Position numbers and translations under genes: made by a program. From positions 475,168 to 539,167 of the forward strand of contig CAYQEU010000001.1 in assembly GCA_964416765.1 (NCBI GenBank): DNA of 64,000 bases, in the 5' to 3' direction. The notes beneath the pieces were generated by a model that saw only the letters and a program-made list of their open reading frames with translations, was not told where the DNA came from and searched no databases. Below, one piece after another: positions 1-64,000 of the stretch (positions within the stretch are counted from its first letter, which is position 1; the number at the start of each line of letters is the position of its first letter). The DNA comes from an uncultured Candidatus Saccharibacteria bacterium (GTDB lineage: Bacteria; Patescibacteriota; Doudnabacteria; UBA920).

Positions 1-1
1 A

Positions 2-142
2 AACGAATTCACCATTACCGACGATACGTTTTTGGCGCGGGTGCTGCAGCACGAAATTGACCACTTGAACAACATCCTGATCGCCGACAAATTTACCAAA
101 GTAACCCAGGGAGCGGATCTTCTGCCTCAATATCAGCCATGA
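2..142 (+). CDS. def: Peptide deformylase, C-terminal fragment (5' end outside window)
   Basis: Frame-2 translation ...ARVLQHEIDHLNNILIADKF...; QHEIDHLNG-type motif 3 of peptide deformylase; stop TGA overlaps next ATG (ATGA). Confidence 0.8.
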   Translation, partial: NEFTITDDTFLARVLQHEIDHLNNILIADKFTKVTQGADLLPQYQP

Positions 143-675
143 AATTCATAAAAGACATACTAGTCATAGACGTTGAGACCACCGGCCAGGACGTGGATAA
201 AGACAGCATTATACATTTGGCCGGAGTTGTATTAGACAAAGATAACCTGCTAGAGAAGAACTTTTTTTCTTCCTACGTACGCGTTAGCTTGCTTGATGGA
301 ACCATTAACCAGCACGCCCAGCTCCTTGGCATCCCGTTCGACCTCCTGCGCAAGAGTCCGAAAGTCTACGATACTATTAAAGCGTTTCGTGGTAACCTCG
401 GCCGCGACTATTTACTGGCGGTGCACAACATCGACAAAATTTTGTTCCTGCGCAACGCATTCCGGAAAACTTTACTGCCCTGGGACTACGACCCGCATAT
501 TTTGGAATTATGGACGCTCGGCTATATTTACACCTTGAATTACGGCATCAAGAAAATGCCAACTTTCCACACATTCCTCGACCATTTTAATTTGAAGCTT
601 AAAAACCGCGCGGACGCTTTGGAGCGCGCGCGGCTGTCGGCGGAAATTTTCCGCCGCATCATTAAAGAAATCTAA
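139..675 (+). CDS. DnaQ-like DEDD exonuclease-fold protein; Exo III motif degenerate (H and D replaced), possibly catalytically inactive paralog
   Basis: Exo I VIDVETTG and Exo II VHNIDKILFL present; Exo III region reads KNRADALERA instead of H-x4-D; translationally coupled to def and next gene. Confidence 0.6.
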   Translation: MKFIKDILVIDVETTGQDVDKDSIIHLAGVVLDKDNLLEKNFFSSYVRVSLLDGTINQHAQLLGIPFDLLRKSPKVYDTIKAFRGNLGRDYLLAVHNIDKILFLRNAFRKTLLPWDYDPHILELWTLGYIYTLNYGIKKMPTFHTFLDHFNLKLKNRADALERARLSAEIFRRIIKEI

Positions 676-676
676 C

Positions 677-1243
677 ATGTTCAAAAGGGACTTACTTTTG
701 TTTGACATTGAAGCAACGGGCATCAATATCGCCAAGCACGAAATGATTCAGCTGGCAGCTATTTTGCTGGACAAAAATACCTTGAAAGAAAAAGGCACTT
801 TCACCACATATATCAAGCCCAAAAAGTGGTCACAGCGAAGCCGCGAAGCCATGGCGGTAAATAAGATTACCTGGGACCAGCTCAAGGACGCGCCGACCAT
901 GCGGGTGGCGTTAAAGAAGTTTATCAAACAATTTTCCACTAACGTTACTCTCGCCCACTATGGGGGCATGATTGACATCCCGTTTTTGGCCACGGCTTTC
1001 GCGACCGAGAAAATGAAGTACCCTTACGACTACCACGTATTCGACCTGTGGCCGGTGTTTTATGTGTATATGGCCAATAAAAAGAAATTAAATGACCCAG
1101 CTAAAGTCCCCGGGTTTAGTCTCGACGGCATCGCCAGGCACTTCAAGGTTAAAGTGCCTGGCAGCCGCCACGACGCGCTGACAGATTGCCGCGTGGAAGC
1201 GGAAGTCCTACGTCACGTTCTGAAAGAAATTAAGACCCGCTAA
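677..1243 (+). CDS. DEDDh 3'-5' exonuclease (DnaQ/epsilon-like), all three Exo motifs intact
   Basis: Exo I FDIEATG, Exo II AHYGGMIDIPFL, Exo III SRHDALTDCRVEA; stop overlaps fmt start (TAATG). Confidence 0.7.
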   Translation: MFKRDLLLFDIEATGINIAKHEMIQLAAILLDKNTLKEKGTFTTYIKPKKWSQRSREAMAVNKITWDQLKDAPTMRVALKKFIKQFSTNVTLAHYGGMIDIPFLATAFATEKMKYPYDYHVFDLWPVFYVYMANKKKLNDPAKVPGFSLDGIARHFKVKVPGSRHDALTDCRVEAEVLRHVLKEIKTR

Positions 1244-2199
1244 TGAAGATTGTTTTTTTTGGCACTTCTGAAAATTCAGTTATTCTTCTAGAAACCGTCG
1301 CGCCACATTTCCAGGTTGTGGGGATTGTGACGATGCCTGATGCGCCGATAGGACGCAAACAAACACTTACCCCCAGCCTGGTGGCACAGTTTGCAGCTAA
1401 TTCGGAGGTGTTAAAGGATGTACCCGTGTTCAAGCCCCTCAACCCCAAGGAAGATGAGTTCTTGAATGACCTGAAAGCTTTGGAAGCTGACATGTTTTTG
1501 GTGCTGTCTTACGGAAAAATTCTGCCCCAAGAAGTGATTGATATTCCCCCGCTTAAAACAGTTAACGTTCACCCTTCCCTGCTTCCGCTCTACCGCGGCG
1601 CCACCCCGATCCAGAGTACACTCCTTAACGGCGAAACTGTGACCGGCAATAGCATAATTGTGATGGATCCTGAGATGGACCATGGTCCCCTTCTCGCCCA
1701 GCATGAAGTGGGAATTGACCCACACGAAACCTATCCGGAATTAGAAGCCAAGCTCGCCCGTGACTCCGCGCAAATGATTTTGGATGTCATTCCGCAATAT
1801 GCCGAGCAGCGCCTGGAACCCCGCGAACAGGAACATGAAAAAGCTACCTTCACAAAATATATCAGCAAAGCCGATGGCAAGGTTAATTGGGAAGAACCAG
1901 CAGAAAAAATCTATAACCGCTATCGCGCGTTCTACCGCTGGCCCGGAATCTGGACCACCTGGAATGGTGAAACGCTAAAAATTATTGAATGCCGCCCGGA
2001 CAAGGAGGGAACCGCGCTTACGGGCGGTGCGGTAAGCGCTCTACCCGCCGGAACCGTAACCGAAAACGGCGCTGTTGTATGCGGCAATGGGACTACCCTG
2101 GAACTGCTCAAAGTCCAGCGCGCCGGCAAAAACACAGTCACCATTCAGGAATTCCTCAATGGCAACAAAAATTTTATTGGGAGTCGATTAGGAAATTAG
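1243..2199 (+). CDS. fmt: Methionyl-tRNA formyltransferase
   Basis: N-terminal formyltransferase domain, HPSLLPLYRGATPIQ motif, C-terminal Fmt domain; genomic context after def. Confidence 0.9.
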   Translation: MKIVFFGTSENSVILLETVAPHFQVVGIVTMPDAPIGRKQTLTPSLVAQFAANSEVLKDVPVFKPLNPKEDEFLNDLKALEADMFLVLSYGKILPQEVIDIPPLKTVNVHPSLLPLYRGATPIQSTLLNGETVTGNSIIVMDPEMDHGPLLAQHEVGIDPHETYPELEAKLARDSAQMILDVIPQYAEQRLEPREQEHEKATFTKYISKADGKVNWEEPAEKIYNRYRAFYRWPGIWTTWNGETLKIIECRPDKEGTALTGGAVSALPAGTVTENGAVVCGNGTTLELLKVQRAGKNTVTIQEFLNGNKNFIGSRLGN

Positions 2200-2214
2200 A
2201 TTTGGAAGATAGCA

Positions 2215-2246
2215 AAAACTGCCTTATTTAAGGCAGTTTTATTTTA
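2215..2246. terminator. Bidirectional rho-independent terminator between convergent fmt and mltG
   Basis: Stem aaaactgcctta / taaggcagtttt with 2-nt loop, flanked by A-run and T-run. Confidence 0.6.
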
Positions 2247-3108
2247 AGTATAACGCTTTGTTCTTGAGGTGTTCGGCATACGTCTTGCTAAACACGACTT
2301 CTCCGGACGGCTGTTTATGGAGGAAATAGTAATAGTCTGATTTTTCCGGGTAAAACGCCGCTTCAATGCTGGCTAATGAGGGGTTGCAAATCGGTCCTGG
2401 CGGAAGTCCCGGATACCTATAAGTGTTATACGGTGAGTTAATTTGCAAATCCGCGTTGGTCGGGGTGGGATTATCCTTGCCGCTGACGTAATTCACAGTG
2501 GCATCACTTTCCAAGGGCTGGCCCGAGGTTAGGCGGTTGTAAAACACTCCGGCAATTAGCTTGCGCTCGTTCTCTGTTGAGTTGCCGCTTTCCTTTTCCA
2601 AAATAGACGCGAGGGTCATAATCTGGTGGAATGTCATCCCCTTTTTGCCGCCTAGGGTTAGTGTTTCGTAACCAGGGATTGTATAACTGTCGGCCGGCTT
2701 AATTCCGAGCGTGTCCACCCGGGCGGTGAAGTTATCCAGCAGTTTTTTTATGACCGTGTCGGTGGTGGCGCTTTTGGCAAACCGGTAAGTGTCGGGAAAT
2801 AAGTATCCTTCCAAGCCCTGCTTGGCGGGGATTTTGATGTACGGGTTGTCAGTAGGGATATTGGTTTTCGCGGCGGAGACAAAACTGGCAGCAGGGCCCA
2901 AACCGGCTTTTTCCAAAGCACCAGCCATTTCATTTATGTTCCAACCCTCAATTAAGGTGACCTGAGTTTCCTCAGCTTTTTTTTGCAGTTGGGCGATTCT
3001 TTCATTACGCGCGCGTTCGTAATACCGTAAACCTAAAACGCCGGCTACTCCGGCGGCGAGGATGAGCAAAACGAAACCGATGATAAACCCGCGCAGTATC
3101 CAGTTCAT
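2239..3108 (-). CDS. mltG: Endolytic murein transglycosylase MltG (YceG-like)
   Basis: N-terminal TM anchor; GYLFPDTYRF, AGVFYNRL, YNTYRYPGLPPGPICNP motifs typical of YceG/MltG. Confidence 0.85.
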   Translation of the reverse strand: MNWILRGFIIGFVLLILAAGVAGVLGLRYYERARNERIAQLQKKAEETQVTLIEGWNINEMAGALEKAGLGPAASFVSAAKTNIPTDNPYIKIPAKQGLEGYLFPDTYRFAKSATTDTVIKKLLDNFTARVDTLGIKPADSYTIPGYETLTLGGKKGMTFHQIMTLASILEKESGNSTENERKLIAGVFYNRLTSGQPLESDATVNYVSGKDNPTPTNADLQINSPYNTYRYPGLPPGPICNPSLASIEAAFYPEKSDYYYFLHKQPSGEVVFSKTYAEHLKNKALYLK

Positions 3109-3548
3109 TACTCACCCATTACTTTGATATGCATCTTGCGGGGGCGGCCGCCATCAAATTCAACGAAGAAAATACTTTGGCGCTCACCCAGCAGGGGTTG
3201 GCCGCTTTCGATGACGAAGGTTTCTGATGAGCCAAACAGGAATGACTTAACGTGCGCCTGGCCGTTGGACCTCTCGTTAACCGATACGTTTTCGCGGACT
3301 TCAAAAAGGTCGTGGCTGTAGCTGATGTCGAGCGGCACCAAGCGGTAGACCGCTTTCATGATGTCCTGGGCCAAAAGCGGCTCGTCGTGAGTACAGCGGA
3401 CACTGGCGGTGGTGTGCGGAGTAAAGACAGTGGCAGTGCCTGTTTGGACACCGGATTCGGTGATGGCCTGTTTAACCTGGTCGGTTACGTTGAGCAGCTG
3501 GAACTGCTTATTGGTCTTTAATTCGAGCGTTTTTAGAAGCTGTTTCAT
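3108..3548 (-). CDS. YjbQ/UPF0047 family protein (secondary thiamine-phosphate synthase-like)
   Basis: TTASV...NGQAHVKS...EFDGGR pattern characteristic of YjbQ family; 146 aa. Confidence 0.7.
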   Translation of the reverse strand: MKQLLKTLELKTNKQFQLLNVTDQVKQAITESGVQTGTATVFTPHTTASVRCTHDEPLLAQDIMKAVYRLVPLDISYSHDLFEVRENVSVNERSNGQAHVKSFLFGSSETFVIESGQPLLGERQSIFFVEFDGGRPRKMHIKVMGE

Positions 3549-3577
3549 TTGGTTTCAAGAGGAAAATTGATGGGTTA

Positions 3578-3586
3578 ATTATACCA
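3578..3586 (-). promoter_or_regulatory. Extended -10 promoter element TGGTATAAT (minus strand) upstream of yjbQ-like gene
   Basis: Forward attatacca = reverse complement TGGTATAAT, ~29 nt upstream of start codon. Confidence 0.4.
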
Positions 3587-3714
3587 CATATGTCCAATTA
3601 TTTGATTATTGGGTGAAGAATGTCTATTTCGGCTGACAAAGAAGCATCAATAATTATGTTGATTTTTGCTTATTTTGTTGTTACACTACAACAGCATAAT
3701 GATTCTAGGCCGCT

Positions 3715-4494
3715 ATGGACAAGGCAATTATCCAAAAACTGTTAGATTTTGGGCTCTCTGAGAAAGAGGCCAGAATTTATATTTCCCTTCTAGAGCTCGA
3801 AGTGGCAACGGCTTTTGAAGCGGCCAAGCATGCCGGCATCAACCGAAGTTCCGCTTACGTTGTACTGGAGAGCCTGAAAAAGAAAGGGTTGGTTGCGGTG
3901 TCAGAAGACAAGAAAGTGAGCCGATACGTTGCCTCCGCTCCAGACATATTACTTCAATCCGCCAGCCTAGAAGCCAAGCGCCACCAGGAAATCAAAGCAG
4001 GCATCGAGTCCGTTATACCCGAACTTAAGGCACTCCACAAGGATACAAAGATGAAGCCGGTGGTAAAAGTGTTTGAGGGAAAAAATGGGCTAATTTCGTT
4101 GTTTGAAGATTCCTTGTACGCTAAAGAAAGAGAAATAAGAATTGTTTCTTCATTAGAAAAGATTTTTTCTTTATTGCCTGAATACGTACCAAGCTACATA
4201 CAAAGACGCTGGAAAAAACGGATAAAAATGTTTGGCATTCATCCCAGCAAACCGACTCTTATACAATATGAAAAGATGGAGAAAGAAAGTGAGGATGAAG
4301 CGATCTTTATCCCCGAAGAAAATTATAAAATGCCAGCAGACTTTGCGATTTACGATAACAAAATTGCTTACATGACCGGCGACAACGGGGGCTTCGGTGT
4401 AATTATTGAGAGCACTGATATGGCAAATGCCATGAAAAGTATTTTCGACCTAGCTCACAAAGAAGCAAAGAGAATAGCAGCAAAGAACAAATAA
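3715..4494 (+). CDS. TrmB-family transcriptional regulator
   Basis: N-terminal HTH resembling TrmB (LDFGLSEKEARIYISLLELE...INRSSAYVVLESLKKKGLV); convergent with histidine kinase, zero spacer. Confidence 0.6.
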   Translation: MDKAIIQKLLDFGLSEKEARIYISLLELEVATAFEAAKHAGINRSSAYVVLESLKKKGLVAVSEDKKVSRYVASAPDILLQSASLEAKRHQEIKAGIESVIPELKALHKDTKMKPVVKVFEGKNGLISLFEDSLYAKEREIRIVSSLEKIFSLLPEYVPSYIQRRWKKRIKMFGIHPSKPTLIQYEKMEKESEDEAIFIPEENYKMPADFAIYDNKIAYMTGDNGGFGVIIESTDMANAMKSIFDLAHKEAKRIAAKNK

Positions 4495-6156
4495 TTACTT
4501 ATGTTCGGCTTCCGCTAAATCCACTACAGCTGTTTCCTCCAAGTCGCTGTTAAGGGGCAACGAGAAAATAAAGGAAGATCCCTTACCTTCTCCTTCACTT
4601 TCCACCCATATCTTTCCGTGATTTTGTTCGATAATTACTTTAGCTACGTATAGCCCAAGCCCTAAACCGGTAGCGGCAGTGGCTGCGTCTTTTCCTCGTG
4701 TATATTTGGAAAACAGAGTCGGTGCAATTTTAGGGTCCACTCCCCTACCTGTGTCTTTAACTTTCATGATTAAATCTGTAGGAGTTTTCTCTATACTCAT
4801 GGTTACTGAGCCTTGTTTGGTGTACTTTATTGCATTGTCGACCATGTTATTTATCACTTGTCTGACTTTTTCCTTGTCCATCATTACTGCGGGCAATGGT
4901 TCCGTAGGGACATTGTATACAAGTTCTATTTTCCTCATTTTAGCCTGAGGAAGTAACTGATCATAGGTTATTCTAGCTAATTCGGCCAGATCGGCTTTTT
5001 CAAAGAAGAATTCCATCTTACCCCTTTCGATGCGTGAGGCATTCAACAGGTCATCAATCAAGGAAATCTGGGAGTTATTTGTAGACTGCACCCTTTCAAG
5101 AGCAGACTTTACCTCTTCATTAAGATCCCCAAAATCCCCGGATAGCACGGCTCCAATGTACCACTTAATTGTAGCGGGGGGCGTGCGTAACTGGTGACTA
5201 GCAATAGAGATAAACTCTGCGCGTGCTTTATCCAGCGCTTCTAGCTTGACATTAGCTTCTTTCAACTGCTCCGTTAGAATTTGGAGTTGCTCTCTCTGTT
5301 TTACTTCATTAATTACGCTCCGTATAAGGAGTATTCCTACACCCAGTACGAGAACAAAAACACTTGATCTAAATATTACTATAGTTAGAGTATTAGAAAC
5401 AATCACTTCAATAAAGGTAGCTATCCCAAGAACAAAGACCAATATCTCCGTGGAAAGTATTTTTACATTTAGGAGTTTGCGACGAATTATGGCATAGCTC
5501 GCAGAAACTATGAATGGAAAGATAAACACCCCTCCCATTGGAACAAAACGTGGATTATTAAGAAAGGCAGGAAAAATAAAATTAAACACGACTAAAAGCC
5601 CAAACATTATCAACATTCCTACTAAGAAAGGCTTTAACTGTTTCTTAACTAAGTCATCGGAACGTATTATGCGTACTACTAGTCTGAACAACGAATAAGC
5701 TATTACGCTGAGAACAAATAAACCAAAAATTGCAATACCCGGGCCGTTTTGAACTCTGGATACTCTACCTTGTGTAAATTCAAGAACCCTGACAAAGACG
5801 TATGGCGTAAGAGTGAATAACGAAATAGCTCCGGTAGCAACAACCAACCATCTATCTTTAGCTCTTCTTGACCTTTCTTCGTTCGGTACCACGTACAAAA
5901 GGTAAAACAATGACGTTACCAACCAACAAGCTAAAAAGATTTCAAACCTTAGTAACCAAATGACTAACGACTGAGATTGGAATTGGTAACTTAGATAATT
6001 AACGACCGTCCAACTTATTGCTACTAAACAAAAATAGAAGAAATAACGGTTAGTTATACTTTTTGGGTTATTATAAAAGACCGCGTAACCTAGTATAAGG
6101 GTAGCTGCTACGCTGATACCAACCGACAACAGATCCAAATTGGTTAGAAAACCCAT
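4495..6156 (-). CDS. Sensor histidine kinase with ~6-TM N-terminal sensor region
   Basis: H-box FISIASHQLRTP, N-box DNAIKYT, G1 DTGRGVD, G2 GLGLGLYVAKVIIEQNHGKIWVESEGEGKGSSF; hydrophobic N-terminal half. Confidence 0.85.
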   Translation of the reverse strand: MGFLTNLDLLSVGISVAATLILGYAVFYNNPKSITNRYFFYFCLVAISWTVVNYLSYQFQSQSLVIWLLRFEIFLACWLVTSLFYLLYVVPNEERSRRAKDRWLVVATGAISLFTLTPYVFVRVLEFTQGRVSRVQNGPGIAIFGLFVLSVIAYSLFRLVVRIIRSDDLVKKQLKPFLVGMLIMFGLLVVFNFIFPAFLNNPRFVPMGGVFIFPFIVSASYAIIRRKLLNVKILSTEILVFVLGIATFIEVIVSNTLTIVIFRSSVFVLVLGVGILLIRSVINEVKQREQLQILTEQLKEANVKLEALDKARAEFISIASHQLRTPPATIKWYIGAVLSGDFGDLNEEVKSALERVQSTNNSQISLIDDLLNASRIERGKMEFFFEKADLAELARITYDQLLPQAKMRKIELVYNVPTEPLPAVMMDKEKVRQVINNMVDNAIKYTKQGSVTMSIEKTPTDLIMKVKDTGRGVDPKIAPTLFSKYTRGKDAATAATGLGLGLYVAKVIIEQNHGKIWVESEGEGKGSSFIFSLPLNSDLEETAVVDLAEAEHK

Positions 6157-6164
6157 TTGTTATA

Positions 6165-7229
6165 TTATGAGTATTTTATTTCTGGCTTCAATCGGGATGA
6201 CATCCCGCTTGGTGGGGTACTATATCCAATTCTAAATAACATAGCTACGCATTGTTGATCGTCCAACTTAGCTACATCTTGAATGATGCCATACGCATCA
6301 CTTATTATTTTAGCATGTTCTTCCGAAAGTGTTTGGTACTCCCCTGCCTTAATGCGCTGCGCTAAATAAACGATTCCTGTTACAGGATGCATACTTATTC
6401 CTAATTGCTCAGCATTAAGCCATATTCTTTGACTAATTTTGCCTGCTTGGAAAAACATCTTGTCATCATTTGGGACTACGACAAGACCGATGGCTGATCC
6501 ATTTGAATAAAGTTTAGAGTTATCCTTTGCTATAAAACGGGAAAGTTTTAAGGTTTGATTTAAAATGCGAGCTAGGGGCCAAACTTGTAGAATTTTAAAG
6601 AATATTAATTTTTGTAAGGGCAACTCCATCGTTTTCAAGTATAGACCTGTTTTTAGACTTCTCTCGGACGATGTAGTCCATCTGATATCCGCGTAAAATA
6701 GATCATGCAACTGTCTATTTTCCAACATAACTACTTCATTTTTTGACACCGCTTCACCAAGTAGTTGTTTTTGCTTTGGATCCTCAATTAAAATGAATTT
6801 TACATCTGGAGAGCCATTCCCTTCATGTAACAAGGAGTTTTTGTGTTCATCCTTGAGAGGAATATCTGCATAGAATTTCCTATTAGTCTGTCTAGACCTT
6901 ATAGAATTGACTAAGGGATTGGTGGTTGGGGCTGCAGGCATTAACTCAACTCGAAAGGTGTGAGAAGAATCCTCAGAATCGGGCCAAACATTTACATTGA
7001 CGGAATAGCCTAAGGTTTCTGCAACCAAGGAAATATTAGTTAAAAGAGCTCCGTGTGCTACTAATGTACCCCGTTGTCTATAATTAAATAGTACGTTATC
7101 CTTTTCCGGTAAGCTGTATACATCTATCACATTTTCGCGAACAACAAAATGCCACGGTTGAGAATTGTCCCCTGACGGTGCAAAGACGGCTTCCTCCAAA
7201 ATTTCCGTAATTTTCTTGGCGATTTCCAT
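6165..7229 (-). CDS. Nitroreductase-family oxidoreductase, apparently two nitroreductase-like domains (SagB/McbC-like architecture)
   Basis: N-terminal APSGDNSQPWHFVV nitroreductase signature; 354 aa, twice the usual domain length; 9-nt gap to HK gene. Confidence 0.55.
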   Translation of the reverse strand: MEIAKKITEILEEAVFAPSGDNSQPWHFVVRENVIDVYSLPEKDNVLFNYRQRGTLVAHGALLTNISLVAETLGYSVNVNVWPDSEDSSHTFRVELMPAAPTTNPLVNSIRSRQTNRKFYADIPLKDEHKNSLLHEGNGSPDVKFILIEDPKQKQLLGEAVSKNEVVMLENRQLHDLFYADIRWTTSSERSLKTGLYLKTMELPLQKLIFFKILQVWPLARILNQTLKLSRFIAKDNSKLYSNGSAIGLVVVPNDDKMFFQAGKISQRIWLNAEQLGISMHPVTGIVYLAQRIKAGEYQTLSEEHAKIISDAYGIIQDVAKLDDQQCVAMLFRIGYSTPPSGMSSRLKPEIKYS

Positions 7230-7236
7230 AACTTAC

Positions 7237-8352
7237 TTAAAGTAAATTCATCTTACCTAAAATATCATTCCTTTCTTGGTCCCGGTCTGACTTCGTGTTA
7301 GGTTCAAAGATATCCTCAAGACTCACATTATACTTACCTCCCTTAATGTTCTTCCCCTCAGCGAAGGCACGAAGCAGATAGGCTGTAACTACTCCGCTAA
7401 ATGAAGCGGCACTTCCTAGCTGAGGCCAGGAATACAGTGTCTTCCCCACTTCCATAAGTGAAGACAGCATTCTAGGAACTATATATTCGGGTCCTGCAAC
7501 TTTAGTTGCCAGCCGGGGTAGTTCTGTAGGCGGAAAGTTCATGAATTGTTCCATTCCAAAATCACCCAACGCACCGTTAAATAGCTGTAATTCTCGATCT
7601 AAATCATATCTCTCCACGTCCACAATTACACTATCTCCGTTATCAGTTGCCATAATTACAGGGGTTCCTGTCTCTCTTGCAACTTCTCTCAACCGAATTT
7701 TCATGGGTAAGTTATCAACACCCTCAACCAATATATTCAAGCCACTCAGGAAATCAACAATATTATTTTCATCTATACCTTCTTCGTAGAGATCAATTTC
7801 TGCATAAGGATTAATTTCTGCGATGATTCTGGCAGCCACCAGGGCTTTGTTCGTGCCTAGAACTGAGGCTCCGTATCTTAACCTATTCAAATTAGAAACA
7901 GATACTTCATCAGGATCGGCTAACTTAACCTGCTTTGCTCCTCCCATTATAGCAGTGGTTAGCGCGCCATGACTTCCTACGCTTAAACCTGCGAAACCCA
8001 CTCGGTAGTTGTAGTATTTCTCTTGTTCAGAGGAAGTAATTAGATTTTTATTTCTCGCCGTTCGCAATTCTAAATATTCCTTCTCAGGCAAATAGTGTAT
8101 CAAGCAATTAGACCATTCAAAATAAAACCACTCCCCGCACTCTTCGTAAGACTTCCCTTTCGTCTCAACCTTTAGAAACTCGTTTAGCTCAGTTTCGTAG
8201 TCGGTTAAAAAACGAAATTTTGGATTCCTTATAAAAAATAATTCTTTTAGTTGTTCCTCATAGCCATCGACTAACTTGACGTTTCGCTCTTCAATAAACT
8301 CATTCAATCCGCCGTCTGTGAAACTCTTTTTTTCTGCTGAAAATTTTATCAT
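7237..8352 (-). CDS. ThiF/MoeB/E1-like adenylyltransferase-family protein with ~115-aa N-terminal extension
   Basis: Rossmann GxGxxG YRVGFAGLSVGSHGALTTAIMGGAKQVKLADPDEVSVSNLNRL typical of E1-like ThiF family; 8-nt gap to nitroreductase. Confidence 0.7.
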   Translation of the reverse strand: MIKFSAEKKSFTDGGLNEFIEERNVKLVDGYEEQLKELFFIRNPKFRFLTDYETELNEFLKVETKGKSYEECGEWFYFEWSNCLIHYLPEKEYLELRTARNKNLITSSEQEKYYNYRVGFAGLSVGSHGALTTAIMGGAKQVKLADPDEVSVSNLNRLRYGASVLGTNKALVAARIIAEINPYAEIDLYEEGIDENNIVDFLSGLNILVEGVDNLPMKIRLREVARETGTPVIMATDNGDSVIVDVERYDLDRELQLFNGALGDFGMEQFMNFPPTELPRLATKVAGPEYIVPRMLSSLMEVGKTLYSWPQLGSAASFSGVVTAYLLRAFAEGKNIKGGKYNVSLEDIFEPNTKSDRDQERNDILGKMNLL

Positions 8353-8355
8353 AGT

Positions 8356-9852
8356 TTATGCCTTATTTAACCATTGTTGTTTAATACCACTCTTAAAATG
8401 AGTGTCGTGGTTGTAAGTCCAAAAAACAATATAAGGAGCAGTTCTTTTAATACCAAGCATTTTTGTTAGTTCTTTGAATTCGGAATTATGCTGAAGCAAT
8501 GTCGATATAACACTTTTTTGCGTGATTGCTCGGAGTTTTTTACTCACCGTAACTCTTGGCTTCATCTCAACATTAACTTCTAAAAATTGATTGCTCTTTT
8601 TGTCATAGACCGTTCTCATAGAAAATTTACCCGTTAGGTAAGGATGAAGGGTTCTACTCTCGAGAGCAATTTTAATAGTCTGCGGATAGACTTGTAAACC
8701 ATATAATGTCGTTGAAAAATCGCTTCGTTCATACACGTAGACGAAAGGTAGCGCATTCAAGCTGACTTTAGCTCCTTTTGCTTCTGATATGAGGTCGATC
8801 CCGTTCCTGCTAAATGCCGCAATTATTTCAGACAATCTATATGTACCTCCGCGGTCTCCAATATCGTAACGCAAAAAAGGTGTAGCACTATCGGCAGATA
8901 TAAGTACCTTACCTTCTTCCTCGTCGAATGCTATGAAGCTCGGGTTGTATTGGGCTAAGGTTGGAATTTTGTTATCCCTAAACAACTCTTGATAAACTTC
9001 TGCATGCTGAAGTGCTAGTCTTCTAATGAATATGCTCGCTGGGGTTTCAAATGCCATGGCTCCTAGCTCAGCACTTCCATATAGATTAAGAGTATCATTA
9101 TAGATATTTTTAATCTTTCCTCTTTTTACCACATAATCTCTGAAGTTTTCGGTAAAACTTTCTGCCGCAAACAGAAGCCTGAGGTTGAATTTAGAAAAAT
9201 CAATTTTCTCCAGCTTTGCTTCGTCCAATAGATCCTTTATGAAAGGAGGGTATCCTGCCAATATAACGTTATCAAAATTGACAGCAAGATTCCTCAGCGC
9301 GTGAAAGATCTCTTTTTTGTTTATTCCTGGAGTGATAATTGTCACAGGATGTCCTCTCAACGCTGTTATACGAAATGCCTGATATGTAATCAAACCCCCA
9401 ATCCAAACTCCCATACCAAAACAGTCTACTAGTAAAGTAGATCCTTTAGGCCCATTTTTTAGGAAGAATTCGGCTATAAGCGAATAATGTTCGTCCACAT
9501 CCTCTGTTCTAGGAAAGTATGTAGGTGACCCCGTAGATCCAGAAGTAGCCGTCATCACTTGACCCTTTTCCCGAAGCAAATTCTTCCAAGTTGTATCCGT
9601 TAAAGGGAACTTTTTAAAATAATTAGTTTTTGAAATAGGAGGTATGGCCGAAATGTCCGAATATTTTTTTATATTTCGAATCTTGATTCTAGCTTTAGAA
9701 AGATACCTCTTATAAGCAGTAACACCCTTGGTCATACTGTGAAATAACCGAAACGTAAGGTGTCTTTGTTTAGTCCCCCAAAAATTTTCAGCGCGTGCAA
9801 GCGTAGATGAGGTAATAGCGCGTGTTTCCTGAAGAGACTTAAAACTATTCAT
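8356..9852 (-). CDS. Adenylate-forming enzyme of the phenylacetate-CoA ligase / F390-synthetase (PaaK-like) family
   Basis: AMP-binding P-loop-like TSGSTGSPTYFP; overall length and YGSAE motif consistent with PaaK/CapK family. Confidence 0.6.
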   Translation of the reverse strand: MNSFKSLQETRAITSSTLARAENFWGTKQRHLTFRLFHSMTKGVTAYKRYLSKARIKIRNIKKYSDISAIPPISKTNYFKKFPLTDTTWKNLLREKGQVMTATSGSTGSPTYFPRTEDVDEHYSLIAEFFLKNGPKGSTLLVDCFGMGVWIGGLITYQAFRITALRGHPVTIITPGINKKEIFHALRNLAVNFDNVILAGYPPFIKDLLDEAKLEKIDFSKFNLRLLFAAESFTENFRDYVVKRGKIKNIYNDTLNLYGSAELGAMAFETPASIFIRRLALQHAEVYQELFRDNKIPTLAQYNPSFIAFDEEEGKVLISADSATPFLRYDIGDRGGTYRLSEIIAAFSRNGIDLISEAKGAKVSLNALPFVYVYERSDFSTTLYGLQVYPQTIKIALESRTLHPYLTGKFSMRTVYDKKSNQFLEVNVEMKPRVTVSKKLRAITQKSVISTLLQHNSEFKELTKMLGIKRTAPYIVFWTYNHDTHFKSGIKQQWLNKA

Positions 9853-10901
9853 TACTGTTTATTAAATATTTTTTCTGCCATAGCATCTGCCACGGCGTCA
9901 GGATTCAATTTTTGTTTCGATGATTCATCCAAAACTTTCTTGAGCGTCTTCTTCAGATTATTGATATTTTTTAATACCCTTGTTTTATCATATCCACCTG
10001 GTAAAAGTTCATCCGCTACATTGATCAACCCTCCCGCATTTGCAATATAATCAGGAATGTGAAGAATGCCTTTCTGGAACAACTTATCCTTTATACTTTC
10101 ATCCGCTAATTGATTATTAGCGGTGCCGCAAACAATTGGAGCTCTGAGGCTTTTTAATCTCTCATCATCAATATCATTTCCCAACGCACAGGGACAATAT
10201 ACGTCTACTTCAGTTGTCTGCATTTCGCTCATTGTCACCGGCTGAATGTTAGGATGCAATTTTGATAACAAGTCTATTTTGGTCGAATCTATATCGGTAG
10301 CAAAAACTACTCCACCGGCCTTAGCTAATAACCAAGCTAATTCGCTTCCCGTTTTCCCCACTCCTTTTATGGCGAATTTTTTTCCCGTAATATCGGAATT
10401 GTTATACAAGTGTTCTAAAGCTACTTGAATACAAAGGAATACGCTCATGGCGGCGTATTTGGATGGATCCCCTGCCAAACCAGTTTTACCAATGAAGTAC
10501 GGACTGTACTGAAGCATGTATTGCACCTGTGGCTCGCTAAGGCCAACATCTTCGCCAGTATAAAATCTCCCTTTGAGAGAGCTTACTTTTTCGGCATAGG
10601 ATTTTAGAATTGCGTTGGTATCAGAGTGTGCCAAATCAGCAATGATTACACCTTTTCCTCCTCCAAAGGGTAGTCCTGCGATTGCACATTTATAAGTCAT
10701 AGCACGCGAAAGCCTTAAAACATCTTTTAATGCTTGTTCTTTGTCTTGGTAATTAAATATGCGGGTACCGCCCAATGCTGGTCCCAAATTTGTGTTGTGA
10801 ACGGCAATATAACCGGAAATTCCCGAGTTGTCTTCCGACAAGTCAACGACCTGTTCGTGATCTTGGTATTCCGGTGTTTTGTTAATATCTATGTAATCCA
10901 C
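9852..10901 (-). CDS. Glu/Leu/Phe/Val dehydrogenase family (leucine/phenylalanine dehydrogenase-like)
   Basis: GGTRIFNY...AIAGLPFGGGKGVI catalytic Lys motif; C-terminal NAD Rossmann GVGKTGSELA; 349 aa. Confidence 0.8.
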   Translation of the reverse strand: MDYIDINKTPEYQDHEQVVDLSEDNSGISGYIAVHNTNLGPALGGTRIFNYQDKEQALKDVLRLSRAMTYKCAIAGLPFGGGKGVIIADLAHSDTNAILKSYAEKVSSLKGRFYTGEDVGLSEPQVQYMLQYSPYFIGKTGLAGDPSKYAAMSVFLCIQVALEHLYNNSDITGKKFAIKGVGKTGSELAWLLAKAGGVVFATDIDSTKIDLLSKLHPNIQPVTMSEMQTTEVDVYCPCALGNDIDDERLKSLRAPIVCGTANNQLADESIKDKLFQKGILHIPDYIANAGGLINVADELLPGGYDKTRVLKNINNLKKTLKKVLDESSKQKLNPDAVADAMAEKIFNKQ

Positions 10902-11017
10902 TGTTGCGATATAACCCCTCTAAATCTCTATAATTATAGCTAATTTAGGCATATATATCAACATTTAGCACTAAGTCAGGAGTTGACTTTTAAGTAAAAA
11001 AACTATGTAATATACCC

Positions 11018-11467
11018 ATGCCCTGTATTTTTTGCCAAATTGTCTCAGGGGAAGCGCCATCCCATAAAGTCTGGGAAAGTGAATCCCATATGGCTTTCCT
11101 ATCAATTTTCCCCAATACCGAAGGGGTAACCGTGGTGGTACCCAAAGAACACTACCCCAGCTATGTCTTTGATATGCCAGAATTAGCCTTCATGAGCCTT
11201 ATTGCCGCCGCCAAAGAAGTTGGCCTTTTACTGGACTCCAAACTGGATGACGTAGGCCGTACGGCCATGGTTGCCGAAGGCTTCGGTGTGGACCACGCCC
11301 ACATCAAACTTTTCCCCATGCATGGCACCAAGGGCGATTGGGTCCCCCGCCATTCTGACATCAATACCTATTACGAAACCTACCCAGGCTATATCTCCAC
11401 CCACGATTCCGACAAGGCGGACGATTCTGCCCTGGCTGACCTGGCCAAGAAGATAAAAAATGGGTAG
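11018..11467 (+). CDS. HIT-family (histidine triad) hydrolase
   Basis: HIT motif VDHAHIKLFP; CxxC at N-terminus; 149 aa. Confidence 0.75.
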   Translation: MPCIFCQIVSGEAPSHKVWESESHMAFLSIFPNTEGVTVVVPKEHYPSYVFDMPELAFMSLIAAAKEVGLLLDSKLDDVGRTAMVAEGFGVDHAHIKLFPMHGTKGDWVPRHSDINTYYETYPGYISTHDSDKADDSALADLAKKIKNG

Positions 11468-11624
11468 CAACGGCGTTTCGTTACTACCCAATTAATCATG
11501 GACTGGAATAATTTAAAAGAAACTGAAATGAACGGTCATACGGCGAATGGACAGCCAAAATACTGGCATCTCTTTGACATTATAGCGCGCAAACAATAGC
11601 CTATTCGCCAAAACAGTACTTTTC

Positions 11625-11633
11625 TGGTATAAT
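11625..11633 (+). promoter_or_regulatory. Extended -10 element TGGTATAAT upstream of response regulator gene
   Basis: tttcTGGTATAATaaac ~37 nt upstream of ATG at 11671. Confidence 0.4.
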
Positions 11634-11670
11634 AAACATAAGGTACTTAACCTTTTCTGAAACAAAAACT

Positions 11671-12150
11671 ATGGCAGACATAGAAAAACCGAAAAAGATC
11701 CTCATGATTGAGGACGACGTGGCCATGAGGGAAATTGTCATCCACAAGCTCATGACCCATGGTTTTGAAGTTAAAGAAGCTGAAGACGGAAAGCAGGGCA
11801 TTGATTTAGCTATTGCTGAAAAGCCTGACCTAATCTTGCTTGATTTGATGCTCCCGGAAGTTGACGGGTTCCAGGTTCTGGAAACTGTCCGCTCAAACCC
11901 GGACCAGAAAGTAGCCAACACCCCTATTATCATTTTGAGCAACCTCTGGAGCAACAAGGATATCCTTCGCACCAAGGCACTTAAAGTACAGGCTTACATG
12001 GTTAAGGCTTACTTTACCACCGAAGAAATCTTAACTAAAATCAACGAGATACTGGCTGCCGGACCCGACGCCCCGGCAGCAATTCCAGTCGAAGGAGCGC
12101 CATCCTCCGCCGCTCCCGCCTCACCGCCACCCGGAACACCGGCGCAATAA
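11671..12150 (+). CDS. Stand-alone receiver-domain response regulator (CheY-like) with Pro/Ala-rich C-terminal tail
   Basis: ILMIEDD...DLILLDLMLPEVDG...IIILSN receiver motifs (phospho-accepting Asp in LLDLML); no output domain. Confidence 0.8.
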   Translation: MADIEKPKKILMIEDDVAMREIVIHKLMTHGFEVKEAEDGKQGIDLAIAEKPDLILLDLMLPEVDGFQVLETVRSNPDQKVANTPIIILSNLWSNKDILRTKALKVQAYMVKAYFTTEEILTKINEILAAGPDAPAAIPVEGAPSSAAPASPPPGTPAQ

Positions 12151-12161
12151 TAACCAAAACT

Positions 12162-12196
12162 AAAACCCGCCTCTCTAGATGGCGGGCTTTTTGTTT
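12162..12196. terminator. Bidirectional rho-independent terminator between response regulator and HU gene
   Basis: cccgcc-9nt loop-ggcggg followed by cttttt; A-run upstream for opposite strand. Confidence 0.6.
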
Positions 12197-12212
12197 CTAA
12201 CGACTAATCTGT

Positions 12213-12503
12213 TTAGAGGATGGAATCCTTAGCAGCTTTTGCTACGCGAAACTTAACTACAGTCTTGGCAGGAATCTGGATAGATTCGCCGGTTGCCGGG
12301 TTGCGGCCCATGCGAGCATCGCGGTGCTTCTTCTGAAGCTTACCAAGGCCAGGAATGGTGAATTCGCCGCTCTTCTTGGTTTCGCTGTAAGCCAACGCAA
12401 CCATGGCATCCATCATTTCGCTAACTTCCTTGCGAGTCTTGCCGAGCTTGTCGGCCAAGTATTGTAAGGTCTCTGACTTAGTCATTGTTTGTACCTTTTG
12501 CAT
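12213..12503 (-). CDS. hup: HU-family nucleoid-associated DNA-binding protein
   Basis: ARMGRNPATGESIQIPAKTVVKFR arm motif typical of HU/IHF; 96 aa. Confidence 0.85.
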   Translation of the reverse strand: MQKVQTMTKSETLQYLADKLGKTRKEVSEMMDAMVALAYSETKKSGEFTIPGLGKLQKKHRDARMGRNPATGESIQIPAKTVVKFRVAKAAKDSIL

Positions 12504-12686
12504 CCGTGCCTGTAAATTTTCGAGGCCGGATTTAATTATTTTATTCCCTCCAAAAGATCCATAAAAATCATATCAGAAAGCCTAGTAAAATCAAGCATTT
12601 TTCAAAACTTGGCTTAAACAAGGCAAAAAACTCATTTAAAAAACCCCAATAAAATCAATGGGTTTAGGTACTAACAAAACCAAATT

Positions 12687-13664
12687 ATGCTAGAATGGTT
12701 TAAAGACATGCCAACACACGCTGATACTTCGAAAAAGTACAATTTCAAAAAGAGGGAAATTTTGGATTTATTAGCAAAAGAGTTCAAAATCACTAGTCCA
12801 CAATTAAGCCTTATTAAGTCAGGGCTGATTAATACTTCCATTAAGGTATCCTCTGCTAAAGAAGGTAAGTATTTGTTGAGGGTATACAAAGATCAACCGG
12901 AAGCAAAAATTCTGCGCGAACTGCTATTTATGGAGAAAATGAGCCGGAATCAAATCCCTGTACCCAAAATCTTTTTATCGAGAACCAAGTCTAAGATTAT
13001 TAAGTTTATGGATGATAGCGGAATAAAAAGAAAAGCTGTATTATTTGAGTTTAAAAGAGGTAAGCATATTTCTGCTTCACAACTAAATATGATTCAGGAG
13101 GTTGCTAATATTCATGCTCGCATGCACAAGGCAACCGGCAAGCTTACTCCTGCTTCTAAAGGAGTAAGAAACGCTATATTATGGCTTAAAGATGAACACG
13201 ATTCCGCTCAATACAAACTAAAATCTCTACCCGCCCAGAAGCAAAAACTCGATGTTATCTTTAGTAGCGTTATTAAAAAATTTCAAAAGTTACCTGTCCT
13301 CCCTCAAGGTTTGGCACACCTTGATTTTGATAGTTCCAATATTTTAGTGACCGGTCAAAAGGTCACTGGTATTATTGATTTTGACGACCTAGACCAAGTC
13401 CCTTTTATTATGGATTTGGGGTATTCCATATGGTGGTGGGTTTTTAATAATAACATCGTTAACTTGGAAAAAATTATTAATAACTATACTTCAGCCTACC
13501 AGAATGTCCGGCCGCTATCGTCAAAAGAACGTGAATCCCTCCGGTTGTTTATATCATTACGCAATATTACTCTAGCTTACTTATTGTTCGTTAACCTCCC
13601 CAAACGTCCAATCGTGGCTAAACTAAATAAAGCGATCTCTCTGAACAACCAGATTAACCGCTAA
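12687..13664 (+). CDS. Phosphotransferase-family kinase (APH/choline-kinase/homoserine-kinase-II-like); alternative start at 12708 possible
   Basis: Catalytic loop HLDFDSSNILV (HxDxxxxN) and IIDFDD (DFD metal-binding); Lys-rich N-lobe. Confidence 0.55.
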   Translation: MLEWFKDMPTHADTSKKYNFKKREILDLLAKEFKITSPQLSLIKSGLINTSIKVSSAKEGKYLLRVYKDQPEAKILRELLFMEKMSRNQIPVPKIFLSRTKSKIIKFMDDSGIKRKAVLFEFKRGKHISASQLNMIQEVANIHARMHKATGKLTPASKGVRNAILWLKDEHDSAQYKLKSLPAQKQKLDVIFSSVIKKFQKLPVLPQGLAHLDFDSSNILVTGQKVTGIIDFDDLDQVPFIMDLGYSIWWWVFNNNIVNLEKIINNYTSAYQNVRPLSSKERESLRLFISLRNITLAYLLFVNLPKRPIVAKLNKAISLNNQINR

Positions 13665-13668
13665 TCCT

Positions 13669-14799
13669 ATGTATATCCCCTTCCATGAACCTCACCTATC
13701 GAAAAAGACGGAATCAATAGTGAAAAAAGTTTTAGAGAGTAAGTGGCTTACTACGGGAAATTACGCCAAATTGTTTGAAAAGGAAATAGCTAGTTTCCTT
13801 CGGGCCGAGCACGTAACCGCGGTCTCATCGTGTACTGCCGCTCTGCATGTGGCTTACCTTGCCGTCGGGCTGGAACCAGGAGACGAGGTAATTGTTCCAA
13901 GCTTCACCTTTTGCTCTACTATAAACATGATTGTTAATACTGGTGCTAAACCAGTATTTTGTGATATCGATGAGCAATCCTTATGCTTAGACCCTAAGGA
14001 CGTGGCAAGAAAAATTTCCCCCAAGACCAAAGTAGTATTAGCCGTACATTTCGGCGGGACCCCGGCTGACCTAGATGCCATAAAAAAAGTTACCCAAGAC
14101 AAAAATATAGTTATAATTGAAGACGCAGCCCATGCCTTCACTACAAAATATAAAGGCAAGTATATTGGCACCCACGGTAACATCTCCTGTTTCAGCTTTT
14201 ATGCCACCAAAGTTTTAACTACTGGGGAAGGTGGTCTGCTTACTGTTCCTACATCATCAATGCTTACCACAGCTAAAACTATAGCCAATCATGGAGTCCC
14301 CGAGCAAAAGCACCACCGTTATTCTAAGTTAGGCAATCCTGGATACGAGGTGATTTATCCAGGATATAAATACAACCTAAGCGACCTCCACGCTGCAGTT
14401 GGCTTATCACAAATTGATTCAATTGAAGCTGACTTGAAAAAGCGCTCTGCCATAGCAAGCACTTATCAGCGCCTTTTAGGAAAGAATAGTAATCTAGTGC
14501 TCCCCCTTAACCCTGCCCAAAGAGGTAGCCAGCATTCTTGGCACTTGTTTACTACGCAAGTTGTTAAATCCAAGCACAGGGATCCCCTGCTGAGGCACTT
14601 AAAGCAAAAAGGTATAGGTACTAGTGTTCATTTTATCCCCAACCACGAGCAGCCATATTATAAAAAAATGTTTCCAAAAGTAAGACTACCAGTTACCGAA
14701 AGGGTCGGATCTACCATTTTGTCTTTGCCCATATATCCAGGATTAAAACCAGATGCCTTAAAATACATTGCTAAGGCCATAAACGAATTCTTATGGTAA
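13669..14799 (+). CDS. DegT/DnrJ/EryC1/StrS-family PLP-dependent sugar aminotransferase
   Basis: SCTAALHVA..., GDEVIVPSFTF, SFYATKVLTTGEGG (PLP Lys) motifs. Confidence 0.8.
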   Translation: MYIPFHEPHLSKKTESIVKKVLESKWLTTGNYAKLFEKEIASFLRAEHVTAVSSCTAALHVAYLAVGLEPGDEVIVPSFTFCSTINMIVNTGAKPVFCDIDEQSLCLDPKDVARKISPKTKVVLAVHFGGTPADLDAIKKVTQDKNIVIIEDAAHAFTTKYKGKYIGTHGNISCFSFYATKVLTTGEGGLLTVPTSSMLTTAKTIANHGVPEQKHHRYSKLGNPGYEVIYPGYKYNLSDLHAAVGLSQIDSIEADLKKRSAIASTYQRLLGKNSNLVLPLNPAQRGSQHSWHLFTTQVVKSKHRDPLLRHLKQKGIGTSVHFIPNHEQPYYKKMFPKVRLPVTERVGSTILSLPIYPGLKPDALKYIAKAINEFLW

Positions 14800-15719
14800 A
14801 TTTGCGAGGCAAAAACATTTTAATTACCGGTTCTAGTGGCTTCGTTGGATCGAACTTAGCCAAGGCCCTTTCAAGGCGAAGCGATATAAAAGTTACCTTA
14901 CTTGATACCAAGGCGCCCCGATATCCTGTTCCCGTAGGATGGCATTTCATAAAAGGATCCTTTGTCCAGCCTGATCTTCGCCGCAAAGCGCTGGCTGGAC
15001 AGGACCTTATTTTCCATCTGGGGGCCGTCGTAGGAGTAGAAACGGCTTTAAAGCAAAAAGAATTGCTGCGAAAAGTAAACTTAGATGCAACCATTGAGTT
15101 TATCGATGACGCTGTTCAGGCAGGGTGCAAAAAAATAGTATTTACTTCATCCTCAGAAATTTACGGCAACAGCAAAAAGATTCCATTCTTGGAATCGCAG
15201 CGAGCCAAACCGATATCAGATTACGGGAAGTATAAAATTTTAATTGAAAAGCATTTGCGGTCGCTGGTCAAGAAAGGCAAAATCAAAGCTACAGTAGTTC
15301 GGTTTTTTAATGTTTATGGGCCCGGGCAAAGGGATGCTTTCGTAATATCTCAATTTATTAAAAGAGCAGCGACTGGAAAACCTTTAATTATATTTGGCAG
15401 TGGCAACCAGACCCGAAGTTTCACCTACATTGATGACGCCATAACTGGATTACTTAAGGCCATGCGTTACGACCAAACTAATTTCGAAATCTTTAATATT
15501 GGCAGCGACCAAGAATTTTCCTTGTCCAAACTCGCTAATCTTATCGCTTCTTCCGAGTATCCGAAATTGAAAATTTTGTACCAGGATCCGACCATAAAGA
15601 GATATGACATAGCTAAACGAGTTCCCTCTTTGGAAAAGTCTAAGAAACTTTTAAAATTCCGGGCCAAGGTTTCTCTTCCCGCAGGACTGAGGTTTATGAA
15701 AGATGCAGAAACAGTTTGA
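14793..15719 (+). CDS. NAD-dependent epimerase/dehydratase (SDR family)
   Basis: ILITGSSGFVGSNL Rossmann; YGNSK (YxxxK) catalytic motif. Confidence 0.75.
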   Translation: MVNLRGKNILITGSSGFVGSNLAKALSRRSDIKVTLLDTKAPRYPVPVGWHFIKGSFVQPDLRRKALAGQDLIFHLGAVVGVETALKQKELLRKVNLDATIEFIDDAVQAGCKKIVFTSSSEIYGNSKKIPFLESQRAKPISDYGKYKILIEKHLRSLVKKGKIKATVVRFFNVYGPGQRDAFVISQFIKRAATGKPLIIFGSGNQTRSFTYIDDAITGLLKAMRYDQTNFEIFNIGSDQEFSLSKLANLIASSEYPKLKILYQDPTIKRYDIAKRVPSLEKSKKLLKFRAKVSLPAGLRFMKDAETV

Positions 15720-16965
15720 TCCAAAAGCATACAGCCCAGCTCGCCCTGGAAGGATATCCCAAATATATCCTTCCCCTTATTTAATATTTGATACCGTCGC
15801 GATTTTTTTCAGCGCAGTGTTACTTTTATTTCCGGGAATGAGAGACAAACTTCATAAAAAAATTAGATTGCTTCTGCTCCAAAAATTTCCAGCTAACGAA
15901 GCAGTTCTTTATGATTCGGGTAGGTCTGCTCTGGTCGCCGCTCTGGTTGAAAGCGGAGTAAAAGAAGGTGACGAAGTCATAATAAATAACAATTCGTGCC
16001 CGGCTGTGGCTGACAGCATAATCAGTACGAATGCAACTCCCGTTCTTGCCAAATGTAATGAGCAAGGTTGTATAGACATGGATTCACTAGACCAGATAAT
16101 CACCGCTAGAACCAAAGCAATAATTTTAACCCACTCTTATGGATTGCTCGATCAAGAACCGGTGCTCGAAGGTTCTGATATTGAAATAATCAATGATCTG
16201 GCGCAATGTGATCTGACAGACCCAGCTGTTATCGCCACAATCACTAAATACAAATTATCTATCCTAAGCTTTGGTCCGGAAAAATATTTTTCTGGATTGG
16301 GTGGAGGAGTCCTCCTAAACAATTATACGAGCCGGCCCACCCTGCCGAGTGGTGTTTCTAGGGTCGCACAACTCAAACAATCATGGGCATTTTGCGTTCA
16401 AAGATATCGCTACGTGTTAACTTTTTTTCTTTATTCTCTTAAGATTCCAGGGGTATTATCTCTGACATCCTCAATTCGCCTTTCTTTGCAATTCAAATCG
16501 AAAAAATCCCCTCACGACATATCCAAACCTGAAGCAATTGAGCCAAAATCCTATAATTCCTTTTTACTACTTTCGTTGTGGTATCGCCTTCACAGGATTA
16601 ATAGGGATATGAACGCCGAAAGAAACTACGTTTTGCTTAAAAGACTTTTGCCTGATATTCTAATTAGCCCCATTCTTTTGAATCAAACCCTTCCCCTCCA
16701 AGCGGTCATTAAAGTTCCTCCTCACGGAAGACAAAGATTAGCTGAGCAGCTTTCTAAACAAGGATTTCAAACGGTATGGAACTATTTTCCCCTTTCCTAT
16801 TACACCGCTTATTCAAATTTTCCGAGCCAAGTTAGCAATTTTTGGGAAAATGTTTTAACTATCCCTTTTCGTTCACTTTCTAGTTCTCAAATTCATAAAT
16901 TGGCAAAAATTATTAATGATGAAGTTATCCCAAATTCAGCAAATTCCCAATCCCTTTCTAACTAA
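15703..16965 (+). CDS. Divergent DegT-like aminotransferase paralog with ~180-aa C-terminal extension
   Basis: LYDSGRSAL, ILTHSYGLL, SFGPEKYFSGLGGG resemble DegT motifs; extra C-terminal region of unknown function. Confidence 0.45.
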   Translation: MQKQFDPKAYSPARPGRISQIYPSPYLIFDTVAIFFSAVLLLFPGMRDKLHKKIRLLLLQKFPANEAVLYDSGRSALVAALVESGVKEGDEVIINNNSCPAVADSIISTNATPVLAKCNEQGCIDMDSLDQIITARTKAIILTHSYGLLDQEPVLEGSDIEIINDLAQCDLTDPAVIATITKYKLSILSFGPEKYFSGLGGGVLLNNYTSRPTLPSGVSRVAQLKQSWAFCVQRYRYVLTFFLYSLKIPGVLSLTSSIRLSLQFKSKKSPHDISKPEAIEPKSYNSFLLLSLWYRLHRINRDMNAERNYVLLKRLLPDILISPILLNQTLPLQAVIKVPPHGRQRLAEQLSKQGFQTVWNYFPLSYYTAYSNFPSQVSNFWENVLTIPFRSLSSSQIHKLAKIINDEVIPNSANSQSLSN

Positions 16966-17752
16966 TCGATTTTTCGATCAGCCAAATTTCCAAAATGTTT
17001 TAAGGGAAGTGTTCTCTTTAAAAACTTCTGCTTTTAATTTTACCTTGGAAAATACAGATGGGTATATCAATATTCAAGAAGATAAAACAGGAATCTACTC
17101 AAATTTTATGGGCTATGGGGGTCCCATTATGGAGCGCCAAACCGGCAATATATCCTCTGTGCTTAGCGCTCTGCAACAGGAATATGGAAAAAAGTTTAGG
17201 CGTATCAAGCTTTACCCGTTCAATTCACAACTGCCTCATAACGGGTTCAAACCGGAGCAAACTTGGATTTTAGATTTAACAAAGTTTAATCTGGAAAACC
17301 TCAGTAAATCCGTAAGGTATGAAGTCCGAAAAGCAAAACAAAATGATGTATTAATCCGTCCTCTGGAGAAAGAAGAACTAGAATCGTTCTATAATATCTA
17401 CAAACAAACAGCTGCTCGGGTAGGCAGCAGTTATTTAACCCCATATCTGCTATTTCAAAAGCTACATGACATACCTGCATGCTTATTTCTTGGTGCATTC
17501 CACAAAAAAGAGTTGATTGCTACCAGCGTGTACCTACAATCTGACCAATATGTTTACTTCTGGTGGAATTCCTCAACAGATAAAGGACGATTACTTTCTG
17601 CTAATTACAGTCTTACCTTCGAAGCGATCAATTTATTTCAGAACAAGGGAATTTTGCACCTGGATATGGCTAGTTCCCATAATGAGAAAATACTCCGTTC
17701 AAAAGAAAACTGGGGTGCTACCCCAGCGAATTTTCTTAACCTATCTATTTAA
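16916..17752 (+). CDS. FemAB-like / GNAT-fold (Acetyltransf_6-like) acyl- or aminoacyl-transferase
   Basis: Size and pattern (YEVRKAKQNDV...YLQSDQYVYFWWNSS) reminiscent of FemAB/BioF2-like N-acyltransferases in sugar clusters; weak. Confidence 0.35.
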   Translation: MMKLSQIQQIPNPFLTNRFFDQPNFQNVLREVFSLKTSAFNFTLENTDGYINIQEDKTGIYSNFMGYGGPIMERQTGNISSVLSALQQEYGKKFRRIKLYPFNSQLPHNGFKPEQTWILDLTKFNLENLSKSVRYEVRKAKQNDVLIRPLEKEELESFYNIYKQTAARVGSSYLTPYLLFQKLHDIPACLFLGAFHKKELIATSVYLQSDQYVYFWWNSSTDKGRLLSANYSLTFEAINLFQNKGILHLDMASSHNEKILRSKENWGATPANFLNLSI

Positions 17753-18749
17753 CCATTGCTTCAGCAGGGTTAAATTCATAAGCGCGACGGGCATACTCAG
17801 GAAAATATTTGTGCACCAAGCCCTGCAATAATTTCATGTTATCAGGCTCGGGATTGGTCACTACTATAAAACCCGGGGATGATTCGTTGATATTGGTCCA
17901 GAGTTTGGCTCCGGCGCTGCTGGCAAAGTAAGCGGCGGCTGCGACATCCACTTTCTGCAAATCGAAACCAACAAACACATTGCCATTTTTGCTGACGGTG
18001 TCAGCGATCCCATACGCTGCGCTGCTATACCGGACATCTTTCAGCACTTGGTGGGAACCCTTTAGCTCTGCCCAAAATTTGGCCATCGCCTCATTCGTTT
18101 CTTCTGCTTCAGGGATGTCTGAAAAGTCGCTGTAGTACACTGATTCTTCAAACCTCCTCGGATTCGCTATGACTAGCCCTAGCTCGTCTGCTGAGACGTG
18201 AAAAGCTTTCTGGTCGCCTGCATAAAATAACTCTTGTTTTTCTGGCACATAGATCATTCCGTAATCCAACTTATTGCCTTTTTCATGGGCCAAGGAAATG
18301 CTGTAATCATTATATCCAGCCACATACGCCCTGGTGCCGTCTAGAGAATCCAAATAAAATCTAGATTCAGCCATTGGGTTACCGACTTTACCCTCTTCGC
18401 CTATGAAATAAGTCAGCTTTTCATCATTTACTTTTTTTAGCTCATCTAAAATCCGGGTTTGTGACTCCAGATCGGCCGCAGTCACGATATCGGTGCGGGA
18501 GTTTTCGAGCGGCTTTGTGTCTGCAACTACTGAATCTTTCTTTTCTACCAACAAAGCTCCGCCTTCAATAATCGCATCAAAAGCGTTGCGCAGGGATTTT
18601 TTCTTATCCGGGTCTTCTACAGTTGATTCTATCAAAATATAAAATCTATGAGCGATAGAATCTATTCTTTCAACATGGTCGCGCACTTTCTTCTCCGAGC
18701 TGGCCGAGAATTCAGACAGGGAGGATGAGCGTTCAAAATTATTTTGCAT
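17745..18749 (-). CDS. Inositol monophosphatase family protein (IMPase/CysQ-like) with N-terminal extension
   Basis: FYLDSLDGTRAYV (DPxDGT metal-binding) and WTNINES... motifs of IMPase superfamily. Confidence 0.6.
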   Translation of the reverse strand: MQNNFERSSSLSEFSASSEKKVRDHVERIDSIAHRFYILIESTVEDPDKKKSLRNAFDAIIEGGALLVEKKDSVVADTKPLENSRTDIVTAADLESQTRILDELKKVNDEKLTYFIGEEGKVGNPMAESRFYLDSLDGTRAYVAGYNDYSISLAHEKGNKLDYGMIYVPEKQELFYAGDQKAFHVSADELGLVIANPRRFEESVYYSDFSDIPEAEETNEAMAKFWAELKGSHQVLKDVRYSSAAYGIADTVSKNGNVFVGFDLQKVDVAAAAYFASSAGAKLWTNINESSPGFIVVTNPEPDNMKLLQGLVHKYFPEYARRAYEFNPAEAMVK

Positions 18750-18751
18750 TC

Positions 18752-19642
18752 TTAAAGAAGTTTATGATTTTTTAGCCACCCGATTGTAATTTCTAGGTTT
18801 TTCCTTTTCTGATAGTTGGCATCCTGGATTTCCAAAGATACGTGATACAGGGCTCTCGTCCTTTTTAGGCCAGATAAACATCGTGCTAAAACCTGTTCCG
18901 AAAAATCTCCTCGGGCTGGGGTTATTCCCTCATTATTATAACCTTTGGCTCCCGGGAAAGCGAGTCCGGCAAAGGAGCTGAAATGGTAATGTATTATTTG
19001 CCCTTGGATCGTACGGTAGTCGTTAAATTTAATTTTTTTGTTCTGGGCCAGAAAATTAGCTGCTTCAACCATCTTATTGGTAAAAGCCCAATGCCCAAAA
19101 TCCCAATTGATATATATGTTTTTAAATTTGCTAAATCCTTTAAAGTCTTGTGGGTACACGAAAATAGAATCAAAGTCAGTACCGTCATTGCCAATCACTG
19201 GCATATTCTCTATCGCCACTTTAACGGGCTTACCTTCTAAATACCTATCCAATTTTCCATAAAACGCCAACATTTTTTTCCGAATCAAAGGAAGCTTCTC
19301 CGGATCAAACTTATGAAGTGGCTGAATATAATTGGAATGCAGAATCACTTTCTCGATGCCTTCATTAGCCGCTAAATCCAAGTAACTATAAAGCAGATTC
19401 CGGAATCGGTGATCATCCAAATAATTAGCATTGTCAGTTGGGAAGTGAATACTAACTAAAGATCCAGGAAATCTTTTACGAACTTCCTGAATATTTTTGA
19501 CTATCCTTTTAAAAACCATGGGTGATTGGAGATTGAGCCCATCAAACAGGATTCCTTCTAACCCAAAATCATGACGCTTAATCAGAGCCTCAGGAATTTG
19601 GGACCGATCAGTTAACAGAAACGGAACTAAATACTTAATCAT
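18752..19642 (-). CDS. Sugar phosphate isomerase/epimerase, xylose-isomerase-like TIM barrel
   Basis: VKVAIENMP and DFGHW motifs typical of AP-endonuclease-2/xylose isomerase-like TIM barrel fold. Confidence 0.5.
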   Translation of the reverse strand: MIKYLVPFLLTDRSQIPEALIKRHDFGLEGILFDGLNLQSPMVFKRIVKNIQEVRKRFPGSLVSIHFPTDNANYLDDHRFRNLLYSYLDLAANEGIEKVILHSNYIQPLHKFDPEKLPLIRKKMLAFYGKLDRYLEGKPVKVAIENMPVIGNDGTDFDSIFVYPQDFKGFSKFKNIYINWDFGHWAFTNKMVEAANFLAQNKKIKFNDYRTIQGQIIHYHFSSFAGLAFPGAKGYNNEGITPARGDFSEQVLARCLSGLKRTRALYHVSLEIQDANYQKRKNLEITIGWLKNHKLL

Positions 19643-19644
19643 AA

Positions 19645-20328
19645 TTAGTCGCGTATTTCCCTGATCATTACAAAAGCTTCACATGCGCCGACATTATTCT
19701 TGCTTCCCCATAGCTTGGCGTTAAGCTTGATGGTTTCAAGTGAGCGAGGATGAGGAAACTCCCTTAATTCGCTGTTATAAGCTTTCATAGCTTGGAGCTT
19801 GTCTTCTAGTTCGCTTTCAATATTAACAAAGACATTGGGCAAGAAGGGTCGCTCAATACTAAAAGCCGACATTTCCGTACTGGAAAGGGTTTCGAAAGAA
19901 AGCAGCTGTTCCACTTTATTTTCGATTGGGCGGCAAGCAGTTAAGGCTGCTTGAAAAGCAATGCGATGATCAATATTCAAATCGCTCGCGTGATGAGTGT
20001 AAACAATGTTAGGTTTAAACTCTGCCACAGCCGTAGAGACTTTTTTCACTACATCCAAAAAATCAAGCCCGTCAAAACGGTTATCAGGAAGCTCTAATCT
20101 CAAACTCTGTTTGATTCCTAAGACATTGAGCGCTACTTCAGTCTCGGCAAAAGAGTCACTTTTAGTTATTTCAGACACTGGCTCATAGTAGTCTTGCCGA
20201 GAGCTTTTGCCGTCGCCCATTATCAAAACTGCAACCTGATCCCCGGCCTTAACATGCTTTCTGAGTGTTCCCCCAACCCCAATAATCTCGTCATCAGGGT
20301 GAGCCACGATAGCCAAAACTTTATTCAT
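19645..20328 (-). CDS. PIG-L/LmbE-family N-acetylglucosaminyl deacetylase (start moved to internal Met)
   Basis: VLAIVAHPDDE signature at N-terminus; HxxH later; upstream 14 codons overlap a predicted terminator so Met15 start preferred. Confidence 0.7.
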   Translation of the reverse strand: MNKVLAIVAHPDDEIIGVGGTLRKHVKAGDQVAVLIMGDGKSSRQDYYEPVSEITKSDSFAETEVALNVLGIKQSLRLELPDNRFDGLDFLDVVKKVSTAVAEFKPNIVYTHHASDLNIDHRIAFQAALTACRPIENKVEQLLSFETLSSTEMSAFSIERPFLPNVFVNIESELEDKLQAMKAYNSELREFPHPRSLETIKLNAKLWGSKNNVGACEAFVMIREIRD

Positions 20329-20348
20329 AAGAGTATTATAGTTTTTCA

Positions 20349-20390
20349 GGACAAAAAAATACAGGGCCAACCAAAGTGCGGTCAGCCCTG
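20349..20390 (-). terminator. Putative rho-independent terminator after RNHCP gene
   Basis: Minus strand: cagggc-loop-gccctg followed by tattttttt immediately after TAG stop. Confidence 0.4.
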
Positions 20391-20849
20391 CTAGTCTCGG
20401 TGCGGAACGCCGCCAACCCCGTAATAGGATAGCAGTACAGCGTCAGCAAGCGTCTGGTCGTTGCTGGCCAGTCCGAGTAATGCGTCCAGGGAATCGTCAG
20501 CCGCAATTCGATTACTGCTTTCCTTGTGACAGGAAACGCAGGAATGAATAATGCCGATTTCGCCGTCGTTCCTTATTTCAACCTCAAGAGGTTGCATGTT
20601 TCCACCGCAGATTGCGCTTCCAAGCCGCGAACCTACAGAGCTATCAACGTGCTTGCTCCACAAACACGTTGGACAGTGATTGCGATGACTTGAACCTGGC
20701 GCTAAGCCGGGTATCATCGCACGACAGTGGCTGCAACGGAAATCATTCCTTTTGTTCTTGGATTTTTCCAGCTTGCGAGCCGTTTTCAGGTCAAGCGAAT
20801 CATCATCTGCAAATCTCGCTTGATGCTTAAACGTTTTTGCCATGGACAA
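20391..20849 (-). CDS. RNHCP-domain zinc-ribbon protein
   Basis: Literal RNHCP motif (SHRNHCPTCLWSKH) plus CSHC and CVSCH Cys/His pairs. Confidence 0.65.
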   Translation of the reverse strand: MSMAKTFKHQARFADDDSLDLKTARKLEKSKNKRNDFRCSHCRAMIPGLAPGSSHRNHCPTCLWSKHVDSSVGSRLGSAICGGNMQPLEVEIRNDGEIGIIHSCVSCHKESSNRIAADDSLDALLGLASNDQTLADAVLLSYYGVGGVPHRD

Positions 20850-20872
20850 AGCCCTCCTTAACTTTGTGCATA

Positions 20873-20881
20873 ATTATAGCA
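20873..20881 (-). promoter_or_regulatory. Extended -10 element TGCTATAAT upstream of RNHCP gene
   Basis: Forward attatagca = reverse complement TGCTATAAT, ~24 nt upstream of start; SD-like aaggagg between. Confidence 0.45.
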
Positions 20882-20903
20882 CAAAAACGTTATTTTTGCA
20901 AGT

Positions 20904-21614
20904 CTATAAACCTCTGCTTTTATTGGGTTTTTTAAGCTTATTATTAAATTTAATAACCATATTTGAAATATTGGAGTCCAAAAGATAAGAATTGGCAATC
21001 ACACAGTGGCCTCCAATTGGACCATCGCAGTGTGTTAGGTATGGCCTTACCACTTCTCTTTTGCCTAATTTTTCGTACCCTTCGTTATAATCTCGGTTGG
21101 CCGAGCGGTAAACTTCTTCAAAGTCTAAACCATTTTTTTTGCACCATTGGTAAATTTCTTTTTCGAGCATAATTAACCAGCCATATTGAGTGGTTTCCCA
21201 TAGCTTTATTGCTTCTGTCGTTTCACTTCCGTCATAACATCTAACTTTGATTCCTGCCTTTTGAAAATAGCGAGCAGCTTTTTTGGCTTCCTTGCCGCCA
21301 AAGTACTTTACAAATGTTTTTAAACCTAATTCCAAATTTGGGTGAACGCCACGAACCGGACTATGCACAGATTTGCATTTTTTACTTGTTCCCACGGGGA
21401 CAGTGGAATGTATAATAGTTAATTTGGGACGGTATAACTTTTGATAACGTTTTACCTCAGCTATAAACTTATGACTATAACCAAAAGAAATATGCATCAC
21501 TTCATAGCCTCGGCCCTGAGGCTCAGAAAGTGTTAAATCTGCAATATCGCTTTTGATGATATTTGCTAAGGCCTGCCCTACCTCCCCATATCCTATAATT
21601 AGATGCTTATTCAT
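20904..21614 (-). CDS. NAD(P)-binding Rossmann-fold oxidoreductase (ProC/ketopantoate-reductase/6PGDH-like N-domain)
   Basis: N-terminal IIGYGEVGQALA GxGxxG; remainder not confidently assigned. Confidence 0.35.
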   Translation of the reverse strand: MNKHLIIGYGEVGQALANIIKSDIADLTLSEPQGRGYEVMHISFGYSHKFIAEVKRYQKLYRPKLTIIHSTVPVGTSKKCKSVHSPVRGVHPNLELGLKTFVKYFGGKEAKKAARYFQKAGIKVRCYDGSETTEAIKLWETTQYGWLIMLEKEIYQWCKKNGLDFEEVYRSANRDYNEGYEKLGKREVVRPYLTHCDGPIGGHCVIANSYLLDSNISNMVIKFNNKLKKPNKSRGL

Positions 21615-21671
21615 ATTTAAATAATTATAATAAAAATGCTCTTAAAATCAATCTTGTTAAAAACAAATGTC

Positions 21672-21703
21672 ATAAAATAAAACTCCCCAAAGGGGAGTTT
21701 TTA
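21672..21703 (-). terminator. Rho-independent terminator after rpsI
   Basis: aaaactcccc-aaa-ggggagtttt hairpin with flanking T/A runs. Confidence 0.6.
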
Positions 21704-21710
21704 ATATATT

Positions 21711-22322
21711 TTAACGCTTCGCCCACTGTGGACTGCGGCGTGCACCACGAAGACCTGGCTTCTTTCGTTCCTTTTTGCGGTCATCGCGGGTCAGGAACTG
21801 GTTCTTCTTCAAGACTTTGCGGACATCATTGTCCAGATCAGCCAAAGCCTGGGCAATCCCGTGGCGGACTGCCTGGGATTGGGCGTTCATTCCCCCGCCG
21901 TGTACGCTGGAAACGAAGTAGAAATCGCCGGCAAGACCGGTAACTTCCAAAGGCTTCATAGCCTGTTCCTGGTAAATCGGGTTGGCGAAGTAGGACTTAA
22001 AAGGCTTCTTGTTAACAGTATTGTCGCCCTTGCCGGAGAAGATGCGGACATTGGCAATAGCGGTCTTGCGGCGGCCGGTGGCAAACTGGTAGCGGTCTTT
22101 GGCCAGGGTTGGCTTTACGGCAACCACAGCTTCAGCGTCATTGCCGGACTTCATGCCAGCGGAAATAGCTGCAGCGGCATCTTTCATGGAAGGTGCGGCC
22201 GGCGCTTCAGCCTTCGCTTCAGCAGCTTTACGAGGAGCGCGAGGCTTCTTTTCTGCTGCGGGAGCCTTTGCCTTTGCAGGGGCCTTTGCCGGAGTCTTTT
22301 TTTCAGTATCTTTAGTAGCCAT
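21711..22322 (-). CDS. rpsI: 30S ribosomal protein S9 with ~70-aa Lys/Ala/Pro-rich N-terminal extension
   Basis: C-terminus KKPGLRGARRSPQWAKR; S9 core GGGMNAQSQAVRHGIA; N-terminal KAPAKAKAPAAEKKPRAPRKAAEAKAEAPAA tail. Confidence 0.95.
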   Translation of the reverse strand: MATKDTEKKTPAKAPAKAKAPAAEKKPRAPRKAAEAKAEAPAAPSMKDAAAAISAGMKSGNDAEAVVAVKPTLAKDRYQFATGRRKTAIANVRIFSGKGDNTVNKKPFKSYFANPIYQEQAMKPLEVTGLAGDFYFVSSVHGGGMNAQSQAVRHGIAQALADLDNDVRKVLKKNQFLTRDDRKKERKKPGLRGARRSPQWAKR

Positions 22323-22324
22323 AG

Positions 22325-22744
22325 TTATGCTTTCTTATCAATCTTATAATCGTGCTTAGCACCATTAACAAAGCGCAGTCGACTAATCATGGCTTTGCGG
22401 AACTTAACATCATCAAGCATGGAAAATACCGCGCGGCGCAAGACCTGGTCCGGATTCTTCACAATTTCCTCTTTCAAGGTTTTGGTGCGAAGGCCACCAG
22501 GATAGCCGGTGTGGCGGTAGTATTTCTTCTGTTCAACTTTGCGGCCTGTAAACTTCATGTTGTCCACGTTGGTGGCAACAACGAAGTCACCCATGTCCAT
22601 GTGCGGGGTAAAGTCGCGCTTGTGCTTGCCGCGAAGCAAAGTGGCAATGCGGGTGGCAACACGTCCCATGGACTGGCTGGAAGCGTCAATTTCGTACCAG
22701 ACGCGGTTGATGGTTTTCGGTAAGGTAATCTTCTGTGACTTCAT
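22325..22744 (-). CDS. rplM: 50S ribosomal protein L13
   Basis: WYEIDASSQSMGRVATRIATLLRGKHKRDFTPHMDMGDFVV typical L13. Confidence 0.95.
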   Translation of the reverse strand: MKSQKITLPKTINRVWYEIDASSQSMGRVATRIATLLRGKHKRDFTPHMDMGDFVVATNVDNMKFTGRKVEQKKYYRHTGYPGGLRTKTLKEEIVKNPDQVLRRAVFSMLDDVKFRKAMISRLRFVNGAKHDYKIDKKA

Positions 22745-22748
22745 ATAA

Positions 22749-23093
22749 TTATTCTACAAACTCCAAAATAGCTTTGGACACGCCGGAAGCCGGGTTGGTT
22801 AATTTAGTCAAACGGGTGTAGCCGCCCTTGCGGGAAACATACTTTGGCCCCAGTACTTCCATAGCCTTGGTAGCGGCGTTGCGGGTCAATCCGGCCATAA
22901 GCTGGCGGCGGTTGTGCAGGCTGTCGGTCTTGGCTTTGGTAATAAGCTTTTCAACGTAAGGCTTTACGGCGCGGGCGTTGGCATAGGTAGTTTCAATTCG
23001 TTCGTACAGGATGGCGGAGCTAGCCAAAGTGCGCAGCAGTTTTCTGCGGTGGTCAGTCCCCTTTCCAAATTTTTGCTTCTTGTGGTGTCTCAT
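22749..23093 (-). CDS. rplQ: 50S ribosomal protein L17
   Basis: MRHHKKQKFGKGTDHRRKLLRTLASSAILYERIETT typical L17. Confidence 0.95.
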   Translation of the reverse strand: MRHHKKQKFGKGTDHRRKLLRTLASSAILYERIETTYANARAVKPYVEKLITKAKTDSLHNRRQLMAGLTRNAATKAMEVLGPKYVSRKGGYTRLTKLTNPASGVSKAILEFVE

Positions 23094-23101
23094 ATGGTTA
23101 G

Positions 23102-24076
23102 TTAGGCGTTGCGTCCCAAAGCTTCCAAAATTTCAGCGATAGTCTTTTCGCCAAGGCCTGGGATATTATTAATTTCTTCATTGGAAAGCGCTTCCAAAGC
23201 CGGCACGGTAGAAATTCCGTTGCGGCTCAGGGCGTTGCGCGCGCGGTTGGACAAGGTCAGGGTATCGAGGCTGGCCCCTTCTTGCGCTGGAGCGGCTTCG
23301 CTGGCTTCCCCCATCATTTCCGGCTGTTCAGCGTCAGCTTCCATTTCCGGTTCGTCAGAAGGCTGTGGAGCGGAGATGTGGCGGGTTTCACCTTCAACTT
23401 TGAACATGGTCTGGAAGTGGTCCACCAGGATGCGGGATGCAATGTCAATCGCTTCAGCACCGGTAATTGTTCCGTCAGTTTCCATGTTAATTACCAGCTT
23501 ATCGAAGTTGGTCAATTGTCCGACACGGGTGTTGGATACATCAAAGAATACGGAAATAACCGGAGTAAAAATTGCGTCGATCGCGAGCAAACCAACTTCA
23601 TTGGCCTGGTTTTCGCGGGCTTCAACCGGCACATAGCCGCGGCCCTGTTCAACAATCAGTTCCATGTCGAGGTCAGAGTTCTTGTTATCCAGGGTGCAGA
23701 TGTGCAAATCCTTGTTCATGATTTCCACCTGGTCGGTGGTCTTGATGTCACCAGCGGTCACGATAGCTTCGCCTTTGACCTTGAGGGACAAACGAACCGG
23801 TTCAGAGGAATAGCTGCGCAGGCGCAGGTGCTTCAGGTTCAGGATAATCTGGATAACGTCTTCCTTGACGTTAGGGATAGTGGAAAATTCATGGTCCACA
23901 AACTTAATCTTTACCGCGGTAACGGCAGCTCCCGGCATGGAAGACAGCAACACGCGGCGCAAAGTGTTACCAATAGTAACACCGTAGCCCGGGTGAAGGG
24001 GCTCCAAAGTGGCTTGGTAGCGGTTATCGCCGAGGTCTTCGACGGCAACTTGATTAGGTAATAAGATGGGTTCCAT
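23102..24076 (-). CDS. rpoA: DNA-directed RNA polymerase subunit alpha
   Basis: N-terminal domain GYGVTIGNTLRRVLLSSMPGAAVTAVKI; C-terminal alphaCTD LSNRARNALSRNGISTV; operon position. Confidence 0.95.
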   Translation of the reverse strand: MEPILLPNQVAVEDLGDNRYQATLEPLHPGYGVTIGNTLRRVLLSSMPGAAVTAVKIKFVDHEFSTIPNVKEDVIQIILNLKHLRLRSYSSEPVRLSLKVKGEAIVTAGDIKTTDQVEIMNKDLHICTLDNKNSDLDMELIVEQGRGYVPVEARENQANEVGLLAIDAIFTPVISVFFDVSNTRVGQLTNFDKLVINMETDGTITGAEAIDIASRILVDHFQTMFKVEGETRHISAPQPSDEPEMEADAEQPEMMGEASEAAPAQEGASLDTLTLSNRARNALSRNGISTVPALEALSNEEINNIPGLGEKTIAEILEALGRNA

Positions 24077-24163
24077 AGTTTTCCTTTTTGCAAATTAGCT
24101 TGGTTTGCTCAAACGTCCAATATTCTTGTAGTTGCAACCTAATTTGCGTTAGTTATGAATATA

Positions 24164-24775
24164 TTAAATTCTACTGTAGTGTTCAACAATAAGCTGGGTA
24201 TTGATGAGGTTTTGGATCTGCTCCGGTGTCGGGGCGGACAAAACTTTGCCGGACATGTCCTGGGCATTGAGCTGCAGCCATTCTTGGACGCTAGCCGCTT
24301 TCATCTTTTCTTTCTGGGTCTGCATGTACTTGCTCTTAACTTTGTTCTCGCGGACTTTAACGGTATCGCCAGGCTTGGTCAGGTAAGATGCAATATCTAC
24401 TTTCTTGCCGTTTACTTCAAAGAAACCGTGGTTTACCAGCTGGCGGGCCTGGGCGCGGGTCTCAGCGAAGCCCAAGCGGAATACAATGTTATCGAGGCGG
24501 GATTCGAGCACGCGGAGAAGGTTATCACCGGTAATGCCAGGCTGTTTCAGAGCGGTTTGGAAGTAACGCAAGAACTGCTTTTCCATAACGCCGTAGTTGA
24601 TCTTGGCTTTCTGCTTTTCCTGCAACTGAATGCCGTATTCAGACAAACGGCCGCGGCGGCCCTGGCCATGCTGGCCTGGGGCGTAAGCGCGCTTCTGGAG
24701 AATCTTGGCGTCTTTGGTGGTAAAGGCAAACCCTAAACGTCGGGCTTTTTTAACTTTTGGTCCTGTGTATCTCAT
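24164..24775 (-). CDS. rpsD: 30S ribosomal protein S4
   Basis: MRYTGPKVKKARRLG..., S4 RNA-binding domain LESRLDNIVFRLGFAETRAQARQLVNHG. Confidence 0.95.
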   Translation of the reverse strand: MRYTGPKVKKARRLGFAFTTKDAKILQKRAYAPGQHGQGRRGRLSEYGIQLQEKQKAKINYGVMEKQFLRYFQTALKQPGITGDNLLRVLESRLDNIVFRLGFAETRAQARQLVNHGFFEVNGKKVDIASYLTKPGDTVKVRENKVKSKYMQTQKEKMKAASVQEWLQLNAQDMSGKVLSAPTPEQIQNLINTQLIVEHYSRI

Positions 24776-24779
24776 ATGG

Positions 24780-25271
24780 TTATACGCGTCTTACTTTCTT
24801 TTGGCGAACTCCGCCATGCGGGATGGGAGTGCGGTCCTTAATGGACAATACGGTCAAGCCGGAACCCTGCAAAGCACGTACGGCTGATTCACGTCCGGAG
24901 CCAATTCCTTTGATATATACATCCACTTCAGTCATGCCGCGTTCTTTTAAGCGAGCTAAGGCATCTTCCATGGTCTTGCCGCCAGCGTAAGGGGTAGACT
25001 TCTTGGAGCCTTTAAAACCGGCCTTACCGGCGCTGCCCCAAACTACCACATTACCAGACGGGTCGGTAACAGTAACAATAGTGTTGTTGTAAGTGGAGTT
25101 GATAAAAACCTTACCCTTCGGTACTTTGGTCTTGTTCTTTTTCTTGCGGCCGCGGATTTTTGGAGCCGTAGCAGTTGCGGTCGAAGAACCAGCCAAAACG
25201 CTTTCCGGAGTTTCCTCTGGAGCGTCAGTACCCTTCTTTTCTTCAGTTGTAGAATCTTGTAGTGATAACAT
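24780..25271 (-). CDS. rpsK: 30S ribosomal protein S11 with ~35-aa N-terminal extension
   Basis: GKVFINSTYNNTIVTVTDPSGNVVVWGSAG...IKGIGSGRESAVRAL...KVRRV. Confidence 0.95.
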   Translation of the reverse strand: MLSLQDSTTEEKKGTDAPEETPESVLAGSSTATATAPKIRGRKKKNKTKVPKGKVFINSTYNNTIVTVTDPSGNVVVWGSAGKAGFKGSKKSTPYAGGKTMEDALARLKERGMTEVDVYIKGIGSGRESAVRALQGSGLTVLSIKDRTPIPHGGVRQKKVRRV

Positions 25272-25276
25272 ATGGT

Positions 25277-25666
25277 TTAGGTCTTTTCTGCTGACTTCTT
25301 ACGGCCGGAACCTGCTGTACGGCGGACGTTGCCGTGGCGGGTGCGGGAGTTGGTCTTGGTACGCTGGCCGTGGACAGGAAGGCCACGGATGTGGCGGATG
25401 CCGCGGTAGGCGCTGATTTCCTTGAGTCGCTTAATGTTTACCAAAACCTGCTGGCGCAACTGGCCTTCAGTCTTCAGTTCTTTTTCAATAAATTCACGAA
25501 GGCGGTTTAATTCGTCTTCTCCCAAGTCCTTGGTGCGCTTTTCCGGGTCAATCTTGGTCGCTTCCAAAATTCTCTTGGAAGTGGTTAAGCCGATCCCGTA
25601 GATGTAGCGAAGGCTTGCTTCTATTCTTTTTTCGTTCGGTATAGTTACACCGGCAATTCTAGCCAT
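25277..25666 (-). CDS. rpsM: 30S ribosomal protein S13
   Basis: [34 protein letters not shown]...[19 protein letters not shown]. Confidence 0.95.
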
Positions 25667-25681
25667 ATCTTAATAAATAAT

Positions 25682-25798
25682 TAATTAACCTTGTCTTTGC
25701 TTGTGCTTAGGGTTTTTGCAGATAACAAAAACACGGCCAAATCTCTTGACCACTTTACAATCCTTACACATAGGTTTTACGCTTGCACGTACTTTCAT
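25682..25798 (-). pseudogene. rpmJ: 50S ribosomal protein L36 gene with apparent 1-nt frameshift (or sequencing error)
   Basis: Frame A encodes [19 protein letters not shown] (matches L36 N-terminus with C11, C14); consensus C-terminus [17 protein letters not shown] lies in the +1 frame after agaTTggcc (one nt missing in the R-x-G codon). Confidence 0.6.
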
Positions 25799-25910
25799 TG
25801 TTTAGAATCCTTAGAGCTCGCTATCAGTAGCGGAGCAGAAATTAAGAAAGAGTAAATGCTCTCTTTCGGCAGCCTGACTATTAATTATCGCTGCCCTGTA
25901 AAAAATTTAC

Positions 25911-26141
25911 TTACCGGAGCCTTCTAACTATCCGGCCCTTGTTTAAATCATATGGTGTTAGCTGGATGAGAACCTTGTCACCGGGCAAAACCCTGATCTT
26001 GTGGATTCTCATTTTACCGGCGAGGTGCCCGAGGACGACCTGCCCACTCTCCAACTCGACGCGAAAAACAGCATTAGGCAAATTTTCCAGAACTTTGCCT
26101 TCTAATTCTATTGTCTGTTCTTTGTTATCGCTATCTCCCAA
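25911..26141 (-). CDS. infA: Translation initiation factor IF-1
   Basis: S1-like fold sequence [44 protein letters not shown]. Confidence 0.95.
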
Positions 26142-26230
26142 AATGCTTGAGTACAGTAAATGATTCTTACAAATTTCGATTAATTTTAACTAGAATAGCC
26201 GAAAATGTCAAGATTTGGCCCCAAAAGTGG

Positions 26231-27925
26231 CTATTCTTGTATTTTTATATGAATTTTGCGCTTAAATAAGGGGGTATTTTGTTGCCAGCTCGGATGAAGG
26301 CTTATTTCGACCCGGTCAATAGCATCATTGGAAAGCAGGATTTCACTCACTTGCTGCCTGGTTTTTCCGAGTATTTTGGTCGAAAGGGAGTTTGCTTCCA
26401 AGGAGATTTTAGCCTGGGATTCATAGTGTAGCGAGAGGGACATAGTACCCGCGTTCAGGTCATAATTCTTTACCTTGTAGGTAATTTTATCCTGGTCCGC
26501 GCCCTGCAGCTGCCGGCCCGTCGCCAAGGAGTTTGATATCCGTTGCCGGATAATATTTTTCAGGTCGTCTTCGTTAAACGCCAAACCGGTTATGCGCAGA
26601 CTGCCCGAAACAGTGACGGTGGGGCTTTCCGTGCCGCTGGTTTTGTCCGGGACAAAATCGTTTACGGTCAGGCTTGAGGCGTCATCCAGCAAAATTAGGT
26701 TTTGTTGTTTTAACTTGTCTTTGACTGTTTGGAGCAGCTTATCTTTGAGCTGGCTTTGGGCCGACTTCAGGTCGTCGTCCGATACCACTGATACAAAGCG
26801 CGAGTTACCTCCAATTATCTGGGTGGAAGTTTTCGCAAACAGTCGCTGTGGCTGCGCGCCAAAGACCTGGTTGGAAATTTCCATGCGCGTGGAAGCGGGA
26901 GCGTTGTATGATTCTCCCCCGCCCGCGGCTACAACATGAGCGATGGTCGCGTTCTTGTCATCGCTGGCGCCACTGGCCGGCTTAATATTGTTTTGGTCTT
27001 CGGTAAACAAATAGTTTTTACTGCCGATGCTCAGGATGGTGGTGGCCGCTTTCAGGCTGATAGCCTGTCCGGTTAGATTATAGATGGCGACCTGTCCTTC
27101 GGATTTGCTGCCAATTTCTTTTTGCCCGGTGGTTTGCATGGAAACCGTGGCTTGAGGCGTTTCATCAAATGGCGTGGCGGGCATGGTCAATGCAGTTGCG
27201 TCGGCTTGCTGTACTTTAGTGTCAAAATTTACGTCTACGTCCCGCGCGATGGTCTGGGACTTCCCGTAAACCGTGATGTCCGCGGTGGGAAGAATAAACA
27301 GGACTAAAATTGAAAGTACGATTAAAGCCAGCCCAACAATGGCGACTATCCAGGCGGTAGCACGGCGTGAGCGGCGAACCTTAGCAACCGGCGCCTGAGA
27401 AGGAGAGCTAAATACGTTATCAGGGCCGCGGCTGGAAAGCGACGGCGATGTTGGCGCTACGGTAACGCGTGGCTTTGGTCGCAGAACTTTTTTTACTTTT
27501 TTGACCGCGGTCGGGGCAGTAGTGGCCGCGCTGGCCGCGGAAACGGCTCGTCGGGGTTTGGACGCGGCTACCGCGCTGGCGGCAGGAGCAGCTAAAGACT
27601 CGGCGGAAATTTTTGCGGCTTTAGGGATGCGGCGCGCGGGACGAATATCCGCAAAGGTGCCGCCGGCACGCTGGCGAGGCATTTGGCGAAGCGTGAATCC
27701 TGCTTCAGTGGCATAGGCCTGGCCATGCTCATCCATGGTTAGGATGGAAACACTTTTGCCCAAAAGGTCAATTTTCTTTTTCAGCAGTTTTAAGTTAATC
27801 CGGTCAGAAAATATGAAGCTACCCTTCGGCATAACCAAAACGACATCAGACGCTTTCTCGCGTTTGAGCTTGGTGACGATTTTTGCGATATCGTCCTCTA
27901 AATTAAGGTATAAAGTGGCAGCCAT
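26231..27925 (-). CDS. Hypothetical bitopic membrane protein (cytoplasmic N-domain, Ala/Pro/Ser-rich linker, one TM, ~350-aa extracytoplasmic domain)
   Basis: Single hydrophobic helix WIVAIVGLALIVLSILVLFILP after low-complexity PAASAVAASKPRRAVSAASAATTAP region; no recognisable motifs. Confidence 0.5.
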   Translation of the reverse strand: MAATLYLNLEDDIAKIVTKLKREKASDVVLVMPKGSFIFSDRINLKLLKKKIDLLGKSVSILTMDEHGQAYATEAGFTLRQMPRQRAGGTFADIRPARRIPKAAKISAESLAAPAASAVAASKPRRAVSAASAATTAPTAVKKVKKVLRPKPRVTVAPTSPSLSSRGPDNVFSSPSQAPVAKVRRSRRATAWIVAIVGLALIVLSILVLFILPTADITVYGKSQTIARDVDVNFDTKVQQADATALTMPATPFDETPQATVSMQTTGQKEIGSKSEGQVAIYNLTGQAISLKAATTILSIGSKNYLFTEDQNNIKPASGASDDKNATIAHVVAAGGGESYNAPASTRMEISNQVFGAQPQRLFAKTSTQIIGGNSRFVSVVSDDDLKSAQSQLKDKLLQTVKDKLKQQNLILLDDASSLTVNDFVPDKTSGTESPTVTVSGSLRITGLAFNEDDLKNIIRQRISNSLATGRQLQGADQDKITYKVKNYDLNAGTMSLSLHYESQAKISLEANSLSTKILGKTRQQVSEILLSNDAIDRVEISLHPSWQQNTPLFKRKIHIKIQE

Positions 27926-27976
27926 GGGAGTGTTTATACCCTAATTGTAAGGACTTTGGCCCAGGGGCGCAAACGG

Positions 27977-29137
27977 CTATTTTTGGTAATCCAGCCGCTT
28001 CTGGAAACTGATTTTTTTGCTGTTTTCGACCGCGGGCTGGTCAAATGGGTTCACTCCCCTGATAACCGAGGCATACACGGCGTACATTTGCCAAAAAGCG
28101 AGATATTCACCAATATGTTTTTCATCAATCTGATCCATCTCGTAGTGAAGTACCGGGATATTCAACCCTACCGCGTCCTGCTTGGTTGCTTCCATTTCGT
28201 AGCGCATTGATTCCTGCAAAGGAATTCCGGAAAGGTCATGGAGCGTGCCGTCTTTCAACCCGACACCTTCCAGGTTTTGCGGAATAGCGGTGGTCAGGCT
28301 ATGGCGAAAATTCCTGACGCTGGTAAAAAAGCCGGCCACGTTTTTGCGCCCGCCCAGGAACCGTTGGTTGGTATGGTGCTGAGACTCCGGGGACTCGTGC
28401 GCGAAATATGTTTGCCCTTTACCGTCTTTGCCAAAACTTTCGTGGCACAGTTGTACAATCAAATTGCTAATTCCGAATAAGTCATGAGAATAAAACGGCA
28501 TGAACACTTCCAGGTAATCCTGCTGTTCGAGCTGGGCAAGAATGGAAGCCGCCCGCCAAGCTTCATTGTCATTGGAAAATTGTTCGTGGAAAGCACGGCC
28601 CGCTTCAAAGATTGCTTTCACGTCAAAGCCGCACAGCGCCGCCGGCAACAAAGCAATTTCGGTAAATCCCGTGTAGCGGCCGCCAATTGGCGGGTGTTCT
28701 ACCACTTCCCCGCCCCGCGCCTGGGCAATTCGCGCCAGGGTTGAATTTGGACCGGTGATAAACAGCAAAGGATAATCCAAAAACTCCGACAGCGCTTCAA
28801 TTTGCGTTACCGTTTCACCCGACTTGCTGATGGCAATAACCAGGGTATCGTTTGGCTTGAGTTCATTCTTCAGTTCCGTGATGTAGTCAGGATCAACAGT
28901 TGACAGGAAATATGCGCGTTTCGTGGCTTGGCTATGCAGGGCCGAATAAATTCCCATAAAGCTGGTGATACTGCCGCCGTGGCCGATCACCAGAATGTTT
29001 TTGTAGTTAGAATACTTTTCCGCCAATTGGGTGATAGCTCCAAAGTCAGGATTGTATGACAAGAATTCTACGTCCTGGGGCAACGTCACTTCGGACATCG
29101 GGCGTGCCGAGGGGGAGTTTTGGATATCTAATTTCAT
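27977..29137 (-). CDS. pgi: Glucose-6-phosphate isomerase (short form)
   Basis: SKSGET sugar-isomerase motif, VNPFDQPAVE, conserved His/Glu region. Confidence 0.8.
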   Translation of the reverse strand: MKLDIQNSPSARPMSEVTLPQDVEFLSYNPDFGAITQLAEKYSNYKNILVIGHGGSITSFMGIYSALHSQATKRAYFLSTVDPDYITELKNELKPNDTLVIAISKSGETVTQIEALSEFLDYPLLFITGPNSTLARIAQARGGEVVEHPPIGGRYTGFTEIALLPAALCGFDVKAIFEAGRAFHEQFSNDNEAWRAASILAQLEQQDYLEVFMPFYSHDLFGISNLIVQLCHESFGKDGKGQTYFAHESPESQHHTNQRFLGGRKNVAGFFTSVRNFRHSLTTAIPQNLEGVGLKDGTLHDLSGIPLQESMRYEMEATKQDAVGLNIPVLHYEMDQIDEKHIGEYLAFWQMYAVYASVIRGVNPFDQPAVENSKKISFQKRLDYQK

Positions 29138-29138
29138 G

Positions 29139-30917
29139 TTATTGCAAAATACCTTTAATTCTTCGCACGCCGGCGGACACAGCTTCCTCTTTTTTAATTA
29201 CGAAGTGGCCGTTAATAATGGCGGTGTGCTCCACGTGGGGTCCGCCGCAAAACTCGCGGGAAATTACTTCGCCCGTTTTAGGGTCAGTAATGGTGTAAAC
29301 GGAAACGGTATCAGCGTATTTTTCGCCGAACAGGCCAATCGCGCCGAGTTCGCGGGCGCGGGACAGCGGCATCATTTCCTGGGTCACCACAGCATCACGT
29401 TTAATCCCATCATTCACCAAATCTTCGATTTGTTTCTTTTGTTCATCAGTTAACTTGTTCGGATAAGTGAAATCAAACCGGGTGCGGTCAGCGGTGATAT
29501 TGCTTCCTTTTTGCCAAACATCGTTGCCCAATACGGTTCGCAAAGCCTGGTGCAATAAATGGGTTGTGGTGTGGTAGCGGACCACTTCGGGTGAGGTATT
29601 AGCAAGGCCACCCTTAAATTCACCGGCACTGGCCGTGCGGGACAAATCCTGGTGTTTTTTGAATTCCTGTTCAAATTCGTCCTGGCCTATGGTTTGACCG
29701 GCGGCTTCAGCTAATTCTTTGGTAAGCTCAACAGGAAAACCAAAAGTTTGGTACAAATTGAACGCGTCGGTGCCGGAAACTTTTTCCTGCGCCGCGAACA
29801 GCTTTTCAAACTCCTTCAAGCCCTTTTCCAAGGTGCGTCCAAATTTGGCTTGTTCGGCAACCATAACCTCCGTAATTTTACCCACACGCTCGCGCAGTTC
29901 GGGATACGCCACTTCATATTCCGCTACAACCACTTCAATCAGGTTTTCCAGCCATTGGTCTTTCAAATTCAAAAGTTTGGCGTACACCATGCTGCGGCGA
30001 AGCAACCGGCGCAAAATATACCCGCGTTCCTTGTTGGTCGGTTCAACGCCATCGCTGGCAATGAAAACAGAAGCGCGGACATGGTCCACAATAATACGGG
30101 CCTTGCGGACTTCATCGTTGGTCATGATGCTTTGGTCAACCGCCAGCACGTCAAACATCTTTTTGAACAACTCAGTGTCATAAACCGAACGCTGTCCGTT
30201 AAGCACCGCCAAAGTCCGGTCCAGTCCCATTCCCGTGTCAACGTTCTGCTGGGCCAGCGGAACCAAAGTACCATCTTCTTTCTTTTCGAACTGCATGAAC
30301 ACGTCATTCCAAATTTCGACCCAGCGCGGGTCTTCGTTGGTTTCCTGGAAGTTTTCCGGGGCTGGCGTGCCGTCATCAATCCAATAGAACATTTCCGTGT
30401 CCGGGCCGCAGGGTCCGGTACTGCCGGCGATCCACCAGTTGTTTTCTTTGGGGAGCTTGGCGATGCGGCTTTCCGGCACGCCTAAACGCTTCCAGTGCCC
30501 ATAGCTCTCTTCGTCATATGGCGCGTCGTTGTCGCCGGCGAAAACGGAAACAGCAAGACGTTCCAACGGAATGCCCAGATATTCTTTGTTAGTCAAAAAT
30601 TCAAAACTCCATTCGATCGCTTCTTTCTTGAAGTAATCCCCAAAACTCCAGTTCCCCATCATTTCAAAAAAAGTCAGGTGGGTATTGTCGCCCACTTCGT
30701 CGATGTCGATCGTGCGGATGCACTTCTGTACGTTAGCCACGCGCTTGCCTCCCGGGTGGTCCTGACCCATCAGGTAAGGTACGAGCGGGAACATGCCGGC
30801 CATGGTAAACAATACCGAAGGGTCATTCTCGGGCACGAGCGAGGCGGAAGGGATAATCGCGTGGCTCTTGGACTTAAAAAATTCTAGCCATTTTGTACGG
30901 AGTTCTTGTGCGGTCAT
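29139..30917 (-). CDS. alaS: Alanine--tRNA ligase, truncated form lacking C-Ala domain
   Basis: Class II catalytic core FTMAGMFPLVPY, MGNWSFGDYFK; editing-domain HTTTHLLHQALR (HxxxH) and CGGPHVEHTA; only 592 aa. Confidence 0.9.
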   Translation of the reverse strand: MTAQELRTKWLEFFKSKSHAIIPSASLVPENDPSVLFTMAGMFPLVPYLMGQDHPGGKRVANVQKCIRTIDIDEVGDNTHLTFFEMMGNWSFGDYFKKEAIEWSFEFLTNKEYLGIPLERLAVSVFAGDNDAPYDEESYGHWKRLGVPESRIAKLPKENNWWIAGSTGPCGPDTEMFYWIDDGTPAPENFQETNEDPRWVEIWNDVFMQFEKKEDGTLVPLAQQNVDTGMGLDRTLAVLNGQRSVYDTELFKKMFDVLAVDQSIMTNDEVRKARIIVDHVRASVFIASDGVEPTNKERGYILRRLLRRSMVYAKLLNLKDQWLENLIEVVVAEYEVAYPELRERVGKITEVMVAEQAKFGRTLEKGLKEFEKLFAAQEKVSGTDAFNLYQTFGFPVELTKELAEAAGQTIGQDEFEQEFKKHQDLSRTASAGEFKGGLANTSPEVVRYHTTTHLLHQALRTVLGNDVWQKGSNITADRTRFDFTYPNKLTDEQKKQIEDLVNDGIKRDAVVTQEMMPLSRARELGAIGLFGEKYADTVSVYTITDPKTGEVISREFCGGPHVEHTAIINGHFVIKKEEAVSAGVRRIKGILQ

Positions 30918-31006
30918 AATAGTAGTATTTTAGCGAAAATTAGGGGTTTAATCAAAGAGAAAAGCCAATTCACAAGAGCGAATTGGCTTTTCGGTCTGAA
31001 CAATTC

Positions 31007-31930
31007 CTAAGACTTGCAAAACGCTTCCAGGCATGTCTGCAACACCGGCACCGTGGGGAAAATTTCACTTTCCCCCGCCGGCTCTCGCAACAGACCTGTC
31101 TTATGCACTTCTGCGGGACTCGCCAGGTGCGAATACTGGTTCGCCTTCCTGAGTGAGTCAGCGTGGTACACAAACACGTCCCGGTCCAGAAAACCGCGCG
31201 GGCTGGACTCGCAGTCCATAAACCGCACCTCCCCTTCGGGAATTTCGATTTCCTGGACTCGCAGGAGGTCAATGCCCCGGGTTTTCTCATCAATGTTGAT
31301 GAGACCCCGGTGTTCGACTACCCGAGTACCCCCGCCAATGAGCTGGCAGACAATTCTGAGGGTCTTTTCACCTGGCATCTTCGCGCGGTGGATATATCCG
31401 TCGCACGAACCATGGACGTTGACGCCTTGGTGGACCAGGCGCAGCTTTTGATAGTTGTTGATGTTCCAAAACAGGTCCTCGAACCGAGGCCCCGCATTGA
31501 AGCGGACAACTTTGCCGTCGACCATCACCGCCATCTCCTCAAGTCCTTCCCGGTACATGAGGTGGGGCATGTTAAACCATTGCGCGTAGTCATCCGCTAA
31601 ACCGGATGAAATCGCCACATGGTTGCCATAGGTTGGCGCCGCAGAGTCCTTGTGAAAAAGGGGCAATAAGCGAGTGTCCCCCTGCCGGTAGATATTCATC
31701 GTACCGCCAGCGGCCCAGCGCCAGTACCCTTTTTTCGCGAACTCCCCATTTGGATTGGAGATGATATCCCGCGTTGGTCCGTTGTAGAAAACTTCCGGAT
31801 TCTCCTCGAAGGTGACTTCAAGCAGATCTTCGGTGCTCTTGGTAATTTGGCACGCCGCCAGAATGAAGGGGTAAGTTTTTTGCTTGTCAAAAATATCCGA
31901 CAACCTTAACTGTGAGGATTGTTCTGTCAT
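31007..31930 (-). CDS. Conserved hypothetical protein
   Basis: Long ORF with ordinary composition, no motif I can assign confidently. Confidence 0.45.
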   Translation of the reverse strand: MTEQSSQLRLSDIFDKQKTYPFILAACQITKSTEDLLEVTFEENPEVFYNGPTRDIISNPNGEFAKKGYWRWAAGGTMNIYRQGDTRLLPLFHKDSAAPTYGNHVAISSGLADDYAQWFNMPHLMYREGLEEMAVMVDGKVVRFNAGPRFEDLFWNINNYQKLRLVHQGVNVHGSCDGYIHRAKMPGEKTLRIVCQLIGGGTRVVEHRGLINIDEKTRGIDLLRVQEIEIPEGEVRFMDCESSPRGFLDRDVFVYHADSLRKANQYSHLASPAEVHKTGLLREPAGESEIFPTVPVLQTCLEAFCKS

Positions 31931-32089
31931 TGTATCTCCTTTATTGCCGCCTCAAGCCGTCTGGTGCGTATTCGCCCCAGCCGGTTTAATGATTCGGCTT
32001 TTTGTGGATTTGTCTTTGTTTAAAATAGTTACCGACGCAGATACGAAGGTAACCATTAATTATAGCACAAATTAACAAAAATGTCAATA

Positions 32090-32118
32090 TAAAAACCCCC
32101 ATATTTCAGGGGGTTTTA
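32090..32118 (-). terminator. Rho-independent terminator after S41 protease gene
   Basis: aaaaaccccc-atatttca-gggggtttt hairpin directly downstream of stop (minus strand). Confidence 0.65.
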
Positions 32119-32139
32119 AATATATTGCTTTTCCTAAGC

Positions 32140-33399
32140 CTATTTGGTGACTTCCTGTAATGCCCGGTCCATTTGCGGGTCGCGGTTGTTTTTGATGTCA
32201 TCATCAGTTAACTTCACCTCCACGTCCGGATTGAGGCCGTCCTTATTCAGGTTCTTGCCGTTGGGGGTAATCCACTTGGCCACGGTAATCTTGACCGCGC
32301 CCTTGTTGTCCGGCAGGTTAAACAATTGCTGGACACTGCCTTTCCCAAAACTCTTCTCCCCTACCAACTCGGCCGCGCCATGGTCGTGCAGCGCGCCCGC
32401 GAGAATTTCCGCGGCCGAAGCAGACCCGCCGTTCAGAAGAAAAACAGTTTTAAGTCCCTTCAACCGGTCATAGCCGAGTGAGTTGTATGGTTGGTTATCG
32501 CTCGTGCTGCGCGCTTCGGTAACTACCAGCTGGCCTTTGGGCAGCCAGTAAGAAGCCAGGTCAACCGCGGCGTCAAGGTAACCACCTGGATTATTCCTTT
32601 CATCAATAACTACTCCTTTGGCCCCGGCCGCGATCAAATCATTAACCGCCTGGCCGAACGCGCCGGTAGTGTCCGAGCCGAACTGGGTCAGGGTGATGAC
32701 CGCGATCTTGTTGTCGCCAACCTGTTTGTAAGTAAGTTTTACGCTCTTTAAAGTAATGGTGTCACGTTTGATGCCAAGGTCAAAAGTGCCGGACTGGCCC
32801 TCGCGGAATAGTGTGAGGGTTACAGTGGTGCCTTTTTGCCCGCGGATCTTGGCGACCGCGTCATCAACGCTCATGTCAGCGGTGGACTCCCCGTTAATCT
32901 TTACAATGATGTCTTTGGCGCGAACTCCAGCCTTGGCCGCCGGGCTGTCGTCCAAAGGGGTTAACACAATATTGCCATCTACTTTGCCGACTTCAGCGCC
33001 AATCCCTTCAAAACTGCCGCCCAGCTGGGTGTTGAAATCCGCCAACTCTTTTGGAGTGAAGTAGGTTGTGTACTGGTCACCGGCCGCGGATACGGCTCCC
33101 TTGATGGCGCCATACAAAACATTCTGCTGGTTGATGGAACCTTTATCAATATAATTCTTATTCACTAGCCCCAGCGCGTCCCAGAGCAGGTTGTAGTCTA
33201 CCGTGGCGGGCGCGTCATTCTGGTTAATGACCTTAAACGACTTCGGGTCAAACACGAAACCTTTGTTACCGCTCACGTAACCCAGGCGGAAGCTGGCAAT
33301 GAGGGCGATAATAACTAAAGCCGCCCCGATCAACTTTCGGGTACCAGTTGATGACGGGACCGGCTCGCTTGGAATACTAAAATCTTTGTTGTCTATCAT
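32140..33399 (-). CDS. Carboxyl-terminal processing protease (peptidase S41) with PDZ domain and N-terminal membrane anchor
   Basis: PDZ region then LLNGGSASAAEILAGAL...GEKSFGKGSVQ catalytic Ser/Lys dyad motifs. Confidence 0.85.
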   Translation of the reverse strand: MIDNKDFSIPSEPVPSSTGTRKLIGAALVIIALIASFRLGYVSGNKGFVFDPKSFKVINQNDAPATVDYNLLWDALGLVNKNYIDKGSINQQNVLYGAIKGAVSAAGDQYTTYFTPKELADFNTQLGGSFEGIGAEVGKVDGNIVLTPLDDSPAAKAGVRAKDIIVKINGESTADMSVDDAVAKIRGQKGTTVTLTLFREGQSGTFDLGIKRDTITLKSVKLTYKQVGDNKIAVITLTQFGSDTTGAFGQAVNDLIAAGAKGVVIDERNNPGGYLDAAVDLASYWLPKGQLVVTEARSTSDNQPYNSLGYDRLKGLKTVFLLNGGSASAAEILAGALHDHGAAELVGEKSFGKGSVQQLFNLPDNKGAVKITVAKWITPNGKNLNKDGLNPDVEVKLTDDDIKNNRDPQMDRALQEVTK

Positions 33400-33419
33400 A
33401 TGGGTAAATCATAGCACAA

Positions 33420-35012
33420 TTATGGCTGGCTCGGCCCCTGCCAAGCCTCGTAGTTGCGGAAAACTATCCCCGCAACTGCCAGGGTCAGGAAGCTGTACAT
33501 CAAAATCTTGTCATTAAACAAGGTTAGGTCGAATACGCCGTAAGCCAAAATCCACAGCAGGACGAAACTGGCACCCGCGGCAACCGCAACATACACATTA
33601 TTTTGGCTCCCCCCCTGCTTCAGAAAATTCCACGCCTGGCGGGCGTAACTGAGCCAAATCAAAATAAAGAGAACAAACCCGACCACGCCCAATTCCACTA
33701 ATATATTCAAGTACAGGCTGTGGGCGGTCACGAATTTTTGCGGCAGGTTGTAGCGCAAATTCCTTTCCCCGGAAATGGAATCAAAGGTATCGGATTGGGA
33801 AATATCAGGCACGAGCGAAACGATAAAGTTTCCATATCCCACTCCCAGAGGGTGGCGCAACGCAAACATGGCGCTGTTTTTCCAGATTACGAGCCGGCCC
33901 GCGTTGGAGTCCTCTTCCAAATCATAAATACTGCTAACCCGTTCCAGGAACTCTTCCCCGCCAAGGCCGGATCGGATGAAGCTGAGACCTTTTACCAGGA
34001 GCGGCGAAGCGGCGAAAAACAAAATAACCAACGCCGTAATAGCTAAAAATCTTTTAGCGTGGGAACGCGCCATATTGCTCCAGTACATGTAAGCCGCCAT
34101 CAAGGCAGGCGCGGCTAAGCCAACCCATACTCCCCTGGTTCCTGAAAGAATCAGGGCCCAGGCGGAAAGAGCGATGCCCAGCCACAATAAAATTTTGCGC
34201 CGTCGCGAAGCGCCTGCCAAAAGGGCGGCCAAGAAGGTCAGCAGCAACGCGCACACCACGCCGAACGAGTGAGAATCGGGCATGATGCTGAACATGCGCA
34301 AAGACGGATTCCCGCCGGTATAGGAAAACCAGGAGTTCGAGTAGGCCAGCACGTTGGCGAGACTGAGGCCATAATAGGCCTTGGAAATTAAAATCGCCCA
34401 GTACTGCCAAAAGTAATATTGGTTAGAAAATAACGTGGCGCCAAACTGCACGTATCCCAGTAGAACAATAATGCCGAGCGAAGCGGCAACAGCTTTTACC
34501 AAGCGATAGACCTGGTCTTTTGATTTCACGACATTTATTGCTACCAGGTAAAGCAGGTAAATATTTACAAGAAAAGCAATCTGCTTTAGGGATTGGCCTT
34601 TGAACCGCGCCAGCATAACCGAAGCGGCGCTCAGAACGCCAAATAATATGATGTATTTATCCCAGGAAAATAGATTGCCGCGAACCTCCCGGTACAGTGA
34701 CTTCAGCGAACCGCCGTTCCGGTATTGTGAATACGCTTCTCTAATAAACCAAACCGCAAAAAGCCACGCGAGCATAAGGCGCCAAGCGGCCAGGGAATCA
34801 GAAAAGCGGTTAGGTAAAGCGAGATAGAACGGGATAGAAAAGACTACCAGCTGTAAGGCTTCAAACGGCGGCGCAATGAGCACAAACAAAGCCGCCGCCC
34901 CTGCGGAATACCACGCGGCGGTTTGCGGCCAGACTCCCACGCTTACCAGGTAAGCGGTGACCGCCTCGAAAACAACTATTAGTAGAAAAAAATATCTTAT
35001 TGGTTTGTTCAT
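33420..35012 (-). CDS. O-antigen ligase / Wzy_C-domain polytopic membrane protein
   Basis: >10 predicted TM helices; LILSGTRGVWVGLAAP resembles Wzy_C SGSRGAW motif. Confidence 0.6.
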   Translation of the reverse strand: MNKPIRYFFLLIVVFEAVTAYLVSVGVWPQTAAWYSAGAAALFVLIAPPFEALQLVVFSIPFYLALPNRFSDSLAAWRLMLAWLFAVWFIREAYSQYRNGGSLKSLYREVRGNLFSWDKYIILFGVLSAASVMLARFKGQSLKQIAFLVNIYLLYLVAINVVKSKDQVYRLVKAVAASLGIIVLLGYVQFGATLFSNQYYFWQYWAILISKAYYGLSLANVLAYSNSWFSYTGGNPSLRMFSIMPDSHSFGVVCALLLTFLAALLAGASRRRKILLWLGIALSAWALILSGTRGVWVGLAAPALMAAYMYWSNMARSHAKRFLAITALVILFFAASPLLVKGLSFIRSGLGGEEFLERVSSIYDLEEDSNAGRLVIWKNSAMFALRHPLGVGYGNFIVSLVPDISQSDTFDSISGERNLRYNLPQKFVTAHSLYLNILVELGVVGFVLFILIWLSYARQAWNFLKQGGSQNNVYVAVAAGASFVLLWILAYGVFDLTLFNDKILMYSFLTLAVAGIVFRNYEAWQGPSQP

Positions 35013-36097
35013 GCGCTCCTAAATACATTTAACGTTTCCTGGGCGCACTTGTTCCAGCTAAACATGCCGAGGCGTTGCTTGCCTTTCTGGACCAAATCTT
35101 GGGCCAGGTCCGGATTGGTCAAAATCTTCAGGATCGCCGCTTTAATTTCTTCTTTGCTGTGCGGGTCAAAGTAAAGAGCCGCGTCCCCGCCCACTTCGGG
35201 CAGTGAAGAGATGTTAGACACAGCGGCAGGCACCCCGCAGGCAAACGCCTCCAGCAGCCACATGCCAAAACCTTCGTAGAAGCTTGGGTGAATAAACATG
35301 TCCGCTTTCTGGTAGATTGGCCATCGGTCATTGTCGGCTACGTGGCCTAGGTAAACCACTTTATCAATATGCGTTTCCACCGCCTGCAGGCTGGCTTCGT
35401 ACTTCCAGCCGGGTTTTCCCACGATAACCAATTTATGCGGGAGTTCCGGATGCTCACGTTTCAGTTCGGCAAATGCTTCAATGAGACCAACCACATTTTT
35501 GCGCGGCTGGATGGTGGACAAAAACAGAATATATTTTTCCGGCAGCCTTTCTGCTACTTCGGGCGACAGCTGCCCGTTGCCCATATCCGGTACTTCATAG
35601 CCATGCTGTACGACTACTACTTTGGCCGGGTCAACTTGGTAATACTTTATTAGATCCTGTCGCGTGGCTTCGGACACGGCAATCACTTTGCTTGCGTTCT
35701 TTATGGCAAACGACGTTGACCAATGCAAATACTTTCTCATAAATCCTGTGAAAGCTTCGGGGTAGTTTACCCATGCAGTGTCGTGTATGGTGACCACCGA
35801 CTTTTTCGGATGGATCAGGGGCAGAGCGGAGGCCGGGATAAACAACAGTTCGGGTTTGTTAAAAAGCATTTCGAGACTCAGCCGGATTTGGGTCCACATT
35901 TTCGGGAATGGAATTACCCGCAACAAAAAATTACCCGGCAGTTTAGCAAACCACGCTTGCGGCGTGGTCCTTAAGTAGAGAGTATACTGGTCTCCAGATG
36001 GGATCTGGGCCAAATGAAGTATTAGCTGCTGGGCGTAGTGCTCAACCCCGGTTTTGGACTCATGGTTGGCCCGTTCAGCTTCAATCCCTATGTGCAT
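35009..36097 (-). CDS. Glycosyltransferase family 4 (start placed at internal Met; ORF track used upstream TTG)
   Basis: EX7E motif EGFGMWLLEAFACGVPAAVS; GT4 N-terminus MHIGIEAERANHESKTGVEHYAQQL; a TGGTATAAT -10 lies inside the upstream extension. Confidence 0.8.
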   Translation of the reverse strand: MHIGIEAERANHESKTGVEHYAQQLILHLAQIPSGDQYTLYLRTTPQAWFAKLPGNFLLRVIPFPKMWTQIRLSLEMLFNKPELLFIPASALPLIHPKKSVVTIHDTAWVNYPEAFTGFMRKYLHWSTSFAIKNASKVIAVSEATRQDLIKYYQVDPAKVVVVQHGYEVPDMGNGQLSPEVAERLPEKYILFLSTIQPRKNVVGLIEAFAELKREHPELPHKLVIVGKPGWKYEASLQAVETHIDKVVYLGHVADNDRWPIYQKADMFIHPSFYEGFGMWLLEAFACGVPAAVSNISSLPEVGGDAALYFDPHSKEEIKAAILKILTNPDLAQDLVQKGKQRLGMFSWNKCAQETLNVFRSA

Positions 36098-36119
36098 AAC
36101 TTGATGGTAAAGTGCCCTA

Positions 36120-36128
36120 ATTATACCA
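36120..36128 (-). promoter_or_regulatory. Extended -10 element TGGTATAAT upstream of GT4 gene
   Basis: Forward attatacca; ~23 nt upstream of proposed Met start at 36097. Confidence 0.4.
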
Positions 36129-36153
36129 AAAATCCCTTGATCCAACCAAAAAT

Positions 36154-36162
36154 GTGATATAA
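36154..36162 (+). promoter_or_regulatory. Extended -10 element TGaTATAAT upstream of 36187 gene (divergent from GT4 promoter)
   Basis: tgTGATATAATtaagg ~25 nt before ATG. Confidence 0.4.
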
Positions 36163-36186
36163 TTAAGGCATAATTAAATAAGTCGC

Positions 36187-36738
36187 ATGAAGAAACAAAA
36201 ACAATTTACCTTACTTGAGCACAAAAATTTGCTCATTGCCGCAGGCGTAGCCGCCGTGGCCGGGGTAGGCATTTATGTCTATACCCTTAACACCGAGCCG
36301 GATCTAGGCTTAGTTAGCACTACCCCAACTAACCAGCAAATCCATTCGGATAATACTAACTCCAATAAGCCGGGAACCAAGACTCCCGCTGCCGGCGATA
36401 CTTCCCAGCTCCACGGCAAAAACATCATGAATGTTGGACCTCAAAAAGCCGGAAACCAACTCATCGTGGATTTAGTTAACCTCGTAAAACCGGGTTACAT
36501 CGCTGTATATTCCGCCAACTCAAAAGGCGAACCGGGGTCATTGGTTTCAGTCAGCCCGCTAATTAAGGCGGGTACCAGCCAGGATCTGGTGGTAAAAACC
36601 AATTTGAAGGCCAATACCACCTATGTCATTGAACTGCGCAACGATGATGGCGACAGCAAATTCAACGCCGCCAAAGACTTGGTACTGTTTGACGCATCTG
36701 GCAAGCAGGTGATGGTAAACATTACCGCTTCTAAATAA
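36187..36738 (+). CDS. Hypothetical secreted/membrane-anchored protein
   Basis: N-terminal signal anchor LLIAAGVAAVAGVGIYVYTL; Thr/Asn/Pro-rich linker; followed by strong terminator. Confidence 0.5.
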   Translation: MKKQKQFTLLEHKNLLIAAGVAAVAGVGIYVYTLNTEPDLGLVSTTPTNQQIHSDNTNSNKPGTKTPAAGDTSQLHGKNIMNVGPQKAGNQLIVDLVNLVKPGYIAVYSANSKGEPGSLVSVSPLIKAGTSQDLVVKTNLKANTTYVIELRNDDGDSKFNAAKDLVLFDASGKQVMVNITASK

Positions 36739-36751
36739 TTCAACAGCTTTA

Positions 36752-36782
36752 ACCCGCGGGCTTTGGTCCGCGGGTTTTTTAT
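36752..36782. terminator. Bidirectional rho-independent terminator between convergent genes
   Basis: aacccgcgg-gctttggtc-cgcgggtttttt. Confidence 0.7.
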
Positions 36783-37306
36783 TCTTCCAATCCCAGACGG
36801 TACGCAAATACCGTTAATTCCTGCTCGTGGCCTTTAATCTGAGGGAAAAATTTTAACATCGTTTTACGGAAGAGCTTGCCATGACGCAGGGACCGGAGAT
36901 GGCAAACTTCATGGTACACAATGTAGCGGACCAGATGGTCAGGCAGGCGCCGGAGTTTTTTGTTAAATGTTAGCCGGCCGCGATTCGAACAATTCCCCCA
37001 CTGCCGCTTCATAAGGCGCAGCCGAATTTCCTGCGATCTTACTTTGAGTTGTTGTTCCGCTTCGGAAACAAACTCCTTGACCAAGTCTAACAAATGGTGG
37101 TCAGTTCTGTTTTCTAATATAATTTCTTTGGATTTGCTGTCCAATTTTTCGTAATAGTTTTGTTTGCGTTCAATCCATGGCTTGAATTCCCGAATAAACC
37201 GCTCCACGTCAAAAGGCCGGTTGGTGGGCACGATGACCCGCAGTCCTTTTCTTGAATATTCCAGCCGGGCAGCCCGAACCGGTCGTTTTACTACTTGGTA
37301 TTCCAT
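36779..37306 (-). CDS. YgjP/DUF45 (M48/WLM-like) zinc metallohydrolase
   Basis: QWGNCSNRGRLTFNKKL...IVYHEVCHLRSLRHG (HExxH) characteristic of DUF45. Confidence 0.65.
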   Translation of the reverse strand: MEYQVVKRPVRAARLEYSRKGLRVIVPTNRPFDVERFIREFKPWIERKQNYYEKLDSKSKEIILENRTDHHLLDLVKEFVSEAEQQLKVRSQEIRLRLMKRQWGNCSNRGRLTFNKKLRRLPDHLVRYIVYHEVCHLRSLRHGKLFRKTMLKFFPQIKGHEQELTVFAYRLGLEE

Positions 37307-37311
37307 TAATA

Positions 37312-37770
37312 TTATCCTGAGTTAATTCTGCTGTATTCACTGTTAGCGAGATTGTCTGCCTGCCGGGCCCAGTACGTGCCCCGGTCATGGTGGTAATATT
37401 TCACTGTCGCCATAAACCGCGCTTCCATGCGTTTCACTTCATCAAACCATTTCTTTACCTGCGGCGACCTTATGCCATACTCGCCGTTCATGTGGCGGAT
37501 TACCAATTCCGAATCCATCCATACCTCAACCTGGTTGCGGCAAAATTCCACCGCGCTATCGAGCGCGAAGATGAGCCCGGCGTACTCCGCTTCGGGTACG
37601 GTACATTCGCCCAAGTACTTCGCCCGTTGGTCAATTATCTGGTAATTGATATCCAGGAGCAGGAACGCGCAAGCCGCTTTACCGCGCGTGGCGTGATACC
37701 TGTCGCCGGGACGGTTAGGCACCCGACAGCAAGCGTCCGATATGATTTTAACCGTGTCGAATTTAGCCAC
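37312..37770 (-). CDS. Ribonuclease HI-family protein
   Basis: DEDD residues in RNase H order: SDACC..., AEYAGLIFAL, MDSELV, HHD...ADNLA; 152 aa. Confidence 0.65.
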   Translation of the reverse strand: MAKFDTVKIISDACCRVPNRPGDRYHATRGKAACAFLLLDINYQIIDQRAKYLGECTVPEAEYAGLIFALDSAVEFCRNQVEVWMDSELVIRHMNGEYGIRSPQVKKWFDEVKRMEARFMATVKYYHHDRGTYWARQADNLANSEYSRINSG

Positions 37771-37823
37771 TTCCCCTCCATCACGCTATTGTACACGACC
37801 AGGGTAAAATTAAACTGTAAAAA

Positions 37824-38972
37824 TTATAAACTATCGTTAAAAGAATACTTTTGAAGTTCGTATACCACGTCTTTTCTTTCGACGATAATCTTCCAGTTTT
37901 TCTTTTTTGCGTACCCCGCCAGCTGGCGGTTCGGGTTAAACGCTATGGGCTGGCCGACAATATTGAATAAAGGGATTTCCGTTTCCGTATCGCCGATGGC
38001 GAAAGATTTTTTAAAATCCGCAACCAGGCCATGTCCCCTCAAATATTTTTTTACCAACTTATCCTTATTTAGGTTCATTTCCTGGTCATTGAGCACCTTG
38101 CCCGTGTATTTTCCGTTTTTGACTTCATATTCCCGGCCGCAGGAGCCATGAAAGCCAAGGTAATCGGCGAATGGCTGAACAATATCAACCGGCGAACCTG
38201 ATACGGCAAAAAGGAAATAGCCGTCTTTTTTTGCTTCCCGGATTAAACGCCTGGTGTATCGGTACAGCCGTCCCCGCTGTTCGATGAGCAGTTGGCCGAT
38301 AGCCGACCTGACATTGTCCACTTTTCGCCCTTTGACGTTCCGGTAAAAAACCTGCACCAGCTTGTTTATAAAATCCTCATAACTCCCCTGCCGGTTTAGC
38401 CACGCTTCGTAGTAGCCGCTGATCTCGGATAAAGTTTTTTTTGGGAATATTTTTTTAGCCACCAAAGCGGACATAAGTTCCAAGACAAGGCTCGACCGGA
38501 AAATAGTCCCGTCGATGTCAAAAATACCAAGCTTAATTGGCTTGCCCGCCGCCGTGATATTAGCGGTCTTAAAATCCCCGGTACGGAAGGGCTTTAGCCG
38601 AACTATTTTTGGCTTTAAGCCGGATTTTGCCAACAATCCGCGGAGCTCTTTTACGTAGGCCTTTTGGTCATAACCTAACGCGATCACATGCGGTGACTCC
38701 GCGACAATGTGCGGCACGTGGTTACCCCGGGCACCCAGCACTGCTTTGTCTACCAACGGGTGCGAGCGCAGCATTTTCAGCCGTTCTGTTTCTTTGTGTC
38801 TTGGGATAAAACCCTTAATCTTCTTTACATTTTCATCACGTGCCACGGAAACAATCAGGCGGGGGTTTTTGGCCAGCTTTCTGGCCTGATGGAACATGTG
38901 TTCGTGGCCACCATGAATAATATCGAAGGTGCCAAACACCATTACCTTATTGTGTTTGTCGGTTTGCTTCAC
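37824..38972 (-). CDS. Fusion protein: N-terminal cytidylyltransferase-like nucleotidyltransferase + C-terminal HAD-IB hydrolase
   Basis: VFGTFDIIHGGHEHMF (HxGH nucleotidyltransferase motif) in first ~140 aa; HAD motif I GIFDIDGTIF and motif IV AIGDTETE in C-terminal ~230 aa. Confidence 0.65.
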   Translation of the reverse strand: MKQTDKHNKVMVFGTFDIIHGGHEHMFHQARKLAKNPRLIVSVARDENVKKIKGFIPRHKETERLKMLRSHPLVDKAVLGARGNHVPHIVAESPHVIALGYDQKAYVKELRGLLAKSGLKPKIVRLKPFRTGDFKTANITAAGKPIKLGIFDIDGTIFRSSLVLELMSALVAKKIFPKKTLSEISGYYEAWLNRQGSYEDFINKLVQVFYRNVKGRKVDNVRSAIGQLLIEQRGRLYRYTRRLIREAKKDGYFLFAVSGSPVDIVQPFADYLGFHGSCGREYEVKNGKYTGKVLNDQEMNLNKDKLVKKYLRGHGLVADFKKSFAIGDTETEIPLFNIVGQPIAFNPNRQLAGYAKKKNWKIIVERKDVVYELQKYSFNDSL

Positions 38973-40465
38973 GCGTCCCCTTTCCGCAAAAATTGCTTGA
39001 CGAAGGTCATGTCATCGGCGCGGAAGAAACCCAATACGAGCAGGGCCGCGCCATATACCGCTACGCCCAGCACAACCAGCGAACCGAGTAACAAGCCTGT
39101 CCCCTTGAGAGTTTCCAGAGAAAACAGATTATCAGCCAAAACTGAAAGTGCCGGTTTAGCCAGCCAGATCAACAAACCCATGACTCCCGCCGCCATGGCC
39201 GGGCGCCAAACAAAAGCCCAAAACTTGTAACGGGTAATCTTTTTTCGCACAAAGTAAAAATAAAATATGCCCTGCAATGTTTCTGATACCACTGTCATAA
39301 TGGCCGCCCCCTGGATCCCGTAACGGGGAAGCAAAATCAAATTTCCGATCAGGTTAACTATGACATTCGCGCAAGTGATGATTACCGCGAATTTGGTTAG
39401 CTGGGAAATTACGAGAGAATTAACCACAATGTAAACAAACAAGATAGCCGGGGCCCAGACCAATATGGCCAATGTCGGCGCCGCCGGCAAGAAGTCTTTT
39501 CCGGCCAATACCAGAACTATCTCTTTGGCCAACAGCATCCCACCGACAGCCATGGGGAGTGCCAAAGCGATGAGGAAACGAAGATACTGCTCCAGAGTTG
39601 AACGGATTTGTGGATAAGCTTTTTTTGCCATGAGTCCGGCGAAAACCGGGTACAGGGAAAAAGAAACGACCGATGGGAAAAAACCTAGGAGGTCAAAAAA
39701 TTTGTACGCCGCCGTGTAGAATCCGGTTGCAGTGTATCCCAAAATTTTTGTGATCAAAACTACGTCAATCCGGTTGTAAACGGTACTGAATCCAACTAAT
39801 AGCGCGAACGGGAGCGCCGCCTTGAAAATCCCCTTCACCAATCCCCAGTCCAAAGATACTACCGCTTTGCCAACATCTGGCTGTGGGATGTGCTTCACCA
39901 CGAACCGGCGATACAACACCAGCCCAACCACCGCGAAAATCACCTGATTGCTGGCGAGGAACACGATCCCCTGGCCAAACCAGATAGTGCAGAAAATAAC
40001 GGCGACGTTGATGAGGGAATTTAGGAAATTAATTAACGCTACTTTGCGGAGGTCATGGAACGAGTTCATGACAGCCAGGAACGGGTAAGTTAAACCGTTT
40101 AACGCGGTTCCCAGCCCGGCAACCAAAATGGCATGGTAGACTTCTGGCTCGTAATTCCCCAGCTTGCCGACAATCGCCATGGCGCAGTAGATGAGAGTGA
40201 CAAGCAAAACCTCTACCGCCAGGAAATTGTGAAAGTATTTTTTGGCGTTATGGGGCTCTTCACTGATTTTCTTGATGATGTACTGCTGAATTCCAAAATC
40301 AACAATGATACCAAAAATGGTCACAAACGAGAGGACAAATTGGTATTGCCCGGAAGAATGCGGCCCGAGGTAGCGGAACAGTTGGGCATACGCCAAAAAC
40401 AGCAGCACTAAGGCTGCTACCCTGGAAAGAGAAAGCCAGAATATGTTTTTGGAGGCTGAAGCCAT
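38969..40465 (-). CDS. Wzx/MOP-superfamily polysaccharide (oligosaccharide) flippase
   Basis: ~12-14 TM helices, length and N-terminal pattern typical of polysaccharide biosynthesis protein family. Confidence 0.6.
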   Translation of the reverse strand: MASASKNIFWLSLSRVAALVLLFLAYAQLFRYLGPHSSGQYQFVLSFVTIFGIIVDFGIQQYIIKKISEEPHNAKKYFHNFLAVEVLLVTLIYCAMAIVGKLGNYEPEVYHAILVAGLGTALNGLTYPFLAVMNSFHDLRKVALINFLNSLINVAVIFCTIWFGQGIVFLASNQVIFAVVGLVLYRRFVVKHIPQPDVGKAVVSLDWGLVKGIFKAALPFALLVGFSTVYNRIDVVLITKILGYTATGFYTAAYKFFDLLGFFPSVVSFSLYPVFAGLMAKKAYPQIRSTLEQYLRFLIALALPMAVGGMLLAKEIVLVLAGKDFLPAAPTLAILVWAPAILFVYIVVNSLVISQLTKFAVIITCANVIVNLIGNLILLPRYGIQGAAIMTVVSETLQGIFYFYFVRKKITRYKFWAFVWRPAMAAGVMGLLIWLAKPALSVLADNLFSLETLKGTGLLLGSLVVLGVAVYGAALLVLGFFRADDMTFVKQFLRKGDA

Positions 40466-40472
40466 CGGCTAA

Positions 40473-42152
40473 CTAGGAGCTAACAATCGCGCCTTTCGGG
40501 TACGCGTCAATTTCCGATTGGGAGAATAAGATAATGCTAGCTGGTTTGACCTTGCGGTTCTGGAAAGCGGTAAAGGTCATCGGCCGGACCTGTCCGCCGA
40601 GGATAATGTACACGGTCGGGTCGGTACGGCTCTTAATCACGGTATTATCGGTTGGCAACGCCAAGCCGCCATCAGGGAAACCGGCAACATCCTGGTCAGA
40701 CAAGACAATGATATTTTTGAATGACAGAGCGCGGTTGGCGAATACCTGCGCGGTCAGGCCGTGTTTTACCCCGTCCTGGAGCAGATACACGGTTTGGCTC
40801 GAAGAAGACTTTATCAAGCTGCCGCTGAGCGGGGTTACCAATCCATTCTTGGTGTAAGTATCGATTTCCGAATCGGGCACGATCTGCATTTTGGCAGCGG
40901 CGTTATACTGCGCGAAGCTTAACGGAGTAAACAGTTTTAAAGTACCGCCCTCTACCAAGTAAACAGCGGGGTTCTTTTGTCCACGAATTACACTTCCTTC
41001 GCTTGGTGTCAGCAGGTTACCAGCGGGGAAGATGTTGGCATCAGATTCGCTAACGGTAATGGCGCTTGAAGCATTCAATTTGCGCTGGGACAGGACAAAA
41101 CTGGATACCGGATGGCGAATGTTGTTTTCGAATACGAATAGCTGGCCGTTAACGCTGATTACAGTATTATCCGGCAAACCGTACGTGCCTCCGTCAGGAT
41201 AAGTCTGTATTTCGGTGGATGAAGCCACCTGCGCCGTATTCGGATCAAGATGGCGGGCTTGGGCCACGAAATTCGGCACTACTTGGCGCGTGCCATTCTG
41301 GATAACATAGAGGTTGCCATCGCCGCTAACCCTTATCAGAGTCCCGTTGGCAAAACGGAACCAAGAATTGAAGAACCGCCAGAAATTATAGTTACCGTTG
41401 AACACGTGTGGAGTATAACGGTAGAGGGCCGCGGTTGCCGCATTGCCCAAAGTAACGTTCTGCTGGGCCGCGACACCGTTGTAGCCGCCCAAAGTATTAT
41501 CGAGCACTATAGTATCGCCCACCTTGGAAGCGCCGCCGTTGTAAAACGGCCCGCGTCCTCCGGGGATGGTAAACGAACGCATCAACGATTTTGGAGCGCC
41601 CAAATAGCGGCTGCCCGATTCATCTAGCCCACCGAATAGCTGGTAGTAAAATCCGCGATAGATGTCGCCACAAGCGCTGCTATCCGGACAGCCGAAGCCG
41701 AGGGAAAAGTCCAAAGCGCGCTGCAAACGGGAGGGGTCAGAAAAAGTACCAGTGATCAGGCTCTGCTCTTTGTTCAAAGTAACCAGCATGACCTGCGGGT
41801 TAATGCCCGCTGCCTGTGACGCGTCCCAAATGAGCTGCGCGGCGGTACGGATTTGCGGCAGGTTCGGTTCCGGGTCTTCCAGTGTCTGTTTGACTGAGAC
41901 TTCCTGCGGTTCTTTGAGCTGGACTAAAAAGTCAGGCGAAGTATTGGCCAGGACGCTTCCTTTGCTGACCAGAAATTTTTGGATACCGTCAGCGCCGCCA
42001 AAAGTGCGGGTATCGGAAAAGGCCGCGTCGGAGATGAGGATGTTTGGGTTAAAGTTTGAATCCACGTCCGCCTGGGCGTGTACGGCTGCTGGCGTAAAAA
42101 TGCTTAAGCTAAAAATGAGAAGGGCTGCAAAGGTAACAAGTTTTTGTTTCAT
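40473..42152 (-). CDS. Secreted protein with N-terminal domain of unknown function and four ~65-aa C-terminal repeat modules
   Basis: Signal peptide MKQKLVTFAALLIFSLSIFTPAAVHA; repeats of form NLYVIQNGTRQVVPNFV...SSTEIQTYPDGG / PAVYLVEGGTLKLF...DSEIDTYTKNG / QTVYLLQDGVKHGL...SDQDVAGFPDGG / PTVYIILGGQVRPM...SQSEIDAYPKGA. Confidence 0.6.
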   Translation of the reverse strand: MKQKLVTFAALLIFSLSIFTPAAVHAQADVDSNFNPNILISDAAFSDTRTFGGADGIQKFLVSKGSVLANTSPDFLVQLKEPQEVSVKQTLEDPEPNLPQIRTAAQLIWDASQAAGINPQVMLVTLNKEQSLITGTFSDPSRLQRALDFSLGFGCPDSSACGDIYRGFYYQLFGGLDESGSRYLGAPKSLMRSFTIPGGRGPFYNGGASKVGDTIVLDNTLGGYNGVAAQQNVTLGNAATAALYRYTPHVFNGNYNFWRFFNSWFRFANGTLIRVSGDGNLYVIQNGTRQVVPNFVAQARHLDPNTAQVASSTEIQTYPDGGTYGLPDNTVISVNGQLFVFENNIRHPVSSFVLSQRKLNASSAITVSESDANIFPAGNLLTPSEGSVIRGQKNPAVYLVEGGTLKLFTPLSFAQYNAAAKMQIVPDSEIDTYTKNGLVTPLSGSLIKSSSSQTVYLLQDGVKHGLTAQVFANRALSFKNIIVLSDQDVAGFPDGGLALPTDNTVIKSRTDPTVYIILGGQVRPMTFTAFQNRKVKPASIILFSQSEIDAYPKGAIVSS

Positions 42153-42161
42153 GTTTGGTCC

Positions 42162-44042
42162 TTAATTAATGTATGCGTCGCCTTTGGAGAAACTGGCTAT
42201 ATCCTGGTCGGCGACATAAACGACCGGGAAGACCTGCAAACCGCGGCTAACGTAAAAATTATAGTTAATCGGATGCAACACGCCCCCGACAACCCAATAA
42301 ACGGTTGGGTTCTTGCCGGTGCGAAGCAATGTCCCTTCCGGCGGGGCAAGGAAGCTTCCAAGCAGCCAGGAGTTAACTTCAGTATAACTTAAAGTATGCA
42401 CATCAGCGAAGTTAAATCCGCGCAGTAAAAATACCTGATAAGTAACAGGAAGTCTCAGACCCTTCGACATGTAATACACAGCCGCGTCGGCATCCAGTTT
42501 GACCAAAGTGCCATCCAGCGGAGTCGCGTAATCCCCTTCCGGAAAGTTATTCAAGTCCGATTGGGCAACGGTTTTTATAGTCGCATTGGGAAAACGCTGT
42601 TCTTTGACGAACGGTGAAATCAAATGTCGCTTACTCCCAGAAATATAATAGTAGGGATCAGAGCTACCCACGCGAACCACGTCGCCTTCGTTGATCTGAA
42701 CAGCGAGCGAAATGTCTGTGGCGAGCGCTTTGGCCGCGTTGATGCGTCCGGCACCAAGCAGTCCCCGGCAGGAACCGCCACCGCACTGGCTGAGGTTAAA
42801 GTCATCAATGTTGTCAGCGCTCGCAATAATGGCGTCGCGGATTTGCGCGTTACTGGCGGAGGGGTTCTTGCTCTTAATCAGCGCCGCTTCGCCGGTCACA
42901 AAAGGAACCGCAAGTGAAGTGCCAGAAGCAAACGCGTAAGCATTGGAAGCGTAGCGCCCGCTGAGCGGATCGTGGTTGATAGTAGACAAAATCTTTTTTC
43001 CCGGAGCGGCCACGTCAACGCAGACTTTTCCGTAATTGGCGAAGTCGGGTTTAATATCGTTCAGGTCAGACGCTGTAACGCCGATAATCATGTTTTGGCC
43101 GTTGTCATCACAAATCGGGAAAACCGGGGTGGTATCCAAATTGCCGCCATTACTGGCCGCGTCGTTCCCAGCTGCCGCGATAATTACCACGTTTTTGTTG
43201 TACGCGTAGCTAATGGCGTTTGCTAAAGTGGTGTCATGCGAAAAGCCAATGCCGCCCAAAGACATATTGATGATATTGGCGCTGTGGTCAGCCGCCCAGA
43301 CAATGCTTTCGGCAACACTTGAAGCAGTTCCTGAACCGCCAGAATCCAACGCCTTAACCGGCATCAAGGTTATCTGCCAGTTGGTGCCCGCAATCCCCTT
43401 GCCGTTGTTCGGCACCGCGGCAATCACACCCGAGACTAAAGTGCCGTGGCCGTTATCATCTGAGTTGATCCCCGTGCTGATCGCGGTATTCCTAATAAAG
43501 TCGTAACCGTCGCGGTATGCTACCCCGCTCAAATCTGAATGGGTTTCATCAATACCCGTGTCGATTACAGCAACGATGTTGGTAAAGCTTCCGGTGGTCT
43601 TGCTCCATGCCGCGGGAAACTTAGCTTTGGCCAAGCCCCACTCATTGTTGGTGTCCATTTCATTGTTGGTGAACCCCGGATCGTTTGGCGTGACCACAGT
43701 GTCGTGCGAATTCACCACCGGGTCAATTTCCAAATAGTCATAATTGGCAGCCAGTTCCTGGCTTAGCTGGGAATATGTTTTGCCCGAATCAAATGAATAA
43801 ACATTCTGGAAAGCCTTGAGCTTGGAAAAGGCAAACTTCTTCTCTATATTAGTGGCGCCGGCTTGGGAAAGTACGGCGGCGTCAGTGGATTTTAGTTTAA
43901 CCACGTAGTGCCCGTTTTCCCCCGCAGCAGAAACAGCGGAGTCCGCGTAACTCAAAGTCGGCGTTGCGCCAAAAGCCAAAACCAGCCCCGTAATAATGAG
44001 GGCTGTGGCGGTGAACCTAAATTTTAAATATGAAGGTAACAT
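42162..44042 (-). CDS. Secreted subtilisin-like serine protease (peptidase S8) with C-terminal repeat modules of the same type as neighbour
   Basis: Signal peptide; catalytic triad motifs VAVIDTGIDETHSDL, HGTLVSGVIAA, GTSLAVPFVTGEAALIKS; C-terminal repeats DPYYYISGSKRHLISPF...SDLNNFPEGD etc. Confidence 0.85.
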   Translation of the reverse strand: MLPSYLKFRFTATALIITGLVLAFGATPTLSYADSAVSAAGENGHYVVKLKSTDAAVLSQAGATNIEKKFAFSKLKAFQNVYSFDSGKTYSQLSQELAANYDYLEIDPVVNSHDTVVTPNDPGFTNNEMDTNNEWGLAKAKFPAAWSKTTGSFTNIVAVIDTGIDETHSDLSGVAYRDGYDFIRNTAISTGINSDDNGHGTLVSGVIAAVPNNGKGIAGTNWQITLMPVKALDSGGSGTASSVAESIVWAADHSANIINMSLGGIGFSHDTTLANAISYAYNKNVVIIAAAGNDAASNGGNLDTTPVFPICDDNGQNMIIGVTASDLNDIKPDFANYGKVCVDVAAPGKKILSTINHDPLSGRYASNAYAFASGTSLAVPFVTGEAALIKSKNPSASNAQIRDAIIASADNIDDFNLSQCGGGSCRGLLGAGRINAAKALATDISLAVQINEGDVVRVGSSDPYYYISGSKRHLISPFVKEQRFPNATIKTVAQSDLNNFPEGDYATPLDGTLVKLDADAAVYYMSKGLRLPVTYQVFLLRGFNFADVHTLSYTEVNSWLLGSFLAPPEGTLLRTGKNPTVYWVVGGVLHPINYNFYVSRGLQVFPVVYVADQDIASFSKGDAYIN

Positions 44043-44762
44043 TTATTTATATTTGCCCATCCAGACGCCAAGGCGAATGCGGAAAAGGTCCACAAACGAC
44101 TCGAGGAAAGCGGTCATGGGAACGTGCCCCCCGCCAAACTCGTTCCACGAAACCCCCACTTCCTTAATCTTGTAGCCATGAGTCCGTGCGATGGCTAGCA
44201 CTTCCATGTCGAACGCCCACCCGAGAATGGTGACCCGCTTGAAAATCTCCAGCGCGGCCTCGCGCTTGAACGCTTTAAAACCCAGCTGAGTATCATAAAT
44301 TCCCGGCAACAACACAAAGCGAATCAACAAGTGGCTCAATTTTCCAAGCACTTGGCGCTTGAAGCTTTGTTTGACTTTAGTCAGGTCAGGATCAAGTTCC
44401 CGCGACCCGATGACTACGTCGTAACCCTGGTCAAAAAATGGGATAAATTTGCTGATTTCGGAAATTGGCGTGGCGTTGTCAGCGTCCATGAACATAATGA
44501 TGTCGCCGGAAGCATTCTCCAAAATTCCCCTTTTCACACTTCGGCCTTTCCCGCCTTCCTTATAGTTAACAGCCTTGGCCTTTTGCACAGTGGAGCTTTC
44601 CAGCTGCTTTACGACGTCATAGGTATGGTCGCTCGTGCCGTTGACCACTACGACAATTTCGTAGTCGAAAGCTTGAGTTTTTAAAAAACTGTCGATATCA
44701 GTGAGGGTTTTCGCGATGCGAAGCTCTTCGTTGTACGCGGGTACAACAACGGAAAGTTTCAT
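44043..44762 (-). CDS. GT2 polyprenyl-phosphate glycosyltransferase (DPM1/GtrB-like)
   Basis: MKLSVVVPAYNEELRI..., DADNATP DxD-type motif; 239 aa soluble GT2. Confidence 0.8.
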   Translation of the reverse strand: MKLSVVVPAYNEELRIAKTLTDIDSFLKTQAFDYEIVVVVNGTSDHTYDVVKQLESSTVQKAKAVNYKEGGKGRSVKRGILENASGDIIMFMDADNATPISEISKFIPFFDQGYDVVIGSRELDPDLTKVKQSFKRQVLGKLSHLLIRFVLLPGIYDTQLGFKAFKREAALEIFKRVTILGWAFDMEVLAIARTHGYKIKEVGVSWNEFGGGHVPMTAFLESFVDLFRIRLGVWMGKYK

Positions 44763-44805
44763 TTTTATATAATTAATGCAGCCCTTAAATAACAGGACTT
44801 CCTTA

Positions 44806-44814
44806 ATTATACCA
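44806..44814 (-). promoter_or_regulatory. Extended -10 element TGGTATAAT upstream of GT2 gene
   Basis: Forward attatacca ~44 nt upstream of start at 44762. Confidence 0.4.
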
Positions 44815-44879
44815 AATCTTCCCGGAACGGGCGATTTGGCGAAACCCTATATTAAAACGGGTCAGCAGGCGTTTTGTTA

Positions 44880-44921
44880 CAAAAAAAGAAGCGCTAACAG
44901 ACCGGGGTCCGAAGCGCTTCT
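44880..44921 (-). terminator. Strong rho-independent terminator after high-GC gene 44995..46170
   Basis: agaagcgct-[gaccggggtc palindrome]-agcgcttct hairpin followed on minus strand by TTTTTTT. Confidence 0.7.
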
Positions 44922-44994
44922 TCATGTTCACCCATCATCTACGTTGCCTGTTGCTGACCATTTCAACGATGAGTAAATTCCATTAAAAGATGAA

Positions 44995-46170
44995 TTAGGG
45001 AGGCGTGATGCGCGGCGGGACGGGAGTGATTTTCTTCAAATTGCCTCCCTTGAACACCTCGTATCCGATAAAGATAGCGACGGGGATAACGAATACCCAC
45101 CAGTGCCCCTTTATCCATTTCCAGAGTCCGCCCTTCTTTTGGTTCTTGAAGAGGGCTTGGAAAGTTACGTCGTGGGTTCCCTGCGCGTTAATGCACGGGT
45201 CAACCTCGACACGCAAATACACCAGTTGCTCCCCGACGATTTCGGGAAGCTTGCTCCGAATTTCCGACATCCAGTCAATTTTCGAGTTCTGCCCGTTGGC
45301 ATCCCCGAACTTGGCTATGACGCCCGCCTTGATGTCGGCGGCAACCTGCTCGACCGTGAAGGTCGGCATTTTGCGGAGTTGGTTAACGTCCTCCATATAG
45401 GGGGCGTTCACCGGCAGCACGTTGCTGCCAACCCGGAAGTAAACACCGGTCGGATTTCCGGGGATGCACTTGCAATCCTCGGTGGGAACCGGCTTCGTGA
45501 TGACCTGACGGTCGGTGATGACCTTACAGCCATCGTCCGTCTCAGTCACCCGAATAGTGTAACCATTGCTATCCGTTTCATCGTGGCTCGTCACCCGCGG
45601 TTGGGTGAGCGGCTTGCACGACGCATCAAAGGTGTAACCGGCGCGGACTTCCCACGTCGCGTTACCGCAGTTGATTGTCATCACGATGGTTTTCGTAATT
45701 TTCACGCGACGAACGGTAATAAGTTCGCCGTGGATATCACGATAACCGCGAGTGATACGGTAGACATAAAGCCTGCCGCTTCTCGAAACGGTCTCAAGGT
45801 CAATGTAGCTTTTCCCGGTTTCAGTCAGGATGTCATCCACAAGGATGTCCTGCTCGTCGTCCTGGGCGGGAGCCACATCTTCTCCCAGCGAACGGTCAAC
45901 CTGAGGGTCGCCGCCAACTTGGAGTTCCGAAGGGTTCCCCACTCGCAGACCGTTGCGCCGCATATAGTCGAGGATTTCTCCCCGGACATTCGGGTTACGG
46001 TAGTAAGCGGGAGTGCCGGGCTTCGCACTCGGCACATACTTCTGGGTTTTCGCCGCGTTGCTGCGGCGGGTTTGCGCGTTCGCCGACTGGATAATCGGCG
46101 TCAGCGGAGCAAATAACATAAGCCATACGGTCGTCGCGATGATGACCGCCTTCATATTGTGTTTCATCAT
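44995..46170 (-). CDS. Hypothetical exported protein with C-terminal TM anchor; markedly higher GC than flanks
   Basis: Signal peptide MMKHNMKAVIIATTVWLMLFAPLTPIIQSANA; C-terminal HWWVFVIPVAIFIGYEVF helix + Pro-rich tail; sampled 60-nt windows ~60-65% GC. Confidence 0.6.
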   Translation of the reverse strand: MMKHNMKAVIIATTVWLMLFAPLTPIIQSANAQTRRSNAAKTQKYVPSAKPGTPAYYRNPNVRGEILDYMRRNGLRVGNPSELQVGGDPQVDRSLGEDVAPAQDDEQDILVDDILTETGKSYIDLETVSRSGRLYVYRITRGYRDIHGELITVRRVKITKTIVMTINCGNATWEVRAGYTFDASCKPLTQPRVTSHDETDSNGYTIRVTETDDGCKVITDRQVITKPVPTEDCKCIPGNPTGVYFRVGSNVLPVNAPYMEDVNQLRKMPTFTVEQVAADIKAGVIAKFGDANGQNSKIDWMSEIRSKLPEIVGEQLVYLRVEVDPCINAQGTHDVTFQALFKNQKKGGLWKWIKGHWWVFVIPVAIFIGYEVFKGGNLKKITPVPPRITPP

Positions 46171-46201
46171 TATCTTTCACCTCTTGTGTATTAGACGGCG
46201 G

Positions 46202-47002
46202 TCACCGTCCATTTTTTCCTATGACCACGCCCTTATCGCTAAGAGCTTCATCAACCGCGTAAGGGAACAGCCAACGCATGTCCCGGTCGCGGTTAGAAAT
46301 TATCGTGTTACGTGCGACGCCCCATGTATTCAGGACATCGTCGTCAACCACCGCGAAAGTCTTCTTCATGTCATACGAGGAATCCTCGTACTTCCTTGAA
46401 AACAGAACTTTCAGGTGTCCGATACGCTCGGAAACCACGATACCCTTCATGTCGTACCACTCTATCTTGATGGATACAGTGATAGGAACGTGTTCGTAAC
46501 GCTGCGCTAACTTGTTCAGGAACTCTTCCTCGTAACGAATTACTTGGTAGTCCCGTTCCCGGTCAACGCCGCCCTTGTATTGGGCGCCGGAGTCAATGAC
46601 CCGGCGAACCCAGTTCGGAAGCTTGGGAACGCTCCACGCGACTTGGTTTGCCACGTTTTGCATCTGCTGCTTCTTTTCGATGTCCACGCGCGCTCGCGCG
46701 ATGTTGTTTTGGGCGACGCGCACTTTGGCTAACGCTTCCGCGTCATCCACCCAGTACGCGTTTCCGTAGAATGCCTCACCGGTAACAACGATGCGCCGCG
46801 TGCGGCGGCTATCGTTCTCGTCAACCAGTTCGACGCCATAAGCCTCTTTGAGTTTCTGGGCGATGACCAGCCGTGCGCCGGTCGAGTCGTCACGGAAACC
46901 CTGAAGTTCCAAGCTCGCGTAAGTCGTTTTGGACTGCGCGAAGCTGGGAACAAAAGAAGCAACGATAATTGCGATTGCCAATATGGCTTTAACTTTGTTC
47001 AT
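46202..47002 (-). CDS. Hypothetical secreted protein (start at internal Met giving signal peptide)
   Basis: MNKVKAILAIAIIVASFVPSFAQS signal peptide from Met21 of ORF-track ORF; co-oriented 31 nt upstream of 44995 gene. Confidence 0.55.
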   Translation of the reverse strand: MNKVKAILAIAIIVASFVPSFAQSKTTYASLELQGFRDDSTGARLVIAQKLKEAYGVELVDENDSRRTRRIVVTGEAFYGNAYWVDDAEALAKVRVAQNNIARARVDIEKKQQMQNVANQVAWSVPKLPNWVRRVIDSGAQYKGGVDRERDYQVIRYEEEFLNKLAQRYEHVPITVSIKIEWYDMKGIVVSERIGHLKVLFSRKYEDSSYDMKKTFAVVDDDVLNTWGVARNTIISNRDRDMRWLFPYAVDEALSDKGVVIGKNGR

Positions 47003-47257
47003 CTTTTGTGTCCTCCAACACGTGATTAGTCCCAGCTTCGACCAATCTTTTTCAAAGAGCATTTAGCTCTGAACCTGAAACGCTTAGCTGTTAGCGTTTA
47101 TATCTTGCGTGCCGTGAGCTCTCGCTCGCGGCCCACTAACGAGCAGGCCGCGGCGGAATGCCGGGCACATTCCTATCCATTTCGCGCTTTTGCTCAGCGA
47201 AATGGGTAAAAATCTACCCGAAACTCCCAAAATTTCCCTTATTCAATTTGACCTCAT

Positions 47258-47286
47258 ATTATATCACTTTTCTACACATTTGTCAA
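47258..47286 (-). promoter_or_regulatory. Near-consensus sigma70-type promoter TTGACA-N17-TGaTATAAT on minus strand, ~190-250 nt upstream of the secreted-protein gene pair
   Basis: Reverse complement of 47258-47286 reads TTGACAaatgtgtagaaaagtgaTATAAT; exact -35 and -10 hexamers, 17-nt spacer, extended TG. Confidence 0.5.
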
Positions 47287-47340
47287 TACTATGATTTAGG
47301 GCCTAAATAGGCCCAAAATTCGTAAAATATCAATATACTT

Positions 47341-47377
47341 AACGAAAAGGGATTCCCATAACCAGTATAGGAATCCC
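47341..47377 (-). terminator. Rho-independent terminator after sortase gene
   Basis: gggattcc-13nt loop-ggaatccc followed on minus strand by ttttcgtt. Confidence 0.5.
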
Positions 47378-47434
47378 ATATTATAGCTGAAGTTGCGGCT
47401 CGACCCAATGCCAAGATAGGCTTGGTAGATAGGC

Positions 47435-48880
47435 TTAGAAGCCAACCTGGGTCTGGCGGCCGAACAGGACCAAACGGCGCGCGGAGGTATCCACCGGCCA
47501 GCAGGTAGACAATGCTACGCGCGGGTCAGGGGTCTGCAGGAACTGGGCCTGGTCATTAGCTTGGTATTCCTTGCGGCCATCAACCACATAGTGAATGGTG
47601 GCTTTGCGTCCGTCTTTGACGGTAACTGTAATGGTGAAAGAAGTGCCGTCTTTGATGTTACCCAAACCGCGGAATACGTTCTTGTATGGGTTCTTGTCCC
47701 AGACGTATCCGCTGGAGTGTCCGGAGATATACGCGGTTCCAGCTTGGCTTGGCAAAGCCGTACCTGGGTAATGGACTACGCCCTTGTGCAAATCAGCGTC
47801 GAAGTTCTTGGTGTCCGAAGTAAAGATGATTGGAACCGAAATCTTGTAGCCCGGAATGTCCAAATGTCCCGGCTGGCTTTCGTCAATGTCCAGACTCATA
47901 AGCGAGTCGCTACCGGTGGCGCCGGCGGCTGAACGCGGAACAGTAGTGGAAGCGCCGGCAACCTGGCCACTGGCGGTAGTACCGCTGCCATCCACAAACG
48001 AATAGTTGCCCGGGTTCTGGTATCCCCCGCTGCCTGGCGCAGTCAACGCGTTGGCGATCCCGCCCTGGCTAAGCTTCAGGCTTCCGGCCGCCAAGCGGTC
48101 GGAAATAATCTGGCGGTCGAGGTAATTATCAACAATAGCTTTCTGGTTGTCAGTCAAAGCTTTGCCGGTCCATGGGTTTACCCCATTCAGGATAGTCTGG
48201 CCGTCAGGCTGACCAAGACCGAGAGTGTCATACGCTTTCGGGTTGAGGTTAAACAGGAACTTTTCAAAGTTGGTCAAACCGTTGCCGGAAAGGTCATTGT
48301 CCATGTCGATAACGGAAGCGTCGCTCACGTCATAAAAGAACTGCTGGATCCAGGTGGCGTAAGCGGCCGCCTGCTGCTTCTTCAGGTCAGCCATGCGCTG
48401 GTTGTTTTTTGACTGGCTTGCAACCTGGTTGCTGGAGGAGTTGCTCAAAAAGTTGGCAACGGAAAAGCTTGAGAAAAAGTATTGATAGATAAACAAGCCG
48501 ACCAAAAACACAGCGACATACGGTACCACGGATTTCGCGATCCGGAACGCACGGGCTTTCGGGTTCTTTTCGTTTTCCAACTCGATGGGCTGGTGCGGCG
48601 CTTCTTCGTCAGTTTCTTCAGAATGACCAGAAGGCATGGGTTCGGGAGCGGCAAAATTATCCGGGCGGGTCTGGCGCGCGGCCGCGGCCATGTCTTCCGC
48701 GCTTGGCGGTTCATCAGCCACATGAGTAGAAATAGCGTCAATAACAGGCAGGTTGGAAGGACCCGGCTCATGATGGGTTACCTGAGAGCTTTCCATGGTA
48801 GATTCAGACATATTCAACATCGCCGCTACTTCAGCAGTGGTGTCAGGAAAGGTCGGTTTTTCGGGATTGATATTAGGCAT
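47435..48880 (-). CDS. Sortase-family transpeptidase with long acidic/Pro-rich cytoplasmic N-terminus and one TM anchor
   Basis: C-terminal catalytic domain: YISGHSSGY (His), ALSTCWP (TLxTC Cys), RRLVLFG (Arg); TM VVPYVAVFLVGLFIYQYFF. Confidence 0.75.
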   Translation of the reverse strand: MPNINPEKPTFPDTTAEVAAMLNMSESTMESSQVTHHEPGPSNLPVIDAISTHVADEPPSAEDMAAAARQTRPDNFAAPEPMPSGHSEETDEEAPHQPIELENEKNPKARAFRIAKSVVPYVAVFLVGLFIYQYFFSSFSVANFLSNSSSNQVASQSKNNQRMADLKKQQAAAYATWIQQFFYDVSDASVIDMDNDLSGNGLTNFEKFLFNLNPKAYDTLGLGQPDGQTILNGVNPWTGKALTDNQKAIVDNYLDRQIISDRLAAGSLKLSQGGIANALTAPGSGGYQNPGNYSFVDGSGTTASGQVAGASTTVPRSAAGATGSDSLMSLDIDESQPGHLDIPGYKISVPIIFTSDTKNFDADLHKGVVHYPGTALPSQAGTAYISGHSSGYVWDKNPYKNVFRGLGNIKDGTSFTITVTVKDGRKATIHYVVDGRKEYQANDQAQFLQTPDPRVALSTCWPVDTSARRLVLFGRQTQVGF

Positions 48881-48911
48881 ATATTTGGCGTCACTTTTAT
48901 GATGACTTCAC

Positions 48912-48920
48912 ATATTAGCA
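48912..48920 (-). promoter_or_regulatory. Extended -10 element TGCTAATAT upstream of sortase gene
   Basis: Forward atattagca ~31 nt upstream of start. Confidence 0.35.
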
Positions 48921-49017
48921 CAAAAAGGACTTTTTGTCAAGTCCCTCCCTAAAAGCCCCATTATCTAGGTTTTAATCATTGCTTACACTAAAAAACGGCT
49001 TATTCATGGCCTCTACT

Positions 49018-49046
49018 TAAAAAACGGCTTATTTGGCCGTTTTGTT
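49018..49046 (-). terminator. Rho-independent terminator after NUDIX gene (preceded by a degenerate second copy of the same motif)
   Basis: aaaacggcc-loop-gccgtttttt on minus strand; second partial copy taaaaaacggcttatt at 48988-49011. Confidence 0.5.
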
Positions 49047-49049
49047 TCC

Positions 49050-49514
49050 CTATTTGCCGATTTCAATCTCGTTCCAATGCTTTTCCAGCATTTCACGCTG
49101 TTCGGCAATAATATTATCCGGCAATTCCTGGAAAACCCTTACTTCGGCGGCATTGTCATCCGGCCGCAGTTCCCCGGATACATAATCACAAAGAAAGGCC
49201 ATGCTAACCGAGTAGCCAAACCCGCGCTCTTGTTCTTCGCTAAAGAATTCCATGTAATCCAAAAACTTTACCGGTTTTACCTGAAGGCCGACTTCGTGCA
49301 GGGCGGTGCGAGCGATGGCGTCATCAATTTTTTCCCGGTACAGAACCATGCTGCCTGGAGTGTGCCATTGGTTAGTCCAGGTGGGCAGAGTTCGCAAAGA
49401 CAAAACAATCCCGTTGTCTTTGCGGATGACAAGGTCGACGCACAGGCGCGGAACCTGCGAATATATTTCTTCAAATTTTTCCGGCGGCAAAGGCCGGGAT
49501 GAGGAAGTGTCCAT
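49050..49514 (-). CDS. NUDIX hydrolase, GDP-mannose mannosyl hydrolase-like (start at Met44 of ORF-track ORF to avoid overlap with rmlA)
   Basis: LVIRKDNGIVLSLRTLPTWTNQWHTPGSMVLYREKIDDAIARTALHEVGL resembles Gmm/NudD NUDIX region; 7-nt gap after rmlA stop. Confidence 0.6.
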   Translation of the reverse strand: MDTSSSRPLPPEKFEEIYSQVPRLCVDLVIRKDNGIVLSLRTLPTWTNQWHTPGSMVLYREKIDDAIARTALHEVGLQVKPVKFLDYMEFFSEEQERGFGYSVSMAFLCDYVSGELRPDDNAAEVRVFQELPDNIIAEQREMLEKHWNEIEIGK

Positions 49515-49521
49515 GGCGAAG

Positions 49522-50289
49522 TTATTTGCCAAAAAGCGAGAGTCCGCCGAAAGTGGATTCATTTTTATGCGCCATGTCGCGCGCCCAGGAGTTGGCCTGG
49601 AAGTAAGCTTCAATGGTCCCGGCGTCAATCCACGCGCCTTCAAGGTGTTCGGCGCGGAGCTGTCCCCGTTCGCGGTACCAGTTGTTCAAGTCAGTAATTT
49701 CCAGTTCGCCGCGCGCTGACGGTTTGAGTGATTTGGCGGCTTCGACTACCTGCTTGTCATAGATGTAAATTCCCGGTTGCGCGTAGGGTGATTTTGGCTC
49801 TTTGGGTTTCTCTATAATATCCAAAACGTTGTTGTCTTTATCAAGCACCACGTTGCCGAGACGCGTCAGGTCTTCCTTAGGCACTTTTTTTACGAATATG
49901 GTGGCGCCGGACTTGAAATTGCTGATAGCCGGAGTAATATCATCTTCAAAAATGTTGTCCCCCAGGATCATGGTCACGTCATCGCCGTCATCAAGGAAGT
50001 TTTCCGCCACGATGAACGCGTGGGCAAGCCCTTCCGGCTTGTCCTGGATTTCGTAAGTAAAGCGAACGCCCGCGCCGAAGTCGCGTCCGGAACCGAGCAC
50101 GCGCATGTAATCCCCGCAATGGTCCGGGGCAACAATGATCAAGATTTCCTTAACGCCCGCGCGGATTAACTTTTCCAGCGGGTAGTAGATCATTGGCTTG
50201 TCGTAAATCGGCAACAGCTGTTTAGAAGTGACTTTAGTGAGCGGGTAGAGCCGGGTACCGGCCCCGCCGGATAGAATGATGCCTTTCAT
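49522..50289 (-). CDS. rmlA: Glucose-1-phosphate thymidylyltransferase-like sugar nucleotidyltransferase (short form)
   Basis: MKGIILSGGAGTRLYPLTKVTSKQLLPIYDKPMIYYPL signature; operon with rmlBCD. Confidence 0.85.
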   Translation of the reverse strand: MKGIILSGGAGTRLYPLTKVTSKQLLPIYDKPMIYYPLEKLIRAGVKEILIIVAPDHCGDYMRVLGSGRDFGAGVRFTYEIQDKPEGLAHAFIVAENFLDDGDDVTMILGDNIFEDDITPAISNFKSGATIFVKKVPKEDLTRLGNVVLDKDNNVLDIIEKPKEPKSPYAQPGIYIYDKQVVEAAKSLKPSARGELEITDLNNWYRERGQLRAEHLEGAWIDAGTIEAYFQANSWARDMAHKNESTFGGLSLFGK

Positions 50290-51206
50290 TATTTGGGAAG
50301 GTTAGCTAAATATTCTTGGAGGGCTTCCTGCCAGGAGCGAAGCGCGGGCAACTTTGTGTTGTTAAGAATTACGCGCGCCGGGCGTTTGGCCGGGCGTGGG
50401 AATTCCGTCCCGGGCACTGGAAGCAAAGTGATGTTTTGGCCGTCGGGAGTGGTGTCAGCGCCCTCCGCCGGAGCCTTGATGCTGATAGTGTAACCGAGCT
50501 CCTTAAACAGTTCGGTAGCCAAACCATACCAGCTAGCATACCCTGAATTAACAATATGGTAAATACCTGTTTCCTTGCCCCCGGTTAACAGCTCTTTGGT
50601 GGCGCGGGCCAGGTCAGGAGCGTAGGTGATGCTGTAGGTTTCGTCATTCACTACTTTTATAACGTTGGTTTTTTTCGCGACGTTAATCATGATGTCCACG
50701 AACGCCGGTTTGCTGGCCTCGCTCGCCCCTTTCGGACCGAACAACACATTGGTGCGGATCAGATAATAGTGGGCCCCGGAGTTGATGACCGCCTGCTCCC
50801 CCGCCGCCTTGCTTTCGGCGTACACGGAAAGGGGGCCGGTTTGGTCGTCTTCATCGTAAGAATCATTTTGCCCGTCAAAAACAAAACCGGTGCTGTAATG
50901 CGCTAGGGTTACGTCCAACTCCTTGCAGAGTTCGCCCAGTTTCTCGGGAACTTCCGCGTTCAGCTTCATGGCAAGGTCGCGGTTGGTTTCAGCGCCGTCA
51001 ACGTCGTTGTAGGCGACGCAGTTTAGCACAGCGGATAAATTCGGAATGGCTGAGAGTTTGGCGCGGACTGCCGCGTAATCAGTTACGTCGAGCTCGGCGC
51101 GGTCGAGCAGCAGCGCGTTGGGGAACACAATACCAAGCTGCTGCCCCAGCGTGCCGGCGGCTCCCAGAACTACGACGCCGTCTCCATTGTCAGGAATTGG
51201 TTTCAT
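50289..51206 (-). CDS. rmlD: dTDP-4-dehydrorhamnose reductase
   Basis: VVLGAAGTLGQQL Rossmann, RmlD-length, operon context. Confidence 0.8.
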   Translation of the reverse strand: MKPIPDNGDGVVVLGAAGTLGQQLGIVFPNALLLDRAELDVTDYAAVRAKLSAIPNLSAVLNCVAYNDVDGAETNRDLAMKLNAEVPEKLGELCKELDVTLAHYSTGFVFDGQNDSYDEDDQTGPLSVYAESKAAGEQAVINSGAHYYLIRTNVLFGPKGASEASKPAFVDIMINVAKKTNVIKVVNDETYSITYAPDLARATKELLTGGKETGIYHIVNSGYASWYGLATELFKELGYTISIKAPAEGADTTPDGQNITLLPVPGTEFPRPAKRPARVILNNTKLPALRSWQEALQEYLANLPK

Positions 51207-51764
51207 CTATTTAAATTTATCGGGAAAAGTCTCTCGGAGGGTGGCGGCAGTTTGGTCTCGCTCGGAAACCACGGGTTCGGAAACTTCCCACTTAATGTTC
51301 AAATCAGGGTCATTGTAGCGAACGGTAAATTCCTTGCCTGGCGCCCAATACTCGGTGGTCAGGTAAGTGTAATCAACTTCGTCTGAAAGCACGGCAAAGG
51401 AATTGCCGATGCCGGAGGGAATGAACACCGCAACGCGATTGGAGTCGCCGATGGTAAGAGTGATATGACGACCAAAAGCTTCGGAGTCCGGACGCATGTC
51501 CGCCAGCACTGCTTGGACATCTCCGCGGGTCACGTTAATGAGCTTGTGCCATGGCGCGGCGTGGATTCCCCGTAAAGTGTTTTTAACGGAGCGGGAGTGG
51601 TTGGCCTGCACAAAATCTATGGAGTAGCCGGCGCGGGCTTCAAGATCCGCTTTCCGGAACGCTTCACGGAAAAATCCCCGGTCATCCGGGAAAGTAGGCC
51701 GCTCGATAATGAATAGCCCTTTCAGTTCAGTTTCCTTTATAAAATCCTGTTGGTCAGTGCCCAT
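51207..51764 (-). CDS. rmlC: dTDP-4-dehydrorhamnose 3,5-epimerase
   Basis: DDRGFFREAF, RGIHAAPWHKLINVTRGDV, cupin-fold RmlC motifs. Confidence 0.9.
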   Translation of the reverse strand: MGTDQQDFIKETELKGLFIIERPTFPDDRGFFREAFRKADLEARAGYSIDFVQANHSRSVKNTLRGIHAAPWHKLINVTRGDVQAVLADMRPDSEAFGRHITLTIGDSNRVAVFIPSGIGNSFAVLSDEVDYTYLTTEYWAPGKEFTVRYNDPDLNIKWEVSEPVVSERDQTAATLRETFPDKFK

Positions 51765-51766
51765 GT

Positions 51767-52780
51767 TTATTCTTTAATGATGGCTTCGCCCTTTTGTTGG
51801 TAAAACTCTTCGCTGTCCTTGGCGGATTGTTCCCACCACTGCCGGTTATTTTGGTACCATTCAATGGTTTCTTTTAGTCCTTGTTCAAAATCGTGTTCCG
51901 GGTGCCAGCCAAGCTCGCGGTTTATCTTGGTCCAGTCAATGTCGTATTTTTGGTCGTGGCCGGGACGGTCGGTAATCATTTCGAGACGGTCTTCCGGCAA
52001 TCCCATGAGCGCGATTATTTTTTGCGCCACCTCTTTATTGGTAATCCCTTCGGTCATTCCGCCGACGCAATATGTCTGGCCAATCTCCCCTTTTTGAAGA
52101 ATGTCGTCAATGGCGCGGCAGTGGTCGCGCACAAACAGCCAATCACGCATTTGGTTGCCAGGGGCGTACAAACGAATGTTGTCGCCGTTGATCAGCCTAA
52201 TTATAGAGCGGGAGATAAATTTTTCCGGGTGCAGGTACGGGCCGTAGTTGTTACTGCAATTGCTTATGGTAACCGGCAAGCCGTAGGTGCGGTGGTAAGC
52301 GCGGACCAAATGGTCGCTTCCCGCTTTGCTGGCGGAATACGGACTGCTCGGGTCATACGCGGTGTCTTCGGTGAACTTGTCTTTTTCATCCAGCTCCAAA
52401 GCGCCAAACACTTCATCGGTTGAAACATGGTGGAAGCGCTTGATGCCGAGTTGGCGCGCTGTTTCCAAAAGCACGTGAGTGCCCATCACGTTGGTGCGGG
52501 TAAATACGTATGGGTCGGTAATACTACGATCGACGTGGGTTTCGGCGGCGAAGTGCACCACCGTGTCACACTCTTCCATGGCTTTGCGTACGGTATCTTC
52601 GTCAGCGATGTCGCCCTCGATGAAAGAATGGTTGGGAGCGAGCGGCTCAAAGTTTGCCCGGTTTCCCGCGTAGGTGAGTTTGTCCAAAATGATGACTTCG
52701 TCTTCGGGGTGGATTTCCGCCCAGTATCTTACAAAGTTAGAGCCAATAAAGCCGGCAGCGCCGGTCACAAGTAATTTCAT
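51767..52780 (-). CDS. rmlB: dTDP-glucose 4,6-dehydratase
   Basis: MKLLVTGAAGFIGSNFVRYW, YSASKAGSDHLVRAY (YxxxK); 337 aa. Confidence 0.9.
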   Translation of the reverse strand: MKLLVTGAAGFIGSNFVRYWAEIHPEDEVIILDKLTYAGNRANFEPLAPNHSFIEGDIADEDTVRKAMEECDTVVHFAAETHVDRSITDPYVFTRTNVMGTHVLLETARQLGIKRFHHVSTDEVFGALELDEKDKFTEDTAYDPSSPYSASKAGSDHLVRAYHRTYGLPVTISNCSNNYGPYLHPEKFISRSIIRLINGDNIRLYAPGNQMRDWLFVRDHCRAIDDILQKGEIGQTYCVGGMTEGITNKEVAQKIIALMGLPEDRLEMITDRPGHDQKYDIDWTKINRELGWHPEHDFEQGLKETIEWYQNNRQWWEQSAKDSEEFYQQKGEAIIKE

Positions 52781-52786
52781 ACGGTA

Positions 52787-52795
52787 ATTATACCA
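52787..52795 (-). promoter_or_regulatory. Extended -10 element TGGTATAAT only ~7 nt upstream of rmlB ATG (leaderless-type arrangement)
   Basis: Forward attatacca at 52787-52795, start codon ends at 52780. Confidence 0.4.
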
Positions 52796-52898
52796 AAAAA
52801 GTCTGGCTTTGAGGAAACGCTGATTTGTGTCATTTAAGGTAATGATTGGTTCTTTTTATTCTTGTTTACGGCATCTTTTTCGGCTATTATGAGAGCAT

Positions 52899-53897
52899 AT
52901 GCCCCGAGTAACCCTTATCCAAGTCGTATATAACAGCCGCAAATTCATTGAACCGGTATTTACCGCGGCATTAAACCAGACTTATAAAGACACCGAGTTT
53001 GTCGCCGTGATTGCCGCCAATGATGATGGGGGTAAAGAATTAATTGCTGAAAAATTCCCGCAGGTAAAAATTATTGACCCGGGCTATAACATTGGTTTCT
53101 CCCGGGGCCACAACGAATATTTTGCCCAGAGCGAATCCGAATTCTTCCAACTGGTGAACCCTGATTTAATTATGGAGCCAACTTACGTGGAGGAAATGCT
53201 GAAGGCTTTTGCCGACCCTCAAGTGGGGGCTGCTACAGGAAAACTCCTGCGTTATGATTTTGAAAACAATAAGCCTCTGAATATTATTGATACCACGGGG
53301 GTCGTGTATACCAAATCCGGGCGCGGGCGTGACCGGGGCCAGCATGAAATCGACCAGGGCCAATACGATAACCAGACCACGGTAATCGCGGTTTCCGGGG
53401 CCGGCCCGATGTACCGCAAAGCAGCTCTGGAAGACGTAAAATTCAAGCGTGAAGACGGCCGGTTTGAGTATTTTGATGAAGAGTTCCACTCCTATTGGGA
53501 AGATGTAGACCTCGGCATGCGGTTAACAAACGCCGGATGGAAGTGCTTATACGTGCCGAAGGCTGTTGCCTACCACGGCCGCGCCGCGGGGTCTTCGCCC
53601 GGCGGGTATAAGAAAGTTTTATCTTTTATCCGGTTCCATAGTAAAATAAACCCACGGGTAAGACGGCTAAATTATAAAAACCATATATTCCTGTTCCTCA
53701 AAAACGCCCCCTACCTGTACCCCCAGTTTTTCATCCGGGAGTTCTTCTATAACATTTACACCTTGATTTTTGAAACTTCGACGCTCAAGGTGCTCCCCGA
53801 ATTATTTCGCCAACTCCCCCACATGTGGCGAAAACGGAAGATTATCGCCAAGAACCGCAAGATCCCGGCCAGCGAAATGACTAAATTATTCTCCTAA
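52899..53897 (+). CDS. Glycosyltransferase family 2 (rhamnosyltransferase-like)
   Basis: VTLIQVVYNSRKFIEP..., DPD/DxD region NPDLIMEP, GT2-A fold length. Confidence 0.75.
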   Translation: MPRVTLIQVVYNSRKFIEPVFTAALNQTYKDTEFVAVIAANDDGGKELIAEKFPQVKIIDPGYNIGFSRGHNEYFAQSESEFFQLVNPDLIMEPTYVEEMLKAFADPQVGAATGKLLRYDFENNKPLNIIDTTGVVYTKSGRGRDRGQHEIDQGQYDNQTTVIAVSGAGPMYRKAALEDVKFKREDGRFEYFDEEFHSYWEDVDLGMRLTNAGWKCLYVPKAVAYHGRAAGSSPGGYKKVLSFIRFHSKINPRVRRLNYKNHIFLFLKNAPYLYPQFFIREFFYNIYTLIFETSTLKVLPELFRQLPHMWRKRKIIAKNRKIPASEMTKLFS

Positions 53898-53899
53898 CC

Positions 53900-54802
53900 A
53901 TGGACAAACACATCGACCTCTCTATTATCATAGTTCCCTACCGTTCCCGCGAAGAAATGATTGTCACGCTGGACGCTGTTTATGCATCCAAAACCCAGTA
54001 TTCCTACGAAGTCATAATCGTGGATAATGATTCGCGCGACGGCACCGTGGAAATGATACGGGAACATTACCTCTCTCGCCCGGAACTGGCGGAAAAAACC
54101 GTTTTAATAGAAAACGCCAATGAGGGATTTGGCAAAGGAAATAATAAAGGGATGGCCATGGCCAAGGGCGATTATATTCTGCTCCTGAACCCCGATACCA
54201 AAGTGGCCGAAGACAACTTCCAGGTCATGATTGATTTCATGAAGGCTCACCCAAACATCGGCATGTCTTCCTGCAAGCTCATTAAAGCCAATGGTGAAAT
54301 CGACTGGGCCTCACGGCGCAGCGAACCAAACCCCAAAGTGGCGTTCTACCGCTTGAGCGGCCTGCAGTATTTATTCCCCAAAAAGTTTGGCGCTTACAAT
54401 GTTCTGGACAAGCACGTCGATGAGGAAACCCAGGTTGACTGTATTGTCGGAGCATACATGATGATTTCCCGCGAATGCTACCGGCGCGTCGGCGGTTTTG
54501 ACGAAGACTTCTTTATGTATGGCGAGGACGTTGACTTGTGTTTTCGGGTCCGCCAGGCAGGCTATAAAATCTGGTATTACCCAAAAACCTATTCCTACCA
54601 CTTTAAGGGCCAGTCTTCCAAGAAAGCTTCCAAGTTTTCCCTGTACCACTTCCATAACGCCATGTGGATCTACTTTGAAAAGCACTACCGCCACAAGACG
54701 AACGCCATAATGTCAGCGTGCATTTATCTCGGCATTTGGGGACGCTACTACCTGAAACTTGTGATCAACCACTTTAAAACCGACAAAGCAATCAGCAAAT
54801 AA
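53900..54802 (+). CDS. Glycosyltransferase family 2
   Basis: LSIIIVPYRSREEMI..., VDNDSRDGT, LLNPDT motifs. Confidence 0.8.
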   Translation: MDKHIDLSIIIVPYRSREEMIVTLDAVYASKTQYSYEVIIVDNDSRDGTVEMIREHYLSRPELAEKTVLIENANEGFGKGNNKGMAMAKGDYILLLNPDTKVAEDNFQVMIDFMKAHPNIGMSSCKLIKANGEIDWASRRSEPNPKVAFYRLSGLQYLFPKKFGAYNVLDKHVDEETQVDCIVGAYMMISRECYRRVGGFDEDFFMYGEDVDLCFRVRQAGYKIWYYPKTYSYHFKGQSSKKASKFSLYHFHNAMWIYFEKHYRHKTNAIMSACIYLGIWGRYYLKLVINHFKTDKAISK

Positions 54803-54832
54803 AAAAGACCCGCGTTACGCGGGTCTTTAAAT
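54801..54832. terminator. Bidirectional rho-independent terminator between GT2 gene and rplU
   Basis: agacccgcg-ttac-gcgggtct hairpin with A-run before and T-rich after. Confidence 0.7.
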
Positions 54833-54836
54833 TTCT

Positions 54837-55142
54837 TTAAATCTTGGTAATTTCTACTTCAGTGTAGCTTTGGCGGTGGCCCTGGGTGCGGCGGTACTTG
54901 CTTTTGGCTTTGTACTTCAAGATTACTACCTTTTTGGCGCGACCCTGTTTTAGCACTTTAGCTTCCACAGCGGCGCCATCTAGAAATGGCTTGCCGAGAT
55001 TGTACTTTGTGCCATCAAAAGTGGCCAAAACTTTATCAAAGGTGATTTTTGCGTCCTTTTCGCCGGACAACTTTTCAACCTGGATTTTGTCTCCCTTGGA
55101 AACCATGTACTGTTTTCCGCCGGACTGGATGATTGCGAGCAT
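54837..55142 (-). CDS. rplU: 50S ribosomal protein L21 (no adjacent rpmA)
   Basis: MLAIIQSGGKQYMVSKGDKIQVEKL...RQGRAKKVVILKYKAKSKYRRTQGHRQ. Confidence 0.9.
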   Translation of the reverse strand: MLAIIQSGGKQYMVSKGDKIQVEKLSGEKDAKITFDKVLATFDGTKYNLGKPFLDGAAVEAKVLKQGRAKKVVILKYKAKSKYRRTQGHRQSYTEVEITKI

Positions 55143-55254
55143 TCTATAAAGTTAAATAATACTGGCTAATTTTAACAAAAAGCGCGTTAAAAGTCAATAA
55201 AAGCGCTTTCCTGGTGGGAGAACGCTTCTATTAGTTGGGAAAGATGTGAAAATG

Positions 55255-55731
55255 TTATTTTCGACGGGCTTTTTTGACGTAGTATTGGATACTGCGTCCG
55301 GTTGAGTCCTTCATCCGGTCAAACCGAATGTGGCTAAAACTTCTCTGTTCGACCTTGCGAATTGCGTCGCAAGCTTTCCAGTTTTGCCGCTGTGCCGCCA
55401 GCAGCGCCGGGGTTTGCTTCCTCTTATTCCGTTCTATCACCAGCTGGGGCATCTTGTTGATGATGTGACGGATTGAATCCGGGTTGCCGACTTGCGCCGC
55501 GAAGTGCAAAAAAGTGTTCCTCGTTTGCCTGTCCACGACTGTCAGGTCAATTGGGCTGTCTTCAACCCATGCTTCGACCATTTCGGCATTGCCGTGGAGT
55601 ATCTCGTCTAATAGAGCGTACTCCTTTTCTCCGACCGGGTCTTGTTTCTTACCCGGATGAACCAACTCAATGACTTGTTTGGTTGGGACCGCCTTGACTT
55701 TGTGCAGTGCACTAGCACTCTTGCTGCTCAT
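55255..55731 (-). CDS. Ankyrin-repeat-like protein
   Basis: Two ANK-like units NTFLHFAAQVGNPDSIRHIINKM and QTPALLAAQRQNWKACDAI. Confidence 0.4.
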   Translation of the reverse strand: MSSKSASALHKVKAVPTKQVIELVHPGKKQDPVGEKEYALLDEILHGNAEMVEAWVEDSPIDLTVVDRQTRNTFLHFAAQVGNPDSIRHIINKMPQLVIERNKRKQTPALLAAQRQNWKACDAIRKVEQRSFSHIRFDRMKDSTGRSIQYYVKKARRK

Positions 55732-55836
55732 CTTTCTGTGTATGTCCTCCTAAGTTGAAATACCTTGCGGTATAAAAATAATCCCGTGGGAGAAATTTCC
55801 TAAGGGATTATGGCATATTTATTGAATTATTTCAAG

Positions 55837-56907
55837 CTATTCGGTGTCGGTGTAATTGGACTTTTGCTTTTTGCGGTACATGGAAACCACGGTAACACCA
55901 AGGCCTACCATGACCGTAAACAGGATTAACAGCGCTACAAGCTTACCAAAGCTCTGCAAATAAACTGCGGCCAGCCCAAACAAAGCTGAAATCGCGTACA
56001 AAATTAAAACAGTTTGGCGCTGGGAGAAGCCGAGGTCTAGCAAACGAAAATGCAAATGGAGCCGATCGCCAATGAAAGGGCTTTTGCGACTCAGCAAACG
56101 CTGGGCAATCACCCACGCCACGTCCAAAATGGGAATTCCCATAACCAACAGCGCGGTTGCGATTTTCCCACCCAATATTATAGACAGCGCGCCGAGAATA
56201 AAACCCGTTAGCGTACTGCCACCCTCACCAAAAAATATGGTGGCAGGATGAAAACTGTAAACAAGGTAGCCCAGCAGTGCACCACAAAACATTATGCTAA
56301 GCGTCGCCGTCATTGGTTGGTTAACGGTTGGTCCGAGCGACAATAGAAACAAAGCAAAACTGGCGATACAGGAAATTCCCGCGGTCAGGCCATCGATGCC
56401 GTCCAAAAACTTGGTGGTGAACATCATGCCAACCATCCAAAACCAAACGAAAATTGCTGAGGCCGGAATGGTAAGAATTTTGAATGCCAGTGAAAACGGC
56501 GCGCCAAACGGGTTACTGATAAACGTAATACCCACGCCAATACCGGCCCACACCACAACCAGTGCCGCCAGCGCGGGGAAAATCCACAAAATTTTCGGCG
56601 ATAAGTCATAGCGGTCATCGAGATACCCACCGACCATAAGAACTGCCGCTCCACCGATTATAGCCAAAAAGAACTTCAATGGAATGACATGGAAATCAGG
56701 AGAGCCAAACTTTAAATATACTAACAGCGCTCCAACAAAAGCTATGAACAAAGCCAACCCGCCGAGTTTTGGGATTGGCCCTGAATGCAAGTTGCGGGGA
56801 GGGCGGGGCAGGTCGATGCACTTGAGCCACACGGCCAAACGCCTCACCCATGGGGTGGCGATCAGGGCAATTACTAGAGCTAAACCGAAATAGGCTAAAT
56901 AAATCAT
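55837..56907 (-). CDS. UDP-GlcNAc:undecaprenyl-phosphate sugar-1-phosphate transferase (WecA/MraY family)
   Basis: 10-11 TM helices; GGYLDDRYDLSPK (DDxxD), GLAALFIA... typical Glycos_transf_4. Confidence 0.8.
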   Translation of the reverse strand: MIYLAYFGLALVIALIATPWVRRLAVWLKCIDLPRPPRNLHSGPIPKLGGLALFIAFVGALLVYLKFGSPDFHVIPLKFFLAIIGGAAVLMVGGYLDDRYDLSPKILWIFPALAALVVVWAGIGVGITFISNPFGAPFSLAFKILTIPASAIFVWFWMVGMMFTTKFLDGIDGLTAGISCIASFALFLLSLGPTVNQPMTATLSIMFCGALLGYLVYSFHPATIFFGEGGSTLTGFILGALSIILGGKIATALLVMGIPILDVAWVIAQRLLSRKSPFIGDRLHLHFRLLDLGFSQRQTVLILYAISALFGLAAVYLQSFGKLVALLILFTVMVGLGVTVVSMYRKKQKSNYTDTE

Positions 56908-56908
56908 G

Positions 56909-58579
56909 TTATTGCGCTTTACCCCCTGATGTTTGCATCTCTTTCATCTGCAAGGCGGTGTTTTCTCCTTTGCGGGCTTTGGGGGTGACGAAGAATTCCA
57001 AGTAGAAGCCCAGCATCAAGCGGGTCTGTGCTTCAATAGCTGGCAAACTACCAAACACGACAGACACAATTGGCACCAAAAACCACTGGAGATACATCAT
57101 GACACTGCGGGCCGGACCGTATTTTTTGGGGCGCGGCGGCAATAAAATTAGATTGATATAAACACTGCAAATCAAAAACAAGGTAGCTGTGGTCATGAGG
57201 GTTTTGGTGACAAGCGGCAGGTTAAACGCCACAACGCTCTTCAGGAATTCCTGGCCGCCAATAATCAACGGTAACCAACCTAAAATGGAAATAAGCACAC
57301 TGGCCGCGGCCCAGTTAAAGTCCCCTTCCACGTACTGCCAAAGCTTGTACATCCGGTCCCAAAACGGGGCTTTGCTTTTAATTAACGGCATGATCAAATG
57401 AGGGTAATACTCAACATTGTACGCCCAGCGGCGCTTCTGCTTGTACTGGTTTATGAGGGTCTGCCAGAAAGTTTCGGCCAAACAGGTATCAAGCGAAACA
57501 GGAATCAGTAGCGGCACAACCTCATAATCCCCATCATAGTGCAGGTAACATTGCCAATAAATGTATCCGTCCTCATTTACCAAATCCTTTTTCCAGAAAC
57601 CAACGTCCACCAGCGCCCGCAACGTCATGGAGTGGGAAGAGAACGTGCGAAGCCTATCTGGACGTGATCCTTCAGTAAACTGCCAGAACGAATTGGAGAC
57701 AGATACAACACGGATGAGTGCGGGACTGTCCCAAATATTATTGTTATATATGGTAATCGGCTGGTAACTGCGTCGGTAAGGCTTCTCCGAAGTCAAAAAC
57801 TCATATGCCACGCGGGCGAAGTATTGTGGGTGTACTATGGTGTCGCTGTCAAAATTGGCCACCAAAACCTGGTCAACAGTGATGCCATCCGCTTCCAATT
57901 GCGGCATAACGTGCTGTACCGAATAGCTGCAATTAGCGCTCTTTCCCTTGATTTCCCCGGGCAACCCGTCGGGGTGGACAGTGATAAAAAATTTATAAAA
58001 TTCCTTCCCGTACTGGTCCTTGATTTTATTGGCGACATCCAGCGCTTGCTGGCCGACTCTTTCTTCAGCCGCCAAAATGACCATTATGCGATCCATCGGA
58101 TAGCGCGACCGGGTCAGGGAATGGAGAGTGGATTGCAACACTTCAAAGCTCTCATCTACAAACGGAATAATTACGAGATGGTAAAAATCCCGATAGTCTC
58201 GCTTAATCAAAGGACGCGCGACGGTTGAATTCAGCCGTTCCCACTCTTCGAGATAGTAATCGCGCTGCAAAGAAGTCTGGGCCACTAGTTCCTGCTCGCG
58301 CAAAAACTTTTTGAAACCCTCCAGGTCGCTGTTCATCCGTTGTAAATAATCCAGCCAGTCGATTGTAACGAAGAACCGGAATTTTCTATAGCTCGCCAAC
58401 AAGTGCAACGAGACGTTTACTGCCTTAAGGAGCCAATACAGGTCAAAACAAACAATGAAACAGGCCGCCCACACGGGACGGTAGTAAGACAGGACCAGGG
58501 CGCCAAGAAAAACTGTCCAGATTTCTAAACCTGGCAGAATTTCCCAAAACCTTTCCCTTGCGGTGCGTTTCCGAAACAT
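56909..58579 (-). CDS. Membrane-embedded GT2-like glycosyltransferase (start at Met13 to give 1-nt coupling overlap with upstream small gene)
   Basis: N-terminal TM segments, central GT2-like region VANFDSDTIVHPQYF, C-terminal TM segments. Confidence 0.55.
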   Translation of the reverse strand: MFRKRTARERFWEILPGLEIWTVFLGALVLSYYRPVWAACFIVCFDLYWLLKAVNVSLHLLASYRKFRFFVTIDWLDYLQRMNSDLEGFKKFLREQELVAQTSLQRDYYLEEWERLNSTVARPLIKRDYRDFYHLVIIPFVDESFEVLQSTLHSLTRSRYPMDRIMVILAAEERVGQQALDVANKIKDQYGKEFYKFFITVHPDGLPGEIKGKSANCSYSVQHVMPQLEADGITVDQVLVANFDSDTIVHPQYFARVAYEFLTSEKPYRRSYQPITIYNNNIWDSPALIRVVSVSNSFWQFTEGSRPDRLRTFSSHSMTLRALVDVGFWKKDLVNEDGYIYWQCYLHYDGDYEVVPLLIPVSLDTCLAETFWQTLINQYKQKRRWAYNVEYYPHLIMPLIKSKAPFWDRMYKLWQYVEGDFNWAAASVLISILGWLPLIIGGQEFLKSVVAFNLPLVTKTLMTTATLFLICSVYINLILLPPRPKKYGPARSVMMYLQWFLVPIVSVVFGSLPAIEAQTRLMLGFYLEFFVTPKARKGENTALQMKEMQTSGGKAQ

Positions 58580-58950
58580 TAGTTTACAAAAAATAAAAAT
58601 ATCATGGCCGTGCACATAACCAGTGCCACCAGCCAGCTAATCAGCGCTACTAAAATACCGAGGAAATCTTCTCTTGGTATGCCGTATCGGTAAATCAGGT
58701 AGTTGATGATGGCGACCCCTGCTGCTGCTGCGGGGACAAGGTAAAGATCGCGCTTACGGCCGAGCAAGTCCACTCCGATGATGACATTATAATGGAGCGC
58801 CACGGTGCTAGGACCGCTCCGCGCCTTAAAATATGTTAAAACCAATGTTATAATGGTTGTGGCAAGAGTAAGCATCCACAAAAAATAGACCAGACGTGGA
58901 CTGGTCAAAGCTTTTTCAAACAGGGTTGGTTGTGCCTCTAATTCGGCCAT
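58579..58950 (-). CDS. Small polytopic membrane protein (GtrA-like size)
   Basis: 123 aa, 3-4 hydrophobic helices, translationally coupled to downstream GT2 gene. Confidence 0.45.
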   Translation of the reverse strand: MAELEAQPTLFEKALTSPRLVYFLWMLTLATTIITLVLTYFKARSGPSTVALHYNVIIGVDLLGRKRDLYLVPAAAAGVAIINYLIYRYGIPREDFLGILVALISWLVALVMCTAMIFLFFVN

Positions 58951-58999
58951 ATTCTGTAGTATTTTACCAAAAACAGGGCTTACTCACAAGATTGCTTTT

Positions 59000-60730
59000 A
59001 TGACAAAAAAACAAATCATCATATTCTTCCTTATCCTGGCAACGGCAGTATTTTTCCGGTTTTACATGATCCGCACCTTACCGGGCGGCTTATTCCCTGA
59101 TGAGGCGGCTAATGGACTTGATATTAACTCCATGCAGCAGGGCCACTTGCAACCTTTCTACGAACGAGGCAATGGCCGGGAAGCGCTGTTTTTTTACGTG
59201 GAATGGGCTAGCGTGGAAGCGTTTGGCAAAGGCCCTTGGCAGCACCATATCTCTTCGGCCGCGGTCGGGACTATTGGGGTAATCCTCTGCTTTTTCGTTA
59301 CCAAAAAGCTTTTTGAAGCATTTTCTGACGGCAGCGATGAACAAAAACACCGGGCCGTTAACCTAGGCTTGCTGGCAATGTTTCTTATGGCAGCTTCGAC
59401 CTGGCACGTGACTCTTTCCCGAACCGCTTTTCGGGCCAACACAATACCCATGTTTGCCGCCGCGACCATGTACTGCCTTCTTTGCGCCTACACCGCGCTT
59501 ACTAAAGGAAAGCGTCTGGCTTGGGCCGCTACTGCCGGAGCGGTTTTCGCTCTTGGTTTCTATACTTACATAGCTTACCGAATTATGGCGCCAATTCTGC
59601 TAGTAGCAGTGGGGTGGCCTTGGCTCATGGACCTTCTTCACCGTCCCCGTTTCTTCTGGACCAAAAAGTTTTTTGTACCCGCCGTGGCGTTTATAATCGC
59701 GGCTGTTATTTTTGTTTTCCCGATAGCAAAGTATTTTTATGACCACCCCGGTTCTTTTGTGGGACGAAGTGACCAGGTAAGCATCTTTAATCCGGACCTG
59801 AACGAAGGGCATTTGGTTGGAGCCTTGGCCGAGGTAACCAAACAAAGCTTGCTGGGCTTCTTTTTCCATGGTGATATCAACTGGCGTCACAATGTTTCCG
59901 GTGAACCATTTTTACCCTGGTATGTTTCCCCGTTCTTCGCCCTCGGTTTAATTTTCGCAACGCTTCGCGCCGTGCGTTTCTTTTTCTCCCCACGCAAACA
60001 TTACGGCGATTGGCCGTACTTCCTCCTGGCCGGATGGTTCTGGGGCATGCTTCTTCCAGTAGTCACTACCGCTGAAGGGATTCCACATGGCCTACGCAGT
60101 ATTGGGTTAATCCCCGCGGCTTATATCCTGAGTGCCTGGGGAATCTTTATTGTCTTTGAAGCCTTGGGCAAATTGCGGGCGGTTTACTGGCGCTGGATAA
60201 CCCCGGTCAAACGCCGCATCCTAACATGGTCATTTAACTCACTTAAAGTCTGTTTCGTCCTCGCTATGCTTACCCAAACTTACATTCTCTATTTTGATGT
60301 AGCTCTAGCCAGCCCTGAACAGGCGTTTGCGTTCCGAGATGACTTAACTCCCGTGGCTAATTATCTCAATGGCTTTTATGATAATGAATCAGCGGTCCCC
60401 GCTGGCAAAATACCGGCCAATTATCCAAACCCTCATACCAGAGAAAACACTTACCTCATCCTCGACGATTACGCTTCCCAGACAGTGGATTATCTTACCA
60501 CCGTGGACGGCGCGCACCCTAGCAACCCCAAAAACCAACCCTACAAGCGGGTTAAGCCCGAAGATATTGGGACACTAACCCATTTGCACGCCGGGGACCA
60601 AGTGGTGTTTAACCAAACCGCAACTCCTGAAATTAAAACTTTTAAAGCAAATAATCCAACAGCCGGCCTGGTGGTGGAGGTCAGAAATAGTTTTGACCAA
60701 GCTGTCATGGCTGTCTACCAAATCCCATGA
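59000..60730 (+). CDS. GT39/GT83-like (PMT_2/ArnT-family) polytopic glycosyltransferase
   Basis: N-terminal LPGGLFPDEAANGLD (DE motif in first loop), >10 TM helices. Confidence 0.65.
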   Translation: MTKKQIIIFFLILATAVFFRFYMIRTLPGGLFPDEAANGLDINSMQQGHLQPFYERGNGREALFFYVEWASVEAFGKGPWQHHISSAAVGTIGVILCFFVTKKLFEAFSDGSDEQKHRAVNLGLLAMFLMAASTWHVTLSRTAFRANTIPMFAAATMYCLLCAYTALTKGKRLAWAATAGAVFALGFYTYIAYRIMAPILLVAVGWPWLMDLLHRPRFFWTKKFFVPAVAFIIAAVIFVFPIAKYFYDHPGSFVGRSDQVSIFNPDLNEGHLVGALAEVTKQSLLGFFFHGDINWRHNVSGEPFLPWYVSPFFALGLIFATLRAVRFFFSPRKHYGDWPYFLLAGWFWGMLLPVVTTAEGIPHGLRSIGLIPAAYILSAWGIFIVFEALGKLRAVYWRWITPVKRRILTWSFNSLKVCFVLAMLTQTYILYFDVALASPEQAFAFRDDLTPVANYLNGFYDNESAVPAGKIPANYPNPHTRENTYLILDDYASQTVDYLTTVDGAHPSNPKNQPYKRVKPEDIGTLTHLHAGDQVVFNQTATPEIKTFKANNPTAGLVVEVRNSFDQAVMAVYQIP

Positions 60731-62244
60731 AAAAATACTATGCCGTAGCCGCGGCCACTGCACTCGGCCTGTTCATGCGTTTCTTAGACATAAGCAAAAT
60801 TTCCCTCTGGCACGATGAGGCGTTTTCCGCTCTGCTCATCCGCTACCCCTGGGGAGAAATGTTCCACCGCATAGCCGAGGATGTCCACCCGCCGTTGTAT
60901 TATATTGTGCTCCGCTTGTGGTCTTATGTTTTCGGGTCTTCAGTATTGTCCCTGCGCGGGTTTTCGGCGGTATGCGGCGCCCTGACGATCCCTCTCACCT
61001 ATTATATAGTCGATAAGTACTTCGCTAACCGCAAAGCCGCCATTATCGCCAGCGTGCTCATGGCTGTAAACTTTTTCCAAATTTACCGCGGCAGCCTGGA
61101 AGCGCGCATGTACACCTTCGCCATTCTAATCTCTCTTTTGGCGACCCTGGCGCTGTTGGATGCGCTTTACACTCAGGTACAGGGGAAAAAGAACTGGGTG
61201 CTGTGGGGGCTATTCGCCTTACTGGGCGCCTCTATGATCTATACCCACTATTACCTTTCTTTCAACCTGATTGCCTTGGGAATTTACGCCCTTTACTTCT
61301 TGTATAAAAATTACCGGTTTAAATTTAGGGAATACATTCCGTTTGCCGCCGCCTGTGCTGGTGTGGGGGTTCTGTTCCTTCCATGGCTAAAAGTTTTTCA
61401 TGCCCAGCTTTCCCAGGTACAGGATGTGTTTTGGATCTGGCCAATGGACCGCTGGAGCATTTCCAATACGTTCTGGGACCTTACTCTCGCGTTTCGCTCC
61501 GGCTGGATTCCGAACAATGTTCTGCTCGTGCTAATCACCGTGTTTGCGGTATTGGCACTGTTTACCCTGGTGCGCTACCAGCAGTCAAAAGAAAAATGGC
61601 TGGTTTTGGTTTCCGTGTTAGCGCCCTTTGTTGGTTCATTGATTTTCTTAACTATTAATCACCTCCAGGGCCATACCAGTTCTGTATTCCTGATCCGTTA
61701 TTTCGTTCTGATCAGTCCGTTCTACCTCATCGCCGTTTCATTATGGCTTGCGTCTTGGAAACGTCGAACCCTGACCTGGCTTGTCGCCGGATTCCTTATT
61801 TTGGTCAACCTGTACGGTTTCTATGATTTCTTTTATAACCAAGGCGCCGCGACAAAACCGGGCATGGCAGCGCTTACTAGGTACCTAAACTCATATGCCA
61901 ATTCCGGCAAAGATAAAATCATTGCCGCGACACCGTATGAATACTTTAACCTAAAATATTACCTCAGGACTCCGAATCCTCCGCTCCTATACACTTATGG
62001 ACGGCCGAGCGTAAGCCAGCTGGCTCACTACGACGGGACGGCTTTGCTTGAAGACACTAATCTAATAGCGGACTTAAAAACGGGGACTAAGGCTGAGGAT
62101 ACCGTCTGGGTAGTATGGACTCACGCTTATAGCGGCGACAAACCATTAGTGCCCGCGAACTGGACCCAAATAGAAGAACGTGGCTTCGACGACATCCAGC
62201 CGTATCCAACCACGCTCTATATTACAGAGTATAAGGTTAATTAA
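60727..62244 (+). CDS. Second GT39/GT83-like (PMT_2/ArnT-family) polytopic glycosyltransferase
   Basis: SLWHDEAFSALL (DE motif), multiple TM helices; overlaps previous gene by 4 nt. Confidence 0.65.
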   Translation: MKKYYAVAAATALGLFMRFLDISKISLWHDEAFSALLIRYPWGEMFHRIAEDVHPPLYYIVLRLWSYVFGSSVLSLRGFSAVCGALTIPLTYYIVDKYFANRKAAIIASVLMAVNFFQIYRGSLEARMYTFAILISLLATLALLDALYTQVQGKKNWVLWGLFALLGASMIYTHYYLSFNLIALGIYALYFLYKNYRFKFREYIPFAAACAGVGVLFLPWLKVFHAQLSQVQDVFWIWPMDRWSISNTFWDLTLAFRSGWIPNNVLLVLITVFAVLALFTLVRYQQSKEKWLVLVSVLAPFVGSLIFLTINHLQGHTSSVFLIRYFVLISPFYLIAVSLWLASWKRRTLTWLVAGFLILVNLYGFYDFFYNQGAATKPGMAALTRYLNSYANSGKDKIIAATPYEYFNLKYYLRTPNPPLLYTYGRPSVSQLAHYDGTALLEDTNLIADLKTGTKAEDTVWVVWTHAYSGDKPLVPANWTQIEERGFDDIQPYPTTLYITEYKVN

Positions 62245-62930
62245 ACAACCACCGTTCCCTTAAACTTACCGCTGCCCGAAAGGGCGGCGTTTAAGTTATC
62301 CAAATTTTTGCCGTTGAGGATAACCACTCTCTGCCGATGTGCCTTGGCGTATTTTGTGGCTGTGGGGTCAAAAGGCACGTTCGCTCCCGGGCTCCACTTG
62401 GTGCCCACGATTTTTTGAAAATTCGCCCAGTCGATCAGCTCAATCTTCTTCGCGTCTTTATGCTTTCGCGGGTCTTTATCATAGACGTAATCAATATTAC
62501 TCATGTTAATCACCTGCGCCGCTTTATATCGGTGAGCCAGCATTACAGCTTCATAGTCAGTGCTGCGTCCGGGCTTCCAGCCACCTGAAACTAAAACGGG
62601 TTTGGTAAAACTGCCGGGTTTTTCCGGGTTGGTGACAATGTGGTTTTCCGCAATTTGTTCACCCAGAGCATGGCGTACCAATTGGGCGTTTAAGTGAGTA
62701 GCCGCAATGCCCATCCAATCAAGTGACTCGCTGGATGGTTTTGATGCTTTAACTAGGGCATTTTGATATACCCGGGCTGGTGCTCCGCCGCCGATAACCA
62801 GGACAAAACGGTGTCCGGATTTTACTTTCCGCTTTATCAAAGCCGTGAATTTCTTCAAAAAATCATGATTGATTCCGTTGGGAACCAACACAGAACCCCC
62901 TACCGAAATAACAAAAGTTTCTTTTTTCAT
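62241..62930 (-). CDS. pyrH: UMP kinase (amino-acid-kinase fold)
   Basis: FVISVGGSVL, VLVIGGGAPARVY; 229 aa. Confidence 0.75.
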   Translation of the reverse strand: MKKETFVISVGGSVLVPNGINHDFLKKFTALIKRKVKSGHRFVLVIGGGAPARVYQNALVKASKPSSESLDWMGIAATHLNAQLVRHALGEQIAENHIVTNPEKPGSFTKPVLVSGGWKPGRSTDYEAVMLAHRYKAAQVINMSNIDYVYDKDPRKHKDAKKIELIDWANFQKIVGTKWSPGANVPFDPTATKYAKAHRQRVVILNGKNLDNLNAALSGSGKFKGTVVV

Positions 62931-62934
62931 AAGT

Positions 62935-63930
62935 TTAGTTTGAACATGGTGTATTAATTAGGCAAAGATAGGCCCGGGTAGGCAATCGCATATCAACATA
63001 AACCAAACCGCGATAGCGGTCGGGTGGGGTTTGGTCCAATAACAATTTTAGTTTAGCAGAAGTATCGGAAATATTAATGCTTGGTTCCAGTATGACCCGG
63101 AAACGTGGCGGGTTTGCCTTACCTGCGACGGTCGTTTTCACCAATACGGCCGCAAGGGTGCCATCTTTCCAGCTTTCGGTAAATTTTTGAGTTGTCTCTG
63201 GATCCCCCTCGGGCAATTTTGCTTCAAAATAAGCGTAGTTTTGACCCGTTGTTTGGGGGAACAGATTGGCGGTGTCTTCCACCAGGGAAAGTAATGCCGG
63301 ATCGAGATACTGGTCGGTAACATTGACAGACGCCGTGTGATTAACCGATACCGTAACGAGCGCCCCACTTTGGGGCAGATCTTCACCTATTTTTGGCAAA
63401 ATCCTTTTAACGGTTCCGTCATTATACAGGATTAGTTCATCCTGGGGACGGAAGATCGCGTAGCGTTCATATTTCTCTATTAGCACAATGCGGGCCGACT
63501 TGGTCCTAAAAGTTTTTTCGCCGGCAATGACTTTGGACACCGCGGGAACCTTGGCCGCGATTGCTTCCGCTATTTTTTGAGGGTCAAAAAATAGGTAGTT
63601 TGCCCCGGGAACATACCAAGGTCGCGAATGTTGGTATTCAGCCACTGCTTGTTGGGCTAACAAGCGATTGTCATTATTTAGCCCTTCCACTTTTATTTCC
63701 TTCACGAACAGAGGATTGGGCACGTACAAAACATAAGCGGCGGCGATTAAAGCCGCGGCCAGCAGCAATTGCATGATTAGGCTTGCTAACCCAACTTTTT
63801 GGAGACCGGCTTCAACCCTATTTTCCGAACGGACCCGCGCCACGCGTTTGTAACTTCGGGCAACCTGGAGTTTTTTGGTAAAGCCAGCCCGCTGAAAGCG
63901 AACTCGTGGATCTAGTCGTTTTTGTTCCAT
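62935..63930 (-). CDS. ftsQ: Cell division protein FtsQ/DivIB-like (POTRA domain, single TM)
   Basis: Basic cytoplasmic N-terminus, TM LIMQLLLAAALIAAAYVLYV, then POTRA-like LFVKEIKVEGLNNDN. Confidence 0.5.
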   Translation of the reverse strand: MEQKRLDPRVRFQRAGFTKKLQVARSYKRVARVRSENRVEAGLQKVGLASLIMQLLLAAALIAAAYVLYVPNPLFVKEIKVEGLNNDNRLLAQQAVAEYQHSRPWYVPGANYLFFDPQKIAEAIAAKVPAVSKVIAGEKTFRTKSARIVLIEKYERYAIFRPQDELILYNDGTVKRILPKIGEDLPQSGALVTVSVNHTASVNVTDQYLDPALLSLVEDTANLFPQTTGQNYAYFEAKLPEGDPETTQKFTESWKDGTLAAVLVKTTVAGKANPPRFRVILEPSINISDTSAKLKLLLDQTPPDRYRGLVYVDMRLPTRAYLCLINTPCSN

Positions 63931-63931
63931 C

Positions 63932-64000
63932 TTAAGTATTGAGCCAATAAGGTTCCTGTCGGCAAAGCATGCTTGCCGCGCTCGTAGGCTCGGCCATTAC
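63932..64000 (-). CDS. 3' end of an upstream minus-strand gene (unidentified)
   Basis: Open frame ...VMAEPTSAASMLCRQEPYWLNT* ending 1 nt before ftsQ-like start. Confidence 0.3.
   Translation of the reverse strand, partial: VMAEPTSAASMLCRQEPYWLNT

Follow-up and report, generated by a model that had tools for sequence, protein, structure and literature searches.

A conserved DEDDh-fold pseudo-exonuclease and its predicted active paralogue between def and fmt in Doudnabacteria-type Patescibacteria

Why would a bacterial lineage keep, beside an exonuclease whose active site appears complete, a second copy whose catalytic residues are gone, and does the position of the two genes between def and fmt say anything about their role? 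The question is raised by a 64,000-nucleotide stretch of DNA (the window) from an uncultured Doudnabacteria-type Patescibacteria (CPR) genome, at the start of which the gene row def-exoA-exoB-fmt is encoded on a single strand. The features of the locus are as follows.

1..142, + strand: def (peptide deformylase), 3′-terminal 46 codons with the HEIDH metal motif, TGA stop at 140-142
139..675, + strand: exoA, DEDDh-fold pseudo-exonuclease, 178 aa (open reading frame; PF00929)
677..1243, + strand: exoB, predicted active DEDDh 3′-5′ exonuclease, 188 aa (open reading frame; PF00929)
1243..2199, + strand: fmt (methionyl-tRNA formyltransferase; TIGR00460, 273.3 bits against a cutoff of 201.5)
2215..2240, no strand assigned: terminator-like hairpin with an 11-bp stem, T-rich on both sides (pattern scan, consensus match only)

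The def fragment (window positions 2-138) corresponds to the C-terminus of Pep_deformylase (PF01327, 33.5 bits, model positions 120-154 of 156) and also matched TIGR00079; in relatives, def is full-length and occupies the same position in the locus. Fmt was additionally matched by PF00551 and PF02911. The hairpin is located between the convergent fmt and mltG/YceG genes and is likely to be the 3′ end of the def-exoA-exoB-fmt transcript in the Doudnabacteria-type genome studied, as judged from its consensus pattern, and a pattern scan from def to fmt gave no comparable terminator-like site, save for weak intragenic matches. Direct reading of the sequence agreed with the stop/start junctions described in an earlier note on this DNA: the def TGA (140-142) overlaps the ExoA ATG (139-141) in ATGA, the ExoA TAA (673-675) is followed by the single base C676 and the ExoB ATG (677-679), and the ExoB TAA (1241-1243) overlaps the fmt ATG (1243-1245) in TAATG. 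No further gene of the ExoA/ExoB exonuclease family was found in the 64-kb window.

The two genes had been described as tandem DEDDh paralogues inserted between def and fmt, and this was borne out by PF00929 matches for both proteins and by BLAST alignment of one against the other (32% identity over 185 columns, E 1e-27). ExoB scored 86.4 bits (gathering score 24) over model positions 2-164 of 164, and ExoA scored 45.2 bits against the same gathering score but matched model positions 1-106 only, corresponding to the N-terminal two thirds of the protein. All three Exo motifs previously reported for the downstream copy were confirmed in ExoB (FDIEATG, aa 9-15; HYGGMIDIPF, 94-103; HDALTD, 165-170), and its five catalytic residues (D10, E12, D100, H165 and D170) are the same in 34/34 orthologues and throughout alignment A2. 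The AF2 model of ExoB (pLDDT 93.9) has an RNase H-like alpha/beta exonuclease fold, which Foldseek matched with a probability of 1.00 and TM scores of 0.7-0.8 to epsilon, RNase T, 3′hExo and PolC; the best PDB fold matches were Pol III epsilon, the DinG exonuclease domain, 3′hExo, RNase T and PolC. ExoB looks like a metal-dependent 3′-5′ exonuclease, and is predicted to be active. Both ExoA and ExoB are basic, with a pI of ~9.

ExoA differs at the catalytic positions. In the window its Exo I motif reads IDVETTG (D11, E13) and its Exo III motif reads ADALER, with A158 and R163 where His and Asp are expected, so that the pentad of the window copy reads D11, E13, D98 or K99, A158 and R163. The Exo II Asp is ambiguous: D98 is placed opposite ExoB D100 in the pairwise BLAST alignment and one column off in the family alignment, and neither candidate column is conserved among ExoA orthologues. 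None of the five positions is conserved across the ExoA family (34 orthologues; 10 divergent clusters), with E/D/Q/A and Q/E/T/N/G/I/S found at the Exo I positions, N/K/Q/R/S at the Exo II position, Y/F/W/H/N/S/A at the Exo III His position and K/R at the Exo III Asp position; the Exo I residues present in the window can therefore be regarded as relics. The earlier note was thus correct that the Exo III His and Asp of the upstream copy have been replaced, and its statement that Exo I and Exo II are retained needs correcting for Exo II, where the Asp is ambiguous. When the ExoA profile was searched against 1.84 billion representatives, the top clusters were all degenerate and the further matches were essentially all intact DEDHD. 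The AF2 model of ExoA (pLDDT 83; one confident model among five) has the DEDDh fold, with fold matches at TM 0.6-0.75, the best being the DinG and DnaQ exonuclease domains. On its sequence and predicted fold, ExoA is a non-catalytic member of the DEDDh fold family, and the pair is a lineage-specific variant of this known family, consisting of a pseudo-exonuclease and a predicted active exonuclease.

That ExoA is still enzymatic, its catalytic residues having migrated elsewhere in the protein, is highly improbable. Such migration is on record in the pseudoenzyme literature (PMC10211241); the window ExoA has D11, E13, and D98 at or beside the Exo II position, and E162, one residue ahead of the Exo III Asp position, is invariant in ExoA. 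However, the Exo I, II and III positions are all degenerate across ExoA orthologues, E162 is not conserved in a sister lineage that has a single gene copy (see below), and catalytic residues at shifted positions, which would have contradicted the inactivity proposed in the earlier note, were not found, as no substitute set of carboxylates or His is conserved in the ExoA orthologue alignment. The conserved ExoA residues D6, D33, D118 and H120 are also kept in ExoB, and are therefore features of the fold rather than replacements.

A decaying pseudogene was ruled out by the dN/dS values of ExoA and by the constant length of its orthologues (177-179 aa). In selected genome pairs, dN/dS was 0.003-0.019 for ExoA, indicating strong purifying selection, and 0.008-0.096 for ExoB. 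Mean pairwise identity was 0.59 for ExoA compared to 0.50 for ExoB, with ExoA the slower-evolving of the two in 93% of genome pairs and evolving at approximately the rate of Def and Fmt. A protein that is dead yet more conserved than its active twin must serve some other job, and conservation of an inactive protein at the level of the essential Def and Fmt argues that this non-catalytic function is important. The invariant motifs of the ExoA family are MKFIKD (1-6), TTG (14-16), LLDKDNLLEK (31-40), DYDxH..LW (116-125) and K139/P141/T145, and the invariant surface elements are the tip of the beta2-beta3 hairpin (DKDNLLEK) and the K139-P141-T145 loop.

The def-exoA-exoB-fmt order recurs in ~80 related genome and metagenome loci; it is present in ~33 species genomes and is also seen in divergent ExoA clusters. 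The duplication is lineage-wide, and the two copies are not both active. The neighbours in all loci are def, fmt, mltG/YceG, UPF0047, gltX and WecG-NUDIX, and the flanking genes on the opposite strand (gltX, WecG-NUDIX, mltG and UPF0047) are equally syntenic, so that conserved order alone does not amount to a functional tie to formyl-methionine processing. The previous proposals that the overlapping junctions imply co-translation and that the pair is embedded in a formyl-methionine operon fared less well outside the window. The gap between exoA and exoB is ≤10 nt in just 5/32 relatives, with median gaps of ~75 nt, and translational coupling as a conserved feature was ruled out because the gene overlaps are not kept in relatives. 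Operon membership is weakened by an exoB-fmt spacing of 330-750 nt in some relatives; these long spacers are poorly conserved (37% column identity), except for a promoter-like motif (TTGTCAA, ~17 nt, TATAxT), which is found ahead of fmt in three relatives. In one locus (L011), additional ORFs are present within the exoB-fmt spacer. An Rfam scan of the window returned nothing at gathering thresholds, ARAGORN detected no tRNA in the window and 13 related loci, and in six relatives whose exoB-fmt spacers are long, an Rfam search at E up to 0.1 produced matches at chance level only, located elsewhere, indicating that there is no tRNA or known RNA inside the locus. Assignment of the pair to a CRISPR/defence DEDDh group (PADLOC PDLC01247, Cap18-type) was ruled out, as the match is a generic domain match (86.3 and 37.9 bits) and the neighbours are housekeeping genes.

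Evidence for a partnership between ExoA and ExoB comes from their co-occurrence and from their evolutionary rates. Among the metagenome ExoB loci with upstream sequence, ExoA was found upstream in 47 and one more (L097, on a short contig) is ambiguous, so there is no clear case of ExoB without ExoA among the loci examined, and at most this one. Mirror-tree analysis gave r(A,B) = 0.88 and a partial r, given Fmt and Def, of 0.75, relative to 0.02-0.49 for other gene pairs, a strong co-variation that is compatible with partnership, noting that the statistic is built on non-independent distances and that paralogues may share rate shifts without contact. In the window, the overlapping junctions and the lack of an internal terminator were also counted toward a joint role. 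We favour the reading, with a probability of roughly 45%, in which ExoA, itself non-catalytic, serves as an adaptor or binding subunit and acts with ExoB in housekeeping RNA 3′-end processing. The genes exoA and exoB would stem from a small, single-domain DEDDh exonuclease gene that was duplicated in tandem long ago, with ExoB, its DEDDh pentad intact, remaining the working two-metal 3′-5′ exonuclease. ExoA would have lost catalysis but not its fold, its basic charge, the TTG loop that follows Exo I or the two invariant surface elements, and may bind a protein partner or the 3′ end of a nucleic acid. The two proteins would then carry out this task together, probably in a complex that has one active site. 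Physical contact between ExoA and ExoB, RNA rather than DNA as the substrate, and any link to the formyl-methionine cycle are points that we infer.

A sister lineage (~55 clusters) argues against an obligate pair. It has one ExoA-like gene between def and fmt, which is also inactive (pentad DENHN; the Exo II and Exo III Asp are missing in 52/52 sequences), and no second RNase_T (DEDDh) gene was found less than 10 kb away on either of two contigs (540 kb and 227 kb). An adjacent ExoB is therefore not required for a dead ExoA-type protein to function. The single-copy protein is under purifying selection (dN/dS 0.037), and the invariant DKDNLLEK hairpin and K-P-T loop are common to it and ExoA, so that the strongest constraint on ExoA falls on motifs that are not particular to contact with ExoB. 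These findings are also what would be expected under a different and less probable explanation, that ExoA acts independently of ExoB as a dead exonuclease repurposed as a binding protein tied to Def or translation start. Candidate partners of ExoA would include Def, the ribosome and the single-stranded 3′ terminus of a tRNA or rRNA, and ExoB would be a separate housekeeping exonuclease left adjacent by the duplication. In every locus examined, including those of the single-copy lineage where no ExoB is nearby, an ExoA-type gene is located directly downstream of def, although this adjacency may merely reflect slow rearrangement, since the opposite-strand flanks are equally syntenic. Conservation of the TTG loop is also consistent with independent action, and the D-to-N and E-to-Q replacements in the single-copy protein are near-isosteric, such that metal binding would be lost and a 3′-end pocket could persist. 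Independent action of ExoA leaves unexplained both the strong rate co-variation with ExoB and the lack of a clear ExoB-alone case, and any interaction with Def, Fmt or tRNA is hypothetical. It is doubtful that the ExoA-type protein is a dedicated, lineage-specific translation-start or formyl-methionine-cycle factor in Doudnabacteria, with ExoB as an optional add-on. In that role ExoA could serve as a docking partner for Def or Fmt, or grip the initiator tRNA by its single-stranded 3′ end. Such a role would explain why the gene always follows def, why it survives without ExoB, and why its conservation resembles that of Def and Fmt.

To our knowledge, nuclease-derived bacterial pseudoenzymes have rarely been documented. 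The literature searched contained no description of a dead DEDDh paralogue conserved across a lineage, and nothing on the exoA/exoB pair or on a def-exonuclease-fmt arrangement. The bacteria concerned are ultra-small and uncultured, and little is understood of their machinery for RNA processing and replication. A complex of ExoA and ExoB with one active site, if formed, would represent a bacterial case of a homodimeric exonuclease subfunctionalised into catalytic and substrate-binding subunits; should the partner of ExoA be Def, Fmt or tRNA instead, ExoA would be a new player in bacterial translation start. The pair is small, soluble-looking and readily testable in vitro.

Among known systems, DnaQ/Pol III epsilon and the PolC exonuclease domain (DEDDh, PF00929) have the same fold and the same three Exo motifs as ExoB. 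In fold, ExoB comes closest to the exonuclease domain of E. coli Pol III epsilon (2ido, TM 0.76-0.81), and PolC superposes on it with an rmsd of 2.3 Å; in sequence, the top matches were NCBIfam models of the PolC/DnaQ type and 2p1j, the exonuclease domain of Thermotoga PolC. The ExoA model, as described above, is closest to exonuclease domains of DinG and DnaQ. These matches would suit a DNA replication or repair pair, in which ExoB is a DnaQ/epsilon-like proofreading or repair exonuclease, ExoA is a dead accessory and the position between def and fmt is incidental, a reading that we consider unlikely. Every DnaQ/PolC model score is far under its cutoff, so that neither protein is placed in these families (TIGR00573, 41.9 bits for ExoB and 28.3 bits for ExoA against a cutoff of 71.5; TIGR01406, 35.3 bits for ExoB against 222.7). 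In E. coli epsilon, a C-terminal tail after the exonuclease domain binds the polymerase alpha subunit, and a clamp-binding motif is also present. Both ExoA and ExoB end at the last helix of the exonuclease domain (helix 160-177 of 178 aa and helix 167-186 of 188 aa, respectively, in the AF2 models) and therefore lack an epsilon-type alpha-binding tail and clamp motif. Unlike DnaQ and PolC, they are standalone proteins of 178-188 aa encoded between def and fmt, with one copy catalytically dead. Fold matches to RNase T, ERI1/3′hExo and ERI3 are nearly as good as those to DnaQ-type proteins, and neither fold nor sequence comparison tells RNA-type and DNA-type DEDDh enzymes apart.

RNase T and oligoribonuclease have the same fold as ExoA and ExoB and a similar size (~180-210 aa), and chains of RNase T rank high among the fold matches of both models. 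These enzymes are obligate homodimers in which one subunit lends substrate-binding residues to the active site of the other, an arrangement that, by analogy, could readily give rise to a pairing of an active with a dead subunit. RNase T is further marked by basic patches for substrate binding, which operate across its homodimer. No specific family cutoff was reached: RNase T TIGR01298 gave 16.4 bits for ExoB and 11.9 bits for ExoA (cutoff 246.2), and oligoribonuclease NF003765 gave 17 bits for ExoA over the N-terminal 30 residues only (cutoff 106) and was not among the best 25 of 29 matches of ExoB. We know of no heterodimeric active/dead version of a bacterial RNase T/oligoribonuclease-type enzyme. 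The best phmmer PDB match of ExoB is ERI1 (3′hExo; residues 20-85, E 3e-5), in a beta2-hairpin-beta3-alpha region with an LLxxxTLxxxxxF hairpin common to both, and the B. subtilis KapD model NF005838 matched at E 2.5e-8. This ERI1/ERI3/KapD-type similarity is local and below cutoffs (33.7 bits against 169), and ExoA and ExoB have no SAP or other accessory domain.

In yeast Pop2/Caf1 and Drosophila Exuperantia, the DEDD fold is kept for scaffolding or binding while catalysis is dispensable or lost. Similarly, the DEDDh motifs of T. brucei TbLrRP1 are dispensable, and this protein pairs with a different nuclease (PMC12702573). ExoA resembles these three proteins in having an exonuclease fold without the need for catalysis; however, they are eukaryotic and multidomain with partners that are not paralogues, whereas ExoA is a bacterial, single-domain protein whose gene adjoins that of its own active paralogue.

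Direct reading of the open reading frames and the sequence confirmed every coordinate and junction proposed for the locus in the earlier note. The def fragment comprises the last 46 codons and includes the HEIDH metal motif (PF01327). The def TGA (140-142) overlaps the exoA ATG (139-141), the exoA TAA is separated by one base from the exoB start, and the exoB TAA and fmt ATG have one base in common.

Features of the def-fmt locus
Window start to TGA 140-142, + strand: 3′ end of def (peptide deformylase), PF01327 match to the C-terminus
139..675, + strand: exoA, 178-aa ORF
677..1243, + strand: exoB, 188-aa ORF
1243..2199, + strand: fmt, TIGR00460, 273 bits (cutoff 201.5)
2215-2240: terminator-like hairpin with an 11-bp stem, after fmt and facing the convergent mltG/YceG

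No tRNA, rRNA or Rfam family was found at gathering threshold in the whole window (1-64000). A separate gene run lies on the minus strand at 4495-10901, in which the trio of nitroreductase, ThiF-like and 497-aa proteins resembles ribosomal-peptide modification clusters (azoline-forming or TOMM-like).

Members of the gene run
4495-6156, - strand: 7TM histidine kinase
6165-7229, - strand: nitroreductase-family protein
7237-8352, - strand: ThiF-like protein
8356-9852, - strand: 497-aa protein, no Pfam match
9852-10901, - strand: Glu/Leu/Phe/Val dehydrogenase-like protein

That the two inserted genes are tandem DEDDh-fold paralogues was borne out by their matches to PF00929 (RNase_T), both above the gathering score (ExoB, 86.4 bits over the full model; ExoA, 45.2 bits over the first two thirds only), and by their mutual identity of 32% (E 1e-27). 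Both proteins are basic (pI ~9). AlphaFold2 models made with family alignments were confident for ExoB (pLDDT 94) and acceptable for ExoA (pLDDT 83, one of five models confident). Foldseek placed both among DEDDh exonucleases at TM 0.6-0.8 with no clear subfamily winner, the matches being the Pol III epsilon domain of E. coli, the DinG exonuclease domain of S. aureus, a DnaQ domain of S. thermophilus, RNase T, 3′hExo/ERI1, ERI3, CRN-4 and PolC. Scores against the NCBIfam equivalogs DnaQ, PolC, RNase T, oligoribonuclease, KapD and ExoX were all far under cutoff, and PDB sequence matches were weak (ERI1 and a Thermotoga PolC exonuclease domain, E 1e-5 to 1e-6). RNA and DNA substrates are therefore not separable by these fold and sequence comparisons; a role of the pair in DNA replication or repair is regarded as improbable. 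ExoB is best classed as a new, ordinary DEDDh-superfamily member. The pair was also considered for a role in defence or CRISPR, which was rejected.

A one-genome-per-species scan gave 41 related MAG loci, titled Candidatus Doudnabacteria, Patescibacteria group or, as a bulk label, "uncultured Saccharibacteria". ExoB looks active: its five catalytic positions (D10, E12, D100, H165 and D170) were invariant in 34/34 sequences. None of the five corresponding ExoA positions was conserved among 34 sequences.

Residues at the catalytic positions of ExoA orthologues
Exo I Asp: E/D/Q/A
Exo I Glu: Q/E/T/N/G/I/S
Exo II Asp: N/K/Q/R/S/H/P
Exo III His: Y/F/W/H/N/S/A
Exo III Asp: K/R/Q/T

The claim that ExoA keeps Exo I and II thus holds for the window genome, where D11, E13 and perhaps D98 are retained, but not for the family, in which these positions vary across the 34 orthologues; the retained residues are relics on which no selection acts. 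When 1.84 billion representative proteins were searched with a profile, the ExoA type proved to be a narrow clade, with only 11 clusters at E <=1e-30 and 59 at E <=1e-10. The catalytic positions were degenerate in all full-length top clusters, and essentially every more distant match was an intact DEDHD enzyme. Comparison of orthologues and the sister lineage, in which one ExoA-like gene lies between def and fmt, revealed no conserved substitute acidic/His set able to rebuild a two-metal site, so that catalytic residues retained at shifted positions were not seen: D6, D33, D118 and H120 of ExoA are conserved in ExoB too, and E162 is not conserved in the sister lineage. Since ExoA has the fold but not the catalytic residues, it should be filed as a predicted DEDDh-fold pseudoenzyme rather than as an exonuclease; residual catalysis is very improbable.

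Nearly all ExoA homologues measure 177-179 aa and share 59-98% identity with the window protein. Among the 31 genomes with all four genes, mean pairwise identity was 0.59 for ExoA, 0.50 for ExoB, 0.55 for Fmt and 0.60 for Def, and ExoA was more conserved than ExoB in 93% of genome pairs. For pairs with unsaturated dS, dN/dS was 0.003-0.019 for ExoA and 0.008-0.096 for ExoB. The low dN/dS and near-constant length rule out a decaying gene, and ExoA is, on this comparative evidence, a constrained pseudoenzyme. Invariant elements are MKFIKD at the N-terminus, the TTG loop that follows Exo I, LLDKDNLLEK in the beta2-beta3 hairpin, DYDxH..LW, and a loop with K139, P141 and T145.

The def-exoA-exoB-fmt order, raised in the earlier note as a point to check in relatives, was kept in some 33 of these species genomes, in the divergent ExoA protein clusters P0164 and P0169 (and in P0173 as far as the contig end), and at 25 metagenome loci from an ExoB profile search that carry all four genes. 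ExoA precedes ExoB at the 47 metagenome loci with enough upstream sequence. One more, the short contig L097, is ambiguous: its ExoB-like gene (L097:107-673, 39% identity) has only 106 nt upstream, too short to show ExoA, and, alone among ExoB-like metagenome genes, no detectable fmt within 940 nt downstream, making it a possible exception to the fixed order. Active relatives outside the clade occupy unrelated contexts (e.g. ATP synthase/TatD, pterin dehydratase/DEAD helicase). The opposite-strand neighbours gltX, WecG-NUDIX, mltG and UPF0047 are conserved as well; gene order in this lineage is therefore generally stable at the local scale.

Median gaps in relatives were 75 nt (def-exoA), 76 nt (exoA-exoB) and 32 nt (exoB-fmt). 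The exoA-exoB junction was <=10 nt in only 5/32, and some exoB-fmt spacers reached 330-750 nt (e.g. L006:5177-5719, L023:5179-5531 and L010:5576-6217). These long spacers contained no tRNA or Rfam family and were not conserved, save for a promoter-like motif (GAGAGTTTTGTCAA, about 17 nt, TATAxT) close upstream of fmt at three loci, which suggests separate transcription of fmt there. In one relative (L011) the exoB-fmt gap holds two additional ORFs (104 and 158 aa). Co-translation from overlapping codons, and membership of one N-formyl-methionine operon, therefore fit the window genome but do not extend to the family, as the tight junctions are not conserved. A small same-strand ORF (89-110 aa, no Pfam match) was conserved directly upstream of def at every related locus inspected (e.g. 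L027:3189-3467, L042:9254-9547, L044:5218-5550 and L030:3256-3525), with the motif LHSPAHLLADE...FGFYLKMA..YDH..LR....PG.LFAFLIKK, and possibly opens the def-exo-fmt unit.

In the sister lineage (L030, L031, L032, L037 and ~55 protein clusters; also L042:10001-10531 and L043:10001-10549) a single 176-182 aa gene lies between def and fmt. Its products form their own clade in an approximate neighbour-joining tree. Their catalytic positions usually read DENHN; the Exo II Asp was absent in 52/52 (N 47, S 3, A 2), and the Exo III Asp was absent in 52 sequences (N, T, S, K or A instead). A DEDD enzyme that loses two of its four metal-binding carboxylates should no longer be active, as seen with Klenow exonuclease-site mutants, and by this analogy the single-copy protein should be inactive. 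Its dN/dS was 0.037, and it has the LLD.DNLLEK hairpin, DYH..W and K.PT motifs in common with ExoA. Two contigs, 540 kb and 227 kb long, showed no second RNase_T gene within 10 kb. Downstream, DUF218 takes the place of mltG, and L042 carries a second, opposite-strand peptide deformylase paralogue (16247-16816, 189 aa) ~6 kb downstream of the locus. From the motifs that ExoA and the single-copy type have in common and that ExoB lacks, the simplest history we infer starts with the duplication of a single active gene; its def-proximal copy would have been inactivated prior to the split of the two lineages, and ExoB would then have been lost, or moved, in one of them.

The preferred reading, with a probability of about 0.45, is that ExoA is a non-catalytic partner of ExoB. 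In its favour, ExoB occurs without ExoA in at most the one ambiguous short-contig case. Mirror-tree analysis gave r = 0.88 for ExoA-ExoB pairwise distances, and a partial r of 0.75 with Fmt and Def distances removed, compared with 0.02-0.49 in every other gene pair, a measure that is only suggestive of partnership. RNase T, oligoribonuclease and TREX are obligate DEDDh dimers whose active sites are shared across the interface. Against it, the single-copy lineage shows that the dead protein has a function for which no adjacent ExoB is needed, and the most constrained ExoA motifs occur in that lineage too. ExoA could instead act autonomously as a binding protein, with a possible link to Def or to translation start, a reading considered rather unlikely.

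Full-text literature searches turned up no account of an exoA-exoB pair, a dead DEDDh paralogue in bacteria or an exonuclease gene between def and fmt. In this uncultured lineage the predicted pseudoenzyme is under tighter constraint than its active-looking twin, and the pair would be cheap to test. Dimeric bacterial RNases offer a structural template for the ExoA/ExoB pair. The closest functional analogies to ExoA are non-catalytic DEDD-fold proteins, of which yeast Pop2 and Drosophila Exuperantia are examples. A further such protein is TbLrRP1, in which the DEDDh motifs are dispensable and which pairs with another nuclease (PMC12702573).

Follow-up and report, generated by a model that had tools for sequence, protein, structure and literature searches.

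The five minus-strand genes at 4495-10901 of the 64-kb stretch of DNA analysed here (hereafter the window) are one copy of a gene cassette conserved across hundreds of CPR/Patescibacteria, in which a ThiF-like enzyme and a tandem nitroreductase, by their sequences a split homologue of the OxzB/TrzS/TyzBC oxazolone synthetases, are combined with a PaaK-like ligase and a sensor kinase. On balance we favor the interpretation that the product of this cassette is a small molecule of the oxazolone (azlactone) or N-acyl-dehydroamino-acid class and that its genes are firmly tied to a membrane sensor kinase of their own; that the enzymes follow TrzS-type cyclase/oxidase chemistry in a small-molecule pathway is likely from the homologies. 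No description of the cassette was found in the literature, and it looks like an undescribed variant of oxazolone-type biosynthesis with a dedicated polytopic kinase. The features of the region are as follows.

3715-4494, plus strand: TrmB-family HTH regulator (PF01978), converging on the kinase
4495-6156, minus strand: polytopic sensor histidine kinase, 553 aa (Pfam HisKA_7TM, HisKA, HATPase_c)
6165-7229, minus strand: tandem-domain nitroreductase-superfamily flavoenzyme (Acg/TyzC-type flavin-dependent oxidase), 354 aa, homologue of the TrzS/OxzB desaturase half
7237-8352, minus strand: ThiF/E1-like adenylyltransferase, 371 aa, with an N-terminal extension of ~100 aa, homologue of the TrzS (Rv1355c) cyclase half
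8356-9852, minus strand: divergent PaaK-family (ANL superfamily) adenylate-forming ligase, 498 aa, assigned from fold and adenylation motifs
9852-10901, minus strand: NAD(P)-dependent amino-acid dehydrogenase, Leu/Phe/Trp subfamily, 349 aa (Pfam ELFV_dehydrog_N and ELFV_dehydrog)
10933-10961, minus strand: promoter-like site, TTGATA-17 nt-TATAAT (11/12 matches to consensus)
11018-11467, plus strand: HIT-family nucleotide hydrolase/transferase (PF01230), between the operon and the response regulator
11671-12150, plus strand: receiver-only response regulator, 159 aa, divergently transcribed (PF00072 at residues 10-124, no output domain)

The five co-directional genes are separated by gaps of 0-8 nt or a 1-nt overlap, with spacers of -1, 3, 7, and 8 nt from the dehydrogenase through the ligase, ThiF, and nitroreductase to the kinase, and the dehydrogenase-ligase junction reads directly in the sequence as a TAATG overlap. 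The whole set is preceded by a single near-consensus promoter-like site, a candidate operon promoter identified by consensus match only in a region whose count of such sites is not above shuffles, and a GAGGGG Shine-Dalgarno-like motif lies between this site and the dehydrogenase GTG start at 10901. The cassette has a GC content of 39.4%, the DNA upstream of it 47.5%, and the 22-64 kb part 50.0%, and the low-GC block extends beyond the cassette to ~22 kb, with a sugar-modification cluster inside it. The host chromosome is that of a Doudnabacteria-like CPR bacterium of ~50% GC, and rpoA, alaS, fmt, and mltG supply the chromosomal context. The original prediction was exact in its reading frames and operon call, and the stop/start overlap, the low-GC block, and the TrmB regulator converging on the kinase without a spacer (the TrmB gene ends at 4494, one base before the kinase stop at 4495) were likewise confirmed; its domain calls for all five proteins proved right when the assignments of the window proteins were verified with Pfam and NCBIfam.

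Relatives of the ligase occur in the genomes of at least 585 species. Two collections were surveyed, with 80 + 80 independent loci, and the same gene set recurs in them far beyond chance. Of the ligase-anchored loci, 52 have full flanks; all 52 contain ThiF, 49 the nitroreductase, and 48 the kinase, and the gene order takes 17 different forms. A reverse search of metagenomes with the kinase sensor domain, independent of the ligase anchor and covering the best 80 of 215 relatives of that domain, recovered the nitroreductase in 41/42 loci, the ligase in 39/42, and ThiF in 38/42, and the relatives so covered almost never occurred without the cassette enzymes. Fusions join ThiF to the nitroreductase (L069 and L073), a hydrolase to ThiF (L063) or to the nitroreductase (L061), the dehydrogenase to the ligase, the ligase and ThiF in either order, and the dehydrogenase, ligase, and ThiF in one chain. 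All five proteins keep their catalytic motifs across the family, and the accompanying tailoring genes (hydrolase, methyltransferases, S9 peptidase) vary from locus to locus, as is typical of a biosynthetic cluster. Gene content, homologies, intact catalytic motifs, two-way linkage, and fusions are directly established. The original prediction had also considered that the enzymes might be a bona fide leucine dehydrogenase, PaaK, MoeB, and NfsB without conserved co-localization; none of them is, the scores in the NCBIfam search lying far below the curated cut-offs, and the linkage is strongly conserved.

Against the Rv1355c/TrzS family model NF005901, ThiF scores 289 bits and the nitroreductase 167 bits (model positions 375-713 of 722), and jointly they span the model end to end, one half each. 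Because their summed 456 bits lie below the curated cut-off of 476, we regard the two proteins as relatives of the Rv1355c family rather than certified members. The N-terminal extension of ThiF aligns with the same model (positions 23-353 aligned) and is a trait of that family, not a novelty of the window locus. The nitroreductase also matches NF011424 (191 bits, positions 328-661 of 679) and the Acg family (122 bits), has Acg (2YMV) as its best PDB match, and conserves APSGxNxQPW, R113/N116/R117, and R333. Both proteins match the 679-aa NCBIfam model PRK14851, which we take to represent the OxzB-type ThiF-nitroreductase architecture, in ThiF-then-nitroreductase order (191 bits for the nitroreductase). 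For TrzS, TyzBC, and OxzB, biochemistry has shown that N-acyl aromatic amino acids are cyclized and desaturated (PMC12856293; PMC10404671; bioRxiv 10.1101/2020.06.11.147165), and in Rv1355c/TrzS a ThiF cyclase and a flavin oxidase lead to N-acyl oxazolones (PMC12856293). The earlier statement that the gene combination maps onto no described pathway needs correction for this OxzB/TrzS/TyzBC-homologous pair (PMC12856293; PMC10404671), and the suggestion of an uncharacterized small-molecule and/or signaling system is supported by the evidence.

The usual partner of oxazolone synthetases, an acyl-CoA N-acyl-amino-acid synthase, is absent at the window cassette within the 64 kb seen of a 681-kb contig, and no N-acyl-amino-acid synthase family was recurrent within or beside the cassettes in the neighborhood survey; a gene for an N-acyltransferase may lie in another part of the genome, outside the window. 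We propose that the ligase acts in its place as an ATP-dependent N-acylating enzyme. The ligase had no match in the Pfam search and scores 48 bits against the PaaK model TIGR02155 (cut-off 646), over its N-terminal half only. Its AF2 model (pLDDT 86) has PaaK1/2 and BT_0428 as top Foldseek matches, followed by NatL2, AjiA1, and ClxA, with McbA also among the structural neighbors. Of 85 sequences from a family of 795 clusters at E<=1e-30, at least 90% retain the P-loop T103-P110, Y258-G259, E269-T270, D333, and K491. At only ~16% identity to any solved PaaK-family enzyme, amide formation and CoA ligation are indistinguishable for this protein, and direct amide formation is a plausible activity that we stop just short of favoring.

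The dehydrogenase has the ScyB Trp dehydrogenase as its best NCBIfam match (294 bits, cut-off 600) and the TrpDH 5B37 as its best PDB match (244 bits). Its pocket carries the Gly of YTGEDVG and the Leu of GGLINV as in TrpDH, whereas LeuDHs have Ala and Val; a 3-aa deletion is common to both the window enzyme and TrpDH, and K83, D118, and the GxGxxG motif are conserved. These pocket residues resemble TrpDH/PheDH and not LeuDH, suggesting an aromatic-type enzyme, which would fit the aromatic amino acids that, to our knowledge, all known oxazolone pathways use. The gene is present in about half of the loci: out of 74, it lies immediately upstream of the ligase in 34, a HisC-like class I/II aminotransferase occupies its exact position in 8-9, and neither is found there in 24. 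This exchange is a non-orthologous displacement, and the dehydrogenase, which P0262 and P0335 have as a fusion with the ligase, is an optional precursor-supply module outside the invariant core; the direction and role of the dehydrogenase/aminotransferase step are ambiguous.

In the proposed pathway, with substrates assigned from homology or context, the dehydrogenase, or the HisC-like aminotransferase in other genomes, would interconvert an aromatic amino acid with the corresponding 2-oxo acid, thereby supplying a building block. The ligase, judging from its position, fold, and fusions, would adenylate a carboxylic acid and join it, with no intermediate carrier step, to the amino group of an amino acid, giving an N-acyl amino acid. 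By homology to TrzS/TyzB/OxzB, ThiF would then adenylate the amino-acid carboxylate and cyclize the product into a 5(4H)-oxazolone, whose C-alpha/C-beta bond the tandem nitroreductase would desaturate as a flavin-dependent oxidase, in likeness to TyzC and the TrzS oxidase domain. A hydrolase or methyltransferase may tailor the product in some genomes, and the kinase and the receiver-only regulator would either sense it in an autoinducer-like loop or control its production. Many CPR bacteria inhabit anoxic groundwater, which counts against the favored reading. Both TyzC and TrzS require O2 (PMC10404671; PMC12856293).

The kinase is the dedicated kinase of the cassette. It has ~8-9 hydrophobic segments within residues 9-277, joined by short loops without an extracytoplasmic domain, and conserves H321, the N-box, and the G-boxes as well as the sensor residues W49, R70, P91, and G180. 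Receptors of hydrophobic autoinducers encoded beside their synthases (CqsS, LuxN) are polytopic and have no extracellular domain, and enzymes followed by a kinase in one transcription unit are a layout typical of synthase-receptor pairs. Kinase and enzymes are possibly such a signal-receptor pair, and we advance only tentatively that the kinase senses the pathway product. Its cognate partner is probably the response regulator at 11671-12150, which adjoins the cassette in 25/52 ligase-anchored and 14/42 sensor-domain-anchored loci and whose high-scoring orthologs share its divergent placement in L004, L005, L030, L044, and L075. The lack of an output domain in this regulator, and its presence next to only about half of the cassettes, count against the favored reading. 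The TrmB regulator holds its convergent position in L002, L078, and L049, is near the cassette in only 4/52 loci, and is possibly a lineage-specific accessory with a weak association. The HIT gene, followed by a hairpin with a 12-bp stem and T-run at 11461-11490, also adjoins the cassette in L001, L002, L004, and L154; it is a neighbor in close relatives only, and its role is uncertain.

It is also conceivable, although somewhat unlikely, that the same chemistry is controlled by a kinase that is no receptor of the product, an envelope, redox, or host-contact cue eliciting a protective or host-directed metabolite (e.g., a stress-related or antimicrobial oxazolone or N-acyl-dehydroamino acid). 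Polytopic kinases without an extracellular domain include membrane-state sensors, and the conserved linkage is compatible with plain regulation, as it would be no less expected of a kinase that simply controls the operon on another cue. Related N-acyl dehydrotyrosines are antimicrobial, and the oxazolone loci of Mycobacterium tuberculosis and proteobacteria, for which no receptor is known, are tied to oxidative or antibiotic stress (PMC12856293; bioRxiv 2020.06.11.147165). However, the linkage is unusually tight both ways, the kinase lies downstream in the enzymes' transcription unit, and the sensor-domain relatives (best 80 of 215) almost never occur without the enzymes.

An aromatic amino-acid catabolic or salvage module, in which the dehydrogenase or aminotransferase yields an arylpyruvate, the PaaK-like enzyme forms an aryl-acyl-CoA (or runs in reverse, gaining ATP), and the kinase senses the substrate, appears improbable. 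The pairing of these enzymes is reminiscent of the modules for aromatic amino-acid fermentation, the nearest folds include BT_0428-type ligases, and the ligase is annotated as phenylacetate-CoA ligase in the sources, but no 2-oxoacid oxidoreductase or paa gene is recurrent in the cassettes, the dehydrogenase/aminotransferase is their dispensable part, and the ligase remains at 48 bits against a PaaK cut-off of 646. The invariant partners are instead ThiF and the flavin-dependent oxidase, and some genomes have them fused to the ligase and to one another.

Peptide or protein modification (RiPP-like or ubiquitin-like), with the E1-like enzyme activating a C-terminus that the other enzymes modify, was an option of the original prediction that found no support and is very improbable. 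Across 161 cassettes, no conserved small ORF lies inside the cassette or up to 700 bp from it, where the largest clusters, of 4-6 members, are shadow ORFs or gene fragments, and the window gaps are just 0-8 nt. No E2, JAB, ubiquitin-like, or YcaO gene was detected with Pfam/NCBIfam or in the neighborhood survey, and the ThiF extension aligns with the Rv1355c model, whose characterized member acts on a small molecule (PMC12856293). We give next to no credence to the likewise unsupported proposal of an anti-phage defense island (E1-like/CBASS-related), or to a chance juxtaposition of housekeeping enzymes in a horizontally acquired low-GC island, since for all the low GC and the weak matches to PADLOC E1-E2 (Cap2, 37 bits) and NCBIfam 6A-MBL cap2_3 (E 0.0036), the PADLOC matches are generic, domain-level, and about eight times weaker than that to the Rv1355c family, no other cassette protein matches a PADLOC defense family, the surroundings are chromosomal, and recurrence in hundreds of species excludes chance.

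CPR bacteria are thought to be almost devoid of biosynthetic capacity. If the favored oxazolone-type reading is true, the cassette would constitute a small-molecule production-and-sensing system in ultra-small bacteria of supposedly minimal biosynthesis.

Among known systems, ScyB TrpDH of the scytonemin pathway and the Phe/Leu dehydrogenases are the nearest NCBIfam/PDB relatives of the dehydrogenase; the Gly/Leu signature and 3-aa deletion are shared with TrpDH, whose specificity may be similar, whereas the score lies under the equivalog cut-off and neither ScyA nor ScyC is present. NatL2, AjiA1, and ClxA of benzoxazole pathways and, more distantly, the amide-bond synthetase McbA share the ligase fold (Foldseek E 1e-15 to 1e-17) and its adenylation motifs, and all condense without CoA, a precedent that PaaK-like enzymes can turn an acyl-adenylate directly into an ester or amide. 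The window ligase differs in its ~16% identity, its length (498 aa vs ~430), and its own family undetected by Pfam models, and no amidohydrolase of the benzoxazole type accompanies it. The quorum-sensing pairs CqsA-CqsS and LuxM-LuxN similarly place biosynthetic genes beside a co-inherited multi-pass kinase without an extracellular domain; the likeness is one of layout, with no sequence relationship of synthase or sensor domain evident, the CPR response regulator has no output domain, and ligand sensing here would be by analogy.

Closer in chemistry, OxzAB of Pseudoalteromonas rubra (bioRxiv 10.1101/2020.06.11.147165), TyzACB of M. tuberculosis (PMC10404671), and the NasY-ThiF-nitroreductase clusters for N-acyl dehydrotyrosines (PMC12479983) have the same tight ThiF-nitroreductase operon and, in some clusters of both kinds, methyltransferase tailoring genes. 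Their hallmark N-acyl-amino-acid synthase is missing from the CPR cassette, whose acyl donor is unlikely to be a fatty acyl-CoA, and kinase linkage is unreported for them. TrzAS (Rv1356c-Rv1355c), which makes N-acyl tryptazolone in M. tuberculosis and relatives (PMC12856293), differs in host, the cassette belonging to CPR rather than Actinomycetota and having the sensor kinase as an integral part; in place of the TrzA-type acyl-CoA N-acyltransferase there is a PaaK-family ligase with or without a dehydrogenase/aminotransferase, and the window cyclase and oxidase halves are separate genes scoring under the family cut-off. Nonetheless, the homology of these halves runs along the whole of TrzS, the ThiF part has the same N-terminal extension and adenylation-motif Asp, the fused architecture also occurs in some CPR genomes, and the precursor of the cassette, judging from the dehydrogenase pocket, is probably an aromatic amino acid as well.

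ORF calling recovered the five co-directional, minus-strand genes that the original prediction had described, arranged as follows:

4495-6156, minus strand, sensor kinase (553 aa)
6165-7229, minus strand, tandem nitroreductase (354 aa)
7237-8352, minus strand, ThiF (371 aa)
8356-9852, minus strand, PaaK-like ligase (498 aa)
9852-10901, minus strand, dehydrogenase (349 aa)

The predicted overlap of the dehydrogenase stop with the ligase start amounts to one shared base (cagTAATGaat), and the remaining intergenic gaps in the cassette are 3, 7, and 8 nt, with 7 nt between ThiF and the nitroreductase. The TrmB-family gene (3715-4494, plus strand) converges on the kinase, as claimed, and ends one base short of its stop. 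The GTG start at 10901 is preceded by a GAGGGG motif and by a near-consensus promoter-like site, TTGATA-17-TATAAT (10961-10933, 11/12 matches); since promoter-like sites across the region showed no excess over shuffles, we report just this 11/12 site, which is suitably placed. The low GC content attributed to the cassette was also found (39.4% vs. 47.5% at 1-4400 and 50.0% at 22-64 kb), in a block that extends past the cassette to approximately 22 kb. The wider window is ordinary chromosome carrying fmt, mltG, rpoA, and alaS, and the named relatives of RpoA belong to Patescibacteria/Candidatus Doudnabacteria (66-67% identity). No riboswitch or other known RNA was detected in 3-13 kb, and no tRNA gene within the window. 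The features flanking the cassette are:

139-1243, plus strand, two tandem RNase T/DEDD-type exonuclease genes (178 and 188 aa) directly 5' of fmt, the first with a weaker, partial domain match
11018-11467, plus strand, HIT-family gene separating the operon from the response regulator
11671-12150, divergently transcribed, receiver-only response regulator
12213-12503, minus strand, HU/IHF-type DNA-binding protein (PF00216, 88 bits), an isolated gene flanked by the response regulator and the sugar cluster
12687-21641, sugar/aminosugar modification cluster accounting for the remainder of the low-GC block: APH/homoserine-kinase-like phosphotransferase, two DegT-type aminotransferases, NAD epimerase/dehydratase, FemAB-like/GNAT protein, inositol-monophosphatase-like protein, xylose-isomerase-like TIM barrel, PIG-L deacetylase, RNHCP-domain protein, and a truncated-looking UDP-glucose dehydrogenase fragment
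21705-22346, plus strand, 214-aa ORF without Pfam match at E ≤ 0.001
26234-27940, minus strand, 569-aa ORF without Pfam match at E ≤ 0.001

The HIT gene, whose 3' end bears a strong hairpin with a 12-bp stem and a T-run (11461-11490), also adjoins the cassette in four related loci (L001, L002, L004, and L154) and is not next to it in more distant ones. HIT enzymes hydrolyze acyl- or aminoacyl-adenylates, an activity that could be relevant beside two adenylating enzymes. The HIT-side flank is variable, because the 95%-identical relative L001 has other genes upstream of HIT, namely HD, UDPG dehydrogenase, an AsnRS/AspRS-type synthetase, GFO/IDH/MocA, a methyltransferase, and DegT.

Conservation of the co-localization across genomes, on which the original prediction depended, was borne out very strongly in both search directions, ligase-anchored and kinase-anchored. 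The ligase family comprises 795 clusters at E ≤ 1e-30 in a profile search of 1.84 billion representatives, and its closest homologs (45-68% identity) all come from CPR lineages. A scan with the ligase alignment as query, taking one genome per GTDB species, gave at least 585 confirmed ligase relatives among the 600 stretches listed, and the best 80 loci lie in MAGs labeled Paceibacteria, Doudna-, Kaiser-, Lipton-, Magasanik-, Woese-, Roizman-, Gottesman-, and Taylor-bacteria, Saccharimonadales, and others. The ORFs of these loci are six-frame, stop-to-stop translations, as opposed to curated gene calls, annotated with profiles from the window proteins. In the 52 of these 80 loci whose sequence extended ≥4 kb upstream and ≥6 kb downstream, ThiF was present in all 52, the nitroreductase in 49 (plus two further ThiF–nitroreductase fusions missed by the profile), the kinase in 48, the dehydrogenase in 29, and the response regulator in 25. 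The same 52 loci display 17 different gene orders; one example, nitroreductase–ThiF–dehydrogenase–ligase–kinase–response regulator, is found in the source gene calls of a Wildermuthbacteria genome. A reciprocal search of a metagenome collection with the sensor domain alone (10-sequence alignment) returned 215 relatives, and in the 42 loci with at least 5 kb upstream among the best 80 of these, the nitroreductase occurred in 41, the ligase in 39, and ThiF in 38; as the best-scoring 80 loci per search were inspected, other contexts are possible among more distant members. Of 86 loci, 78 show a cassette GC content below that of the flanking DNA (mean difference, -2.9 points), which makes the offset a general trait of the cassette that is exaggerated in the window. 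Several cassette-bearing MAGs are titled "uncultured Gammaproteobacteria bacterium", for instance L069 (OZ246401.1, a complete 0.94-Mb chromosome), in which the cassette proteins are CPR-like, and these labels are probably wrong.

The chemistry of the cassette is best approached through ThiF and the nitroreductase, which align with complementary halves of NF005901, the Rv1355c (TrzS) family model: residues 12-363 of ThiF cover positions 23-353 of 722 (289 bits) and the nitroreductase covers positions 375-713 (167 bits). The nitroreductase also matched PRK14851 (191 bits, model positions 328-661) and the Acg family of FMN oxidoreductases, with Acg 2YMV as its top PDB match. The conserved ATP-site Asp (D217 of TrzS) and the Gly-rich loop are present in ThiF as they are in oxazolone synthetases, and, again as in that group, an Acg/TyzC-type tandem nitroreductase adjoins ThiF, in the window and in 49 of 52 loci. 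The two proteins sum to 456 bits against NF005901, under its curated cut-off of 476, and are clear oxazolone synthetase homologs standing outside the curated family. The top structural neighbor of ThiF is AclA of Tenacibaculum discolor (9egb). Curated cut-offs ruled out the housekeeping identities LeuDH, PaaK, MoeB/ThiF, and NfsB for the cassette enzymes. The characterized enzymes TyzB/TyzC (split) and OxzB (fused) cyclize and desaturate N-acyl-Tyr/Phe (PMC10404671; bioRxiv 10.1101/2020.06.11.147165). [quoted passage not shown]

Every ThiF–FDO pair of which we know is accompanied by an N-acyl-amino-acid synthase. Profile searches found no such partner in the window cassette, and neither acyltransferase nor N-acyl-amino-acid synthase-like families recur inside or flanking the 80 loci, where the recurrent unassigned families are an aminotransferase, an alpha/beta hydrolase, a methyltransferase-like family, an S9 peptidase, bactofilin, and dihydroorotate dehydrogenase. 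As N-acylation would have to precede cyclization, attention falls on the ligase. This protein had no Pfam match, including AMP-binding and AMP-binding_C_2, and its identity as the phenylacetate-CoA ligase PaaK was rejected by sequence (TIGR02155, 47.8 bits vs. a cut-off of 646, residues 30-263 only). Its confident AF2 model (pLDDT 86) adopts the two-domain PaaK/ANL fold (Foldseek E 1e-22, probability 1.0 to PaaK1/PaaK2), and at least 90% of 85 family members retain the P-loop T103-SGSTG-P110, YG/ET, D333, and the C-terminal K491. The next Foldseek matches were NatL2, AjiA1, and ClxA (PaaK-family enzymes of benzoxazole pathways), followed by 2-hydroxyisobutyryl-CoA ligase and the amide-bond synthetase McbA; NatL2, AjiA1, ClxA, and McbA perform condensation without CoA. 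Because no acyltransferase is present, because the ligase is the sole invariant extra enzyme, and because its fold relatives include CoA-independent condensing enzymes, we infer that it would couple a carboxylic acid directly to an amino acid to give the amide. Alternatively, an acyltransferase could be encoded elsewhere in the cassette genomes.

A possible source of the substrates lies upstream of the ligase. The window dehydrogenase has both ELFV domains (N and C) and conserves the catalytic K83 and D118 and the NAD(P) loop G180/G182/G185. Its top matches were the tryptophan dehydrogenase ScyB (NCBIfam, 293.7 bits), TrpDH (PDB 5B37, 244 bits), and leucine dehydrogenases (231 bits); a ScyB-equivalog assignment was rejected, as the same 293.7 bits compare with a cut-off of 600. 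In the alignment, the Gly in YTGEDVG and the Leu in NAGGLINV agree with TrpDH, whereas four LeuDHs have Ala and Val, and a 3-residue deletion is common to the window dehydrogenase and TrpDH. Mutagenesis of PheDH has addressed the equivalent positions (G124/L307 vs. A113/V291 in LeuDH), and on that basis we take the Gly/Leu signature to mark a large aromatic pocket; the pocket residues are TrpDH/PheDH-like and aromatic specificity is predicted. In 8-9 loci without the dehydrogenase, its slot directly upstream of the ligase is occupied by a class I/II PLP aminotransferase (HisC-like, 225 bits). The two enzymes are non-orthologous routes interconverting an amino acid and a 2-oxo acid, and their interchange in the same slot argues that this step feeds the ligase; in the simplest case, they would deliver its acid in the form of an arylpyruvate or would convert a scavenged 2-oxo acid into its amino acid. 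Both enzymes are missing from that slot in 24 of 74 loci, so the module is dispensable.

Gene fusions among the related loci (L) and homologous protein clusters (P) tie the enzymes together and thereby assign them to one pathway. They comprise ThiF–nitroreductase, the OxzB/TrzS architecture (L069 and L073), dehydrogenase–ligase (P0262), ligase–ThiF (P0266), ThiF–ligase (P0360), and dehydrogenase–ligase–ThiF (P0335), together with ThiF–alpha/beta-hydrolase (L063) and nitroreductase–alpha/beta-hydrolase (L061), whose fused hydrolases are candidates for the ring opening. Variable inserts fit the tailoring-gene pattern of a biosynthetic cluster and include an alpha/beta hydrolase of the C–C hydrolase/AcoC type (at least nine loci), a 312-aa methyltransferase-like family always placed between the nitroreductase and the kinase, and a SAM methyltransferase. 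In three to four loci, a further insert of this kind, an S9 peptidase of the prolyl-oligopeptidase/acylaminoacyl-peptidase type with an N-terminal beta-propeller, lies inside the cassette (L016:11714-13564; L035:11560-13386; L058:12516-14492). S9-family enzymes can release N-acyl amino acids from peptides, and through this activity the peptidase would offer ThiF another supply of substrate. The substrates and product of the cassette are all predicted from sequence; the proposed product is akin to the N-acyl-dehydroamino acids of the stieleriacine, thalassotalic, and kyonggic acid family (PMC12479983). TyzC and TrzS use O2 (PMC10404671; PMC12856293), and such chemistry may be unsuited to anoxic CPR habitats.

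Parts of the cassette are also duplicated locally, with two ligase–ThiF pairs in tandem (L033:4646-12205), one ligase with two ThiF and nitroreductase sets around it (L149:180-8243), two tandem sensor kinases (L063:13417-16661), or kinases on both sides (L074:1-8941), which suggests diversification by duplication. Five Magasanikbacteria-type loci carry a bactofilin gene downstream of the kinase (L041, 15410-15916; L046; L054; L063; L068), three of them with dihydroorotate dehydrogenase upstream of the cassette, and these neighbors are lineage-specific synteny.

The kinase combines a HisKA_7TM sensor (33.8 bits, above the cut-off) with HisKA and HATPase_c domains, and about 8-9 hydrophobic segments joined by uniformly short loops span residues 9-277. 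Its gene follows those of the enzymes within the one compact string and is co-inherited with them in both search directions. Since the sensor is purely membrane-embedded, the kinase is a plausible receptor for an amphipathic pathway product; just as well, it may do no more than control production. The response regulator, as a receiver-only protein, gives no clue to the output. We tentatively propose, as a possibility well short of even odds, a CPR-wide form of chemical signaling in which a CoA-independent amide ligase, ThiF, and a flavin oxidase would act in turn on aromatic amino acids to yield diffusible oxazolone or N-acyl-dehydroamino-acid signals, with the kinase as the cognate receptor. 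A kinase serving regulation only is a possibility to which we give the same tentative weight. Catabolism of aromatic amino acids through a genuine CoA ligase is unlikely: no paa (phenylacetate catabolic) genes were found in 160 loci, 2-oxoacid oxidoreductase genes do not recur in the cassettes, and it is ThiF and FDO that are invariant and fused, whereas the dehydrogenase/aminotransferase module is dispensable. Modification of peptides or proteins, which the original prediction had considered, is more improbable still. Clustering of 3447 small ORFs around 161 cassettes yielded no conserved precursor family, so that a RiPP system was rejected; no E2, Ubl, or YcaO gene is present, and the N-terminal extension of ThiF is common to TrzS, a small-molecule enzyme. 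The defense system also envisaged, or a chance assembly, hardly merits consideration given the chromosomal context, the recurrence of the cassette, and PADLOC matches to generic E1, HATPase, and receiver domains only (≤37 bits), by which a known anti-phage system was ruled out.

The cassette is unexpected because CPR/Patescibacteria, which account for much of bacterial diversity, combine tiny genomes with a presumed lack of most biosynthesis, yet hundreds of species in many classes keep the enzymes and the kinase. To our knowledge, how these bacteria sense hosts, neighbors, or their own density is essentially unknown, as is the physiological role of oxazolones, the central open question of that field. 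If the signaling proposal is true, the cassette would be the first dedicated signal–receptor system of these episymbionts, oxazolones would gain a function, and the tailoring genes, the choice of dehydrogenase or aminotransferase, and the duplicated cassettes would yield lineage-specific "dialects". With three to five genes plus one kinase, it offers an experimentally tractable handle; for enzymology, it predicts a new source of the N-acyl-amino-acid precursor, a PaaK-family ligase replacing the acyl-CoA acyltransferase, and enlarges a group, so far very small, of ThiF-like enzymes with small-molecule substrates. Oxazolone research, in turn, would gain from the conserved receptor-like partner a first testable link to signaling. 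No description of the cassette emerged from our literature searches pairing CPR/Patescibacteria with ThiF, nitroreductase, a PaaK-type ligase, oxazolone, or kinase; a survey of CPR quorum-sensing genes does not mention its families (PMC7567580), and CPR and a ligase partner both go unmentioned in the papers on TrzS and Tyz (PMC12856293; PMC10404671).

The arrangement recalls pairs of an autoinducer synthase and a polytopic kinase, in which a multi-pass sensor without extracytoplasmic domain lies beside the synthase genes and is co-inherited with them, as the window kinase is. A synthase placed beside a polytopic kinase receptor is the layout of CqsA/CqsS and LuxM/LuxN, and the resemblance of the cassette to them is one of layout, seen from genes alone. 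The cassette draws its components from known superfamilies and probably shares its core chemistry with oxazolone synthetases; what sets it apart from known oxazolone systems is the acylating enzyme, the precursor-supply module, the obligate kinase partner, and a host range that is new and very broad.

Follow-up and report, generated by a model that had tools for sequence, protein, structure and literature searches.

The ThiF-like protein and the double-fold nitroreductase encoded side by side in the window, i.e. in the whole stretch of 64,000 nt that was analysed, are by sequence a two-gene (split) homologue of the oxazolone synthetase TrzS/Rv1355c and not a thiazole/oxazole-modified peptide (TOMM) system. 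We assign a probability of about 0.55 to the reading that the two proteins, a ThiF cyclase and a flavin-dependent oxidase (FDO), constitute an oxazolone-synthetase-type enzyme within a conserved five-gene cassette of Patescibacteria. A small heterocyclic molecule is probably produced by these ultra-small bacteria, which may also sense it. No description of this cassette variant was found in the literature searched.

The five genes are tightly packed on the minus strand, with gaps of at most 8 nt inside the operon. They encode an ELFV-family amino-acid dehydrogenase (9852..10901, 349 aa; Pfam ELFV_dehydrog_N/ELFV_dehydrog), a PaaK-family adenylate-forming enzyme of a divergent clade (8356..9852, 498 aa; TIGR02155, PDB profile and Foldseek), a ThiF-like ATP-dependent cyclase (7237..8352, 371 aa; NF005901 Rv1355c family), a double-fold nitroreductase (NTR) of the FDO type (6165..7229, 354 aa; NF005901, PRK14851 and NF047509), and a sensor histidine kinase with an N-terminal 7TM domain (4495..6156, 553 aa; Pfam HisKA_7TM, HisKA and HATPase_c). 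The first gene is preceded by a candidate sigma-70-like promoter (TTGATA-17-TATAAT, 10933..10961, minus strand), called from its consensus match alone (11/12). It is the top consensus match within 3.4-12.3 kb; promoter-like sites in total show no excess over the shuffle expectation. The window contains no second copy of the cassette genes.

Against NF005901, the ThiF protein scores 288.9 bits (E 8e-86; residues 12-363 on model positions 23-353), 200 bits above the second-best ThiF model, and the nitroreductase scores 166.7 bits (E 7e-49; model positions 375-713). Neither half reaches the equivalog cutoff of 476 bits alone, and the sum of the halves (289 + 167 = 456 bits) also stays below it. 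The pair is a sister clade of TrzS and not an orthologue, so that its substrate could differ from that of TrzS. In tblastn searches, annotated Rv1355c-family proteins were 33% identical over 92-96% of the ThiF protein, the N-terminal extension included. The concatenated ThiF and NTR sequences are collinear with three fused proteins and share 86 invariant columns; Rv1355c-family proteins of Rhodococcus and Mycolicibacterium were aligned. Unlike the fused NF005901 family, the ThiF and FDO proteins of the window are encoded by two separate ORFs. ThiF-FDO fusions do occur within the clade (P0243, P0340 and P0345), and same-clade fusions keep the cassette, i.e. the ELFV dehydrogenase, a 499-aa ligase, the ThiF-FDO fusion and the HisKA_7TM kinase.

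Relatives were present in 176 GTDB species representatives, and 80 species-level Patescibacteria loci were analysed. Adjacency was counted for loci with enough flanking sequence. Of 77 loci, 72 have the double NTR as the next gene after ThiF (median gap 3 nt); the ligase gene comes just before ThiF in 61 of 68 (median gap 6 nt), and a 7TM kinase gene follows on the same strand in 56 of 63. The order PaaK-like ligase, ThiF, FDO and 7TM kinase is complete in 44 of the 56 loci with enough flank, and the median intergenic gaps are 1-6 nt across loci. The pairing of ThiF and NTR is far beyond chance, and in Patescibacteria the five-gene operon forms a conserved accessory cassette. The fusions and the strict adjacency show that the two proteins work together, which bears out the first-pass annotation in treating them as a functional pair. 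It had placed the genes 8 nt apart; they are indeed adjacent, with a gap of 7 nt.

In 2025, TrzS (Rv1355c), a fusion of a ThiF cyclase and an FDO, was shown biochemically to convert N-acyl-tryptophan to an oxazolone: the ThiF domain cyclises N-acyl-Trp with ATP, and the FMN domain then desaturates the product with O2 (PMC12856293). The same cyclisation and desaturation are performed by the split TyzB/TyzC (PMC10404671), and the same cyclisation and oxidation by the fused OxzB (bioRxiv 10.1101/2020.06.11.147165). The chemistry of the window pair is likely an ATP-dependent heterocyclisation plus an FMN-dependent dehydrogenation, in line with the first-pass analogy. The oxazolone systems (OxzAB/TyzACB/TrzAS) require an intact adenylation site in the ThiF-like cyclase, and such a site is present: GLSVG, D146, N154, R157, K169 and D213 are invariant in 27 homologues and the fused actinobacterial proteins, and WPQL is likewise invariant. 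From motif spacing, these residues presumably correspond to the catalytic residues of MoeB/ThiF. D213, the Asp of the adenylation motif, would be the equivalent of TrzS D217, and the D217A variant of TrzS is dead (PMC12856293).

The pair had first been compared with the C and B proteins of TOMM/LAP systems, i.e. an E1-like docking protein and a SagB/McbC dehydrogenase, with a PaaK-like enzyme standing in for YcaO. The formal resemblance exists: an E1-superfamily protein is encoded beside a nitroreductase-fold FMN enzyme, and the likely outcome is in both cases a five-membered heterocycle that is formed and then dehydrogenated. In TOMM/LAP systems, however, the cyclodehydratase that consumes ATP is YcaO, the E1-like protein serves as a scaffold on which the peptide docks, and a ribosomal peptide is the substrate; all of these traits are absent here. 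No TOMM model matched either protein: the NTR has no such match even at E <=10, TIGR03605 (SagB) included, and ocin_ThiF_like and related models are absent from the 20 NCBIfam matches of the ThiF protein. The reported absence of YcaO was confirmed, as no YcaO Pfam match was obtained for any window ORF scanned (all ORFs in 139-24775 and nearly all of at least 350 aa beyond, except a 356-aa ORF at 55837-56907). YcaO is also not among the annotated recurrent neighbour families of the 80 loci (clusters 15 and 17-21 lie outside this annotation). A YcaO is not needed, because the ATP-dependent cyclisation by TrzS is carried out by its own ThiF domain (PMC12856293). Similarly, no precursor peptide is visible: a small-ORF scan of 3.4-11.7 kb revealed no Cys/Ser/Thr-rich ORF between the operon genes. 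All such ORFs lie within or antisense to coding genes, with the exception of a 21-aa ORF (3670-3735) upstream of trmB and outside the operon. LAP C-proteins are mainly peptide binders, whereas the ATP-site residues are invariant here, and we regard a non-canonical TOMM/LAP system, which the profile and gene-context results contradict, as very improbable.

The Pfam ThiF domain and the public annotation as 'molybdopterin/thiamine biosynthesis adenylyltransferase' would agree with a canonical enzyme of sulfur-carrier or ubiquitin-like activation (ThiF/MoeB/MoeZ) that happens to lie next to an unrelated NAD(P)H nitroreductase. The ThiF/MoeB/MoeZ equivalog models all score 38-74 bits, far below their cutoffs of 152-647 bits. 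The protein has no catalytic or Zn-binding cysteines (it contains two Cys, neither of which is conserved), no CxxC zinc site and no rhodanese domain. No ThiS/MoaD-like partner ORF was found, and neither the window nor the intergenic space of the operon contains a small GG-ending ORF that could encode a carrier protein. The nitroreductase is of the Acg/FDO type and not of the NfsA/NfsB type (19.6 bits). A canonical MoeB/ThiF protein with its MoaD/ThiS partner, the outcome that the first-pass annotation had itself named as contrary to its proposal, was thus not observed; the pair is neither an ordinary MoeB/ThiF nor an NAD(P)H nitroreductase, and a canonical function is hardly credible.

The ThiF protein consists of an N-terminal domain of ~100 aa, in common with TrzS, and an E1-type adenylation domain. 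The extension had been recognised earlier, with a length of 115 aa that proved too high, since the Pfam ThiF domain begins at residue 103. Foldseek matches of the AF2 model (pLDDT 88) are AclA 9EGB, ThiF, MoeB, PaaA, TcdA and MccB. No paper on the top structural match, AclA (9EGB, Tenacibaculum discolor), was found in the literature searched. By sequence profile, TcdA is among the nearest solved relatives (E 1.5e-14), with only AclA 9EGB/9EGC ahead of it. TcdA, the tRNA ct6A dehydratase, likewise closes an oxazolone-type ring by adenylation (PMC12596934), but it acts on tRNA and has neither the N-terminal extension nor an FDO partner.

The matches to PaaA and MccB are compatible with a ThiF protein of the MccB/PaaA/GrcB/IndF type, which would modify a ribosomal peptide from a gene elsewhere, either at its C-terminus or at a side chain, and the FDO would oxidise that peptide. 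Most characterised ThiF-like enzymes of secondary metabolism act on peptides and have an N-terminal recognition domain (PMC12596934), and the window protein has a conserved N-terminal domain as well. This domain is, however, common to TrzS, a small-molecule enzyme. Taken alone, it has no match in Pfam or PDB sequences, RRE and PqqD included, and therefore it cannot be named RRE or anything else. In addition, neither the cassette nor its immediate surroundings contain a conserved small ORF, and the cassette genes abut. Modification of a peptide is therefore improbable.

For the nitroreductase, the 354-aa ORF and its APSGDNSQPW motif (residues 17-26) were confirmed. The best-scoring model is PRK14851 (E 2e-56), and the Acg family NF047509 is also matched (E 3e-35). 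Judging from the alignment of ThiF and NTR at positions 18-170 and 328-661, the 679-aa protein PRK14851 appears to be a ThiF-NTR fusion itself. The closest PDB entry is Acg 2YMV, and Acg is the nearest solved FDO for TrzS too (PMC12856293). As in the oxazolone systems, the gene adjoining ThiF thus encodes a nitroreductase of the FDO subgroup, i.e. an Acg-like monomeric double fold, and its role is presumably that of a C-alpha/C-beta desaturase.

The hallmark of every characterised oxazolone cluster, an N-acyl-amino-acid synthase, is missing here: no NAS-like protein turned up in the window or in the 80 loci. None of the cassette neighbours has a precomputed acyltransferase Pfam label. We used two probes in tblastn/phmmer searches, a putative TrzA (an unannotated 260-aa gene beside a Rhodococcus Rv1355c-family gene) and an N-terminal segment, weakly GNAT-like (sub-threshold Pfam matches), from a Kitasatospora ThiF protein; neither had a match in the window or in the 80 loci, at a sensitivity that is limited, as the two probes have no detectable relationship to each other. 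The PaaK-like enzyme, which had been thought to stand in the place of YcaO, instead occupies the position of the N-acyltransferase (OxzA/TyzA/TrzA) of oxazolone clusters.

The ligase has no Pfam match and scores 47.8 bits against TIGR02155 (PaaK phenylacetate-CoA ligase; cutoff 646); it resembles that enzyme in its fold and adenylation motifs only. The PDB profile match is PaaK 2Y4O (E 7e-14), and the best Foldseek match of the AF2 model (pLDDT 86) is PaaK1 2Y27 (TMq 0.63, TMt 0.73), followed by NatL2, AjiA1, ClxA and McbA. The PaaK fold is complete, and the ANL core motifs are invariant in 30 homologues. NatL2, AjiA1 and ClxA are PaaK-family enzymes that condense their substrates without CoA, and McbA is an amide-bond synthetase. 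Compared with PaaK and with NatL2, AjiA1 and ClxA of benzoxazole pathways, the window ligase has the same two-domain PaaK fold over its full length and keeps the adenylation motifs, but it is only ~15-17% identical to the PaaK-family AMP ligases and ~60-70 aa longer. These relationships point to an enzyme that would activate a carboxylic acid with ATP and N-acylate an amino acid. We infer that it replaces acyl-CoA-dependent N-acylation, which is the best reading of the small-molecule pathway. Were it an ordinary CoA ligase, no enzyme would be left as a candidate for the N-acylation.

The best NCBIfam model for the dehydrogenase is the Trp dehydrogenase ScyB (294 bits, below the cutoff of 600), and the nearest PDB entry is Trp dehydrogenase 5B37 (E 2e-71), followed by LeuDH and PheDH. 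The enzyme is of the Trp/Leu/Phe-dehydrogenase type and would convert an amino acid with a hydrophobic or aromatic side chain to the 2-oxo acid and back. An ELFV dehydrogenase gene is located immediately upstream of the ligase gene in 20 of 62 loci, and a HisC-like aminotransferase (PF00155) takes its place in 13. The two enzymes are non-homologous, catalyse the same net reaction and alternate at one position. In 29 of the 62 loci, neither of them is immediately upstream, which counts against the pathway proposed below.

This alternative partner is conserved and is found in no characterised oxazolone cluster, which favours a variant of the same enzyme logic on another scaffold. The ligase could couple an amino acid with either another amino acid or a 2-oxo acid. 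Activation by ThiF might then close a different ring, for example of the diketopiperazine, morpholinedione or pyrazinone type, which the FDO would desaturate in the manner of cyclic-dipeptide oxidases. Alternatively, an N-acyl-dehydroamino acid might be hydrolysed to a primary amide and a 2-oxo acid, which the dehydrogenase or aminotransferase would recycle. The score of the clade below the TrzS equivalog cutoff and the unusual condensations made by the PaaK-family relatives NatL2 and ClxA also favour such variants. In contrast, every characterised pairing of ThiF and FDO leads to oxazolones from N-acyl aromatic amino acids, and we consider another scaffold possible, if unlikely.

For an oxazolone-type product, the following pathway can be proposed. 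The dehydrogenase or aminotransferase would supply one building block by interconverting an amino acid, aromatic or hydrophobic, and its 2-oxo acid. The PaaK-family enzyme would adenylate a carboxylic acid and pass the acyl moiety on to an amino acid at its amino group, so that neither acyl-CoA nor the usual N-acyl-amino-acid synthase would be needed for making the N-acyl amino acid. By homology to TrzS, TyzB and OxzB, ThiF would then adenylate the amino-acid carboxylate, and attack of the amide oxygen would close a 5(4H)-oxazolone. Desaturation between C-alpha and C-beta by the FDO, also predicted by homology, would give a conjugated oxazolone or an N-acyl-dehydroamino acid. Characterised FDOs use O2, and many Patescibacteria originate from low-oxygen groundwater, which counts against the proposal.

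Among the known systems, TrzS with TrzA (Rv1356c), which makes an N-acyl-tryptazolone in mycobacteria and Rhodococcus, is collinear with the window pair in the N-terminal extension, ThiF and the Acg-like FDO (PMC12856293). The differences are that the window enzyme is split into two genes (fused forms occurring in the same clade), that TrzA is absent and the conserved partners are instead the PaaK-family ligase, the dehydrogenase or aminotransferase and the 7TM kinase, and that the hosts are Patescibacteria rather than mycolic-acid bacteria. Separate ThiF and FDO genes with very short gaps are also found for the N-acyl-tyrazolone system TyzA/TyzB/TyzC (Rv2336-Rv2338c; PMC10404671), and the stieleriacine clusters likewise have separate ThiF and NTR genes and an optional methyltransferase tailoring gene (PMC12479983). 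Unlike the cassette, the Tyz and stieleriacine clusters contain an N-acyl-amino-acid synthase and have neither ligase nor kinase. TyzB (318 aa) is perhaps better represented by PRK08223, as a guess, and the window ThiF protein reaches only 82 bits against that model. In Pseudoalteromonas rubra, the ThiF-nitroreductase didomain protein OxzB cyclodehydrates an N-acyl aromatic amino acid in an ATP-dependent reaction and oxidises it (bioRxiv 10.1101/2020.06.11.147165). OxzB is fused and partnered with the acyl-CoA-dependent N-acyltransferase OxzA, whereas the window pair is split; OxzB has been reported from proteobacteria only, with 56 UniProt proteins (bioRxiv 10.1101/2020.06.11.147165).

Ten loci contain a methyltransferase-like gene between FDO and kinase, and a methyltransferase-like domain is fused to the FDO in P0249, P0316 and P0258. 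The insertion resembles the order NAS, MTase, ThiF, NTR of the stieleriacine clusters (PMC12479983).

The kinase gene is the last of the operon and starts 8 nt past the FDO stop codon. Its 7TM region is conserved equally with the kinase core (mean identity 40% versus 36%; 25 versus 26 columns with at least 90% conservation). One may speculate that the co-transcribed kinase senses the product or couples the pathway to an envelope signal. The cassette could even be a self-contained signal-and-receptor module, with a diffusible oxazolone or dehydro-N-acyl-amino-acid as the signal and the 7TM kinase as its cognate receptor, although we regard this extension as doubtful. Such a module would use scavenged amino acids and an ATP-only route without acyl-CoA and fatty-acid synthesis. 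To our knowledge, no autoinducer-like circuit of this kind has been described in Patescibacteria; if real, it would be the first widely conserved one in the phylum, and it would give bacterial oxazolones a physiological role. Oxazolone synthetases were discovered in 2021, and a signalling role of oxazolones is a proposal in the literature (PMC12856293). Patescibacteria have tiny genomes; despite this, at least 176 species-level lineages retain a relative, and the cassette includes a dedicated sensor kinase. If the ligase replaces the acyl-CoA-dependent synthase, the cassette would represent a second, ATP-only entry to N-acyl-amino-acid and oxazolone chemistry. The assignments also correct the widespread annotations 'molybdopterin/thiamine biosynthesis adenylyltransferase' and 'phenylacetate-CoA ligase', and the four or five genes are a clonable target for small-molecule discovery from uncultivated episymbionts.

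A stand-alone receiver-domain response regulator (11671..12150, plus strand, 159 aa; Pfam Response_reg) is a possible partner of the kinase, with a weak association. Its orthologues (62-65% identity) adjoin the cassette in related loci, but of 71 loci only 10 have a stand-alone receiver at a distance of up to 2.5 kb. It was therefore rejected as a member of the cassette, and the link between the kinase and the pathway could be regulatory rather than one of product sensing. The neighbouring TrmB and HIT genes reflect lineage-specific synteny and lie outside the cassette core.

Five tightly packed ORFs occupy the minus strand from 10901 to 4495. ORF and domain calls yield, in gene order, an ELFV-family dehydrogenase (9852-10901, 349 aa), a PaaK-like protein (8356-9852, 498 aa), a ThiF-domain protein (7237-8352, 371 aa), a nitroreductase-family protein with a double fold, i.e. 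a flavin-dependent oxidase (FDO; 6165-7229, 354 aa), and a histidine kinase with an N-terminal 7TM domain (4495-6156, 553 aa). The successive junctions are a 1-nt overlap and gaps of 3, 7, and 8 nt, and the region's top sigma-70-like match is immediately 5′ of the dehydrogenase gene, the first of the operon. The first-pass annotation had described the ThiF/FDO gene pair correctly, except that the two genes are 7 nt apart and ThiF has an N-terminal extension of about 100 aa.

The ThiF protein matches the NCBIfam “Rv1355c family” model at positions 23-353 (E 8e-86; 289 bits versus 82 bits for the next-ranking ThiF-type model), and the FDO matches the same model at positions 375-713 (E 7e-49), as well as the Acg family of FMN oxidoreductases. 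Annotated Rhodococcus and Mycolicibacterium plasmid proteins of the Rv1355c family are 33% identical to ThiF, with 92-96% covered, the extension included. The concatenated ThiF and FDO sequences are collinear with three Rv1355c-family fusions, with 86 invariant columns, including, in the ThiF part, GLSVG, LADxD, SNLNR, K169, D213, and WPQL and, in the FDO part, APSxxNxQPW along with several Arg and Trp residues. Among solved structures the FDO is closest to Acg, a relationship also reported for TrzS. By sequence profile, TcdA, also an adenylation-driven oxazolone-forming enzyme, belongs to the closest solved relatives of ThiF, with only AclA ranking ahead. Moreover, when the FDO family is represented at 50% identity, the representatives include ThiF-FDO fusions with 52% and 44% identity to the two window proteins, one of them in the same gene context. 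Model matches, collinear alignment, Acg and TcdA relatives, and fusions in the same context together identify the pair as a predicted split enzyme of the oxazolone-synthetase type. At one locus with a fused ThiF-FDO, a dihydroorotate-dehydrogenase-family flavoprotein is encoded directly 5′ of the ELFV dehydrogenase (L092:2222-3310), and one FDO representative (P0253) carries a C-terminal domain of 255 aa.

The first-pass annotation had instead likened the pair to the E1-like/dehydrogenase pair of thiazole/oxazole-modified peptide (TOMM) systems. Profile searches with TOMM models gave zero matches for ThiF and FDO, and the SagB-type model TIGR03605 did not match the FDO even at E ≤ 10, so that this reading is poorly supported. 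The absence of YcaO and of a precursor peptide was confirmed, as no YcaO domain was found in the ORFs scanned across the window and no small ORF that is Cys/Ser/Thr-rich or ends in GG in the intergenic space of the operon. The missing YcaO is explained if ThiF itself is the cyclodehydratase, as its homology predicts. The nucleotide-binding residues of the window ThiF are invariant; in LAP systems the main role of the E1-like protein is peptide binding (PMC12596934). Peptide modification by ThiF and the FDO in a wider sense is also poorly supported. The same holds for a sulfur-carrier function: the scores against canonical ThiF/MoeB are far below the cutoffs, a CxxC site and a conserved Cys are missing, and no ORF for a carrier protein was found in the window.

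Members of the ThiF family are stand-alone proteins of about 375 aa that form a clade spread across Patescibacteria. At E ≤ 1e-10, 1831 homologues were found; leaving aside the cluster to which the window itself belongs and a single homologue at 89%, the best 120 all have 50-64% identity. Pattern scanning, with one genome taken for each GTDB species, gave 176 carriers, of which 80 loci were fetched; adjacency was counted only over loci with enough flank. A PaaK-like gene lies directly 5′ of ThiF in 61 of 68 loci, the double nitroreductase directly 3′ in 72 of 77, and the 7TM kinase 3′ on the same strand in 56 of 63; all four are present in 44 of 56. The median gaps within the cassette are 1-6 nt, and the flanking genes are variable. 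The slot 5′ of the ligase holds an ELFV dehydrogenase in 20 loci and a HisC-like class I/II aminotransferase in 13. As these enzymes are unrelated but catalyse the same net reaction, their alternation at one position argues that the pathway includes interconversion of an amino acid and its 2-oxo acid. Among solved structures, the window dehydrogenase is closest to a tryptophan dehydrogenase, then to Leu and Phe dehydrogenases.

The 498-aa ligase has no Pfam match and matches PaaK only weakly by sequence. Its AlphaFold2 model (pLDDT 86) can be superposed on PaaK1 along the entire chain (TMq 0.63, TMt 0.73). Ranking next among structural neighbours are NatL2, AjiA1, and ClxA, i.e. PaaK-family AMP ligases catalysing CoA-free condensation, and then the amide-bond synthetase McbA. 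The invariant P-loop, YGxxE, GD, RxD, and GK motifs predict a competent adenylating enzyme. The 7TM region of the kinase is conserved equally with the catalytic core (mean identity to the window protein 40% versus 36%; 25 versus 26 columns conserved at ≥90%), which indicates an orthologous sensor domain that travels with the cassette. Of 71 loci, only 10 encode a stand-alone receiver protein close by.

Gene linkage suggests that the dehydrogenase or aminotransferase would supply or recycle a 2-oxo acid/amino acid pair and that the ligase would form an N-acyl amino acid straight from free acid and ATP. Patescibacteria have limited acyl-CoA and fatty-acid metabolism, and CoA-free N-acylation would suit them. 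By homology with characterised enzymes, ThiF would then adenylate the carboxylate and close the oxazolone ring, which the FDO would desaturate. The main rival retains this enzyme logic, with another ring as the outcome or, alternatively, an amide-donor cycle. The oxazolone pathway could include an optional methylation in some lineages: in 10 loci a gene of about 318 codons with a SAM-methyltransferase-like motif lies between FDO and kinase, and such a protein is also fused to the FDO in both orders (P0249, P0316, P0258). Linkage further suggests that the 7TM kinase would respond to the product or couple the pathway to an envelope cue.

The enzyme pair is already known in kind. The founding fused enzyme is OxzB (bioRxiv 10.1101/2020.06.11.147165), M. 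tuberculosis TyzB/TyzC is a split form (PMC10404671), and ATP-dependent cyclisation of N-acyl-tryptophan by the ThiF domain of Rv1355c, i.e. TrzS, was shown in 2025 (PMC12856293). A 2025 review lists OxzB as the sole ThiF-like enzyme known to have a small-molecule substrate (PMC12596934). The cassette, in contrast, is outside the characterised set. Every characterised oxazolone cluster has an N-acyl-amino-acid synthase (NAS; OxzA, TyzA, TrzA or NasY), whereas none was found in the window and the related loci. Further differences are the PaaK-family ligase, the dehydrogenase/aminotransferase alternative, the co-transcribed 7TM kinase, and the patescibacterial host; the literature searched contained nothing linking oxazolones or ThiF-nitroreductase pairs with Patescibacteria. 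The methyltransferase-like gene recalls the stieleriacine clusters, which comprise NAS, MTase, ThiF, and nitroreductase (PMC12479983). A Kitasatospora sp. NBC_00070 plasmid (L088:5137-8021) encodes a 616-aa “ThiF family adenylyltransferase” whose N-terminal 288 aa show weak, sub-threshold GNAT/Acetyltransf_5 matches, possibly an NAS-like acyltransferase domain fused to the cyclase; a KAS III gene follows, and the annotated stretch contains no FDO.

Several loci deviate from the common layout or have recurrent neighbours. In Wolfebacteria RIFOXYD12_FULL_48_21 (L003:6400-12300, identical to L018) the cassette is decayed, with an FDO shortened to 186 aa and about 2.6 kb away from ThiF; it is flanked by three copies of a repeat encoding LLLPPFAVFFGKEPYYLFCGIFFHGWHIALSIGDFCVWCK, with a radical-SAM/SPASM gene 5′ and acidic small ORFs 3′. 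In ten loci (e.g. L009:7600-8106) the dehydrogenase- or aminotransferase-ligase genes are immediately preceded by a gene for a conserved protein (about 177 aa, five predicted transmembrane segments, no Pfam match). Some loci (L042:15443-16438, L046:15595-16947, L037:5729-6826, and relatives) have DnaK-GrpE-DnaJ 5′ of the cassette and a Trp/Tyr-type class I aaRS, a class II aaRS or an ABC exporter 3′ of the kinase, which is probably lineage synteny; the Trp/Tyr-type synthetase deserves attention, as it adjoins a putative aromatic-amino-acid pathway.

In the window, the operon lies within a block of about 18 kb (3600-21700) with roughly 40% GC, versus 48-52% in the remainder, and this block may be an acquired accessory island. 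It contains the cassette and genes for a receiver protein, HU, an APH-type kinase, DegT aminotransferases, an epimerase, a FemAB/GNAT-like protein (16916-17752), an inositol-monophosphatase-like protein, and a PIG-L deacetylase; core ribosomal and RpoA genes follow from 21.7 kb onward. A TrmB-family regulator and a HIT protein (3715-4494 and 11018-11467) flank the operon, as in another Doudnabacteria locus (L001). About 9 of the 80 loci have TrmB close to the cassette, and it may be a lineage-specific regulator. Four large ORFs of the window lack a Pfam match (26231-27925, 564 aa; 40473-42152, 559 aa; 44995-46170, 391 aa; 59000-60730, 576 aa), and their neighbours are cell-envelope genes, i.e. 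sortase, S8 peptidase, glycosyltransferases, O-antigen ligase, and rhamnose-pathway genes.
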